64,000 bases of DNA from Mobula hypostoma (GCF_963921235.1 NC_086128.1:15500001-15564000), one strand, 5' to 3'; positions 1-64,000 are shown, counted from the stretch's first letter. Notes: a model not told the origin generated them from the letters alone. Program-made: numbers and translations.

Positions 1-688
1 GATCTTCCATTTCCTCTGTTATCAATTTGTGTGTAATCACACAGGAACAGATAGGGTTACCCTTTCCACCTCTAAGATGCTTCTCTTACAGGGGGAAACT
101 GTTGTACTGACCTTGCCAAATATATGTATTTAGGCAGTGAGTACTGGCTGGTTATTGAAACAATGGAGTTTCAGTTTGTCCACTACTTTCAACTTTCAGT
201 GGAGCTTGGAGGATTGTAATCAGCGTAAAGATCGATGGCACTTTAAATCCCTCTCCCTTGTCCTGGGCATAATGAGGACATTTACTGGGCCTCTGTCAGT
301 GCAAAGCTGATTCACGTAAGGAAGGAATGGGACTTGGAGCCCTGGTGTTCATGTGTTAGTGCTGAATGGAGAATATATTTATTGTGCCTCTCTGGTCAGT
401 CAATATTCAAAGCTGGAAGCAAAGCTTCTGCATCTGTTGAACGGGCCGGGTGTAAAAGATCAGGAGTTAGAACAGAGTTTGTAAATTTAAGTATTTAATA
501 TTCATTGTAGATTAATTTAATACCAGAAGTATACAATTTTACTGAAAGGTATAGTATGGAAGATGTGTTTAAAAATTACTCTAGCACGGTTTTATTGAGA
601 AATGCTCGATGGGTGATCAGTTTATGGACAGCCTGCATTCAGCATTTTACCTGGAATAGTTAATTGCGGCAATTATTTTGCTTTGCAG

Positions 689-749
689 GTATGAAGATGA
701 AATTAACATGCGCACAGAAAAAGAAAATGAATTTGTCATGATCAAGAAG
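689..749 (+). CDS. Keratin A exon 3 ([20 protein letters not shown])
   Basis: ttgcag acceptor, gtaggt donor, 61 bp. Confidence 0.95.
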
Positions 750-3700
750 GTAGGTTCATGCTAAAATTGAACCCCATTCATTTCTGCTGGGGAAGTGGTA
801 AGGAAATGCTTGGTTTATCCCTGCTTTGTGCTTAGTTGATCTTAACCAGGGTGCTCACCACCAATTTGCCTGTGAGGGAGAAATTTCAGGAAAAAAAGAT
901 TGGCGCGTGTGCTTGTTAGCTCGGAATACAACAACATGGAACCTGTTGTAAGGGCTCTCGGCCTTGGCAGATGTCATTGTCGCTCCAGTGGGGACTTTAA
1001 TGCAGTGAGAGGTGGGATTGGCATTCTAAGTCAAGCTTGCTGCTTGGCAAAGAGCTGAAATTTGGCTGTCGCATTGGCCCACCATAGACATTGAATATCC
1101 TGCCGACACTTTTCATTGACAAGCCGCGAGCTAAGATCATGCTGAAAACCTTTAAAGCAACCCAGCCCCAAACTGCTCAAGTACTGCTGTAAGTGCAAGC
1201 TTGTTCAGTGGGTGCATGTCTTGCTATACCAGGATCGAGAATGCAAATTTTGTTTTTTTTTAAATCTGGCCACTTTGCCGAACTACATAACACAGGAAAA
1301 GGCCTTTTGGCCCACAATATCTGTACCAAACATGCTGCCAAATTAAGCCAATTACTTCTGCCTGCATATGATCCATATCTCTCCATTTCCTTCACTCATG
1401 TGTCTACCTAACAGCCTCTTAAGACCCTCTGTTTACTTCCAGCACTGCCCCTGACAGCCCAATCCAGACACCTACCACTGCTCTTTTTTTAATTTGCCCT
1501 GCATATCTCCTTTGAACTCTCTCTTTTCACCTCCGCACCCCCCCCCCCCCCGCCTGATCCCTTGCCTTAAGCACACCTGAAGGTATGTAAAATGACTGGT
1601 GATCAGGAAACTGGTCTGCAGAAAAAAAAAATGGCTGGAGGATTAAAAGTAATCTTTTGGTGTTGAAACCATTCAGTCCATTTCCAATCTCAATCTGTTC
1701 CTGTGCCGTGCACGTATTTTATGCTGGTCTCTTTTGTTTTTCCCTTGTAGGATGTTGATGAAAGCTATCTCAACAAGGTGGAGTTGGAGGCGAAGCTCGA
1801 GAACCTGACTGATGAAATCAACTTCCTGAAGGAAATATTTGATGAGGTAATGACCAGATTGCATGTAAAGGGAAGATCTAGACAGTTGTTGTGAAGACTT
1901 CTGTTTTCACTGGGGGAAAAAAAAGTCCTGGAGTTGGATTAGGAAGGCATAAGAGCTAAGTATGGTTTATTCTCTCATTGGAGCATACAACATAGGAGCT
2001 TAATTACCCACTCCTGCTGCTCTTGCCTGCTCAACCTGATCTTTTTGCATTCCCCATTAACACTGTATCCAATAGTCTATTCACCTCACTCTGAATATCT
2101 AATAAATCAGCCTCTCAACCTCGCAATGGTGAATACTTCAATGATTCGCAACACTCTAATGGAAGAAATTCACCTAGGAACTTTTGTCAACCTCCTAACT
2201 TCATTACTGAAGGATCTGGCTGTAATTTGGAGTCTCTGACGACTTGTCCAAGATCTTGACCCATACTGAGATGGAACGTAGTGTGAGATCTAGTAACTTG
2301 TATGTTTACACTCAAGTCAAGACATGAGCTTATAAAGTGCTAGACCATTATTGATGGCCATACCCATTATGATCTGGATTTCAGCTATCCACATTCGTCA
2401 AATTATGTGTTTGAGCTACTACAAATGGCAGTAATCTCTAGATGCTTCCATTGTTACATTATCTAACCTATTCAATGGGTATGAATAGTTTCCATCTGTC
2501 ATCTGAATACATGCAGCAGGAAATAGATCCTGCTGTACTAAATGACCTTTAAAGCAATGTTTACCAGTTAAACTTGTTGACATAATTCTGACATGGTGTA
2601 CAATATAAATATAATCTTCTCATTTGTTTCGGTTTGAGCAATGGCTGTAACTGCTACACAGGGCATGGGCATTGCTCAGTTGAGCTAAATCTCCGTTTTG
2701 CCACCCAGGAAATCCATGACTTGCAAGCACAGATCAAGAACACTGCTGTCACTGTGGAAGTTGACACCAGCCGTAACCTGGACCTTGGCAATATCATCAA
2801 CGAAGTCCGGGCGCAGTATGAAGGAATGGTGAACAAAATGCGCCAAGAAAACATGGTTACGTGTGAGATGAAGGTAAGAGCTCTCTTATTATTGCCAATG
2901 AGCCATCAGTTTAAAAACTTCTGGTGGAGTCCTGTGACCACCAGTGAGTCTGAATGATCTTCTAGGAAGCCACAATTAACAATGCAGATTGCCTAAACTT
3001 GGCATCCCACAAATATAAATACTCAATTCCAGAACAAGCTTGGTCTCGAAGAGGTGGTTTCTGACTATAAAATTGTGCTTTTTGCTAATAAAAGTGCAGT
3101 ACAATTTCAGCTGCAATTTCCCTTCAAATCTCACAGGGCATTCTGCTTTTCTTTTGACATAGCTGTCGTTGATCCCCTTCCCAGCTTTCTCTCCATATTC
3201 CTACAGTTTCTGCTTTTGGCAGACTTATCCAATTCCCTTCTGAAAGTTATTTGAGTCTGCTTCTACCTCCCTTTTGGAAAATGCATGGCAAATCCTAGCA
3301 ACTAGCTGTGGGGGAAGACACTCATCTGTTATTTTGCCTTGCTATGTGCCCTTGTGTGCCAAGAGTTTCTCCCTGTATATTGTAAAACTGAATGATCAAC
3401 ACTTCTCTGTGGGTGTACATTAGGAAATCTTTCAAAAAATGTATGAAATTAGATCAACTGCTAGCTGTGCATCTTTCCCCTATCCTCAAAGGCAAATTTC
3501 CCCTGTGTTTTATTTTCTGGAAACACAAAGTAGTGTGGTGTAGGACTGATGTGCCCCTAAAAGATGCATTTGAATTGAAACTCTTTTCCAGTTCATGTGT
3601 CTCTGTGTCTCTCATCAATGTTTGGCAGTAGCTGCAGCACCATTTGCTTTCATGGTTCTGATGAATTTCAGGCTGTTTGAAGAATGATAATAAGCTTTGC

Positions 3701-6700
3701 ATTAACAATATTTCTGTTTTAGTTCAGCGATATGAAGAAGAATTCTGGAAAATGTGCAGATGAGCTCCGTGTTGTGAAGACTGAGATCACAGAAATGCAA
3801 AGACAAAATGGAAGACTAACTTCTGAAATCCAGGCTTTGAAGCAACAAGTAAGAGCATTGTAAAATGCTTGTTCTTTTTTTTTCCCCCCTCTCTGAACTG
3901 ACTCCAGTTGAGAGTCCCAATTAACTTTCTACTGTTAGGGAGGGCGGACATACGACCTTCTCAATGGAGTCACAGAAACGGGTCCTTCCATCCAACTCAT
4001 CTGTGCTGCCAAAATGCCTTCCATATCCCTGACCTGTCCAAATGTCCTTTAATGTAATTGTATACATTCTCATCACTTCCCCTGCTAGCTCATTCCATAC
4101 ATCCACGTGTGTGTGCATGTGTGAATTTGATCTTCAGATCCCCTTTAAATCTTTTGCCTCACTTTAAACCTGTTATCTCTAGTCTTCGACGAATTTACTG
4201 TAAGAGTAGGTGGAAAAGATGGTGACTATTCACTTTGTCTATATCCCTCATGATCACCACTCTGCCTCATTTGCTCCAGGGAAAACAGTCCGAGCCTATC
4301 CAGCCCAAGCTCTCCTTGTAACTCGGACTTCCAGTCCTGGCAACATCCTTGTGAATCCTTTCTGCACCTTTCCCAACTTGTTGCCATCCTTCCTATAGCT
4401 AGCTGACCAGAGGGGCACTCAAGGTCCCAAGTGCACTGTCACCAATGTCTTGTACAGCAGTAACGTGATGTCTCAACTTTTATACTCTGCTCTGACTAAT
4501 AAAGTCAAGTGTGCTTTGTGTGTTACAGAAAGATGCGCTAGAGGCTGCAATTTCTGAGGCAGAAGACCGTGGAAAAAGGGCCATTATTGATGCTAAGAAC
4601 CGCATTACTGAACTTCAGAATGCCATTGAGAAAAACAACCAAGAAATGATCCGCCAAGTGCGAGAGTACCAGGAGCTGATGAACACCAAGCTTGCCCTTG
4701 ACATTGAAATTGCCACTTACAGGAAACTGCTTGAAGGAGAAGAGAGCAGGTTTGTACATTAACATTAATTGGGTTAAATTGCACTGAGTGATTCTCAAAG
4801 TTAAGTTTGCCATATGCACGATTGTATGTTTGCACAGGTGCAATGAAAGATAGATGTGCATTAAGGTTTTTCCTCAACTTGGGTGCTAGTTTGATGACTA
4901 CCTGAGGTGAAATGCAGTTAGTGACCTGCAAATGTGTTCCAGTCTTGGGCTGTTTTCTGAGAATGTAGCAAGAGGTTACTTTGGAGGCTGATCTAGTCAT
5001 CTTACTGGAATTGGTCGCTGGTGCAGCAGACATGTTGGACTGGATCTTTAGTGTTACTTGGGCATTCTAGGCAAAGGATCCAGCCCCTCAAAAAGCCTGG
5101 CTGCCCCATGTTGTATTTTTTTTGAGCTCCAAGTGGACATGTTCTTGATCTAAGCCTTTGATTATTCTGGGCTGTTCTTCACAACTGCTGAAAGGCGTGG
5201 GTATGTTTAAAATGCTGCACAAGTGTTGTAGCCCTAAAACTGTAAATGAAGTCTATACTCAGCCTGGAACATCGACTACCTATTTATTTCCTTATATGCT
5301 GCCTGCCCTGCTGAGTTCCTCCCAGAATTTTGTGTGTTGCTTTGGATTTCCAGCCTCAACAGCCTCATGTTTGTCCTATACTCCAAGTGCAGTGTTTATT
5401 AAAGTTGAATGTTTACTCATTTCCATAGATGCTGCCTGACCTGAGACCCTCCAGCATGTTGTGTGTGTTGCAATGAACCCTATTTATGATCTGGGGTGGG
5501 GGGGGGGGGCCTTTGCTCTGCAACACTTGGAGATGCACTGGTCTGTCAACTAGTTATATAATCTATAGCTCTGCATGAGACTGAATTGATTCCAAGGGGA
5601 AACAAGGGGACTAAATTCTGAATGAACATTTTGCTCTCGATGACGAGACTTGTGGATTACTTGAAGCTTCGGCAGAGTTTCTGCTCAAGGTTTCCAAAAA
5701 GAGGGGTTTTAAACTCTGTCCCCTCTATTGGACAGAACACTGGTAAAGTGCTTAATGACAAAAAAAAGTAATTCTTTGACAATCCTCTTCCTGAAAAGTA
5801 TATTAAAACTATCTATGCTAACTAGCCCTTGGAATAAAGTAATATTGATTCACTAATTTGTTAATGTTTAGCACCAATGGCTACAATAAAATTAAACATG
5901 TGAAGTAAATGTCATTTGAAATGTATTTTCAGTTTGGTCATTGAGGGAATTAAATGCAGCATCTCCAAGTTTGCGGATGGCTGAATGGCCTACTCCTGCA
6001 CCTATTTTCTATGTTTCTATTACCTCATCAAACAAAGTTACTCCAATTACTAAGGTAGAACCAATGGCTACAAATTTAAATTGGTTGAGAAGCAGTAGGA
6101 AATCAGTAGTAGGAAAGGGCTTGCTTGCCAGGCTGAGTTGTGGTATCTCCTCCAGAGCCTCTCCCACTACTTCACTTGGTATGTGTCAGGATTTGCCTCG
6201 TGACTGTTTGAAAAACATTAGGATTGGCTAGTCCCTGAGGCCTGACTGGGATACAACCCAGGTTACTATGGGAAGTGAAGGAAGAGATTGCTCCACCTTT
6301 GGTGATTTCTGCATCCTTGCTGGCCACAGGAGAAGTACCAAAAGATTGGAGAGTGGCACACACCTTAAAGAAAAGAAATACAATAAGGATAATCCTGGGA
6401 ATTATGAACCAGTGTTTCTTGTGTCAGTGGTGGGCAAACTATTGGAGAGATTCTTAGGGACAAGATCTAAGTAATTAGCAAAGCTGTCTTATTAGGGATA
6501 GTCAGCATGGCTTTGTGAGGGGCAGGTTATGTCTCACCAGTGGTGTCTCACAGGGATTTGTTCTAGGACCCCCTGCTCTTTGTAATTTTTAAAGAAGACT
6601 TGGATGAGGAAGTAGAAGGGTGAGTTACTAAGTTTGCAGATGGTATGAAGGTTGGTGGTATTGTGGATGATGTAGAAAGTTGTTGAGGGTTACAGTGGCA

Positions 6701-9126
6701 CATTGATAGGTTGCAAAGCTGGGCTGAGAAGTAGCAGATGAAGTTCAACCTGGACATGTGTGAATTGGTGCACTTTTGGAAGTTTTCTTACCGGTGTGAA
6801 GAAACAGACCTTGAGATCCATGTCCATAGGTCTCTCAAAGTTGCTGCACAAGTTGAATGGGTGGTTAAGAAGGCATAATGGTGTTTTGGCCTTCATTAGT
6901 CAGGAGATTGAGTTCAAGAGCCATGGGGTAATAACTCTATAACACTTGTTTTGCCACATTTGGAGTGTTATGTTCAGTTCTGCTCACCTCGTAGGAAGGA
7001 TGTGGAAGCTTTAGAGTGCAGAGGAGTTTTGCCAGGATGCTGCTTGAATTGCAGAGCGTGTCTTTTGAGAATGGGTTGAGTGAGGCAAGACTTTTCTCTT
7101 CAGAGAGAAGGAAGATGAGAGGTGACTTGATAGAAATGTACAAGATAAGAGGCATAAATTGTGGACAGCCAGTGATTCTCTACCCGCCCCGCCCCAGGTG
7201 GAAATGGCTAATACAAGGGTCATAATTTTAAGGTGATTGGGGGAGAGTATGGGGAGGAGGTCAAGGTGTCAGAGGTAGGTTTTTTGTGTATTTTTTAAGA
7301 GTGCCCTGCCAGAGTTGGTGGTAAAGGCAGATACATTAGGTACACTTAAGAAACTTGGATATGCACATGAATTATAGAAAAATATAGAGGGCTATGTGGG
7401 AGGGGAAGGTTCTTGGAGTAGTTTAAAAGGTCAGCACAGCATTATGGGCCAAAGGTGCTGTACTATTCCTTTTTCACTGGACAATCAGCAGTGTTACTGG
7501 ATGCCAGATGAGAGCTCCAGGCCAAGATGAAGCAATTCTAAGTATGAATAAGTGCTACATAAACTATGGGTTCCACTTTTTTTTTTATTTGCCAGTGTTT
7601 TCTTTCAAATAATAGTTACTCTTGTCTTTGATTACAGGTTGTCAAAGCCAGTGAACGTAACTTTGCACCAATCAGTAAAAAGTAAGAAAAGTGCTCATGT
7701 CTTTTTTAGTAAATCAAATCTAAATATAAGAAATTCTGAACTGCTGGAAATCTTGAGCAACATACAAAATGTTGGAGGAACTCAGCAAGTTGGGCAGCAT
7801 CTAATGAGAGGAATAAACAATTGACATTTGGGGCCCAAGAGCATTCATCAGGACTCTTCATTCAGTTTTGATGAAGGATTTTTGTCTGAAACATTGAAAG
7901 TTTATTCCCCTCCACTTGACTTGATAAATTCCTCCAGCATTTTGTATGTGTTGCTCAAAAACTAATCTTGTGTACAGCAGGATATTTTAGTTGTTCACTC
8001 TTCTAGGGTCCCATGATCTCTTTGAAACTAGGCCTGGGCCAGAGTGGGCAGAGTGGGTATTCATGGGAAGGGTTATGTTGCCTTTTTTTTCCAGATAGTT
8101 TGAATCTTATTTCCTCAGAGAAAGTTGCCTTAGAGAGTCAGGATCTTATCAGATGTAGTTTGCATCCATTAGGAGGTTAAACTAAACCTGTTTAAAGAGG
8201 TGATTTTTAAAGAAACATTAGAGGAGTGAGAGGTGGAGAGTTGCATTGATGTTAGATACTTCTCATTTTCAGCACTGAGCATCACTTGCAAGCTATGCAT
8301 TTATTGCCAGCTCAGATTGCCCTTGAGAAAGCAATGGTGAATTAGCACCTCGAACTGCTCAAGTGTTTAGTAGAGCCAGTCCAAGAATGTATAGGATCCA
8401 AGCAGCTGAAGACACAGTTGATAATGGTGGAACAATTGAAATAAAGGAGGCTGTAAAGCCTGGAAGAATGCAGAGATCTTGGTGGATGGTAGGAATGGAG
8501 AAGATTAGGTTCAGTGGTAGAGGTGAGACTTGGCAGGATCTGAATGCAGTGACAAATATTAATCTAGCAGAAAATGTTGTCCCCATGGCCCTACAAGAGG
8601 ACAAGAGTCCTATTATGGAATCGAACTAACCCTGTTAGAATATTTCCCCCACCTTCACTTGTCCATTCTGCCCCCTTTAGGATTGTGAAATCAGAAATCC
8701 AGCTTTTTCTGTTACACTCTCTTCATGTGAACTTTGAGTAAATGATTGGTCTAATGTTCCTGATTTCAAGTAGAAGGGCACAGTCTTGACCAATCCATCT
8801 ACTTTGTACAAAGGCAGGGCAGGTTCCCTTGCTGGGATAGTAGCTGATCTTGGCAGACTATTGGTGTTTATTGTTGGCCATGGGTACTGCTTAATATTCA
8901 GTTAGTAAGTTGGTAGATGTGCTTTCCAATATAATCCTTACTAATTATTTCCTTGTGATTCAATTGTCTCTGTTTAATAGACTATTCATATCCAGTAATG
9001 CATTTTGAGAGCGCAGTCCATGGTGGCCTGGAATCAAGTGGAACAGTCAAATCTCTTATTGTCAAGACAATTGAGACCAAGAATGGGAAGACACTCTCTG
9101 AGTCATCTATTCTTCAAAGAAGATGA
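689..9126 (+). CDS. Keratin gene A: type II cytoskeletal 8-like keratin, 5'-partial (exons 3-9; exons 1-2 lie upstream of the window)
   Basis: join(689..749,1751..1846,2709..2873,3723..3848,4529..4749,7638..7681,8981..9126). All introns are GT-AG. Exon sizes 61/96/165/126/221 are the canonical type II keratin sizes. Intact [15 protein letters not shown] helix-termination motif; K8-type tail [18 protein letters not shown]. Confidence 0.95.
1751..1846 (+). CDS. Keratin A exon 4 ([32 protein letters not shown])
   Basis: ttgtag acceptor, gtaatg donor, 96 bp. Confidence 0.95.
2709..2873 (+). CDS. Keratin A exon 5 ([26 protein letters not shown]...TCEMK)
   Basis: acccag acceptor, gtaaga donor, 165 bp; L12 linker motif [11 protein letters not shown]. 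Confidence 0.95.
3723..3848 (+). CDS. Keratin A exon 6 ([25 protein letters not shown]...ALKQQ)
   Basis: ttttag acceptor, gtaaga donor, 126 bp. Confidence 0.93.
4529..4749 (+). CDS. Keratin A exon 7 (coil 2B, ...[18 protein letters not shown])
   Basis: ttacag acceptor, gtttgt donor, 221 bp; IF signature motif. Confidence 0.97.
5942..6020 (+). mobile_element. 79-bp internally deleted CR1 remnant (RT fragment fused to 3' tail)
   Basis: 5942-5981 matches 28565-28604; 5979-6020 matches 29481-29522 of the CR1 in this window. Confidence 0.85.
6220..7460 (+). mobile_element. Decayed CR1 LINE ORF2/3' fragment in keratin A intron 7
   Basis: Degenerate CR1 RT motifs (NPGNYxPV, KFADxxKVGG, RMRGDLIE) with stops and frameshifts. 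Confidence 0.8.
7638..7681 (+). CDS. Keratin A exon 8 ([14 protein letters not shown])
   Basis: attacag acceptor, gtaaga donor; 44 bp with phase 2 in and phase 1 out, as needed to join exons 7 and 9. Confidence 0.8.
7753..7958. repeat. Fold-back pair of Penelope terminal-repeat fragments with decayed hammerhead cores
   Basis: 7753-7855 and 7864-7958 are imperfect inverted repeats of the ...caaaatgctggaggaactcagc... repeat. Confidence 0.7.
8981..9126 (+). CDS. Keratin A exon 9, tail ([48 protein letters not shown])
   Basis: taatag acceptor; K8/vimentin-type VKxIETxxGK motif; TGA at 9124-9126. Confidence 0.92.
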
Positions 9127-9256
9127 AGTACTTGTGTTTTATTAAAAGCTGTGTCTGGTCATTTCAATAATTTTTAATGTCCTGCATTTCAAGGCCTCAA
9201 TGAGTTGCGATAAGGATTTGTGAAGGATTTTTTTCCACTCCTGGGAATTAAAATGA

Positions 9257-9262
9257 AATAAA
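9257..9262 (+). terminator. Probable polyadenylation signal of keratin A
   Basis: AATAAA about 130 bp after the stop codon, followed by T-rich sequence. Confidence 0.6.
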
Positions 9263-9939
9263 GCTTGATAATGCAATGCATATATGTATTCTTGGTTATT
9301 TTACAATTAATTTTCATCAGAGGTTAACCATCTTGCTGTCATGGGGTGGGGTGGGGGGGTGGGGTAGGGTGTGATGATATGAGGAAACTTGTACTTCAGT
9401 GAGTGTTCTTTTATAAATTCCCTGAAAGAAATTGTTTTCCCTGGGTGATCCACATTCCCTGGTTCTGGAGAAGACGAAACAGAAGATTGGGGAAAGTTAT
9501 TTAGCAAAAGGTCAAATAGGATGAAGTTCTTTTGAACATGATAAAATGGGAATGATAGGATGGATGTAGACAAAATATTTCTATGTGTAGGAAATTAGAT
9601 GAGGGTACATAAAGGAAATTCTAAAGAAACTTTATTCAAAGAGTGCTTGGAATGTGGAGGCTTGCTCCAAGCTGCAGTTGAGAAAAATAAAGGGGGAACT
9701 GGATAAATATGAAGAGAATAGAAGGACACATTTAATAGGATGGGAAAAAGATTCATGTACCTTACTTTTAACAGATGGCACAATGTGATGACACTGCATT
9801 CAATACAAAGATTTGAATCATTTTAAATTGTTTACTTGGTTTACAATTTTACCCTGATTGTGGGAAGAGAAGTCAGACAATCACTATTCAGTGATTTATA
9901 TCCTTATAACCGATTGTCTTCTCCAAGGATTGTGAGTTC

Positions 9940-10100
9940 CAGAGATCCTCAGTGATGCCGTGTGGAGTTTAGCCATCTGGCACATAGCTCCTGGAAGGGT
10001 CGCCCATGGCAATCAGGTCAAGTGGGAGGTTCCAGACAAAGTGATCCAACCAAGACCTCAATGGTGGAGCTGGCAGACAAAGTTGATGTATTGCAACAGT
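9940..10100 (+). mobile_element. Possible RTE/Rex3 (Expander)-type 5' region
   Basis: ctcctggaagggtcgcccatggcaatcaggtc...ccagacaaag resembles my recollection of fish RTE 5' ends; no coding part follows. Confidence 0.35.
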
Positions 10101-10739
10101 AGCAAAGGGCCCCCAGTAATCTTGCATTCCAGCCGTTGGACGCTAACCCTGGTCTGTTAAAGACTACGTGGTGGCTGCCTATGCTCGTGTATCGGCCTCC
10201 CCCTATTAAAGTCATGTGCAGGTGCTCTCCATTGGGGATGCACACGAACATCCAGGATTAAGTCCCGTGGTGATAAGTATTGAAGGGGGTAGGATTGAGG
10301 TCTGGAAGCCCCTAGTCATGAGGTAAGCACCTGAGGTCCCACCAGTTGACAACCCCTTAGGAGAGCATTGCAGTTGATTCAAGTGATTGCACAGATTCTC
10401 TCATACATGGCCATCAACTCTCCCAAATTCATCTGCACCAGGGGTAACTTAGTGGCCAATTAACTGAGAAGCAACATTTGGGAGATGATGGGTGTTTTAT
10501 CCTGATCGCAGTTTACATTCTGCCAAGGCAGATGTTAAGCAAGCATGCAATGTAGAGTGCCGTGGTTCTATCAAACAAGAAAAGCACTGCCTACCCCAAT
10601 GCCTTTCACATCACTGCTGGGGACTTCAGTCATGCTTGCTTGAAGGAATATCTGCTCAATTATTACCTGCAGCACCTGTAGTCCCAATACACTCGACCAT
10701 TGTTACACTACAATCAAGAATCTGATCGTGGTACGAATC

Positions 10740-12141
10740 TGGCAAGTGTGGATGGGGACAAGTTGTTTTCTGGCAAAGGTGTACTTGGTGAATGGGAGGA
10801 CTTCAAAAGTGAAATTTTGAGGATGTAGTTTGCATGCTTCTGTCAGAATAAAAGGCAAGGATAACAGGTTTAGGGAACTTGGTTTTCAAGAGATATTAAG
10901 CCCTGGTTAAGAAAATGAAGGAGGTGCATAGCGGGTATAGGCAGACAGGAACAAATGAAGTTCTTGATCCTCATTTGCAAGAGAATATTTACAAAGGAAA
11001 TCAGGAGGGTTAAAAGAAGGCATTTAGTTGCCTCCACAGATATATTAAAAGCAAAATGACAGCAAGGGACAAAATTGGCCCTCGAGAAGATCAGAATGGT
11101 AATCTATGTGTGGAGCAAAAGCGATGGGGGAGAGCTTAAATTGTTTCTTTTTGTATCTGTATTTACTCAGGAGACAGTCACAGAGTTTGCAGCAGCGAGG
11201 TCATGGACCCTATACAGATTATAAAGAAGGAGGTGTTTGCTCTTTTGAGGCAAATCAGGATGAATAAATCCCCAGGGCCTGACGAGGTGTTCCCTCGGAC
11301 CCCGTGGGAGGCTAGTGCAGAAATTGCGGGCGCCCTAGCAGGGATTTAAATGATTCTGAGCCAGGGGTGAGGTGCCAGAGGATTGGTTGATAGCAAATGT
11401 TGTTCCGCTATTTAAGGAAGGCTCTAAGGGTAAGCCAGGAAATTACAGGCTGGTGAGACTGACATCAGTAGTGAGAAAGTTATTGGAAGGTTATTGAAAG
11501 TTAAGGGACAGGATATATGAGTATTTAGATAGACAAGGACTGATCAGGGATAGTCATGTCTCTGTGCATGGTCAGTTGTGTCTACCCAATGTTATAGAGT
11601 TTTTTGCGGAAGTTACCAGGATAGTTGATGAAGGCAAGACAGTGGATGTTGTCTACATGGACTTCAGCAAGGCCTTTGACAATGTCCCGCATGGGAGGTT
11701 AGTCAAGAAGTTTCAGTTGCTTGGCATTCAAGATGAGGTCATAAATTGGTTTAAACATTGGCTTTGCAGATGAAGTCAGAGAGTGGTTGTAGATGATTGC
11801 CTCTCTGTCTGGAGGCCTGTAACTAATGGTGTACTACACGCATCAGTGCTTTGTCAGTTATTGTTTGTCATTGATATTAATAATCTGGATAATAATGTGA
11901 TAAACTGGATCAGCAAATTTGCGGATGACACCAACACTGGGGTGTAGTGGACTGCGAGAAAGATTATCAAAACATGCAGCGGGATCTGGACCAGTTGGTG
12001 AAATGGGCTGAAAAATGGCAAATGAAATTTATTGCAGGCAAGTGCGAGGTGTTGAACTTTGGGAGGACCAGCCAGGGTAGGTATTACATGGAGAGTGGTA
12101 GGGTATTGAAGAATGTGGTAGAACGGAGGGATCTTGGAATA
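10740..12141 (+). mobile_element. Old decayed CR1 LINE ORF2 fragment, interrupted by a younger CR1
   Basis: VDVVYMDFSKAFDNVPH and SKFADDT motifs; many stops. Confidence 0.85.
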
Positions 12142-15100
12142 CATAAGACCATAAGACAAAGGAACAGAAGTCGGCTATTCAACCCATCGAGTCTGCTCCA
12201 CCATTTTATCATGAGCTGATCCATTCTCCCATTTAGTCCCACCTCCCCGCCCTCTCACCATAACCCTTGATGCCCCGGCCACTCAGGTACCTATCAATCT
12301 CTGTCGTAAATACACCCAATGACTTGGCCTCCACTGCCACCCGTGGCAACAAATTCCATAGATTGACCACCCTCTGGCTAAAAAAATTTCTTCGCATTTC
12401 TGTTCTGAATGGGCGTCCTTCAATCCTTAAGTCATGCCCTCTCGTACTAGACTCCCCCACCACCGGAAACAACTTTGCCACATCCGCTCTGTCCACGTCT
12501 TTCAGCATTCGAAATGTTTCAATGAGGTCCCCACTCATTCTTCTAAACTCCAAGGAATACAGTCCAAGAGCGGACAAACGTTCCTCATATGTTAACCCTC
12601 TCATTCCCAGAATTATTCTAGTGAATCTTCTCTGTACCCTCTCCAACGTCAGCACATCCTTTCTTAAATAAGGAGACCAAAACTGCCCACAGTACTCCAA
12701 GTGCGGTCTCACCAGTGCCTTATGGAGCCTCAACACCACATCCCTGCTCCTATACTCTGTTCCTCTAGAAATGAATGCCAACATTGCATTCGCCTTCTTC
12801 ACCACCGACTCAACCTGGAGGTTAACCTTAAGGGTATCCTGCACGAGGACTCCCAAGTCCCGTTGTATCTCAGAACTTTGAATTCTCTCCCCATTTAAAT
12901 AATAGTCTGCCCGTTTATTTCTTCTGCCAAAGTGCATAACCATACACTTTCCAACATTGTAATTCATTTGCCACTTCTTTGCCCATCCTCCCGATCTATC
13001 AAGTCTCTCTGCAGACTCCCTGTTTCCTCAGCACTACCGGCCCCTCCACCTATCTTTGTATCATCAGCAAACTTAGCCACAAAGCCATTTATTTCATAAT
13101 CCAAATTGTTGATGTACAACGTAAAAAGAAGCGGCCCCAACACGGACCCCTGTGGAACACCACTGGTAACCGGCAGCCAGCCAAAATGGGATCCCTTTAT
13201 TCCCACTCTCTGCTTCCTGCCAATCAGCCAATGCTCTATCCACGTATGTAACTTTCCTGTAATTCCATGGGCTCTTATCTTAAGTAGCCTCATGTGTGGC
13301 ACCTTGTCAAAAGCCTTCTGAAATTCCAAAAATACAACATCCACTGTATCTCCCTTGTCTAGCCTACTGGTAATTTCCTCAAAAAATTGCAATAGGTTTG
13401 TCAGGCAGGATTTTCCTTTAAGGAATCCATGCTGAGTTTTACCTATCTTGTCATATGCCTCCAGGTACTCTGTAACCTCATCCTTGACAATCGACTCCAA
13501 CAACTTCCCAACCACCGATGACAAGCTAACAGGTCTATAATTTCCTTTTTGCTTCCTTGCCCCCTTCTTAAATAGCGGAGTGACATTTGCAATCTTCCAG
13601 CCCTCCAGAACCATGCCAGGATCTATCGACTTTTGAAAGATCATCGCTAATGCCTCCGCAATCTCCACAGCTACTTCCTTCAGAACACGAGGGTGCATTC
13701 CATCTGGTCCAGGAGATTTATCTACCTTTAGACTATTCAGCTTCCTGAGTACTTTCTCTGTCGTAATTGTGACTGCGCACACTTCTCTTCCCTGCCACCC
13801 TTGAATGTCCGGTATACTGCTGATGTCTTCCTCAGTAAAGACTGATGCGAAATACTCGTTCAGTTCCTCCGCCATCTCCTCATCTCGCATTACAATTTCT
13901 CCAGCATCATTTTCTATCGGTCCTATATCTACTCTCACCTGTCTTTTACTCTTTATATACTTGAAAAAGCTTTTAGTATCCTCTTTGATATTATTTGCTA
14001 GCTTCCTTTCATAGTTCATCTTTTCCCTCTTAATGACCTTCTTAGTTTCCTTTTGTAAGCTTTTAAAAACTTCCCAATCCTCTGTCTTCCCACTAATTTT
14101 TGCTTCCTTGTATGCCCTCTCCTTTGCTTTAACTTTAGCTTTGACTTCTCCTGTCAGCCACGGTTGCATCTTTTTTCCATTCGAAAATTTCTTCTTTTTT
14201 GGAATATATCTGTCTTGCACCTTCCTCACTTCTCACATAAACTCCAGCCACTGCTGCTCTGCCGTCCTTCCTGCTAGTGTCCCTTTCCAGTCAACTTTGG
14301 CCAGTTCCTCTCATGCCACTGTAATTTCCCTTACTCCACTGAAATACCGACACATCAGATTTCGGCTTCTCTTTCTCGAATTTCACAGTGAACTCAATCA
14401 TGTTATGATCACTGCCTCCGAAAGGTTCCTTCACCTCAATCTCTCTAATCACCTCCGGTTCATTACACAATACCCAATCCAGTACAGCCGATCCCCTAGT
14501 GGGCTCAACAACAAGCTGTTCTAAAAAGACATCTCGCAGACATTCTTCAAATTCTCTCTCTTGAGATCCAGTGCCGACCTGATTTTTCCAATCTACTCGC
14601 ATGTTAAAATACCCCACAATTATCATAACACTGCCCTTCTGACAAGCCTTTTCTATTTCCTGTTGTAATTTGTAGTCCACATCCCTGCAGCTGTTTGGAG
14701 GCCTGTATATAACTGCCATCAGGGTCCTTTTACTCCTGCGATTTCTTAGCTCAACTCATAAAGATTCTGCACCTTCTGTCACCTCTTTATAATGATTTAA
14801 TATTATTTCTTACCAATAAAGCCATGCCACCCCCTCTGCCTACCTGCCTATCCTTCCGATACACCGTGTATCCAGAGACATGCATCCTTTAGCCACGTCC
14901 CAGTGATGGCCACAATATCATACCTGCCAATCTGTAGCTGTACGACAAGATCATCCACCTTATTCCTTATGCTGCGTGCATTTAAGTATAACACCTTAAG
15001 ACCAGTATTTGGTACTTTGTGCTTTGATTTCACTGCAACTTTATTGCACTGCAACTCATCCCAATGGCTGCAAGTTTGCCCCATCACCTGCCTGTCCTTC

Positions 15101-15440
15101 CTGACACCTTTACTGCTCACTATCTTAGATTTATTTCTGTTTTCCCCCTCCTCCACTCTATCATTCTGGTTCCCATCCCCATGCCAAATTAGCTTAAACC
15201 CTCCCTAAGAGCTCTATTAAACCTTCCCGCCAGGATATTGGTCCCCTTCGGGTTCAGGTGTAACCCGTCCTTTTTGAACAGGTCATACTTCTCCCAGAAG
15301 AGATCCCAATGATCCAAGAATCTGAAGCCCTGCCCCCTGCACCAGTCTCTCAGCCACGCATTCATCTGCCTGATCCTACTATTCTTGCCCTCGCTAGCAT
15401 GTGGCACCGGTAGCAATCCCGAGATTACTACCCTGGAGGG
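12142..15440 (-). mobile_element. CR1 LINE, 5'-truncated within ORF1; frameshifted ORF2 (APE endonuclease + RT)
   Basis: ORF1 C-terminal SGNH-esterase-like part (KDGLHLN, 15189-15458); endonuclease LNARSIRNK and GSDHN; [12 protein letters not shown] and FADDTK; short tandem 3' tail at 12142. Confidence 0.93.
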
Positions 15441-15477
15441 TAGTAAGTCATAATTCATAATTCCTCAAAAGTCACAA

Positions 15478-15602
15478 ACAAGAGAACATCTGCAGATGCT
15501 GGAAATCCAAGCAACACACACAAAATGCTGGAGGAACTCAGCAGGCCAGGCAGCATCTATGGAAAAGAGTATAGTTGATGATTCAGGCTGAGTCACTTCA
15601 TC
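15478..15602 (-). repeat. Penelope terminal-repeat-derived fragment
   Basis: Homologous to 59487-59584; hammerhead core is degenerate. Confidence 0.65.
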
Positions 15603-18089
15603 AAAAGTGATCCACAATCAGTATGATGATGGTTTTCCCCCTGGAAGTTGGAAGTTGGAAGGCCTGTGACAAAGACCATGGAGATGTGTGCCCATGGTCT
15701 TTCCAGAATAGGTAGAGGGTGAAGGAGCCCCTGAGGTTAGGTGCGGGGCTCCCTGTTCCGGGTGCACACCTCGCATGCCAGCATGTACTGTTGGACCTCT
15801 CTCGCCTTTCCAGGTTACCAGTATCTTCTCTTAATGAACTCGAGGGTTCTGGCAACCCCTGGATGAATGGTCATTCTAGATGCATGTCCCTAAGTCTGTT
15901 CTTGGGAACCTCCACTTGTGCCTGGGCCTTGGGAATAAGTTAATCAATTCCGCAACGAATGGGCGATATCATCTCGGCTTGGGGCAAAATGGTGGCTGGC
16001 TGCTCCTCTCTTTCAAGTTCACCGAACTGAGGAGACAAGGCATCTGGTCTTTGACCCCTGGTCAATAGGTCAGAACAAAATTGAACCAGTTAAAGAAAAG
16101 AGACCACCTGGCCTGTCTGGAATTCAGTCTTTTGGCCTCCTGAATGTAAGCCAAGTTTTTGTGGGCTGTCCTTACAATAAAAGAATTCTTGGTTCCTCAA
16201 GCCAGTGTCGCCATTCCTTCAATGCCTACTTGACCGTGAGCAGCTCTCTATTTCTGATGTCATAGTTCACCTCTGTCGGGGATAGCCACCTGGAGAAGAA
16301 TGAACACAGGTGCAGTTTATTGTCCAAAGATGTCCATTGAGACAACACTGCACCCACTCTGATATCCGAGGCATCCACCTTCATGATGAAAGGAAGGTCT
16401 GGGGTAGGCGAGATCAAAATAGGAGCTGTCATAAACCGTTGTTTGAGTTCTGCAAAAGTAGCCTCGACTTCAGCAGTCCAAACAAAGGGGCCTGTGGATG
16501 TTGTAATTAGTACTGTCAGTGGAGCCACCGGAGAGCTGAAGTTCCTGATGAACTTCCAGTAAAAATGAGCAAATCCCAGGAATTATTGGACCTGTTTCAC
16601 ACTGGATGGTTGTGGCCAATCTCTGACTTCCTGTGTCTTAGTAGGGTCCATCTTGAGTTTGCCATTAGAGATGATAAAACCCAAAAATGAAACTGTGGTT
16701 ATGGGAAATTCAGATTTTTCCAGCTTGACATAAAGTCCATGATCTACAAGCCTCTTTAAGATATCTCTGATGTGAGCGATGTGCTCTTCCATAGACTTAG
16801 ATGATATTAGGTTGTCATCCAAGTAGACAAAGGCACACTTATGGAGACTATCCCAGAGCACGTCATTTATGAAAGCCTAGAAAACTGCTGGCATGTTGGC
16901 AAGGCCAAAGGGCATGACCTTTGGGTACTCATAGTGCCCTGTCGGTGCGTTGAATGCAGTCTTTCACTCAGCACTCTTCTTTATGTGGACAAGATTGTGC
17001 GTACTCCGCAGGTGTAGCTTCAAGAATATTCTCATCCTTGGAGAATCTCGAAGGCGGTGTTCATGAGCGGAAAGGGATAACGATTCTTGGCCATTATGCG
17101 ATTCAGTCCTCCATAATCATTGCCATAGGCTCCCATCCTTTTCTGTACGAAGAAGAAGCCTGCATCTGCTGGTGAAGTGAAGGGATGAATGAATCCCACA
17201 GCAAGAGCCTCTTTCATGTACCACTCCATTATGCTTCTGTCGGGCCCTGAGAGTGCGTACAATCAATCCCGTGGAGGACAAGTACTAGGCAGTAGATCTA
17301 TTGCACAATCATAGGGTTGGTGTGGGCCTTTCCCTTGCTGAAGACCTCTTCCAAATCCTTGTCGATGGAAGGTATATCGATCAGCTTGGGTGTTGCAACT
17401 ATCCCCAAAAATCTTGCCACCGACAACTCCAGAGGCTCCTTAAGTAGCAGGGGTAATTTGCCAGATCTGAGTCTCCTCTATAGGTTCACCAGAGTCCTTT
17501 GTTGACTCAGAGTCCAAACCTGACTCCAGAGACTTGACCAAATCAGAGTTTAAATCTTCATCCATGTCTTTAGATGACAGCACCAAGGAGCTATAAATAG
17601 TCTTTGTCCTCCTGGGACTAGGCTTCAAGGGTCTGCATTTTGGAGCCTTTCCCTTAGACGGCACTTGGCAACAAGTTTCCTTAGGTTTGGCTGCTAGGGC
17701 TCTAGAATTCTTGGGCACCTTCTTGGCAGGCTTCTTGGCTTGCTCCTGAATCAGAGACCCTCTTTCCCATTCCAGCCCACTCCCAACTAGACAGGGTCAG
17801 GACTAGCAGAGTCCTATTGACTGGAGGCGGCTTGTCTGCCCTTGGAGGCAGGACTGGGTCTCCCAAGTGCTTCTGGTTACCCCAAGCAAAAGTCTGCCTC
17901 TTCATTGGCCGTTGGTCTCGGGAGAGTCTGGGTTTGGAACACCAAACCAAAAACATCCCTCTTGCAAAGACTTGTCCATACAGGGTTCTCCCAACTTCCT
18001 AGTTCACAGAAGGGTTGCGCATGGACAGCTAAGAGTGCTCGAGGAACAGGGGTATGTGAGGAGAGTCTATGATATGAAAGCAAATATCC

Positions 18090-18385
18090 TTGAACTCCCC
18101 TCCATTGAGGACATTTACAGCAGCAGGTGCATAAAGGAGGCCTGGAAGATCACCGGGGACACCAGTCACCCCCACCATAAACTGTTTCAGCTGCTTCTGT
18201 CTGGCAAACGCTACCACAGCATTAAAGCCAGGACCAACAGGCTATGGGACAGCTTCTTTCTACAAGCCACTAGACTTATAAATGCACATGTCTGCACATT
18301 GCGGCGGAGTCATAACGCAAAGATTTTTACTTCCTCACGTTGTGGGACGGATGTAAGATTTAAATAAATAAATTCTTTAATTCTT
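18090..18385 (+). mobile_element. Rex1/Babar-type LINE 3' fragment nested in the Gypsy protease region
   Basis: LPSIEDIYSSRC...SHPHHKLFQLLLSGKRY...SFFLQATRLIN plus 3' UTR. Confidence 0.75.
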
Positions 18386-18729
18386 CAAAATTCTTCATTC
18401 GCAAAACCGACCATCCAGGGCAGTTACAGTCATGTGCAGGCTCAACTCCAGCAGAGGTATGTTGAACTGATGGGCTGTTCCCAAGTCCAGGAAGTTGCCA
18501 GCTGCCCCAGTCCACAAAGGCATTCATCGCTCGCTGGTTCTTTCCGTAGGAGGTCTCCATCTTCAGCTTGACACCGGAATCTGTAGGGATGGAAGTAGCA
18601 ACTACTACCCTCACAGTCCTTTGACAGCTGCAGCTACGGACGTTCGGCCCACAAGTGACCTGCTTCCCCACAGTAATAGCAGCAACCTCGACTCTGAGGC
18701 TGGGACCCCTCATCGGCGGAGAGAAATCG

Positions 18730-18922
18730 AATTTGAATAGACTTTGTTTCTTACATCCTTCACATACATGAGGAGTAAAAATCTTTACGTTACATCTCCG
18801 TCTAAATGTGCAATGTGCAACCATAGTAATTTATAGTAATTTATAATAAATAGAACAGTCAATGTAATATAGAGTACACTCAAATCAGCGTGAGTTAATC
18901 AGTCTGATGGCCTGGTGGAAGT
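18730..18922 (-). mobile_element. Rex1/Babar-type LINE 3' end nested in the Gypsy gag
   Basis: Inverted homolog of the 18290-18375 3' UTR; separates PMQIG from the zinc knuckle. Confidence 0.65.
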
Positions 18923-20079
18923 CAGGTGCAGCCGATTTGCATGGGCTTGACAGGATTTTGTGCAGTAGACAGGCTGGCTGTTATCTGAGGCCGGGAAGTG
19001 GAACTGCGATGTAATGCGGCAGGGTTTAGGCTAGCCCTCTTTGACCTCTGGAGATAATCACACTTTTGCTCCACCAGGCGATTATAGAGGTGGATGGACT
19101 GATCAATCAGAGCCTCTAAGCCCTCTACCGGCTTTCCCAAGGCAAGGGCATCCTTTAATTCACCTTGGAGTCCATGGTGGTACAGAGTGGCAAAAGCCAC
19201 AAGCCTTGGCCAAAGTCCGAAACTCAATAGTGGAGTCACCCTGACGCACCTTCATCAAACCGTCTGAGGCCCTGTAGGCTCCGGTGGGATGATGGAACAC
19301 CCACTTCATGGCGTTCATGAATTCTTCTGAATCAGAGAAAATCTCCAACCTCCACTCCCAATGCGCGGTGGCCCAGGCCAGAGCCTTCCCAGTCAGGAGA
19401 GAGATCATGAAAGCCACATTACCATGCTGCATAGAGAACTGGGATGGCTGGAGTTGGAACACCTACAAACACTGTGTGAGGAATCCATGGCAAGAACCCG
19501 GGTCACTGCTGAATCTCTCTGGGGTTAGAAGATGGTCTGACTCTGCAGAGGGACCAACAGCCTCCCCCGAGCAACTCTGGCTTCCTCCTTGTGACAGTTG
19601 GCGCATGGCGCCCTGGAGATTGTGTACTCCGCGAATTTTCTCGCTGTGGCTGGCCACAACTGACAAGAGGCTCCAATACCCCACTGGGTCCATGTTAGGC
19701 TCAGTTGTACTGTAACGAGCGAGCTAGACGAGGATGATAAAGAGACTAGAGTCGAGGCACGATATGAGACTGAAACAAGGACAGAGTTCTAAACCGACGC
19801 TTGACGGGAATCCAAACTGGAGCTGATGACTGAGCACAGAACCCTGGAAGTTGACGCGGTCGGGTGAGTATCGTAACACACATAGTCTGCTTGGACCTGC
19901 TTCACTAATTGAAAAGCAAAGAGTTCTCAAAAGAAATATTTGTTATTAATTAGCACCATGAAAATGTGCATTACTGAGTGATTCACCTCCAACCTTGTAA
20001 GCAGGGCTGGTGACTATGCCTCCATTTCAAAAGCAATTCATTGGCAGCATCAGATGCCTCACGGGCCGCATAAATTCCA

Positions 20080-20652
20080 GAATGTAGAACAAACAGTGCA
20101 GCACAGGAACAGGCCCTTCAAAGTTGTACCGAACTAATTAAATGGCCAACTAAACTAGTCTCTTCTGCCGACACAATGTCCATATCCTTCCATTTTCCTT
20201 ACATTCATGCGCGTATCGAAACATCTCTTAAAAGTCCGTAATGTATCTGCCTCTACCACCACCCCAGGCAACACATTCCAGGCACCCACCACTCCCTGTG
20301 TAAAAAAAATTGTCCATCACACCTCCTTTGAAATTATCCCCTCTCACCTTAAATGCATGCCCTCTGGTATTAGACATTTCAACCCCTGGATGAAGATAGT
20401 CTGTCTACTCTATGCCTCTCATAACCTTATAAACCTTTATCAGATCTCCCCTCAGCCTTTGCTGCTGAAAAAACCCAAGTTTGTCCAATCTCTCTTTATA
20501 ACTACATGCCCTCTAATCCAGGCAGTATCCTAGTAAGCCTCTTCTGCTCCCTCTCAAAGTCTCGACATCCTTCCTATAACGAGGTGACCAGAACTATATG
20601 CAATACTCTAACTGGAGTTTTATAAAGCTGACTTTTGAACTCAATGCCTCGA
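20080..20652 (-). mobile_element. Decayed CR1 3' fragment
   Basis: Homology to CR1 ORF2 C-terminus and 3' UTR. Confidence 0.7.
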
Positions 20653-21450
20653 TTAATAGAAGCAAGAAGTGAGCCTCGGGTACTTGAGATTGAGGGATTC
20701 AGCTTCCTGCGGATTTTTGGTGTGTCCAAACAACGAGGGTACTATCCTGGGGATAGACACACTGAGTAAGACAGGTGTTATCCTAGACTCCGCAAAAGGA
20801 GCAATATCATGGACAAGACAAGAACAGCGAACATGTGTGATCCCCAGAGCAGAGAACATGGCCCAGAGAGAGATAGCAACCCCAAGCAGGGACGGGACAT
20901 AGGAGGATGTGCATGAATCATGTCAGGAGGTCCCAAAGGTAAGGGCCCAATAGAATGAAGAACTGTTAAAAGTAGTGCAACTGCCTGCAGAGTCAGCAGC
21001 AATTAAAGTGAAGACACACTAGAAAAGTGAGAAACAAGTGCTGAAGGAGAATGAATGTGCAGATCGCGGGGCAAAGAAAGTAGCAGAAGAATATAAGATG
21101 ACAGAAATTGAGATGCAGAGAAAGAAATTACTGGAGCCGAATTAGTAAGATTATATGGACCTGTAAAGGACCATTGTAACCAGGTTAACACTTTGAGGGA
21201 CCAAGCAAAACAGCAGCAACATATTGCTTATCAGAGAGAGGCAGAGGAAGAGAAGATAGTCCTCCCACAGCCAGGTGCTCAGTCACTGTAAGAGAGCTGC
21301 CTGAAAAGATAGGGTTTGCTCCCAGGTGGATAAGGCTACAGATGGTGCCTTTGACAAATGACACCTGGTGACACAGCCAGTGGGAGCACTGGACTCAGGT
21401 TAAATAATATGACTCACATTCTTGTTGCCCTCAAAGACAGAACAAGGGTT
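20653..21450 (+). mobile_element. Highly decayed retroviral/LTR-element pol remnants (protease C-terminus, integrase C-terminus)
   Basis: GTILGIDTL (ILGRD-like) at about 20740; PQPGAQ/VTVRELPEKIGFAPRW...LTNDT at about 21265-21365. Confidence 0.4.
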
Positions 21451-22689
21451 CAAATCTATCCAGTAACATCGTCATTACAGAGAATTCAAGTGATGAACAC
21501 CAGCCTGACGCTTCATATCTGACCACTCCCGATGGAAGGAGACCTCCAGATGAAAAAGAATGGGAATGCAAATGCAGAGGACCAAGATAGTGTGTCTGCC
21601 AGCCATGAACAGCTTGTTAAAGTATAATGGTAACGTTACTTTGTAATGAAGGCTGGTTCTGGGAAGTAGAAAATTAGTTATATTGATCAGAATAGAAAGA
21701 TATTGGGAAAATAAATAGGAGGAAATTCAAGTTATGGCAGACAAATCAAGTTCCCCAACCTAATGGCATTGGAGACTTGAAAGGGAAATAAGCTGCCGAG
21801 TGTCTGAAGGCTGCCACTCCCATCTGGATGGGGAGTGGACACAAGTGAACTATGCATTTCAGTGATTGGGCCAGCAATCTAAAGGGCAGTCTGGGACGGG
21901 GTGCTACTCATGTGAGGTCCTTGCAGCCTTTTAAATAGAGACCAGCCCAAACCCTCCTGTAGATCGGTTGAAGGGACCGAAAGACTTGTTGTCAGATTAT
22001 TTTGACAATCTTTTGTCATGGCATGGAGTGTGAACTGTTGCCTATGAACCTAATACAGTTACCTTGCTGGTGTCTCTGCCCACAGGGTAACTATTGATAG
22101 CCACTGCTGAGTTTCAGCTATCAGTTACTGAGGGATGAAGATAAAGATGTGATGTAAACTGCAATGGGACAGCAGGGAATAAAAGCAACAAGCACATGAA
22201 CAACAGAAGTACATTTTATAGACTGTTTGACATTGAGAGAACAAAAATATCCAAGAAGAGGATGTGATCAAATTTCTGGGACATTTTATTGCCATCTCTG
22301 CTTACTCTTGTAGATACCCAGTTGGGGATGAGAGTGTAGATGTAGATGCAGGTACATGAGTAACTTGGGGACGGATCCAAAGTGAAGGACATTTTCACTG
22401 CCCTACTTAATTAGTTCCTCCTTAATGTTTGGCCTTCCAGAAATTTCTGTCCAGTGGCCAAGAGGAGGGAGCATTCTGGAGTTATGTAAATATAGCATAT
22501 ATATATTCAAGCAAGAATCAGTTCTTATTGTAAATTGCAAACAATAAATTGGTGTTCAAACCACAGGCTGGCCCCCAGTCTAAGATATATGGTGTACAAA
22601 ATGGTAACCATGGGATATTTGCATATGTAACAGCCAAACATTAAGACACTGGGGTTGTGGTAATTGGCCTGTATCAATCTAGGCACCTG

Positions 22690-23140
22690 TGGGCATAAGC
22701 CATGCTCTTTTCTCACTGCTGCCATCAGGAAGAAGGTATAAGAGCATTAGGACCCACATTTCCAGGTTCAGGAACAGTTATTTGCCCTTGACTATCAGGC
22801 TCTTGAACCAGTGGGGACAACTTCACTCAACTTCACTTGCTCCATCACTGAACTGTTCCCACAACCTATGAACTCACTTTCAAGGACTCTTTATCTCATG
22901 CTCTCAATACTTCTTGCTTATTTATTTATTATTATTATTTTTTTTTTCTTTTGTATTTGAAAGTTTGTTGTGTTTTGTTGTTTTGGTTGTTTATCTATCC
23001 TGTTGGGTGTGGTCTTTCATTGATTCTATTGAGTCTCTTGGACTTACTGAGTATGCTCACAAGAAAATGAATCTCATGGTTGTATATGGTGACATATATG
23101 TACTTCGGTGATAAATTTATTTTGAACTTTGGACTTTAAA
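22690..23140 (+). mobile_element. Rex1/Babar LINE 3' fragment
   Basis: HALFSLLPSGRRYKSIRT...RNSY...IRLLN plus 3' UTR and tttgaac tail. Confidence 0.75.
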
Positions 23141-23160
23141 GTAACTTGCACTCTTGTAAA

Positions 23161-24011
23161 TGTCATGTGTGAAGCCAAGCAGAGCTGCAGAACGGATGAT
23201 GCTAATGAGAGAGATAACGAGAGACAACGGAGAGCCATTCAAAATGCTAATAAGAGAGAAGAGAGAGATTAACGAGAGAGAGACACATAATTCAGTATGT
23301 GGCATCTGCCACAGACAGTTTGCTTTGAACCTGAACTGTTCACTAACAAATCCTGCTGAGACAATAGGAAGTGTGAAGTTTGATGGACAGGTGATACCCC
23401 ATCAGGGGGATAAAAATAGCGGGTTTGCGAAGGCACGGGACACACGCCACGAGACCCTGGAAAGAGCATTGTGCCCCACAAGTCAGTGGGAGTTTGGAGG
23501 ACCGATTCGCGGGAATTGGTCAGAGGCTCACAGGGTGTAAAGGTACGATCGGTGGGAACCTGGTGTGTGTCCACCCTTGCCTGGGTGCCGGGTTCACCAC
23601 GGAAGAACGATCGCATCCAGAACGGAGGAGTCACAGTTGGTGACCACAGTGGGATCAGAAGGCATCGAAAGGTTTGCCTGAAACCAACTGTAACCACTCT
23701 CTCTCTCTCTCTCTCCAACGGTACAACAACAGCGATTACTTCAAACTACACTAGACTGAACTGAACTCTGCTTCACCTTAAGACTGATCATTTTACCCCT
23801 AGACTGCGACAGAGCTTGGTTGATTCCTATTACCCCATTTCTGTGTATATGTGTATACTATCTTTGCTAACCTGTTACATTTATATCCTTGCGGTTAGTG
23901 TACTGTATTACTTATTTTTTTAATAAAACTTTATTAGTTCCTAGTAATCACAGACTCCAACCAGTGTTCCATTTCTGCTGGTTTGACAACACAGTTACGG
24001 GGTATGTAACA
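23161..24011 (+). repeat. 5' LTR of the Gmr1-like element
   Basis: TGTCATG...GTAACA; about 27 substitutions versus the 3' LTR by hand count, no indels seen. Confidence 0.95.
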
Positions 24012-24015
24012 TATG

Positions 24016-24033
24016 TGGGGGCTCGTCCGGGAT
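24016..24033 (+). promoter_or_regulatory. Primer-binding site, tRNA-Pro
   Basis: TGGGGGCTCGTCCGGGAT, the complement of the 3' 18 nt of tRNA-Pro, 4 nt after the 5' LTR. Confidence 0.9.
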
Positions 24034-26567
24034 TTTGAATGCCAAAATTGGGACTGGTTAAATTGATTGGGTTAAATTCCCGAGTAAATAAAAGGGCAAA
24101 CAGCAGAAATGGAGATTGAGGAATTTCTAAAGGTGCCAACCTTGGAGGCATTAGAGGATGCCAAGAAATCAGAATTGGTGACTGTTGCAAAACGGTTGAA
24201 TCTTTTTAAGGGGAAGCAGACAATGAGGAGAGTGGAGATGCACAGAGCCATCGTTAAGCATTATGTATCTAAAGGTGTGTTTCCCCACGGGGAGCTGGAG
24301 GTGGTATCTATGAGTAAAACCTGGTGGGGAGGCGGTGCAGCTGCAGATGGAAAAATTAAAGCTCGAGCATGAGTTCTGAGTAAAGCAGCTAGGAAGGGAA
24401 GAGAGAGAAGCAGCTAGAAAGGGAAGAGAGAGAGAAAGGCAGCTAGAACGGGAAGAGAGAGAGAGAAGCAGAAGGAAGGGGATTTTGAGCTGGAGAAGTT
24501 AAGGATAGCACTAGAGAGGGGCCAAATGCCGGACCAAGGTTGAGGGTTCAGGGTGGCCCAGGAGGTTAGGTTGGTTCCCCCATTTGAGGAGGCCGATGTT
24601 GATCGGTACTTTCTACATTTCGAAAAAGTCGCTGCAAGTCAGGACTGGCCGAGGGATAAGTGGGCTGTTTTGCTTCAGAGTGTGCTTAAGGGGAAGGCTC
24701 AGCAAGCTTACTCAGCATTGTCAGCAGAAGATGCCCAGAGGTAAGATGTGGTAAAAGAGGCGATACTCAGGATTTATGAGTTGGTCCGGAGGCATACCGG
24801 CAAAGGTTCTGGAATGTGAGGAAGCAGTGGGGCCGCACGTATTTAGTGTTTGCCCGTGAGATGCAGATGTATTGTGAGCGTTGGTGCGCCTCGAAAGGGG
24901 TCACTGGGAATTATGACAAACTGGTACAGCTAATACTGATTGAGCAATTTAAAGGTTGTGTCCCTGAAGGTATGAGGCCCTGCCTAGATGAGAAAGAGGC
25001 AGAATCCTTAGCCACAACTGCTAAGTTAGCGGATGAGTACGAGTTAACACACAAAGCAAAGTTTACCCCGAGTAAGAGCTACCAGAAGGGGAGTCGAGAG
25101 GGCGGAGAAAGTCTGCCAGCAAAGCCAGAAAGTAAGCCGGGGACTAGTGAGAAGGATAAGGAAGACCGGGAGCAGTTTGGTAGGAAGTCACCTGGGGTCA
25201 TATGCTATACTTGTGGGAAAGCTGGTCACATTGCATCCAGGTGTTTTGCCCCAAAGAAGGAGACGGGGAAAGGAAAAACGAAAACTCCGACTAGCTGTAT
25301 TGAGCCAGCAAACAAAAAGCTAGGGGAGAAGAGGTCTGATAGAGTTCAGGAAGGGTGCAAGAAGTTTACTTTGGCCAGATTGGTGTCAGTGAAGGAGGGG
25401 TCAAGCCCAGTTCCAGTACGGATCTGGAGAGACACTGGGGCTTGTCAGTCATTGATCTTAAGGAAGGTGTTACACTTTAGTGCAGAGACTGAGACTGGTG
25501 AGGTCAGTGTGATAAAAGGCATTGGGAAAGGGACTGAAGTAGTACCTTTGCACCAGATATACCTGAAAAGTGACTTGGTCTCCGGACCGGTCACGATAGG
25601 GGTGAGGTCCGAATTACCGTTGGAAGACGTGGAGGTCTTACTCGGTAACGACCTTGCAGATGGAGATGTGTATCCAGCAGTAAAGCTGACGAGCAAGCCT
25701 GCCAGGACTGAGGACCCGCCCATGGATTCACAGGTTTATCTCGCTTGCGCAGTAACTCGACGCATGTCGAAAAAGGCTGCCAAAGCGAATGTGGATTTAG
25801 CTGAGATGTTTTTACCAGCCTTGTACCAGGAGGGGTTAGAAAGTGAGAAGAAGGAGCATAGTGGAGCGGAAGGAAGTGAGGGAGTTGAGGTAGATTTATC
25901 ATTAGCGAGGAAGGAACTTATACAGGCACAGGAACGAGACGAGGAGCTGATGGTTTTGACGGAGACAGCTCTCTCTGAAGCAGAAATAAAAAGGGAACCA
26001 GTGGGCTATTATGTGAAGGAGGGAGTACCGATGAGGAAGTGGAGACCAAGTACCGTGCCCGCAGATGAGGAGTAGGGGGTGGTACACCAGGTGGTAGTGC
26101 CGAAAATTTATAGGGGCGAGATTTTTAACCCGGCCCACAAGATACCCCTCGGTGGACATTCTGGGGTGAGGAAAACAGTCAATAGAATTATGAAAGAGTT
26201 TTACTGGCCGAACATGAGGAAGGATATTATTGAATATTGTAGACGGTGTCATTCCTGTCAGGTGGTAGGAAAGCCAAACCAGGTCCTGCCTAAAGCGCCC
26301 CTTCGACTGATACCTGCTTTCGGGGAAACTTTTTCCCGAACAATTGTGGATTTTGTCGGTCCCCTGCCCAGAACTGTGAGTGGGCGACAGTATGTGATGA
26401 CTATGATGTGTGCCGCCATCAGGTTTCCGGAGGCTGTGGCCCTGGCAAGCGTCAAGTCTCCCGCAGTGGTAAAGGCGCTTGTGAAATTTTTCACTACGGT
26501 GGGGCTGCCCAGGGAAATCCAGTCAGATCAGGGGAGTGTCTTCACATCTCACACATTCCGACGCATT

Positions 26568-29530
26568 AAAAAGGGCCACTTTTCAACATAATTGTACAAG
26601 GGCTAAGAGAGTTGTAAAAGAGCGCCTGAAGGCTTTATGTGTCAATGCAAGGAGCATTCGTAATAAGGTGGATGAATTGAAAGTGCAGATTGTTATTAAT
26701 GATTATGTATAGTTGGGATCACAGAGACATGGCTCCAGGGTGACCAGGGATGGGAGCTCAACGTTCAGGGATATTCAATATTCAGGAGGGATAGACATGA
26801 AGGAAGGGGAGGTGGGGTGGCGTTGCTGGTTAAAGAAGAGATTAACGCAATAGAAGGGAAGGACATAAGCCGGGAAGATGTGGAATCGATATGGATAGAG
26901 CTGCGTAACACTAAGGGGCAGAAGACGCTGGTGGGAGTTGTGTACAGGCCACCTAACAGTAGTAGTGAGGTCGGAGATGGTATTAAACAGGAAATTAGAA
27001 ATGTGTGCAATAAAGGAACAGCAGTTATAATGGGTGACTTCAATCTACATGTAGACTGGGTGAACCAAATTGGTAAAGGTGCTGAGGAAGAGGATTTCTT
27101 GGAATGTATGCGGGATGGTTTTTTGAACCAACATGTCGAGGAACCAACTAGAGAGCAGGCTATTCTGGACTGGGTTTTGAGCAATGAGGAAAGGTTAATT
27201 AGCGATCTTGTCGTGAGAGGCCCCTTGGGTAAGAGTGACCATAATATGGTGGAATTCTTCATTAATATGGAGAGTGACATAGTTAATTCAGAAACAAAGG
27301 TTCTGAACTTAAAGAGGGGTAACTTTGAAGGTATGAGACGTGAATTAGCTAAGATAGACTGGCAAATGACACTTAAAGGATTGACGGTGGATATGCAATG
27401 GCAAGCATTTATAGGTTGCATGGATGAACTACAACAATTGTTCATCCCAGTTTGGCAAAAGAATAAATCAAGGAAGGTAGTGCACCCGTGGCTGACAAGA
27501 GAAATTAGGGATAGTATCAATTCCAAAGAAGTAGCATACAAATTAGCCAGAGAAAGTGGCTCACCTGAGGACTGGGAGAAATTCAGAGTTCAGCAGAGGA
27601 GGACAAAGGGCTTAATTAGGAAGGGGAAAAAAGATTATGAGAGAAAACTGGCAGAGAACATAAAAACGGACTGTAAAAGCTTTTATAGATATGTAAAAAG
27701 GAAAAGACTGGTAAAGACAAATGTAGGTCCCCTGCAGACAGAAACAGGTGAATTGATTATGGGGAGCAAGGACATGGCAGACCAATTGAATAATTACTTT
27801 GGTTCTGTCTTCACTAAGGAGGACATAAATAATCTTCCAGAAATAGTAAGGGACAGAGGGTCCAGTGAGATGGAGGAACTGAGTGAAATACATGTTAGTA
27901 GGGAAGTGGTGTTAGATAAATTGAAGGGATTGAAGGCAGATAAATCCCCAGGGCCAGATGGTCTGCATCCTAGAGTGCTTAAGGAAGTAGCCCAAGAAAT
28001 AGTGGATGCATTAGTGATAATTTTTCAAAACTCGTTAGATTCTGGACTAGTTCCTGAGGATTGGAGGGTGGCTAATGTAACCCCAATTTTTAAAAAAGGA
28101 GGGAGAGAGAAACCGGGGAATTATAGACCGGTTAGCCTAACGTCGGTGGTGGGGAAACTGCTGTAGTCAGTTATCAAGGATGTGATAACAGCACATTTGG
28201 AAAGCGGTGAAATGATCGGACAAAGTCAGCATGGATTTGTGAAAGGAAAATCATGTCTGACGAATCTCATAGAATTTTTTGAGGATGTAACTAGTAGAGT
28301 GGATAGGGGAGAACCAGTGGATGTGGTATATTTGGATTTTCAAAAGGCTTTTGACAAGGTTCCACACAGGAGATTAGTGTGCAAACTTAAAGCACACGGT
28401 ATTGGGGGTAAGGTACTGGTGTGGGTGGAGAATTGGTTAGCAGACAGGAAGCAAAGAGTGGGAATAAAAGGGACCTTTTCAGAATGGCAGGCGGTGACTA
28501 GTGGGGTACCGCAAGGCTCAGTGCTGGGACCCCAGTTGTTTACAATATATATTAATGACTTGGATGAGGGAATTAAATGCAGCATCTCCAAGTTTGCGGA
28601 TGGCACGAAGCTGGGCGGCAGTGTTAGCAGTGAGGAGGATGCTAAGAGGATGCAGGGTGACTTGGATAGGTTGGGTGAGTGGGCAAACTCATGGCAGATG
28701 CAATTTAATGTGGATAAATGTGAAGTTATCCACTTTGGTGGCAAAAATAGGAAAACAGATTATTATCTGAATGGTGGCCGATTAGGAAAAGGGGAGGTGC
28801 AACGAGACCTGGGTGTCATTATACACCAGTCATTGAAAGTGGACATGCAGGTACAGCAGGTGGTGAAAAAGGCCAATGGTATGCTGGCATTTATAGCGAG
28901 AGGATTCGAGTACAGGAGCAGGGAGGTACTACTGCAGTTGTACAAGGCCTTGGTGAGACCACACCTGGAGTATTGTGTGCAGTTTTGGTCCCCTAATCTG
29001 AGGAAAGACATCTTTGCCATAGAGGGAGTACAAAGAAGGTTCACCAGATTGATTGCTGGGATGGCAGGACTTTCATATGAAGAAAGACTGGATGAACTGG
29101 GCCTGTACTCGTTGGAATTTAGAAGATTGAGGGGGGATCTGATTGAAACGTATAAGATCCTAAAGGGATTGGACAGGCTAGATGCAGGAAGATTGTTCCC
29201 GATGTTGGGGAAGTCCAGAACGAGGGGTCACAGCTTGAGGATAGAGGGGAAGCCTTTTAGGACCGAGATTAGGAAAAACTTCTTCACACAGAGAGTGGTG
29301 AATCTGTGGAATTCTCTGCCACAGCAAATTGTTGAGGCCAGTTCATTGGCTATGTTTAAGAGGGAGTTAGATATGGCCCTTGTGGCTACAGGGGTCAGGG
29401 GGTATGGAGGGAAGGCTGGGGTGGGGTTCTGAGTTGGATGATCAGCCATGATCATAATAAATGGCGGTGCAGGCTCGAAGGGCCGAATGGCCTACTCCTG
29501 CACCTATTTTCTATGTTTCTATGTTTCTAT
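26568..29530 (+). mobile_element. Young CR1 LINE (near-complete ORF2) inserted in the Gmr1 integrase
   Basis: VNARSIRNK endonuclease start; ORFs 26817-28166 and 28182-29432 in the same frame, separated by one TAG; (TTTCTATG)n tail ending at 29530. Confidence 0.93.
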
Positions 29531-31739
29531 GAGATGGGAGCAAAGCAGATTTTGGCCTCCGCATACCACCCGAAGTCTCAAGGGGCGTTGGAAGGATTCC
29601 ACGCAACGTTAAAGACCATGATTAAAACTTATTGTCAAAAGGACGCTAGAGACTGGGATGATGCCTTGCCTCTCTTGTTATTTGCCGTAAGGGACACGGT
29701 TCAGGAGTCATTGGGTTTCAGCCCATTTGAGCTCGTCTTCGGTCATAGGCCCAGAGGACCTCTGACCTTACTGTAAGAGCAATGGTCCAGCCCGACACTA
29801 CAAATCAATGTGATTGATTATGTTTTAAAATTTTGTGAGAGGCTTAAAAGGATCTATGACCTTGCCAAAGAAAACAAAAATGAAACAGTGGTATGATAGA
29901 CGAGCCCGAGAGCAAGTGTTTCAACCGGGCGATAGGGTCTTAGTTCTGTTTCCAGTGGTAACCAACCCCCTCCAGGCAAGATTCAACGGTCCGTACAAAG
30001 TGATTAAAACGATAGACTCTTTGAATTATGTTATTGAAACGCCAGACAGATGTAAGCCGACACAATTAGTGCATATTAATATGTTAAAAGCTTACCATGA
30101 TGAGAAAGCAGATCTAGTCGGTGTAATCACAAAAATAAATGAGGCTGGGGTGCGAAATGATAAGGGGAAAACCCATCTTGAAAAGATAAATATGGTGCTG
30201 ACCAGATTGGAGAACTCTATTGTTTTGGCCAACTTTGCTTATAAGGTCTCTCATTTAACCCCTGAACAGAGTGAGCCGCTGATAAAGCTAATTAACCGGC
30301 ATGCAGATGTATGTCCGGATGTCCCGAGGCGATGCAAGGGGAGGGTACATGATGTTATTGTTACATCAGATCAGCCTATTAAGCAACACCCCTATAGGAT
30401 GAACTTGGAGAAGGGCAAGCTAGTGGAGAAAGAAATTGAACACATGCTAGCCACAGGTATTATTAGGCCATCCAAATCGGAATGGGCTTCTCCCTGTGTG
30501 GTTGTCCCGAAACCCGATGGGAGCATACGATTCTGTACACATTACAGAAAGGTGAACGCCATCACAAAAACTGATGCTTACCCCATCCCAATGGTAGACG
30601 ATTGCATCGATAAATTGGGGAGGGCTAAGTACATCACAAAGATCGATTTGCTAAAAGGGTACTGGTGTGTTCCTTTAACCGACCGGGCTAGAGAAATCTC
30701 AGCATTTGTCACTCCATCCGGGTTATACGAGTATAATGTCTTACCTTTTGTCATGAAGAACGCCCCAGGGACCTTACAAAGGATGATTAATTCAGTGATA
30801 AAAGGGTTAAAGAATGCAGAAGCGTATATTGACGATTTGGTGGTCTGGAGTGACACGTGGGAGGAGCACATTGTGGCAGTAGAGGAACTGTTTAAACGGC
30901 TGTCTGAAGCCAACCTGACAGTGAACCTCGTGAAAAGTGAGCTCGGCCACGCTAAGGTCACTCATCTGGGGTATGTGGTAGGACAGGGGCAGCTGGCACC
31001 GATGCAGTCTAAGGTGCAGGCTATCTCTGAAGTTCCCATCCCGACGGACAAGAGGGCCCTGAGAAGGTTTTTGGGGATGGTGGGGTACTATAGGAAGTTT
31101 TGCAAAAACTTTGCGGATATTACCCTCCCTCTTACTAAGCTCTTGCCGAAGAATGCGAAGTTTGTGTGGAACGACCTTTGTCAACAAGCCTTCGAGAGTC
31201 TGAAGGCGATTCTGTGTCACCACCCTGTATTGAATGTGCCTGACTTTTCAAAACCCTTCTCCCTAGCAACAGATGCTAGCGACGAAGGTGCCGGGGCGGT
31301 GCTGTTGCAGACAGACAAAGAGGAGATTGAACACCCAATGGCTTATTTTTCTAAGAAGTTTAATGTCCATCGGAGAAATTATTCCATTGTGGAAAAGGAA
31401 TTACTGGCAATCATTCTGGCATTACAACATTTTGAGGTTTATATTTGTCCGGCACGGAAACCACTGATAGTTTACACTGATCACAATCCATTAGTGTTTT
31501 TGACCACAATGAAGGATAAAAACAAATGCTTGTTAAGTTGGAGCCTGGTATTACAGGAATTTGATATAAAGATAAAACATGTAAAAGGAACCGACAAAGT
31601 GATTGCTGATTGTCTGTCCAGGTGTTAAAATTTAAAGTTCTCTGTATTAGCCGAATAGCTGATGACTACCTGTATATTAGTGTGTATTTTATAATGTGCA
31701 TTCATGCCCGTAATTTTTACCCCCGGTAAAAATCCTTTT

Positions 31740-31750
31740 AAGGGTGGGGG
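31740..31750 (+). promoter_or_regulatory. Polypurine tract of the Gmr1-like element
   Basis: aagggtggggg immediately before the 3' LTR. Confidence 0.75.
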
Positions 31751-32601
31751 TGTCATGTGTGAAGCCAAGCAGAGCTGCAGAACGGATGATGCTAATGAGA
31801 TAGATAACGAGAGACAACAGAGAACCATTCAAAATGCTAATAAGAGAGAAGAGAGAGATTAACGAGAGAGAGACACATAATTCAGTATGTGGCGTCTGCC
31901 ACAGACAGTTTGCTTTGAACCTGAACTGTTCACTAACAAATCCTGCTGAGACAATAGGAAGTGTGAAGTTTGATGGACAGGTGATACCCCATCAAGGGGA
32001 TAAAAATAGCGGGTTTGCTAAGACACGGGACACACGCCATGAGACCCTGGAAAGAGCATTGTGCCCCACAAGTCGGTGGGAGTTTGGAGGACCGATTCGC
32101 GGGAATTGGTCAGAGGCTCACAGGGTATAAAGGTACGATCGGAGGGAACCTGGTGTGTGTCCGCCCTTGCCTGGGTGCCGGGTTCACCACAGAAGAACGA
32201 TCGCATCCAGAACGGAGGAGTCACAGTTGGTGACCACAGTGGGATCAGAAGGCATCGAAAGGTTTGCCTGAAACCAACTGTAACCACTCTCTCTCTCTCT
32301 CTCTCCAACGGTACAACAACAGCGATTACTTCGAACTACACTAGACTGAACTGAACTCTGCTTCACCTTAAGACTGATCATTTTACCCCAAGACTGCGAT
32401 AGAGCTTGGTTGATTCCTATTACCCTATTTCTGTGTATATGTGTGTACTATCATTGCTAACCTGTTACATTTATAGCCTTGTGGTTAGTGTACCGTATTA
32501 CTTATTTCTTTAATAAAACTTTATTAGTTCCTAGTAATCACAGACTCTAACGAGTGTTCCATTTCTGCTGGTTTGACAACCCAGTTACGGGGTACGTAAC
32601 A
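31751..32601 (+). repeat. 3' LTR of the Gmr1-like element
   Basis: Direct repeat of 23161-24011. Confidence 0.95.
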
Positions 32602-33084
32602 TAAGCAAGTTCAAGGAAGTTTGTAGACCAGACTGATGTTGTCACTTAGCATACCAAACACAGCCACAGTATAGGCAATCAATAGTGGGTGGAATTTGTG
32701 TACTCAGAGAATCAGCTCTCATGAAGACTAATCTTGGGCATCTAGCTCTCTATTTTCAGAAGTTTTTAGAATATCTGTGTCAATTTGTTAGTTCCGGCTA
32801 AGTTATTTGAACATTCAGAGGTGTCTGTCATGATAGATATGTAATTCAAAGGAGGCATCGTCAACCCAGAATGTTGAAGTAAATGATGTCGTTGTAGCTA
32901 TTGAAATCCTATTGAATCACCTACTGTTGCCTTTGATCTTAAGGGTATAAAATACGATGTACATTTGAGTTTGTGAGATTCTACCAAGAAGTTCTCCCGA
33001 AGAATCCCTGCTTGTTGTGATGAATAAGGACCTCTACAGTTTATTACCAGCTTCAGTGTCTTTCCAGTGACTTCAATCACACTC

Positions 33085-34578
33085 ACAACACCATATGCCT
33101 TCTTAACCACCCTATCAACCTGTGTAAACACTTCCAAGCAGCTGTGAACTTGGATCTCAAGATCCCTTTGCTCATTAATACTATGAAGTGTCTTACCCTT
33201 AACAGTGTTCTGTCTCTTTTCAATTGACCTTCTGAGATGTAACACTTCAACTTTTCCTGGGTTAAACTCCATCTGCCATTTCTCCTCTCATATCTGCAAC
33301 TGATAGATATCACACTGTATTCTTTGAAATTCCTCTACTCTATCCAAAACGCCACCAATCTTCATATCATCTGCGAATTTACTAACCCACTCATCTGCAT
33401 TTTCACCCAGGCCATTTATATACATCACAAACAGCAGAGGTCCCAGTACAGATCCTTGTGGAACACCACTAATTACAGACCTCCAGCAAGAACAAGTCCT
33501 TTCGACCACTACCCTCTGTTTTCTATGGCAAGCCATTTCTTAATCCAAATGGCCAATTACCATAGATCAAATGCATCTTAATCTTCTGGATGAGCCTCTC
33601 ATGAGGGATCTTGTCAAATACCTTACTCAAATCCATGTAGACAACATCCACCACTCTACCTTCATCAATCACCCTTGTCAAAAAACACAATTAAGTTAGT
33701 AAGATGCAACTTGCCCCGCACAAAGCCATGCTGGCTTTTCCGAATTAGGCCATGGTTTTCCAAATGCTCATAAATCCCATCCCTAAGATTTCTCTCCAGT
33801 AACTTCTCTACCACTGACGTGAGACTCACCAGTTCCCAGGATTATCCCTGGTTCCCTTCTTGAACAATGGAACAACATTAGCTACTTGCCAGTCCTCCAG
33901 GACCTCACCTGTGGCTGGAGAGGACACAAAGATATTGGTCAAGTCCAAAGGAATCTATCCTTTTGTCTATCGCAATATCCTGGGGTATATCCCATCAGAT
34001 CCTAGGGACTTATCCACCATAGTACTCTTTCAGAGACCCAACACTACCTCCTCCTTTACCTCAAAATTCACTAGCATATCAATATACTTGACAGCGCTCT
34101 CCTTACCTCAATGTCCTCTTTTATAAATACTGATATAAAGTACTCATTAAGGACCTCACCCACATCCTCCACATCTAAACAGATGCTCCCTGCTTTATCT
34201 TTGAGTGGTCCTATCCGCTCCTTATTTACCTTCTTGCTCTTGATTTACATATGTATAGAATGCCTTGGGACTCTTAATCCTACTTGCCAAGAACCTTTAA
34301 TGGCCCTCCTGGATTTCCTAATTCCCTTCTTTTCTGGCTTCTTATAATCCTCAAGGGCTCTGTTTGATTCTAGTTTCGTTTTTCTTCTTGACTAGATTCA
34401 TTACCTCTCTCAACATCCAAGATTCTCTTACCTTCCCATTTTTGTCCTTCCTTCTGACAGGAATATATCTGTCCTGCACTCTGTGCAGTTGGTCTTTAAA
34501 CAACCTCCACATGTCAGATGTGGACTTGCCAAAAAATAGCTGTTCCCAGTCAACTCTCTCTAGTTCCTGCCTAATCCT
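33085..34578 (-). mobile_element. Decayed CR1 ORF2 fragment
   Basis: [14 protein letters not shown] and [11 protein letters not shown]. Confidence 0.85.
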
Positions 34579-35560
34579 TGTGCAATTGGATCCTGGATTT
34601 TCTCACCTGCAGACCCCAGTCAGTTTGGATTAGCAACAACATCTCCTCCACAATATCCATCAGCACAGGTGCACCACAAGGCTGTGTGCACAGTCCCCTG
34701 CTCTGCTTACTTTACACTTATGACTGCGAGGCTAAATTCATTTCCAATGTCACATTCAAGTTTTCTGATGACACCACTATCGTAGGCTGAATCAAAGGTG
34801 GTGATGAATCAGCATATAGGAGGGAGATTGAAAATCTGGCTGAGTGGTGCCATAACAACAACCTCTCACTCAACATTAGCAAGACAAAGGATCTGATTAC
34901 TGACTTCAGGAGAAGGAAACCAGGGGTCCATGAGCCAGTCCTCAGCTGAAGATCAGAGATGGAGAGGGTTACCAACTGTAAATTCTTCAGTGTTATTATT
35001 TCAGAGGACCTGTCCTGGGCCCAGCACATAAGTGCAACTATGAAGAAAGCACGGCAGCGCCTCTATTTTCTTAGGAGTTTGCAGAGATTTTCCATGACAT
35101 CTAAAACTTTGACAAACTTTCATAGATATGTAGTGGAGAGTATATTGACTGGCTGCAGCTTGGTATAGAAACACCAATGCCCTTGAATGGAAAATCCTAT
35201 GAAAAGTAGTGGATATGGCCCGGTCCATCATGGGTAAAGCCCTCTCCACCACTGAGCATATTTAAATGGACCATCGTCACAGGAAAGCAGCATCCATCAT
35301 CAGGGACCCCTACCACCCAGGACATACTCTCTTCTCACTGCTGCCATCAGGAAGAAGGTACAGGAGCCTCAGGACTCACACCACCAGGTTCAGGAACAGT
35401 TATTGCCCCTCAACCAACAGGCTCCTGAGCTTGAGGGAATAACTTCACTTGCCCCATCACTGAAATGTTTCCACAGCCAATAGACTCACTTTCAAGGACT
35501 CTTCCTCTTATAGTCTCTATATCTTTTGCTTATTTATTTATTATTATGTTATTATTTTAT
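34579..35560 (+). mobile_element. Rex1/Babar LINE RT and 3' fragment
   Basis: WILDFLT...[12 protein letters not shown]...[10 protein letters not shown]; KKARQRLYFLR. Confidence 0.85.
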
Positions 35561-35910
35561 TCCACAGCTTCACCACAGTCTGGCTAAAGAAATTCCTCCA
35601 CATCTCTATTCTAAAGGGACGCCCCTCTACTCTGAAGCTCTCCCCTCTGGCTGTAGACTCCACCACTATAGGAGATATACTCTCCACTTCTACTCTATCT
35701 AGGCCTTTCAACAGTCAATAGTTTCAGTGAGATCCCCTCTCATTCTTTTTAAGTCCAGCAAGTACAGGCCCAGAGTCACCAAATTCCTCATGTGTTAATC
35801 CTTTCATTTACAGAAGCATTCTCGTGAACCTCCTCTGGACCCTCTCCTACGCCAGCACATCATTTCTCAGATGTGATAAGGGGCCCAAAAGTGCTCCCAA
35901 TACTCTAAAT
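35561..35910 (-). mobile_element. Decayed CR1 3' ORF2 fragment
   Basis: Homology to 12370-12700. Confidence 0.7.
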
Positions 35911-36872
35911 GCGTCCATATACTCCAAATCTCCTACACCACGCAATATCTGATCAAATGCCTTCTGGAATTCTAAGTATAGTATATCTACCGGTTCCTCC
36001 TTGTCCACAGCAAAAGCTAACTTCAGTAATGGTGATGGTGACCATGACCGTGCTGTCAGTAGGTTGTGTTCAAACGTGGGTAAACGGGACTAGGTCAGTT
36101 GGGCAACTCACTTGTATAGCTCTGTAACTTAACACTGAAAGATTGGTAGAGATGACCAAAATGTGGCAAACCAGTAGATGTTAAGAAATCACATAGGAAG
36201 AAAGAGAGGCAGAGTTTAGGAAGAGAATTCCAGGCCATGCTGTTCAAGACACTGCAATCGATGAAGAAACTATCTAATTGTCAGAGTTGGAAGATCAAAC
36301 AGGTCTCAGATGGTTTGGAGAGTAGGAGATATAGAGGTTGTGTTGTATAGAGGTTGAGGTCATGAAGGGAATTGGAAACAAGAATGAGAATTTTTAAATT
36401 GAAATCCTACTTACATGGAAATTTTAAAACAAAAGTTCTATCTATCTTTGGATGGATATAAATGTAGCAGCTACTATCTGAATAAAAGCAAGAAATTCCC
36501 CTTGTGACTTGACTAATGAAGTTGGAATAAATAATATCATTGTTATCTTGTTGGTGTCTGTCAGAACCGGTGGAAAGAGATAGTACTTTTAATGGTAACT
36601 GAACTCCAAAATTATGCCCAAAAGTATTTTTGAGACCAGTTTTCTTTATTTATTCATTCATGGGACTTGGACAACATTGCCAAGGACAATAATTTATTGT
36701 CTATCTTTCATTGTTTGTTGTTCTGACAGTTAAAAATGGAGTTACACATGTCAGTTGGAGTAGGGATAGCAAATTTCCTTCTCTGGGAGGCATTATTGAA
36801 CCATATGTGGATTTACAGCACTCCAATAGTATCATGGGCATCATTACTGATTTATTAAATTAATTATATTTA

Positions 36873-38475
36873 CAAACTCCATTTCCAGAAAAGTTGGGAT
36901 ATTTTCCAAAATGCAATAAAAACAAAAATCTGTGATATGTTAATTCATGTGAACCTTTGTTTAACTGACAAAAGTACAAAGAAGAGATTTTCAATAGTTT
37001 TACTGACCAACTTAATTGTATTTTGCAAATATACACAAATTTAGAATTTGATGGCTGCGACACACTCAACAAAAGTTGGGACGGAGTTAAAATAAGATTG
37101 AAAAGTGCACAGAATATTCAAGTAACACCAGTTTGGAAGACTCCACATTAAGCAGGCTAATTGGTAGCAGGTGAGGTATCATGACTGGGTATAAAAGTAG
37201 TGTCCATCAAAGGCTCAGTCTTTGCAAGCAAGGATGGGTCGTGGCTCACCCCTTTGTGCCAAAATTCATGAGAGAATTGTTGGTCAGTTCAAAAGGAACA
37301 TTTCTCAACGCAAGATTACAGAGAATTTAGGTCTTTCAACATCTACAGTACATAATATTGTGAAAAGATTCAGAGAATTCAGAGACATCTCAGTGTGTAA
37401 AGGGCAAGGTCGGAAACCACTGTTGAATGCGCGTGATCTTCGAGCCCTCAGGCGGCACTGCCTAAGAAACCGTCATGCTACTGTGACAATTATAGCCACC
37501 TGGGCTCGGGAGTACATCGGAAAACCATTGTCACTCAACACAGTCCGTCGCTGCATCCAGAAATGCAACTTGAAACTGTATTACGCAAGGAGGAAGCCAT
37601 ACATCAACTCTATGCAGAAACGCCGGCGTGTTCTCTGGGCCCGAGCTCATCTCAGATGCGCCGAAAGACTGTGGAACCGTGTGCTGTAGTCAGATGAGTC
37701 CACATTTCAGCTAGTTTTCGGAAAAAACGGGCGTCGAGTTCTCTGTGCCAAAGATGAAAACGACCATCCAGATTGTTATCAGCGAAAGGTGCAAAAGCCA
37801 GCATCTGTGATGGTATGGGGGTGCATCAGTGCCCACGGCATGGGTGAGTTGCATGTGTGTGAAGGTACCATTGACTCTGAGGCGTATATTAGGACTTTAG
37901 AGAGACATATGTTGCCATCAAGGCGACGTCTCTTCCCGGGACGTCCATGCTTATTTCAGCAGGACAATGCCAGACCACATTCTGCACGGGCTACAACAGC
38001 GTGGCTTTGTAGACACAGAGTGCGTGTGCTTGACTGGCCGGCTGCCAGTCCAGATCTATCTCCTATTGATAATGTATGGCGCATCATGAAGAGGAGATCA
38101 GACAACGGAGACCACGGACTGTTGAGCAGCTGAAGTCTTATATCAAGCAAGAATGGACAACATTTCCAATTGCAAATCTACTACAATTAGTATCCTCAGT
38201 TCCAAAACGAATAAAAAGTGTTATTAAAAGGAAAGGTGATGTAACACAATGGTAAACATGCCTCTGTCCCAATTTTTGTTGAGTGTGTTGCAGCCATCAA
38301 ATTCTAAATTTGTGTATGTTTACAAAATACAATTAAATTGGTCAGTAAAACTATTGAAAATCTTTTCTTTGTACTTTTGTCAGTTAAATAAAGGTTCACG
38401 TGAATTAACATATCACAGATGTTTGTTCTTATTGCATTTTGGAAAATATCCCAACTTTTCTGGAAATGCGGTTTG
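36873..38475 (+). mobile_element. Tc1-like DNA transposon (IR/DR type), full length, TA target duplication
   Basis: TA|CAAAC...GTTTG|TA; TIRs of about 214 bp (36873-37086 and 38262-38475), each with AAAAGTTGGGA direct repeats at both ends. Confidence 0.95.
37234..38255 (+). pseudogene. Tc1 transposase pseudogene
   Basis: MGRGSPL...GRKP...(W to TAG at 37687)SDES...FQQDNARPH...SPDLSPIDN; frameshift near 38095; ends GDVTQW*. Confidence 0.9.
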
Positions 38476-39469
38476 TATATTCCCCAGGAACCATGGCTTG
38501 AAGTCACATCATCAGATTAATAATCTGCAGAATCTGTTGTGGTTATGGGAAGATTAATAATCCAGGATACTAATTAGTAACTTGACCAAGTGAAAAACTG
38601 CACACGCTGTCCCATATAAATATGTATTTTTTTGAAGGAACAAAATTATTAATGGAACTAAAATCTAAAACCAGATTTATTTCCATAAGCAACACTGCCT
38701 CTATGTGGCAAAATACAGTATTTGACCGGAAATAGCACACCTTTCTTGATACACTGGGACAATAAAGTTTCTAATCAGTTTATAATCGTAAATAATTCAA
38801 TTTTAGTGAATTAACGGTAAATGGATTTTGAAGCAGGACCTTTAGTTTGAAATAATGTTTCCTCTACTACAAAGCTGACTAACAAATAGAAAGAAGCCTT
38901 AAGCTTTGCATGCAAACAGTTGTTAAATTTCCCAACAAATGTATCATGACAAGCAGTTACAGTATTTGAAACATTAATTATGTAACAGAAAATGTATATT
39001 TAAATAAAGTTTTTGTCAAGAGTGAAAATATTCTCAGAAGTTATGATGTTATAGTTGGAGTTTCCACAAGGCAAAAATCAAAGATGATTTCTATAAACTT
39101 TCTCGCCAATTTTTCTTTCAGTCATCCATGTCGGGCAGGCCACATCATATGAAGTCCTGACACCATCCTCATGAAACAGGTACTCTATTCCAAAACTCTG
39201 CCATGGTAGCATGCTAACAAGCAGGCAGAGATGAAGATTAAAAGGTGAGTTTAAATTATCCTTGCAGAAGCGCAACATCCTCACTGAGTTCTGAGAATCT
39301 CTGGTCCACGGCCACTCAAAGTGGGATGTTATTGAGCAGCACACAGAAGCAGGGTGTAAATGATGGGAAGAGTGAACCACCACACAAACTACCCACCCGC
39401 TTTGTTAAAGAGTCTGTACTTCCCCTGATGGCCTCATTAGTTATCTGAGAACGCACAGAACTAGAAGGA

Positions 39470-41150
39470 AAGCAATTCAGAATCCGAATCAGGTTTATTA
39501 TCACCGGCATGTGTTGTGAAATTTGTTAACTTAGCAGTAGCAGTTCAATGCAATACATAATAATATAGAAAGGAGGAAATTAAAAAATAAATCGATCAAT
39601 CACAGTAAGTATATATATGGAAATTGAGTAGATTAAAAATAGTGCAAAAACAGAAGTAATATATATATTTTTAGAAAGTGAGGTAGTGTTCATGGGTTCA
39701 ATGGCCATTTAGGAATCAGGTGGCAGAGGGGAAGAAGCTGTTCCTGAATCGCTGAGTGTGGATCTTCAGGCTTCTGTATCTCCTACCTGATGGTAACAGT
39801 GAGAAGAGGGCATTCCTGGGTGCTGGGGTCCTTAACGATGGACGTCGTCCTTCAGAGGCACCGCTCCTTGAAGATGTCTTGGATACTATGGAGGTGAGTA
39901 CCCAAGATGCAGCTGACCAATTTTACAACTTTCTATAGCTTCTTTTGGTCCTGTGCAGTAGCCCACTGCTCCCCCCTCCATAGCAGACAGTGATGCAGCC
40001 TGTCAGAATGCCCTCCACAGTACATCTACAGAAGTTTTCGAGTGTTTTAGTTGACAAACCAAATCTCTTCAAACTCCTAATGAAATATAGCCACTGTCTT
40101 GCTTTCTTTATAGCTGCATCGATATGTTGGGACCAGGTTAGATCCTCAGAGATCTTGACACCCAGGAACTTGAACTTGCTCACTCTCTCCACTTCTGATC
40201 CCTCTATGAGGATTGGTATGTGTTCCTTCATCTTACCCTTCCTGAAGTCCACAATCAGCCCTTTCATCTTACTGACATTGAGTGCAGGTTGTTGCTGTGA
40301 CACCACTCAACTGGCTGGTATATCTCACCCTGTACGAACTCTCATCTCCATCTGAGGTTCTACCAACAATGGTTGTATCATCAGCAAGTTTATAGATGGT
40401 ATTTGAGCTATACATAGCCACAGAGTCATGGGTATATAGAGAGTAGAGCAGTGGGCTAAGCGCACACCCCTGAGGTGTGCCAGTGTTGATCATCAGCGAG
40501 GAGGAGATATTATCACCAATCCATATAGGTTGTGGTCTTCCGGTTAGGAAGTCGAGGATCCAATTATGGAGGGGGGTACAGAGGTCCAGGTTCTGTAACT
40601 TATCAATCAGGACTGTAGGAATGATGGTGTTAAATGCTGAGCTATAGTCGATGAACAGCATCCTGACGTAGGTGTTTGTGTTGTCCAGGTGATCTAAGGC
40701 CATGTGAAGAGCCATTGAGATTGCATCTGCCATTGACTTATTGTGGCAATAGGCAAATTGCAATGGGTCCAGGTCCTCACTGAGGCAGGAGTTCAGTCTA
40801 GTCATGACCAACCTCTCAAAGCATTTCACCACCATAGATGTGAGTGCTACTGGGTGATAGTCATTAAGGCAGCTCACATTATTCTCCTTGGGCACTGGTA
40901 TAATTGTTGCCTTTTTGAAGCAGGTGGGAACAGTAGCAGTGAGAGGTTGAAAATGTCCTTGAATACTCCCACTAGTTGGTTGACACAAGTTTTCAGAGCC
41001 TTACCAGGTACTCCGTTGGGGCCTACCACTTTGCGAGAGTTCACCCTCCTTAAAGATAGCCTAATATTGACCTCCAAGATAGAGATCACAGGGTCACTGG
41101 GTGTGGCAAGGATCTTCACAGCCGTAGCTATATTCTCCCTCTCAAACAGG
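39470..41150 (-). mobile_element. Rex1/Babar LINE, 5'-truncated
   Basis: [41 protein letters not shown]; (tctgat)-type tail near 39475. Confidence 0.88.
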
Positions 41151-41253
41151 CATAGAATCATCGAATTCAAGGGAATGCCTCAGAGAAAAGGGAGGTATGA
41201 GTGTGTAAATATGCATGAATGTATGAATGTAAACTTATGTGTATCTACATATA

Positions 41254-41785
41254 CACTCAGTGTACATCTTGTACCTAATAAAGTGACTAATAAGTGTATG
41301 TTTGTGGTCTTCTGCTGCTGTAGCCCATCCAGCTCAAGGTTCAGCATGTTGTGCATTCAGAGATGCTCTTCTGCATACCACTGTTGTAAAGTGTGGTTAT
41401 TTGAGTTACTGTCACCTTCCTGTCAGCTTGAACCAGCCTGGCCATTCTCCTCTGACCTCTCTCATTAACAAGGCATTTTCACCCACAGAACTGCCGCTCA
41501 CTGGATGTTTTTTGTTGTTTTTTTTTTCACTTTTCTCTGCAAACTCTAGAGAATGTTATGCATCAATACCCCAACGAGTTCATCAGTTTCTGATACTCAA
41601 ACCACCCTGTCTGGCACCAACAATTATTCCATGGTCAAAGGCACTTAGATCACATTTCTTCTCCACTCTGATGTTTTTTTCTGAGTAACAACTGAACCTC
41701 TTGACTATGTCTGCATGTGTTTATGCATTGAGTTGTTGCCACCTGATTGGCTGATTAGATAATTTGCATTAACAAGCACTGAGTG
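41254..41785 (-). mobile_element. Non-autonomous Tc1/mariner deletion derivative
   Basis: cactcagtg...cactgagtg termini; homologous to 53040-53572. Confidence 0.7.
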
Positions 41786-41859
41786 CATATACTTGTATAT
41801 CTCGGCATGAATGTTTAGAAATGCAAATATATATGTGTGAAAAAGTGTATATGTATGTT

Positions 41860-41881
41860 TGTGTGTGTGTGTGTGTGTGTG
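41860..41881. repeat. (TG)n microsatellite
   Basis: Direct reading. Confidence 0.9.
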
Positions 41882-42469
41882 AACACATTTGTGTATTGAC
41901 GCAGATGCATGTATTTGACTGGGAATACAAGTGTGCTTGTATACCTATTCGTATGGGTTTGCTTCAATATAGAACCCTTTAGGTTGAAGCAATTAAATCT
42001 GTCTCTCAACTTTTTGCATGAATTCCTCAACCTAGAAGCCTATAAAATCATATAAAGAAGCAACAAAATGGTATAGAAAAAATTAATCCATAATATTGTC
42101 TCAAATTAAATTGCAGGAGTAACTGGCAAAATGGATAGATCTTCAAGGAGGGATTGTTAAACATTTTAAAGCAACATTACATTCTGCAATAAGTAATAAA
42201 AGTCAACAAGGATGATAAAAGGTTCTCAAAATCTTTGTAATACCTTTCACAAAGGAAAAAATACTGCCAGACTCCTTCATCTCAAAATAGTTCTTCACAG
42301 TCAACAGATATTCTCAAAAAATATTAGAATATTAATTCATCAAAATAAATGTAACTGCTCCATTATAAGCACAGAGATTGTGCGACACCAGGGGTTGCAT
42401 CAACAACTTGTAGCCTGCAGGGGTCACGATATAACTTCAAATGAAAAGCAAGTTTTTGTGGGCGGTCCA

Positions 42470-43205
42470 GCAGAATCAGAATCAGGTTTATTATCACTGA
42501 CGTATGTTGTGAAAATTATTGTTTTGTGACAGCACTACAATGTAAGACATAAGAATCACTATAAGCAGCGCAAAAGAGGAATAGTGAGGTGGTGTTCATA
42601 GGTTCATGGAGTGTTCATAAATCTGATGGCGGAGGGGAAGAAGCTGTTCCTAAAATGTCGAACGTGGGTCTTCAGGCTCCTGTACCTTGGCACCTTTAAT
42701 GAGAAGCTGGCATGCCCCAGAGAGTGAGGGTCCTTCACAATGGATGCTGCCTTCTTGAGGCACCACCGGTTTAAAACGTCCCCGATGGTGGGGAGGGTTG
42801 TGACCATGTTGAAATTAGCTCTGTTTACAATCCTCTGCAGCCTCTTTCGATCCTGTACATTGAAGCCTCCATATCAGGCTGCGATGCAACCAGTCAGAAT
42901 GGTCTCCACTGTACATCTGTAGAAATTTGCTGGAATCTTTGGTGAAATAGCAAATCTCAAACTCCTAATGAAGTATCGTTGCCAGTGTGTTTTCATGATT
43001 GCATCAATGAGTTGAGCTCAGGATACATCCTCATCAGATGTTGGCACCCAGGAACTTGAAGCTGCTCGCCCTTTCTACTGCTGATCCCTCGACGAGGACT
43101 GGTGTGGGTTCTCCTGACATCTCCTTCCTGAAGTCCACAACTAATTCCTTGGCCTTGCTGATGTTAAGTGCAAGGTTGTTGTTGGAACATCATTCAACCA
43201 GCCAA
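42470..43205 (-). mobile_element. Rex1/Babar LINE 3' fragment
   Basis: CLKKAASIVKDPH...RNSFFPSAIRF; (tctgat)n tail. Confidence 0.8.
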
Positions 43206-43344
43206 TTTTGGCTTTTATGTCATAACATTGCTTTTACAATCCAGATAAAAGTAATCCTCTTTCTAGTCACAAATTATGTCACTTTTCAAATTGTGGCTGG
43301 ATGGCTATTAACAGAAGAAAATACTATTTAATTTCCCAACATCA

Positions 43345-43575
43345 GTGTCTCCCAAAGCCAATAAAGCAATTTGAATTAGTGCAGACAGTACAATAACCAA
43401 CACAGCAAGCTCCTACAAACAGAAGAGTTGATAATGACCAGATAATGAGCTTTAATAACACTAACTGATGGTGAAATATTGGCCCAGGAGTCCTGAACAA
43501 TCTCCTTCCTCTTCATTCAATTGTTCTTTGTGATCTTTATGTCCACGAGAGGGCAGACTGAGTCCTGGTTTAGTG
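43345..43575 (-). mobile_element. Deu-domain SINE (SacSINE1/AmnSINE1-like), old
   Basis: Minus strand reads gtctgccctctc...ggccaatattt...attatctggtcattatca...gtttgtaggagcttgctgtg, matching my recollection of the Deu-domain consensus. Confidence 0.65.
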
Positions 43576-44049
43576 TAGCACAGTGACTCTGGAGTGCTAC
43601 CTCAATATAGTCCAACCCTGGGTAGCGATCGGCTTCCATTTGTACTGATGTCTAAAAGTCAATTTTGTCCATCAAGTGGAAAATACACAAAAATCAATAC
43701 AGTAACTATACCTCCACGGTATTTTAATAAATGGCATCAAAAGCACATAAGACTGATAAGAAAGAACAATTTCTACGAAGAGGAAAGCTAGTTCTGCTGT
43801 TTTCTGAAGGAAAACGTATGTGTGCACATCAGCCATTCTAATTTAATAAATTTATGGGAGTTTGTTTGGATGTAAGGGTGTCCATAAAATGGGTGCGAGT
43901 AATTCTGGAATGACCTGTACTGCACTAGAGTGTTCCCAAGCCATCAGATTGCAATGTGCTGCATTATAAAAAATGTTTATTTATTTCCTTTTAGCAGTAA
44001 CCTGTTTCCCAAGCAAAGGACTACAAGCAACTTTTGACTTACATTTTTC

Positions 44050-44345
44050 AAACACAGCTTTTCATGTAGTGTCATCTCTGTAACATAATCCAAATCCATC
44101 TCTGGCTCATCACCTCAGCTGCTGAAACTCTTATCCATGCATTTGTCACATCTAGACAACTACTTTAATGTTCTCGTCCTCAGTTTCCCATCTTACAACT
44201 TCCAGGTCGAATTCATCCACTTTCTTCTTCATCTTCTTTTCGGCTTTGAGGAGGATGACGAGCTCTCAGTCCAGTTCTATGAGTTCTGATGTGGTTGAAG
44301 AGCCCTATGTGGGATCAGGAGACTCTGTCAGAGGTAGGGCAAGTA
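44050..44345. mobile_element. Old L2 RT fragment (+) abutting an RTE/BovB-like 3' end (-)
   Basis: AETLIHAFVTSR on +; SHIGLFNHIRTH plus GAA-rich tail on -. Confidence 0.5.
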
Positions 44346-44519
44346 GGTGGCTAGCTTGGGATACTGTGCACCCATTCCACTATTCACATTTGCTCTTCAT
44401 GTATTCCTGTTGCAGGAATTCAAGTGTTTCATGCCTCATTAAAACTGAGAAACTGAAAAGGGTAGAGTGAACAACCTGTGTAGACAGGCAAATTGGTATC
44501 TGGAAAGCAATAATCATCA

Positions 44520-45900
44520 GAATAGTTGTAAGAACATAAAGAATAGTAGCATCTGTAGGCCATCTGGCCCTTCAAGCCAGTTGAGGTAAAAGACTGATCT
44601 TTACCACAGTGTCATTTTCCAGCACTATCCACACATTCCTTGAAATCCAGAATTTCATCCATCGTTGTTCTAAGTGGATGTGCATCCACAGAACTCCAAA
44701 GGTGTTTCACACTCTGAGTGAAGAAATTTCACCTCATCTCAGTCCTAAGCAACCTACCACTTGATGGCAGGAAAGTTTGTGCCTGTGATGGAACTGGATG
44801 AGTCTACAAACTTCTGTTGCCTCTTGTAATCCTGGGCATTGGAGCCTCCATACTAGGCTATTACACAAGCAATCAGAATGCTCTCCACTGTATCTCTGTA
44901 GAAATTTGCAAGAGTCTCTGGTGACATGCCATTATCTCCTCAAGCTCCTATGAAGATATCCTTGAACGTTCCAGCTCAAAGGTTTGGCTCAAAGGGAACG
45001 TACATGATCTCAAATATAAAAGCCTTGTCCTTGAGTTCAAATCCTTTTATGACTTTGTGTATGGTATTCAGTTTTGGTCTCTCCATTAAATGAAATACTT
45101 TATTAAACTGTAAAGAGTGTAGAGAAGATTTACAAGGATGTTGTTAGGACTTGAGGGCCTGAGCTATGGGTAGAGGTTGGGTAGTCTAGGACTTTGTTCC
45201 TTGGAACATAGGAGACTGGGGGATGACAAAGTATATAAAATCATTTAGAGAATGCACATGGTCTTTTTCCAAGGGAAAGGGAACTAAAATCAGGAGGAAA
45301 TAGGTTGAAGTTGAGAGATGAAACTCCTAAAAGGGACCTGATGGGAAATTTCTGGTTTGTCTTTCATGACATACCAGATCTTCTCAAATTCCTAATAAAG
45401 TAGAACTGCTGCATCAATGTGTTGGGACTCAGGTAGTTCTTCTAAAACACTGATGTCCAGGAACTTGAAGTTGCTCACCCTTTCCACCACTGGCTCTTCA
45501 ATGACTGCTGTGTGTTTGCCCAACTTCCCCTTCCTGAAGTCCAGAATCAATTCCTAGGTCTGGCTAATGTTGAGTGTGAGGTTGTTGATGCGACACCACT
45601 CAAACAGATCTATTTCACTCCTGTATGTCTCTTTATCACTATCTGAGAATCTGCCAACAACAGTGGAGACATCAGTGGGTATATGGTGGGTATATGGAAT
45701 GAGTTGCCAGAGTAAGTGATTGAGGCAGGTACAATAATAACATTTAAAAGATATTTGGATAAGCACATAGATAAGAGAGATTTAGAGGGATATGGGTCAA
45801 ATGCAGGGCACACATGACTTAGTTGGCACCAAAATTGAGTTGCGCTCAAGGACCTGTCTCCATGCTGTACTACTCGATGTCTCTATAATGATGATTTCAA
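44520..45900. mobile_element. Mosaic of decayed CR1 and Rex1/Babar fragments
   Basis: Patchy homology to the LINE copies elsewhere in the window, on both strands. Confidence 0.6.
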
Positions 45901-46026
45901 CCTACATAACATGTTCCAGCTGACAACCCTCCAGGACCTCTTGCTTTTTTCCCCTCAGTTGTGACCTTTTTGTTTTGCATCCATAACTTCCTTCACCCCA
46001 CAATGCATCCCCTGCCTGCAGCCAAA

Positions 46027-46220
46027 CAAAAAAACTGTTGGGGGAATTCAGTGTGTCAAAAAAACTGTTGGGGGAATTCAGTGTGTCAGGCAGGATCTGT
46101 GAGGCAGAGGGATAGCCGATGATTCCGATCCAGATGAAGGATCTTGACCCAAAATGTCAACTGTCCTCTTGTCTCCACAGATGCTGCCTGACCCATTCAG
46201 CAAATCTAGCAGTTTTTTGT
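46027..46220. repeat. 30-bp tandem duplication plus fold-back of Penelope terminal-repeat fragments
   Basis: caaaaaaactgttgggggaattcagtgtgt twice (46027-46086); 46060-46126 is inverted relative to 46150-46220. Confidence 0.7.
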
Positions 46221-47301
46221 TCCGGTTCAGATTAAAGCATCTGCACTCTTGTATCAGCCTTCAACCATCTCTCCATCAGCCTCTCTAAAGCACTCTGTAA
46301 TAGCTGCCTACTTGATCTATTTAAAATGGCTCTGATTCATGGTTTCACACCAGTGAAGTGTCATGTGTTATGAATTGTGTTATATAAATGCAAACTATTG
46401 TTATTACTTCTCCAACAGTGGGCTACTGCAAATATTCAGCGACAACAGAGGTGTCTCTGATGTCCAAGATCAACAACGCAGCTTTTACAGGGTATTTTTG
46501 TTTTGCCTTTTTAAGATATATTTTCACTCTTTTAATTAAAAAAAAAATGAGAATTAAATCTTCATATGAACTTCAAACAGCCTGGGTTGGGTTATCTTCC
46601 AAAGAATCTTGGTGGTGGTGATGACACTCATGGTCAAAAATCAATTAAACTATTTAATTGGCTTGGCACAGAATCATGCAACTAAAGCACACGTTCCAAT
46701 TCCAATTGGATCAATGTACGAATAGGCTTAAATGTTGCCCAATTACAATGAAATATGCAACAAGTGTCAAAATGCCCATACAACGGAATAAACAAGTGTT
46801 CTGGTTTAACTTCGTTCTCTTTCACTCCCCTAAACTCAAGTTTTAATGTATTCTTCCCAAATCATGGCTCCTGCTGCGATATTCTTTTCTGTTTTTCACA
46901 AGCCAGCCCCGATAGTTTATTTTTCTCTCTGCACCGTGATTTTCTAAGTAATGTAAAGGAGATGATTTTAATGTTCCACATTTACAAGAGTTCGAGTTTT
47001 AAATGATTGTATATTACACATAGACAAACAGAAACACGCAAGCAATTTCAAGGGACATTGAAGGACGAGCTCCATATTCTTCCACCTCAGCAGCATCATC
47101 AGCTCTGTTGTACTTGAACTGAATACCGGAAAGAGGCTGCAGATTTGCTCATGGACAAAGGAGATTGCTTAATTTGTAACACTGGCCAAAAGAAATTTCA
47201 ATCCACAAAGGATCGCTCGTCTGCTGCTCAGCCCACTTCTCTGTACGATAAATATCAAACACCGGTCAAGTGGGCACAGCAGTCCACAGTCTTTTAATGC
47301 A

Positions 47302-47628
47302 CTTGATCGGCGTTGCTTGAGCAACTGGAGGGAGCTCTTCTTGTTTCCCGGACTCGCTCATTCTTGCTGACGCCAGTTTGGCCCGAGGCACCGAGAGCGG
47401 TTACCGTGCACAAGCGGACAGGTTGGAACCCATGGGAGAGGGTGTGCCGAGCTCCTCCTCTATCTCGATGTCACCATGCCCATTTCTGTCAGCTGACACC
47501 CCGACCAAGCCCAGATCCGCACTGCTCATAAAAGCAGCTCAAAGCCGCTCTCACCTGCGCCAGCAGTTCAGATCGGGACTGATCGCTCCAGCAAACTCGT
47601 AACCAGAGAACAAAACTCTAATTTCACC
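47302..47628 (+). promoter_or_regulatory. Keratin B proximal promoter and 5' UTR, TATA-like CATAAAA at 47527-47533
   Basis: CATAAAA about 100 bp upstream of the ATG; Kozak-like caccATG; CpG-rich; 47302-47576 is duplicated at 63726-64000. Confidence 0.75.
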
Positions 47629-48015
47629 ATGAGCGTCTCTTACACCCAAAAGTCCTTTAGACAGACCACGCAGCTTTCAGGCGGCCCATCGATGCGGTCT
47701 AGTGTTGCCGGCTCCGTGGGGTCGTCGCGAAGAATTAGTAGCAGAAAGGCGATGAGTGTGTCTGGAGCTGGAATTGGAACAGGTATCGGAGGGTCAAGAC
47801 GTATGCTTTCTGGCTCATCGATCAAGCTTAGTTCAGGCTACAATTCAGGTTACGGTTCAGGTTTAAGGTCAAATTTCAGTTCTAGTTCGATGATGCCGGC
47901 CCTTGATCTAAGCGCCCCACTACCACAAAATGACACCAGTCTGCAACAAGTTCGTATGCAGGAAACGAGGGAGCTGACTACGCTCAACAACCAGTTCGCA
48001 AGTTTCATAAACCAG
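47629..48015 (+). CDS. Keratin B exon 1 (head and start of coil 1A, ...[15 protein letters not shown])
   Basis: ATG to cag|gtaccg. Confidence 0.93.
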
Positions 48016-51000
48016 GTACCGTACCGTATCCAGCTCTGTCTGTAACCCGCTGCTGCGCCTGTCTTGGCAGCATTGTGCAAATGTCTCTTTTCACTTCCTC
48101 GCCAGCTCAATGCAAAAATCTAAGCGTGTGTTCATTCCTCACCCGCAGGTTCGCCTTCTCGAACAGCAAAATGCTCAGCTGAAGGTCAAACTGGAGCTTC
48201 TGAAGAGGCAGGGGACCTACACCTCCAACATCGATAACATGTTCCAAACTTACATTGACAACCTCAAGAGGCAACTGGAAACTCTTGGGCAGGAGAAGCT
48301 GAAGTTCGAATCGGACCTTGTGCAGATGCAAGGTCTAGTTGAGGACTTTAAGGGCAAGTAAGTGTACTGTCTCCCACCAGGATTTCCCAACTCGTCCCGT
48401 ATCTGTTCACTGGTTCAGAGAGAAAAAAAGAGCGGAATCGGGCAAATCGTGGGCGGGGTAAACGTTCGAACAATTCCCGGTTACAATCAGCTATTTTCCA
48501 CTGGGTTTCTTTGTAACCTAACAGCAGCTAGTGGAGGTCTGGAAGCTGGGTCGGGCAAGTGCCCGTCGGGGAGAGCTCCGTTAAGACTGAGGTCTGGATA
48601 GAGAGGTGTCACTCAGAGCTCAGGGAGTCACCGAAATAGCCGTCAGTTCAGGGACGGCAGCGTATGTTGTTTCATTCCGTCGAGGCGCGGCACGGTCGAC
48701 CTGTCTGGCGTAGCGGGATGCTGTGTCTTGCGGAATCAAATGTCAGGAAGAGCGGTGCACACACGGGGATAAATAGAAGTGTGAGGAAATCATGGCTAAG
48801 CAGCAGGGAGCAGGGAGTTCCGACAACCAGCATGGCCCTGTCGAAGAAATGGGACAGAAATGTTGATTTCCAAGGGATTGCCAGTAACGTCAGTGGTTCA
48901 TTTCAGATACGAAGATGAAATTAACAAGAGAACTGAAATGGAAAACGAGTTTGTCATGGTGAAGAAGGTGAGCACTATTTTCTAGCTCTCTGCAGGACCA
49001 TATCAGTGGTCTTCAATAGATTTACAAACCTTGTGCCCTACTCTCTCCAGGATGTTGATGAATCCTACATGAACAAGGTGGAATTGGAAGCAAAACTAGA
49101 AAGCCTGACTGATGAAATTGAATTCCTGAAGACAATCTTCCAAGAGGTAAATATGCTACATGGTGCAAGAGCCTTCTGGTCCTTTTGCTGTTCAATTCCA
49201 TCTCCTTACACTAGTTTTGCTCTGCCCATCTTTAGGAAATCCGTGAGCTGGAGTCACAGATTCAGAACACTGCTGTCAGCGTGCAGGTGGACACTAGCCG
49301 CAACCTGAACATAGACCAGATCATCAGTGAAGTCAAGGCCCAATACCAAAGTATGGCAGATAAATGCCGTGATGATGCCGAGAACTGGAAAAAGGCGAAG
49401 GTGAGCTCCAGCTCCAGCCCCACGTAGAAGTGCATTGATAGCTCTGACCTCTGTGCTGGGAGGAGAAACCCTTACTGACGTCTACCAGTGTCTCCTTGCA
49501 GATGGTGGAACTCAGCACAATGCCTGGAGGTCATGCGGAAGAAGTGCGAGTGATCAAATCGGAGTGTAATGATCTGCAGAATCGCATCCGTAAGCTGACT
49601 GGGGACATCGAGTATCTGAAGCAGCAGGTAAGTCAGGAAGTGAAAGCAAACAAGAGATCTTGGTTGCGGCCTAACGACGGTAGCAAAATGTCTTTCCTCT
49701 CAAGTCCCGAGTTCTAATGCAGCGACACGACCCAAATGGTCAATAATTCTTTTTGCCTTCACGGATGCTACTTCACCCGCTGATCTTCTGCAGTAGTTCT
49801 GCTATTTTCTTACTCCAGACTGCAGCATCTGCCGTCTCTTGCATCTGCACTTTTCTCTTCCCAGCCCAAAGCAAATGACCAAGAGACAGCTGAAACACAG
49901 GTCAATCTGAGCTAAATCATACACTGGGGAACTTTCAGTAGTAACAACCTGGCTGGTTCCTTCCACTGTAACCCTGGTGAACTCGATTACTCCTAAGCCA
50001 ATCTGCAATACTCTACTCTCAGTATGGCTCTTTCCGATAGCAGGGTGGGGATGTTGGCAAGGCTTCATGTTATAATCTGCAAAAATGTCCACACTAACCT
50101 CTGTGTGACTCAGCGTTTGAAACTGGAGGCTGCGATCGCTGAAGCAGAGGAACGTGGCGAGATGTCTCTCAAAGACAGTAAACAAAATATCGTTGATCTG
50201 CAAGAAGCCATCAGGAAAGCAAAACAGGAGATTGCCAAGCAAACTCGTGAAATCGACGAGCTGATAAATGTCAAGCTGGCTCTGGATATCGAAATTAACA
50301 CCTACAGTAAACTACTGGCGCAAGAGGAAATCAGGTAGGGCTTTGGTCTTTTCCAAGTTGCAGATATCACACTGGGTTGATGCCACAGTCCTGCGTACTT
50401 GCAGATTACAATCTGTACAGGCTCTTTATTGCACTCTTCATTCCTAGAGTCTTTGTCTTTAATGGGGCATTTGGTCCAGGGAGCGGCACTTACTTTTGTT
50501 TAAAGGCTGGTTTTCATCTGACCCCAGAAATACATCAGACTCACTCTCCGAATGAACATCTAGTCAGTGATTCAGTCACCACTAGGTGAACTCTCCCCTG
50601 ATGCTGCAGTGGATGAAGCATTGTACAACATAAGCAGGCTGACGAATAGCTCCCTGCGCACACTGACGAGGCTACTGCTGTTCACCAGCAGCACTGGAAC
50701 TTACAGAATCAGTGTCTCGGGCAAGGCTCGACAGAGTCAATGTGCCCATCAACTTCACCCATGCAGCTCATTGCTGCTTTCAGAAGGAAACCCTTGGTAA
50801 CTTGAAAAAGATATATTTCTGAACATCCTAGAAATGGCTGTTGTTACACAAGTGTTTCCTTTATCAACAGGATGGTAGAAGGCGTCAAAACCCTCAGCGT
50901 CCAACAAGTTTCACAGCAAGGTAAGAGAACGTATAATCCTTGCTTGAGATTTTAACTACTGACCAAAACACAAAACGCAAAATGAAAAATGGAATATTCT

Positions 51001-54000
51001 GGAAATATTCTTCATTCTTCTCCAAGTCTTGATACCTCATTGTTCTGTTTACAAATCATTCTGTTGTACATTTTCAGAGCAGTGGTACTCATTTCTGTGA
51101 TTGTATTTCTTATGAATGTTTTCCAAATGATTTTCCTGAATTGATATCATCAATGGTTCACTGTCCTTTGTTGCTCTCTTCTCCCTTTCACATGCTCTAA
51201 AATTACTCTTCCCAAAAAAGGCTCACATTTAACATTTCCTTCTTATAAATCAACACCCTCTTTGACATCTTTCTGTTGCCTTCAGTCCTCAAATGTCCCG
51301 TTGCGTCCTAAATTGGGGTTGAATGACACCCTGACACCCCATACGATTGTGACCATGGTCAGCAATGCCTCTTTGTCCTTTCTTTACCTGTCTGCAACAA
51401 AAGATGCCATTGCTTGTTTAATCATCGTCCAATGATAGGAAACAGCTTCTTACCCCAGGCCATAAGACGAATGAATTCCCTGCCACCTCTCAGGTCTCAT
51501 CACACATGAAGCACCAGTAGCGTTATACTGTTTACTTTTTAACTTGTGTTGTCAATGCACCCTTATTATTTGTTAATTTATTTGTGGCTATATTACTTTA
51601 TGTGTTCTGTGCCAGTTGTATATACCATGTTGTGCACTTTGGTCTGGAGGAGTACTGTTTCGTTTGGCGGTATACATGTGTACGATTGAATGACAATAAC
51701 CTTGAACTTGAACAATGCTTCACCTTTGAATAGTCCTTCCCTGTTCTCATTTGGTAGGCAGATTATTTCCTATAATCCAAAGTCTGCAAAGGCCTATTTC
51801 TCACCTATGATCATGATCTCAGTGATAGCATCCAAAACCGAGCATCGCATTCCTCTGATACTGTGAAAAAATGCAGATGCTACAAATATGAAATTTAAAA
51901 ATTACACTGGAAATACGCAGCAGGCCAGGTAGCATCCAAGGGAAGAGCAATAGAGTCAATGTTTCATGTCAAAAGTCGCTCATCAGAACTGAGAAAGAAA
52001 GAAAGTAAGAGTTTTAAGTTGCCAGGAAGGTGGGGGACAGGTCAATAGGACCAAGGGAGTATCTCAGATAGGGGGAAGCCAAGATTGCTATTTAGATAAG
52101 TTGTTGGCGTCACCCAGTCGACGGGTTAATCGGGGCAGTTAGAGAGTGAGAATACAAAGAGAGGAGCTTGACAAGGTGTGAAATGTCAGGCTGTCTGACG
52201 TGTCCAGTCGGCCAGGCCTACTTTTAAAGTGAGGTAAATCAGTGTGCAAATAGAGGAATTAAGTTCCCTTATGTCGCCGTACTCAGTTTCAAGTGGAGAA
52301 GGCAGCAACATGGCCCAGACAGAAAATGAGTTGCAAAGCGCATGTTGGTCCTCCTTATATCAGCATATTATAAATTGAATATTAGAAATTGAAGCCACAG
52401 ACAGAGGTCAGAGTGGGAGATGGATGGAGAGTTAAATAGGCAACAAAAGGGAGCTTTGGTCACTCCTGGTGCTCTGCAATGTTGTCACTCCGTCTGCAGC
52501 TGGTGGAGGAAACCACACTGTGAACACTGAGTGCAAGACACTAGATTGAAAGAAGTGCAAGTGAATTGTTGCTCCAACTTGAGGGACTGTTTGCATCCCC
52601 AGACACTGGGAAGGAAAGAGGTGAACGGACAGGTGTAGCATCTCCTGTAATTTCACAAAACACGCAGTGACATTGGGATAGAAGACAGTTGCCCAGGGAA
52701 TCACAAAGGGAACAGTCTCGTTTACATGATGAAAGGCAGGGAAGGTATGGACGTATCCAGTTGTGGAATATTGTGGAAGCTGGTGCAAATTGTAAAGGAT
52801 GAGCTGTTAAACACTGAGCTGGTGAGGTGGAAGATAATGACTAGAGGATCTCTGTCCTTGCTCTGTCTGACAGGTGAGGGATGGAGAGCAGAGATGCAGG
52901 AAATAGATGAACTACGGCCAAAAACTCCATTGACTGTGGTAGAGGAGAAAGTACAGGTCATGGTAGAAGTCATTTTAGAAACACATGAAAGTCTTTAACA
53001 ATTCCTGCAATAAGTTTATTTTCAATCAAAGCTACCGTAGTCTTAGTGGCCACTCTTATTAGGTACCTGCTCATGGTCTTCTGTTGCTGTAGCACATCCA
53101 CTTCAAGGTTTAACCATTATGTGCCTTTCAGATGCTCTTCTGCACACCACTGTTGTGACACGTAGTAATTTGAGTTACTGTCGTCTTCCTGTCAGCTTCA
53201 ACCAGTCTGGCCTTTCTCCTCTGACTTCTCTCATCAACAAGGCTTTTTCACTCACAGAACTTCCACTCACTGATTGTCCTTGTTTTGTGTACCATTCTCT
53301 GTAAACTCTAGAGACTGTTGTGCACGAAAATCCCAGGAGACCAGCAGTTCTTGAGATACTCAAATTATCCCGTCTGACACCAACAATCATTTGGGTCAAC
53401 GTCACTTCGGTTACATTTCTTCCCCCATCTGATGTTTGATCTGAACAACTGAACCTCTTGAACATGTCTGCATGCCTTTGTGCACTGAGTTGCTGCCACA
53501 TAATTGACTGATTAGATATTTGCATGAGCCAGCAGGTGTACAAGGTGTGCCTAATAAAGAGGCCACTGAATGTATGTTGTCCATTTTATAAATTATTCTA
53601 CCCCCCATCATCTTTTGTGCTCACTGACTTATAGAAACATAGAAAATAGGTGCAGGAGTAGGCCATTCGGCCCTTCGAGCCTGCACCACCATTTATTATG
53701 ATCATGGCTGATCATCCAACTCAGAACCCCGCCACAGCCTTCCCTCCATACCCCCTGACCCCCGTAGCCACAAGGGCCATATCTAACTCCCTCTTAAATA
53801 TAGCCAATGAACTGGCCTCAACTGTTTCCTGTGGCAGAGAATTCCACAGATTCACCACTCTCTGTGTGAAGAAGTTTTTCCTAATCTCGGTCCTAAAAGG
53901 CTTCCCATCTATCCTCAAACTGTGACCCCTCGTTTTGGACTTCCCCAACATCGGGAACGATCTTCCTGCATCTAGCCTGTCCAATCCCTTTAGGATCTTA

Positions 54001-54843
54001 TACGTTTCAATCAGATCCCCCCGTCAATCTTCTAAATTCCAACGAGTACAAGCCCAGTTCATCCAGTCTTTCTTCATATGAAAGTCCTGCCATCCCAGGA
54101 ATCGATCTGGTGAACCTTCGTTGTACTCCCTCTATGGCAAGGATGTTTTCCTCAGATTAGGGGACCAAAACTGCACGCAATACTCCAGGTGTGGTCTCAC
54201 CAAGGCCTTGTACAACTGCAGTCGTACCTCCCTGCTCCTGTACTCGAATCCTGTCGCTATAAATGCCAGATAAATGCTATAAATATTGGCTCCTAAACTG
54301 ATATACCTCAGTTTTAGGATCTGAGTCTTCAAATCTTTCCATAGCATTGATCTTCCCTATCTCTGTAAACGACTCTGCACACCCTGAGCCATGACTGATG
54401 GGATGCCACTCATGGATAAGTAGTTCCTACATTTCAGTGATTTCTTTCTCAAAATTTCATTTCCACCTTTTTTCTCTTTCCTGTAAAATTTATCATTTCA
54501 AAATGCTTTGATATATCTGTATACATAAAATCTTAGAGTCAAGCATTTGCTTACTAAAAGTTACCTGAAGCACTTGGGGCTGTCTTTCTCTGTTAAGATT
54601 GCGACCTGCTTGATGTCATTGCAATTGTTTTCTCAATTTCAGGATCCATATTCTAAAGTGTCTTTTTCCTTTCCTCTCCCTTTTACAGGAAGTTTTGGGG
54701 ATTTCAGCAGCGCAAGTAGTGGTATGTCTGGCTACCTCAAAGGGGGCAGTGAGATGGAAACTGGTGGAAAAAGAGCAGTAATTCTGAGCTCAGTGCAGCA
54801 GACCTCTACAAGCAGAAGTGGATCTTCAATCAATCAGTTATAA
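47629..54843 (+). CDS. Keratin gene B: divergent type II (K8-like) keratin, complete, 489 aa
   Basis: join(47629..48015,48149..48357,48907..48967,49051..49146,49236..49400,49502..49627,50114..50334,50871..50920,54689..54843) = 1470 nt, open frame, all GT-AG; canonical 209/61/96/165/126/221 exons; Ser/Gly/Arg-rich head. Confidence 0.94.
48149..48357 (+). CDS. Keratin B exon 2 (VRLLEQQN...GLVEDFKG)
   Basis: 209 bp; ccgcag acceptor, gtaagt donor. Confidence 0.95.
48907..48967 (+). CDS. Keratin B exon 3 ([20 protein letters not shown])
   Basis: 61 bp; tttcag acceptor, gtgagc donor. Confidence 0.95.
49051..49146 (+). CDS. Keratin B exon 4 ([32 protein letters not shown])
   Basis: 96 bp; ctccag acceptor, gtaaat donor. 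Confidence 0.95.
49236..49400 (+). CDS. Keratin B exon 5 ([24 protein letters not shown]...ENWKKAK)
   Basis: 165 bp; ctttag acceptor, gtgagc donor. Confidence 0.95.
49502..49627 (+). CDS. Keratin B exon 6 ([16 protein letters not shown]...YLKQQ)
   Basis: 126 bp; ttgcag acceptor, gtaagt donor. Confidence 0.93.
50114..50334 (+). CDS. Keratin B exon 7 (...[20 protein letters not shown])
   Basis: 221 bp; actcag acceptor, gtaggg donor. Confidence 0.94.
50871..50920 (+). CDS. Keratin B exon 8 ([16 protein letters not shown])
   Basis: caacag acceptor, gtaaga donor; phase 2 in, phase 1 out. Confidence 0.85.
51865..52990 (-). mobile_element. Old Penelope-like element fragment in keratin B intron 8
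   Basis: ISALHPSP...[10 protein letters not shown] is homologous to the Penelope at 60300-60540; terminal repeat with hammerhead-like core at 51955-51990. Confidence 0.65.
53040..53572 (-). mobile_element. Non-autonomous Tc1/mariner derivative with HTH remnant
   Basis: agtggccact.ttattagg / cctaataaagaggccact TIRs; [30 protein letters not shown]. Confidence 0.75.
53631..54269 (-). mobile_element. 5'-truncated CR1, same subfamily as 26568-29530
   Basis: High identity by eye to 28885-29522, including the 3' tail. Confidence 0.9.
54689..54843 (+). CDS. Keratin B exon 9, tail ([51 protein letters not shown])
   Basis: Long polypyrimidine tract plus cag acceptor; Ser/Gly-rich tail in the correct phase; TAA at 54841-54843. 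Confidence 0.82.
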
Positions 54844-55184
54844 ACTACTGTCAGTTATGTCTCTGGTGACTCTCTTGCCAGTTTTTATACTTCATTCACA
54901 TAGCCTGTTCAGTGAAGTGGTTAACTTGTTTAGATTAACTTTCTGCCTGATCTTGGAATTCTACTCAATTTTACATCGTTAAGCAACATGAAATTAACTG
55001 ATACACAGCAAACGTCAAGTTAGTCTGTAACTTGGGTTTGTGGGAAAAGTGGAAAGTTCATCCTTTACTTCTTGGGCCTTTGAATATAGGAAATTAATCA
55101 AAGTTTTAGATGTGGTGCTCTGATTTGTGATTTTGACTCACTTTATGTTGGGGATTTATCTTTTGTGGCATTTCTGTAATACTG

Positions 55185-55190
55185 AATAAA
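55185..55190 (+). terminator. Probable polyadenylation signal of keratin B
   Basis: AATAAA about 340 bp after the stop codon. Confidence 0.6.
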
Positions 55191-55449
55191 CTGAAATTTT
55201 TGAATCTGCCAATCTGGACTCTTTCTTTCCTTAAGCACATTATTCAAGTACTGAAAAGAGAAACCATCATACCTTTGTCAGAAATTCAAGAACTTTGAAA
55301 TAATTTGTAAGTTAGAGGAAGGTTACTGAAAAAAACATAAAATATGTCTAAAACTATCACACAAGTCCAAGCATAGCAGCCAGCTAGCTCCTCCTTCACC
55401 AAAGAAGTTACTTTTACATTGTCTTAGAGAACATATTTATCGACTTATT

Positions 55450-55713
55450 GAGATACAGCGCGGAACAGGCCCTTTGAGCCCTTCAAGCCATATTGCCCAA
55501 TTTTTAACACTAGCCTAATCATGGGACAATTTACAATGACCAATTAACCTACCGACCTGTACGTCTTTGGACTGTGGGAGGAAACTGGAGCACCCGGAGG
55601 AAACCCACGCGGTCACAGTGAGAACATACAAACTCCTTACAGGCAGTGGCGGGAACTGAACCTCAGTTGTCTACACTGTAAAGCATTGTGCTAACAACTG
55701 CACTACAGTGCCA
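55450..55713 (-). mobile_element. HE1-like tRNA-derived V-SINE
   Basis: V-domain gtttgtatgttctc...cgcgtgggtttcctccgggtgctccagtttcctcccacagtccaaagacgt, tRNA-like head and CR1-like tail. Confidence 0.8.
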
Positions 55714-56019
55714 TTGGAATCTGATAAAAAAATTTTAATCGCATGAATATTCTCCTTTCTCTCAAGAGTTCTGAGCATCGTAAAGGCTGCCCAGTTGAAA
55801 GGTATAGTGAGAGACACAAAGGATCAGAACAATCCCATGGGAAACAGTCCAAGTTGAATGAGGAAAGTAACCTTCATCTATGGGCAGTGAGCGTCCTGGA
55901 TGAAACAGTCTCTCACCTGTTTCAAGTTAGTATAGGCCTGCAATTTCCAATCTCCAGTTTACAAGAAGAACTACAAAGCATATCCATAGAAAGTGATAGT
56001 ACAAGAGATTAGGGTAATA

Positions 56020-57450
56020 AAATAGGTGTAGGTTATGCTTGCCTTCATTGGTCAGGGTATTGAGTTAAAGTTGGCAAATCAGTTGTAGCTACACAAAACT
56101 TTGGCTAGGCCACATTTGGAGTATTTTGTCCCATTCTGGTTTCTGCACTGCAGGAAGAATGGAAGGACTTTGGACCGAGAATGTATAAGAGATTCGCCAG
56201 GATGCTGTATGGATTGGAGAGTATTCGATGTGTTGGTGGCTGAGGGGGCGACATGATAAAGAGTATATAAAATTATGAGAGGTAAAGATCGGGTAACTAA
56301 TCAGAGTTTTTTACCAGGTGGAAATGTCAAATATTGGAGGACATACGTAGATTTAAGGTGAAAGTAGGAAAGTTTAAAGAAAATGTACAAGTCAGGTTCT
56401 TTATACAGAGAGTGGTGGATGCCTAGAATGTGCTGAAACACTGGTTGTTGGAAGTAGACAGGATATGAACATTTTAGAACCACTTATGCAGCCACGTGAA
56501 CAGGCAGGGAATGTAGACAATTTGCAGGAAGATAGGATGAATTGAAAATTGGAAATCACTAACAAAACAAATTACAACGGGAGATAAACAAGGCATCTCA
56601 AAGGGCAAAGTGACAATAGTCAGATTTCAATATGCAGATAGATTGGGAAAATCAAGTTGATGCTGGATTCCAAGAGAGGATTTGTAGATTGCGGACAAGA
56701 TGGCCCTTTTAAAGAATGTGGTGCTTGAGCCCACTAGGGAAAAAGGCTATTCTGGAATGGGTTTTGTGTAATGAACCAGATTTGATGAGGAAGCTTAAAG
56801 TAAAGGAACCCTTATGAGACAGTGATCATAATATGATAGAATTCACCCTGCAATTTGAGAGGGAGAAGCTAAAGTCAGATGTATCAGTATTCCAGTGGAG
56901 TAAAGGGAATTACAGAGGCATGAGAGGGGTGCTGGCCAAAGCTGATCGGAAGGAAACATTAGCAGGGATGACGGCAGAGCAACAATGGTTAGAGCCTCTG
57001 GGAGCAATTTGGAAGATACAGGACAGATACATCCCAAAGAAGAAATATTCTAAAGGCAAGTGGCTGACAAGAGAAGTCAAGGCCGACATAAGAGCAAAAC
57101 ACAGGGCATATAATAGAAGGAAAATTAGTGGGAAACTTGAGGAGTGGGAAGCTTTCAGAAATCAACAGAAGGCAACTAAAATAGCCATAAGGAGCTAAAA
57201 AATGAGCTACAAAGGTAAGCTAGCCAACAATATCAAAAACGATATCAAAAGTAGCCTCCCATAGTGCGTGAGTCTCAGAGCAGAGGGTATACACTCAGGA
57301 TAGAGGGACGTCCATTTAGAATGAAGATTAGGAGAGATTTCTATAGCCAGGGGGTGGTGAATCTGTGGAATTTGTTGCCATAATTGGCTGTGGAGGCCAG
57401 GTCATCAGGTGTATTTAAGGTGGGGGTTCATAGATTCTTGATAACTCAGA
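56020..57450 (+). mobile_element. Decayed CR1 fragments (3' ORF2 piece, then an endonuclease piece joined directly to a 3' piece near 57255)
   Basis: SDHNMIEFTLQFEREK, homologous to 14291-14719. Confidence 0.8.
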
Positions 57451-57473
57451 GCATCCAGATAGTATGTTTTATA

Positions 57474-58178
57474 TGTAAGGGGTTTCTTCTTTTATGTCTT
57501 CTTTTATGGCTTCTTTGTTATGTTATAATTAAAATGGCTTCTTTGTTATGTTAAATGCTGAGAAAGTTCTCTCGCTCACAGCTTGTTTGGGTTATCATGT
57601 TGATAAGAGAACAAATGAACCAGTGGGCATCCACGTTATTCTTTCTAGTGTGTCTGTAAGTTATTATGATGCGTGGGTTTTTGGGGAGAAGGCGCGATGG
57701 ACACAGAGAGGATGGACAATCTGCTGTGAGCTGGCTAACGGGGTCGGACCCGAGCAGGAGTCCAAGGTCGGGGGTCTTCGGTGAGGAGAGGAGACGGCGA
57801 CAGACTCGTGTGGAGCGTCTGGTCGACCACCGTGGTTGGTCCCAGGCGGCACGTCGGAGTGGTCAGAGGGGAACGAATGGTGAAGAGAGGATCGTTACTA
57901 GAGCTCCAACTGTTTGTGCATGAAGAGATTGAACTTTGATAAGTGTGGCGCCTTTTATTTCCTTTTTATATTTTATGTCTATTCATTATATAGTTCCAGT
58001 AATCTCTATAAACTGTCATTCATTTTATCATATATGGTGTATTGTCTGTTATTTGGCGGGGTGGGGTACATCACACAGCATCCACGAAAACTTAATTACC
58101 CAGTTTGGCGGGGCCGAGGGCTGTTTCCCGAGATGACAGAAAGTTGAGCGACCCTAAGGCTTGCCAGGGGGGCTTACA
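57474..58178. mobile_element. Solo LTR (705 bp), inserted in a Rex1/Babar fragment
   Basis: TGTAAG...CTTACA inverted termini; near-TSD tata/taca; CpG-rich relative to its flanks. Confidence 0.7.
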
Positions 58179-59486
58179 TACAGAATCTGTGCAAATTGGT
58201 GAGGGTCATCAGGGACATGCTGAGGTTCCTTAGAATTCTGAGGAAGTAGAGGCACTAATGTGCTTTCTTGGCTGTATCATCCACGTAGCTGAGCCAAGAC
58301 AAATTGTCGGTGATAAGAACACCTGGTCATTTGAAACTCCCAACCATCTCCACTACAGCACCATTGATAGACATGGGTGTGTTCTCCACCCCACTTCTTG
58401 AAGTCATTGAAAGATCAAACACATTATTGGGATGTGACTGCAGCATTATCAAAGGTTCCAGTGCCCTAAATTTAGTAAAGTACACAGAGTGGAAGTTGCA
58501 TACGATTGCTTTTAACTGGAGTAGCTATTGCACATCTAACTCTGCTCCAGCTTGCACATTTGGTGCCTCTCTGAGTCATACCTCAGCCATATTTATAAAC
58601 TCGATTCTGGCCAGGTGCTTAATCATACCCCATTCACCCATTTACCTCCCGGCCATTTTCTGACTGCACGTTGCAGGACCATGTTCATATCGATGTTTCC
58701 TGCCCACATCCAGCTGCATACATGGCCCAGTTCCCAGCTTTGTCCTTGGGCGTGAAGGAGGGAGTCAATATCCCTGCTGTCATTAATGTAAGGTTCTGTT
58801 CTCAGCAATTTGCTGAGGATCGATGGCTAAGCCAGAAGTAGGTGAGCTTGGCAAGTTAGTAGTTGCCATCTTGAGCATGGTTAAAGCTATATATGCAGCT
58901 GATCGTCCCCCACCATCAGCTTCTCTGTGATCTTCTCTGCCAATAATTCACTAATGGCAGTGTAAGTGGCTTTTTGAGGGCAAACAGATCATCTGTTGGA
59001 ATCTCACCATGGATTATGCAACTTGACAGCAAGAGATGAAATACTGCAGATCATGAAGTAACGTGCATAATCCTGAGCACAAATAAAGCTGATGCCTTGA
59101 GAAAACCAGGATAGTGATTCTAGGGCCTTGTACCAAAATCTCCAACTACACACTACTGATTTCCCAACAATATCCTAAGCCTGGTTTCATCTTCTGAATT
59201 AAGCATAGAAAATAAAGTGCCACTGCTATCTAAATGTCAACAACAATACTTTCATTATTGAGATTGGCAAAATACATACAATAAATGTGTACAAATTCCA
59301 TGTGTTTGCTAGGTGAAAATGTATTGTCAACCTTGAACCTGATTTGTCAACCTGTATTGCACTTGCTCTGTAATATTCATGTCACGGTCCCGGCCGTCCC
59401 TTCTATTTATTCCTGATGTTCTCCAAATTCCCTTTTCCCGCGTGTTTCTCCAGCTCCCCGTCTGTGTGTGTGTGTTTGTGTGTGTG

Positions 59487-60550
59487 CAACACACATCAAA
59501 GTTGCTGGTGAACGCAGCAGGCCAGGCAGCATCTCTAGGAAGGGGTGCAGTCGACATTTCAGGCCGAGACCCTTCGTCAGGACTAACTGAAGGAAGAGTT
59601 AGTAAGAGATTTGAAAGTGGGAGGGGGAGGGATGGAGCCAAGAGCTGCACAGTTGATTGGCAAAATGGATATGAGAGGATCATGGGACAGGAGGTCCGGG
59701 GAGAAAGACAAGGGGTGGGGGAAACCAGAGGATGGGCAAGGAGTATAGTGAGAGGGACAGAGGGAGAAAAAGGAGCATGCGAGAAAGAATGTGCGTATAA
59801 AAATAAATAACAGATGGGGTACGAGGGGGAGTTGGGGCATTAGCGGAAGTTAGAGAAGTCGATGTTCATGCCATCAGGTTGGAGGCTGCCCAGACGGAAT
59901 GTAAGGTGTTGTTCCTCCAACCTGAGTGTGGCTTCATCTTTACAGTAGAGGAGGCCGTGGATAGACATGTCAGAATGGGAATGGGATGTGGAATTAAAAT
60001 GTGTGGCCACTGGGAGATCCTGCTTTCTCTGGCAGACAGAGCGTAGGTGTTCAGCAAAGCGGTGTCCCAGTCTGCGTCGGGTCTGGCCAATATATAGAAG
60101 GCCACATCGGGAGCACCGGATGCAGTATATCACCCCAGCCGACTCACAGGTGAAGTGTCACCTCACCTGAAAGGACTGTCTGTGGCCCTGAATGGTGGTA
60201 AGGGAGGAAGTGTAAGGACACGTGTAGCACCTGTTCCGCTTACAAGGATAAGTGCCAGGAGGGAGATCAGTGGGGAAGGATGGGGGGGACGAATGGACAA
60301 GGGAGTCACGAAGGGAGCGATCTCTGCAGAAAGCAGAGAGGCCGGGGAGGGAAAGATGTGCTTAGTGGTGGGATCCTGTTCGAGTTGGCGGAAGTTACGG
60401 AGAATAATATGTTGGACCTGGAGGCTGGCGGGGTGGTAGGTGAGGACCAGGGGAACGCTATTCCTAGTGGGGTAGCGGGAGGATGGAGTAAGAGCAGATG
60501 TACGTGAAATGGGGGAGATGCGTTTGAGAGCAGAGTTGATAGTGGAGGAA
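59487..60550 (-). mobile_element. Penelope-like element, 5'-truncated: RT C-terminus, GIY-YIG endonuclease, terminal repeat
   Basis: IYCIRCSRCGLLYIGQTRRRLGHRFAEH...VATHFN...RLGSLQPDGMN (59840-60133). Confidence 0.92.
59549..59584 (-). ncRNA. Minimal type I hammerhead ribozyme motif in the Penelope terminal repeat
   Basis: Minus strand: AGUC-CUGACGA-AGGGUCUCGGCCU-GAAA-UG-UC-GACU. Confidence 0.75.
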
Positions 60551-60578
60551 ATAAGTAAATGTTCTTGGCGTTTGTGTA

Positions 60579-60610
<32 letters not shown>

Positions 60611-62589
60611 AGATTGTGTGTCGGCACGGTGGGCGTGGCGTTCCTTTTGTTCTCCCGGGCTTCCTGATTGCGGCGTACCTGAATCTCATCTAACCTGCAG
60701 AATAAGTACCCCGGCTTTCCATCCACTCATCGCCAGATCGTTGCTTCAGCCAGTGTGCTAGTTCACGTCCTAGGCCGCTTCCAATTGTGTATTCTAGATT
60801 TTCTTTCCACGCTGTTGTCTGCCGGTGTCAACTCTGTCTCTCTGTGTCAGTGCCTTGAATTTGGGTTCACCCGTTCGCCTCAACAATTCTGTATTCCTTT
60901 TGTACTACCTCGAAATTATTACGTTTGGATACCCTGTCTGGATGGCGTGCAAAGCAAAAGCATTTCTCTATATCTTCTCAGTACATGTGACAATATCAAA
61001 CCAATAACTTGCACGTGTACTACCATCAGCTCATATTGGAAGCTACTGAGCCAATAGGCTGGTCCTGGACTTATTTCATAATTTACTGGCATAATTTACA
61101 TATTACTATTTAAATATTTATGGTTCTATTACTATTTATTATTTATGGTCCAACTGTAACAAAAACCAATTTCCCCTGCGATCAATAAAGTATGACTATG
61201 CCTATGACTATTATTAGCTTCCAAATGAAACCAAATTGGAGAGGACCTGCTGCATTGTGCATCTGAAGAGAATTTGACGCCAAGCAGCTCAGCATGGTTG
61301 GAGAAAACACAGACACCCAGACATTGTCTTTACTTCCCACAAAGAAAGTGGCATTGTGCTCGCACAAGAAGAAAATCATACTTTCGGAATTCTCCAAGAT
61401 CTGTTGTTAGATCCATTGGACATCAGCTGCCCTTGATCAAATCCAAGCAGAAATGTCATTGGAGGCATATTAGACAGTTTTGTAACACATATAGAGGCAA
61501 ATATGAAGCATGTTCAACTTGTGACCTCAGTCAACTGCTTCGCCAAATCGGTAATTAAAGCACAGGGAAAGCTTGTGAGGGAAGATATATGCTACATTAG
61601 CCAATTGGCATAGCTTTTCCAAATTGTAGCAAGAGGGTAATAAAAGGCAACAATTCTGATGGACACAGAGAGACAAAGACAATAGCATATAATAGGCAAG
61701 AATTGTGAACATCTTTGTGCGGTATCATGAATAATGCACTAACCTGGAAGACCTCTGGCCTGGTAGAAAACTCCTTAATAACTTCTCTTTTGATTCCTCC
61801 CACTTTCCACAAGCAAAGGTGTAGTCAAGGGCACACTCATAGGCCCCAGCTAAGGCTACATGCACCAGTCCTTACTCCAAAGCTATTCTGGCCTTTCAGC
61901 CTACACTAGCATTGAGGTTTCACCTAGCAGGACCGCAGTCATTTTAATTGTGCTGCTTCCCTTCATTAAAATGACAAGTTTGCTTACTTTAGTGAATATT
62001 TGTTTTTTTTTTCATTCATTTACAGAAAGTGAACATCCTACAGGAAATAAATATATTTTCAGAACAGCATTTATTCTTTTGAATTATTTAGATGCCTAAC
62101 TACCACCAATATCTGAAAGTTTTAAGGGCCCTTGAAAACATCAGTAGCCAAAACGCCATCAGGGTGGTTCTCTGGCAGGGCCTTTGTTTCCACTGTCTAC
62201 ATCCTGTGGCCTGCTCCATCTTACGTAACAGCTACAAAAGGGAGACTGCCAGGACTAGTGAGCTGCGTGGTACGTAGACACTGCGCAAGAGATGAATGTG
62301 AAGTGCAGACCAGCTCCAGCATCCACTGACTCGGTCAAACATATGGGATGGGAAGAGGATGAGAAAGTGGAGCTGAGGCCAAGATCAGGCAGCCATGATA
62401 CTGTAGAATTGTGACCCTGTAGTGACAGAGACTGGGAGGAGACATGTGGACATGACAGAGGGTTGCAGATGGTGGGATCTGATAGGAGATGAAGGTGAAA
62501 CATGGAACCGAATAAGGGAGGTGGGGAGGGCAGTATGGTGGAAGTTCCAGGTGTCAGGGAGCATGAAATGTGTGAAGTTTTGAGGAAGT

Positions 62590-63465
62590 AGAGAGGCTAC
62601 AGAAGGACAGACAGATTAGGAGAATAGACAAAGAAATGGCAGATGGAACACAGTTTGGGGAAGTGTATGGTCATGCACTTTGGCAGGAAAAAATGAAAGG
62701 GTTGACTATTTTCTAAATGGGGAGAAAATAGAAAAAACTGAGATGCAAAGGGACTTGGGAGTCCTTGTGCAGGATTCCCTGAGGGGTAACTGGCAGGCTG
62801 AGTCTGTGGTGAGGAAGGCAAATGCAATGTTGGCATTCATTTCAAGAGGACGAGATTATAAAAGCAAGGTTGTAATATTGAGACCTTATAAAGCACTGGT
62901 GATGCCTCACTTGGAATATTGCGAGCAGTTTTGGGCCCCTTATCTTAGAAAGGAAGTGCGGAAACTTGAGAGGATGCAAAGATCGCTCACACAAAAGATT
63001 TCAGGATTAAACGCTTGTCATATGAAGAATGTTTGATGGCCTGGGCCTGTATTCACTGGAATTCAGAAGAACGAGGAGTCACCTCATTGAAACCTATCAA
63101 ATGGCGAAAGACCTTGATAGAGTGGACGTGGAGAGTATGTTTCCTATGATGGGAGAGTCTAAGACCAGAGGACACAGCCTCAGAATAGAGGGGTGTCCTT
63201 TTAGAATGGAGGTGAGGAGGAATTTCTTTAACTAGAGTGGTGTATCTGTGGAATTCTTTCCCACAGACAGCTGTAGAGGCCAAGAGTTTACGTATATTTA
63301 AGGCAGAGGTTGATAGATTCTTGATTGGTCAGAGCATGAAGGGATTTGGGGGCAGATGGGCAGGAGACTGGGGCTGAGAGGAAAATTGGATCAGCCATGA
63401 TGACATGGCGGAGCAGACTCGATGGGCCAAATTCCCTAATTCTGCTGCTATATCTTATGGTTTTA
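62590..63465 (+). mobile_element. CR1 3' fragment
   Basis: QRDLGVLVQDSL...PHLEYCEQFWAPYL...; 3' UTR ending tcttatgg. Confidence 0.88.
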
Positions 63466-63725
63466 AACTACCCATAGGGAATATGAGGTGCTGTTCCTCT
63501 AGCATGATCCTAGCAATTCAGGAGTCCAGGGCAGTCAGGTCGGTATGGGAATTCGGAGGGCAAGTAAAATGACCGGGAACCGGGAGCTGCTTCCAAAATG
63601 TCCCAGCATGCCTTGCAATGCTGGAGATACTCTGAATCTACCACCTACCTGTACAATGTATCTCAACCACCGTGGGTCAGGTGGGTTGGGCAGTCAAACT
63701 GACACTTAATGGTCGTTTCTCCGCT

Positions 63726-64000
63726 CTTGATCGGCGTTGCTTGAGCAACTGGAGGGAGCTCTTCTTGTTTCCCGGACTCGCTCATTCTTGCTGACGCCAG
63801 TTTGGCCCGAGGCACCGAGAGCGGTTACCGTGCACAAGCGGACAGGTTGGAACCCATGGGAGAGGGTGTGCCGAGCTCCTCCTCTATCTCGATGTCACCA
63901 TGCCCATTTCTGTCAGCTGACACCCCGACCAAGCCCAGATCCGCACTGCTCATAAAAGCAGCTCAAAGCCGCTCTCACCTGCGCCAGCAGTTCAGATCGG
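63726..64000 (+). promoter_or_regulatory. Promoter and 5' end of a probable third keratin gene (copy of the keratin B promoter); CDS beyond the window
   Basis: 275 bp reading identical to 47302-47576 (offset 16424), including CATAAAA at 63951-63957. Confidence 0.8.

What the first reader, a model, noticed from the sequence alone, without database searches (positions are those of the whole stretch)
50114..50334. Intact keratin whose near-invariant IF signature [10 protein letters not shown] has become [10 protein letters not shown]
Seen: keratin B has a full open frame, canonical splice sites, a TATA-like box and a polyA signal. Yet coil 2B ends [31 protein letters not shown], versus [31 protein letters not shown] in neighbouring keratin A. 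Several changes need multiple nucleotide substitutions (YQ to ID, A to N, EG to AQ) while coil 1B stays conserved, which argues against random decay. Known: this is the most conserved motif in intermediate filaments, and substitutions in it cause dominant filament-collapse diseases. Inference: a possibly undescribed, duplicated elasmobranch keratin subfamily with altered assembly, for example a specialised partner, short or non-filamentous polymers, or a specialised skin or secretory tissue. This is the strongest novelty candidate in the window.
Basis: partly seen in the sequence, partly recalled or inferred. Interest (0 to 1): 0.8.

Follow-up and report, generated by a model that had tools for sequence, protein, structure and literature searches.

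The report
Stingray keratin with altered rod-end motif
This is an intact, strongly transcribed keratin gene of a devil ray in which the nearly universal filament motif [10 protein letters not shown] reads [10 protein letters not shown]; the change is old, shared by stingrays, and part of a fast-evolving shark-and-ray branch of the keratin 8 family.

Summary
Exon 7 (50114-50334) belongs to a complete 9-exon type II keratin gene. Its 489-aa product is identical to RefSeq XP_062892983.1, "keratin, type II cytoskeletal 8-like" of Mobula hypostoma.

- **Expression:** RNA contigs from three organisms are spliced at the five junctions covered, exon 4 to exon 9. Exons are roughly 100-fold deeper than introns.
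- **Conservation:[11 protein letters not shown] is not private decay. It is identical in three M. hypostoma genes, at least six M. birostris accessions and two tandem Hemitrygon akajei genes.
- **Relatives:** The sawfish orthologue is intermediate (NTYQKLLEGEE). Skates, a cow shark and the chimaera K8 are canonical. Several sharks have other departures.
- **Family:** The gene sits in a fast-evolving, tandemly amplified elasmobranch clade inside the K8 family. That clade includes the Scyliorhinus K8 entry (UniProt Q9YH07), so the subfamily is not undescribed.
- **Structure:** The changes fall on heptad b, c and e positions, and the a/d core is kept. The 1A start motif has changed too.

Altered assembly is plausible but untested. 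The type I partner and the tissue are unknown. A first-stage note on the adjacent window (s1-143942) flagged the same motif in the downstream copies.

The parts
47527..47534 (+). TATA-like box (cataaaag), about 95 nt upstream of the ATG
   Evidence: Read directly. It lies inside the 278-nt block that is 100% identical to 63723-64000.
47629..48015 (+). Exon 1: head domain and start of coil 1A. It ends ...[11 protein letters not shown], and the 1A start motif occupies 47983-48015.
   Evidence: ATG at 47629 and a GT donor after 48015. The protein is identical to P0386.
48149..48357 (+). Exon 2 (209 nt): [15 protein letters not shown]... The rest of the 1A start motif occupies 48149-48172.
   Evidence: AG/GT boundaries. 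Exon 2 is also 209 nt in the Pristis and Heptranchias orthologues.
48907..48967 (+). Exon 3 (61 nt)
49051..49146 (+). Exon 4 (96 nt)
   Evidence: An RNA joint links 49146 to 49236 with GT..AG ends in all four runs.
49236..49400 (+). Exon 5 (165 nt)
   Evidence: An RNA joint links 49400 to 49502.
49502..49627 (+). Exon 6 (126 nt)
   Evidence: An RNA joint links 49627 to 50114.
50114..50334 (+). Exon 7 (221 nt): end of coil 2B. This is the finding.
   Evidence: Pfam Filament, E 8e-18. RNA contig depth is about 3640 in X1, against 23-42 in the flanking introns.
50297..50329 (+). Variant helix termination motif [11 protein letters not shown]
   Evidence: Heptad positions are N=b, S=e, A=b and Q=c. 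The a/d positions (I, Y, L, E) are unchanged.
50871..50920 (+). Exon 8 (50 nt): (R)[16 protein letters not shown]
   Evidence: RNA joints link 50334 to 50871 and 50920 to 54689.
54689..54843 (+). Exon 9: tail GSFGDFSS...INQL and the stop codon
   Evidence: RNA depth is 1601 in X1.
55185..55190 (+). AATAAA polyadenylation signal
   Evidence: Its use was not checked with reads, because the laid stretch ended at 54999.
4529..4749 (+). Exon 7 of neighbouring keratin A, which has the canonical [11 protein letters not shown]. It serves as the comparison.
63723..64000 (+). Start of the next tandem copy, the twin gene. Its promoter is 100% identical to 47299-47576.
   Evidence: The period is 16424 nt.

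Best explanation
Keratin B is a working type II keratin of Mobula hypostoma. It belongs to a fast-evolving, tandemly amplified elasmobranch offshoot of the keratin 8 family.

In this offshoot the two normally near-invariant rod-end motifs, the start of coil 1A and the end of coil 2B, are free to vary. In the lineage leading to stingrays the 2B end changed stepwise. A became N, and R became Q or S, before or around the split from sawfish. EG then became AQ in the stingray stem. The new form, [11 protein letters not shown], has been kept unchanged since then, in both twin genes.

The changes sit on the outward-facing heptad positions b, c and e, and the hydrophobic a/d core is intact. The protein should therefore still form a coiled-coil heterodimer with a type I keratin.

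What should differ is the surface of the 1A-2B contact that locks successive tetramers and aligns them laterally. The motif loses one arginine and one glutamate, and its glycine is replaced. The 1A start also loses K, D and K. I expect ordinary-looking filaments with a tolerant or co-adapted partner, but with changed lateral or interlock contacts.

Shown here: gene integrity, expression, conservation, family placement and heptad positions. Inferred: all effects on assembly.
For: - **Integrity:** the nine-exon model is identical to RefSeq P0386. The Pfam Filament domain is full length, 1-312 of 313, at 297 bits.
- **Expression:** spliced RNA contigs with GT..AG joints were found at all five junctions covered. 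Exon depth is 1600-3640 against intron depth 5-42 in X1, with the same pattern in X2, X5 and X10. Exon-7 words occur in runs of many samples of organisms A, B and D.
- **Conservation:** the motif is identical in three M. hypostoma proteins, at least six M. birostris accessions and two Hemitrygon genes. Mobula and Hemitrygon are 76% identical overall and 83% in the rod, but 29 of 30 at the rod end. The exon-7 differences listed for related organisms are all synonymous.
- **Stepwise history:** shown by the alignment and trees.
- **Family placement:** the chondrichthyan clade has support 100/100 inside a K8 family supported 100/99. The elasmobranch clade (96/89) follows the species tree and contains Scyliorhinus K8.
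- **Constrained but fast:** dN/dS against Pristis is 0.38 for the whole gene and 0.33 for the rod. The path from the K8 node to winB is about 0.76 changes per site, against about 0.14-0.17 for primate and catfish K8.
- **Heptad register:**
- **Role of the motif, from papers:** the R/KLLEGE ends are needed for lateral alignment but not for elongation (PMC2289655). The conserved 1A and 2B ends meet in an interlock between tetramers (PMC11189308).
Against: - No assembly, partner or tissue data exist, so the mechanistic part is inference only.
- Variation at the same sites in several sharks suggests these positions may simply be dispensable in this subfamily. In that case the change has no functional consequence.
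- 29 of 30 identity at the rod end is no stronger than in other conserved blocks of the same protein. Coil 1B has many 30/30 windows.
- dN/dS for the last 30 codons is 0.64 against Pristis and 1.2 against Heptranchias, from too few sites to separate relaxation from adaptation.
- Codon data within stingrays could not be obtained.
- Twin genes are homogenised within each species, so the many copies count as only two independent lineages, Mobula and Hemitrygon.
Confidence: 0.65

Rival explanations
1. Neutral relaxation. In this K8-like subfamily the b, c and e positions of the rod-end motif are not needed. The stingray version is one of several harmless drifts, and filaments and partners are ordinary.
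For: At least four independent departures at the R/E/G sites occur within 24 elasmobranch rows, against one in 25 other rows. The start of coil 1A also varies across the clade, with no simple pairing to the 2B changes. Rod dN/dS of 0.3-0.5 is fairly high. A paper abstract states that known human K8/K18 variants do not reorganise the cytoskeleton, unlike epidermal keratin mutations (PMC4545365).
Against: Within each sublineage the derived form is fixed. It is identical between Mobula and Hemitrygon, identical across three skate genera and lgn156, and identical between Mustelus and lgn217. The rod end is one of the four best-conserved blocks between Mobula and Hemitrygon. G to Q needed two nucleotide steps.
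Confidence: 0.3
2. Specialised non-canonical polymer. With both rod ends altered, the protein builds something other than 10-nm filaments, as filensin does in lens beaded filaments, or it forms an orthogonal pair that does not mix with canonical keratins.
For: Filensin has a modified start motif (LGER) and end motif (RYHRIIE(I/N)EG) and forms beaded filaments (PMC10626283). Keratin B has changes at both ends. The gene is tandemly amplified and abundant in RNA.
Against: The rod length, the exon sizes, the a/d core and the rest of coil 2B are those of a standard type II keratin. Filensin also lacks 29 residues of coil 2, and nothing of that kind is seen here. A member of the same clade is recorded as shark K8 (Q9YH07).
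Confidence: 0.1
3. Decaying duplicate, sequencing or assembly error, or a private change of this individual.
For: None found. The only point in its favour is that the gene lies in a tandem array, where young duplicates often decay.
Against: The frame is open and identical to the RefSeq model. RNA contigs of organism A match exons 5-9 without a single difference and are correctly spliced. The same motif is present in other species and genera.
Confidence: 0.01

Closest known systems
Keratin 8 (KRT8) family of type II keratins
   Same: The gene has nine exons, with inner exons of 209/61/96/165/126/221/50 nt, as in the Pristis and Heptranchias orthologues; keratin A shares the five covered in the window, exons 3-7. 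The Filament domain is full length. The gene falls inside the K8 clade, supported 100/99, against K75, K6A and K1b.
   Different: The rod-end motif is [11 protein letters not shown], and the 1A start is [19 protein letters not shown] instead of LNN(K/R)FASFIDKVRFLEQQN. There is no Pfam type II head match, although the chimaera K8 lacks one too. The rod evolves about 4-5 times faster than in bony-vertebrate K8. The gene is tandemly amplified rather than single copy. No type I gene lies within the 42 kb upstream.
Scyliorhinus stellaris keratin 8 (UniProt Q9YH07; the shark keratin catalogue of Schaffeld et al. 1998 is cited in PMC1896152)
   Same: It is a member of the same elasmobranch clade and sits with Mustelus, as the species tree predicts. 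It also departs from the consensus, reading GTYRTLLEREE.
   Different: It has a different set of substitutions: R is kept, K became T and G became R. The SKLLAQEE form is not present. The 1998 paper could not be read here.
Helix termination motif mutations of epidermal keratins and other intermediate filament proteins (epidermolysis bullosa simplex and related diseases)
   Same: The same ten-residue stretch is involved. Papers place disease substitutions in the 1A/2B interlock region (PMC11189308) and call variations in these motifs disease-causing (PMC10626283).
   Different: Here the changes are fixed, inherited across genera and carried by abundantly transcribed genes. They avoid the a/d core positions. 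Whether they would be harmful in a K5 or K14 context was not tested.
Filensin (BFSP1) of lens beaded filaments
   Same: It is a natural intermediate filament protein with both the start and the end motifs modified (PMC10626283).
   Different: Filensin has a shortened coil 2 and forms beaded filaments with phakinin. Keratin B has a standard-length rod and type II keratin gene structure. There is no evidence of a non-filament polymer.

Membership tests
Intermediate filament protein (Pfam PF00038) | Full-length central rod domain matching the Filament profile | tested here: met
   P0386 (= keratin B) residues 111-421 match profile positions 1-312 of 313, with E 3.4e-88 and 296.7 bits.
Type II keratin | Nine-exon gene with the conserved type II intron positions | tested here: met
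   The inner exon sizes 209/61/96/165/126/221/50 are identical in the Pristis and Heptranchias orthologues. Sizes 61/96/165/126/221 are identical in keratin A. The match to the human type II exon sizes is from memory and was not tested.
Type II keratin | Type II head domain (Pfam PF16208) | tested here: not met
   There is no hit in P0386 or P0162. There is also none in Callorhinchus K8. The domain is present in primate K8, E 2.6e-12.
Type II keratin | Obligate heteropolymer with a type I keratin | not testable with these tools
   No type I sequence of a ray could be reached. No type I exon lies in the window.
Intermediate filament consensus | Helix termination motif [10 protein letters not shown] at the end of coil 2B | tested here: not met
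   The motif reads [10 protein letters not shown], so 7 of 10 residues match and R, E and G are replaced. A and Q occur at those sites in 0 of 377 other motif instances.
Intermediate filament consensus | Conserved start of coil 1A (LNN(K/R)FASFIDKVRFLEQQN in K8-type keratins) | tested here: inconclusive
   It is recognisable but altered: K to Q, D to N, K to Q and F to L.
Keratin 8 family | Phylogenetic placement with K8 proteins rather than epidermal type II keratins | tested here: met
   In the careful rod tree the K8 clade is supported 100/99 and the chondrichthyan subclade 100/100. The best elasmobranch match to chimaera K8 is a member of this clade, Heptranchias P0172.
Keratin 8 family | Head-to-head arrangement with a krt18 gene (bioRxiv 10.1101/2020.05.06.063123) | tested here: inconclusive
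   No intermediate-filament-like exon lies on either strand between keratin A and keratin B, or downstream as far as 64000. Neighbours within 10 kb in Hemitrygon and Heptranchias are same-strand copies. A krt18 gene could lie further away.

The most novel reading that the evidence does not exclude
The elasmobranch K8-like subfamily may have rebuilt both halves of the intermediate filament interlock, the 1A start and the 2B end. In stingrays the SKLLAQEE keratin may then work with a co-evolved type I partner as a private pair. Its filaments would differ in lateral packing or dynamics from canonical keratins and might not mix with them. If so, this is a natural experiment showing which parts of the 'invariant' motif can be replaced.
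Probability: 0.15. Interest if true: 0.75.

Novelty: new variant of a known kind. Interest (0 to 1): 0.45.

Why it matters
The rod-end motif is treated as the hallmark of intermediate filament proteins, and single substitutions in it cause dominant skin and other diseases. Here three of its ten residues are replaced in abundantly transcribed genes, and the replacement is identical in two stingray families. Related sharks carry other replacements at the same sites.

This gives a set of natural variants for asking which contacts of the motif are needed for dimer formation, lateral alignment and the 1A-2B interlock. The variants comprise stingray, sawfish (intermediate) and skate (canonical) orthologues of one gene. 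It also shows that the elasmobranch 'K8-like' genes are not ordinary K8.

Tried and rejected
- **Pseudogene, error or private decay.** Rejected on the open frame, the exact RefSeq match, spliced RNA and cross-genus conservation.
- **Undescribed family.** Rejected. The clade is annotated as K8-like in many genomes and includes the Scyliorhinus K8 entry.
- **Paired co-variation of the 1A and 2B ends across the clade.** No simple pattern was found. Skates have an altered 1A with a canonical 2B, and Pristiophorus shows the reverse.
- **Codon test inside stingrays.** My exon-chain search failed for Amblyraja. YN00 estimates on short regions were unstable, so NG86 values are quoted.
- **Type I partner.** No tool route reached a ray type I keratin, and all three homologue searches went to type II questions.
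- **Alternative last exon inside this gene.** Rejected. The other tail, seen as a loose end at 50924, is not in the window and belongs to the downstream twin.
- **Tissue of expression.** Run names are coded and library descriptions are empty.
- **Hagfish-type thread keratins.** Considered from memory but not tested separately, because the tree places the gene firmly in the K8 family.
- **Structure prediction.** Not run. A single-chain model of a coiled-coil protein would not address dimer or tetramer contacts.

Full report
**1. What is in the sequence**

Positions 50114-50334 are a 221-nt exon flanked by AG and GT.

The whole gene could be assembled from nine GT-AG exons: 47629-48015, 48149-48357, 48907-48967, 49051-49146, 49236-49400, 49502-49627, 50114-50334, 50871-50920 and 54689-54843. 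The frame is 1470 nt and gives 489 aa.

That protein is identical, residue for residue, to P0386 = XP_062892983.1. This entry is "keratin, type II cytoskeletal 8-like" of Mobula hypostoma. The window is therefore devil-ray DNA, and the gene is already in RefSeq under an automatic name.

A TATA-like box lies at 47527 and an AATAAA at 55185. Keratin A, upstream on the same strand, has the canonical [11 protein letters not shown] in its exon 7 at 4529-4749. No other intermediate-filament-like exon lies on either strand of the window.

**2. Is it expressed?**

Logan contigs of four runs from three coded organisms were laid on 49000-54999.

- In run X1 the exon contigs have word depths of 1600-3640.
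- Intron contigs have depths of 5-42.
- All five junctions in the stretch are bridged with GT..AG ends in X1, X2 and X10; X5 lacks the exon 7 to 8 joint. The junctions run from exon 4 to 5 through exon 8 to 9.
- Contigs of organism A match exons 5-9 without a single difference.

The runs are only guessed to be RNA, but spliced contigs at the predicted junctions settle that.

A loose end after 50924 carries the start of a different tail. That tail is not in the window. It matches P0162, the product of the downstream twin gene. Its promoter begins at 63723 and is 100% identical to 47299-47576. Exon 9 of keratin B has about half the depth of exons 5-7, as expected if both twins are transcribed.

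Exon-7 words occur in runs of many samples of organisms A, B and D. The tissues are not disclosed.

**3. Is the variant motif private or conserved?**

A search of 1.84 billion cluster representatives with exon 7 found no LLAQEE among the best 150 matches. It did give the closest full-length relative, a skate protein (P0020). Searches seeded with that protein and with the Hemitrygon protein retrieved the chondrichthyan relatives.

| Lineage | Rod-end motif |
|---|---|
| M. hypostoma (3 proteins), M. birostris (at least 6 accessions), Hemitrygon akajei (2 tandem genes) | [11 protein letters not shown] |
| Sawfish (Pristis) | NTYQKLLEGEE |
| Three skates, cow shark (Heptranchias), chimaera K8 | canonical RKLLEGEE core (skates and chimaera read [11 protein letters not shown]) |
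| Pristiophorus | STYGTLLQGEE |
| Heterodontus | ATYMKLLEGEE |
| Scyliorhinus | GTYRTLLEREE |
| Mustelus | ATYDSLLQGEE |
| Hemiscyllium | NTYMKILDTEE |
| Chiloscyllium | GTYMKLLETEE |

Parsimony gives at least four independent departures at the R/E/G sites inside the clade, against one among 25 other rows. Among 377 other motif instances these sites are 96-98% invariant, and none has A or Q.

Mobula and Hemitrygon proteins are 76% identical overall and 83% in the rod. At the rod end they are 29 of 30 identical. The other best-kept blocks are the segment before coil 1A, coil 1B and the start of the tail.

The exon-7 nucleotide differences listed for related organisms are all synonymous: three sites.

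**4. What family is it?**

The gene structure is that of a type II keratin. The same inner exon sizes occur in the Pristis and Heptranchias orthologues, and in keratin A for exons 3-7. Pfam finds a full-length Filament domain but no type II head. The chimaera K8 lacks the head too.

A careful rod tree was run with K75, K6A and K1b as the distant side.

- A K8 family is recovered with support 100/99.
- Within it a chondrichthyan clade has support 100/100. It holds keratin A, Callorhinchus K8 and an elasmobranch clade.
- The elasmobranch clade has support 96/89 and its branching follows the species tree. It contains Scyliorhinus stellaris K8 (Q9YH07).

With the chimaera K8 as query, the only elasmobranch protein among the best 120 matches was a member of this clade.

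The clade evolves fast. The path from the K8 node to keratin B is about 0.76 changes per site, against about 0.14-0.17 for primate or catfish K8. Pairwise dN/dS is 0.33-0.5 in the rod.

The gene is tandemly amplified in several species:
- at least 2-3 copies in M. hypostoma;
- at least 6 accessions in M. birostris;
- 2 genes in Hemitrygon;
- at least 3 copies in Heptranchias.

Twin genes have near-identical heads and rods within a species. Each carries one of two tail types that are conserved across Mobula, Hemitrygon and Pristis. This points to gene conversion over the head and rod.

A preprint reports two krt18/krt8 head-to-head pairs in vertebrates, from sharks onward (10.1101/2020.05.06.063123). 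No krt18 was seen near these genes, so positional orthology is open.

**5. How it probably works**

In the local heptad register of the last 49 rod residues, 10 of 14 a/d positions are hydrophobic. In that register N is b, S is e, A is b and Q is c. All a/d residues are retained, and Y to I at an a position is conservative. Dimer formation should therefore be preserved.

General coiled-coil geometry predicts that an e-position Arg pairs with the partner's g-position Glu five residues earlier. I recall such a Glu-Arg bridge from the vimentin 2B crystal structure, but this was not checked here. R to S removes that bridge on the type II side.

Two papers bear on the motif's role. Wilson and colleagues found the R/KLLEGE ends necessary for lateral alignment but not for elongation (PMC2289655). 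The vimentin filament structure places the conserved 1A and 2B ends together in an interlock between successive tetramers (PMC11189308).

Keratin B has changes in both halves of that contact. At the 1A start, K became Q, D became N, K became Q and F became L. The start reads [19 protein letters not shown].

My best reading is a normal heterodimer whose tetramer-to-tetramer and lateral contacts are altered, working with a tolerant or co-adapted type I partner. This is inference. The main rival is that these surface positions are simply dispensable in this subfamily.

Filensin is a precedent for modified end motifs in a non-canonical polymer (PMC10626283). Its rod is also shortened, which is not the case here.

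**6. Selection**

Against Pristis, dN/dS is 0.38 for the gene and 0.33 for the rod. It is 0.64 for the last 30 codons, and 1.2 against Heptranchias. Thirty codons are too few for a conclusion. The values fit a burst of amino-acid change at the rod end but do not prove adaptation.

At the codon level, G to Q, Y to I and Q to D each took two steps. E to A and R to S took one. The sawfish Q and the stingray S are most simply independent changes from AGG.

**7. Novelty and verdict**

No paper in the library holds LLAQEE or TYSKLL. The 1998 shark keratin paper could not be read.

The gene is known to annotation, and its clade includes a published shark cDNA. What appears new is that this clade has released both rod-end motifs, and that stingrays carry a fixed three-residue replacement. 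I rate it a new variant of a known kind, of moderate interest.

An earlier first-stage note on the adjacent window (s1-143942) flagged the same motif in the downstream copies. Notes s1-142115 and s1-143941 described the twin genes and the identical promoter. I confirmed the promoter identity, and partly confirmed the twins.

Noticed in passing
window 47299-47576 and 63723-64000; proteins P0386/P0162, P0165/P0383, P0160/P0387: The tandem twin genes have identical promoters and near-identical heads and rods within a species. Their two tail types differ (ending ...SSINQL in Mobula versus ending ...ISALQ or ...STLQ), and each tail type is conserved across Mobula, Hemitrygon and Pristis. This looks like gene conversion over the head and rod that stops before the tail exons.
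   Followed up: partly
window 53000-54400 (intron 8 of keratin B): Repeat-rich stretch with very high RNA contig depth, up to about 170,000, and many irregular joints. It includes a transposase-like ORF on the minus strand at 53175-53543. It is probably an abundant interspersed repeat and not part of the keratin transcript.
   Followed up: no
window 39923-40988, minus strand: Reverse-transcriptase-like ORFs of 127 and 239 aa, the remains of a retroelement in the 42-kb spacer between keratin A and keratin B.
   Followed up: no
window 689-4749 and about 9010-9117: Keratin A is cut at the window start, so only exons 3-7 and a tail exon are seen. It is a long-branch member of the chondrichthyan K8 clade with a canonical rod end. 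Its tail exon ends in a K8-type ...[11 protein letters not shown]... segment.
   Followed up: partly
tree: Lungfish K8 (P0224) groups with the chondrichthyan clade (97/87) and not with tetrapod K8. This may reflect the two ancient krt8 loci reported in the keratin-cluster preprint.
   Followed up: no
run X18 and X19: Some exon-7 words occur in marine and aquatic metatranscriptome runs, possibly ray RNA shed into the water.
   Followed up: no
L004 (Heptranchias perlo), genes at 1-2357, 10001-16763, 24421-26763: The cow shark has at least three same-strand tandem copies of the orthologue (518, 518 and 520 aa), spaced about 14 kb apart. All are collapsed into one 90% cluster.
   Followed up: no
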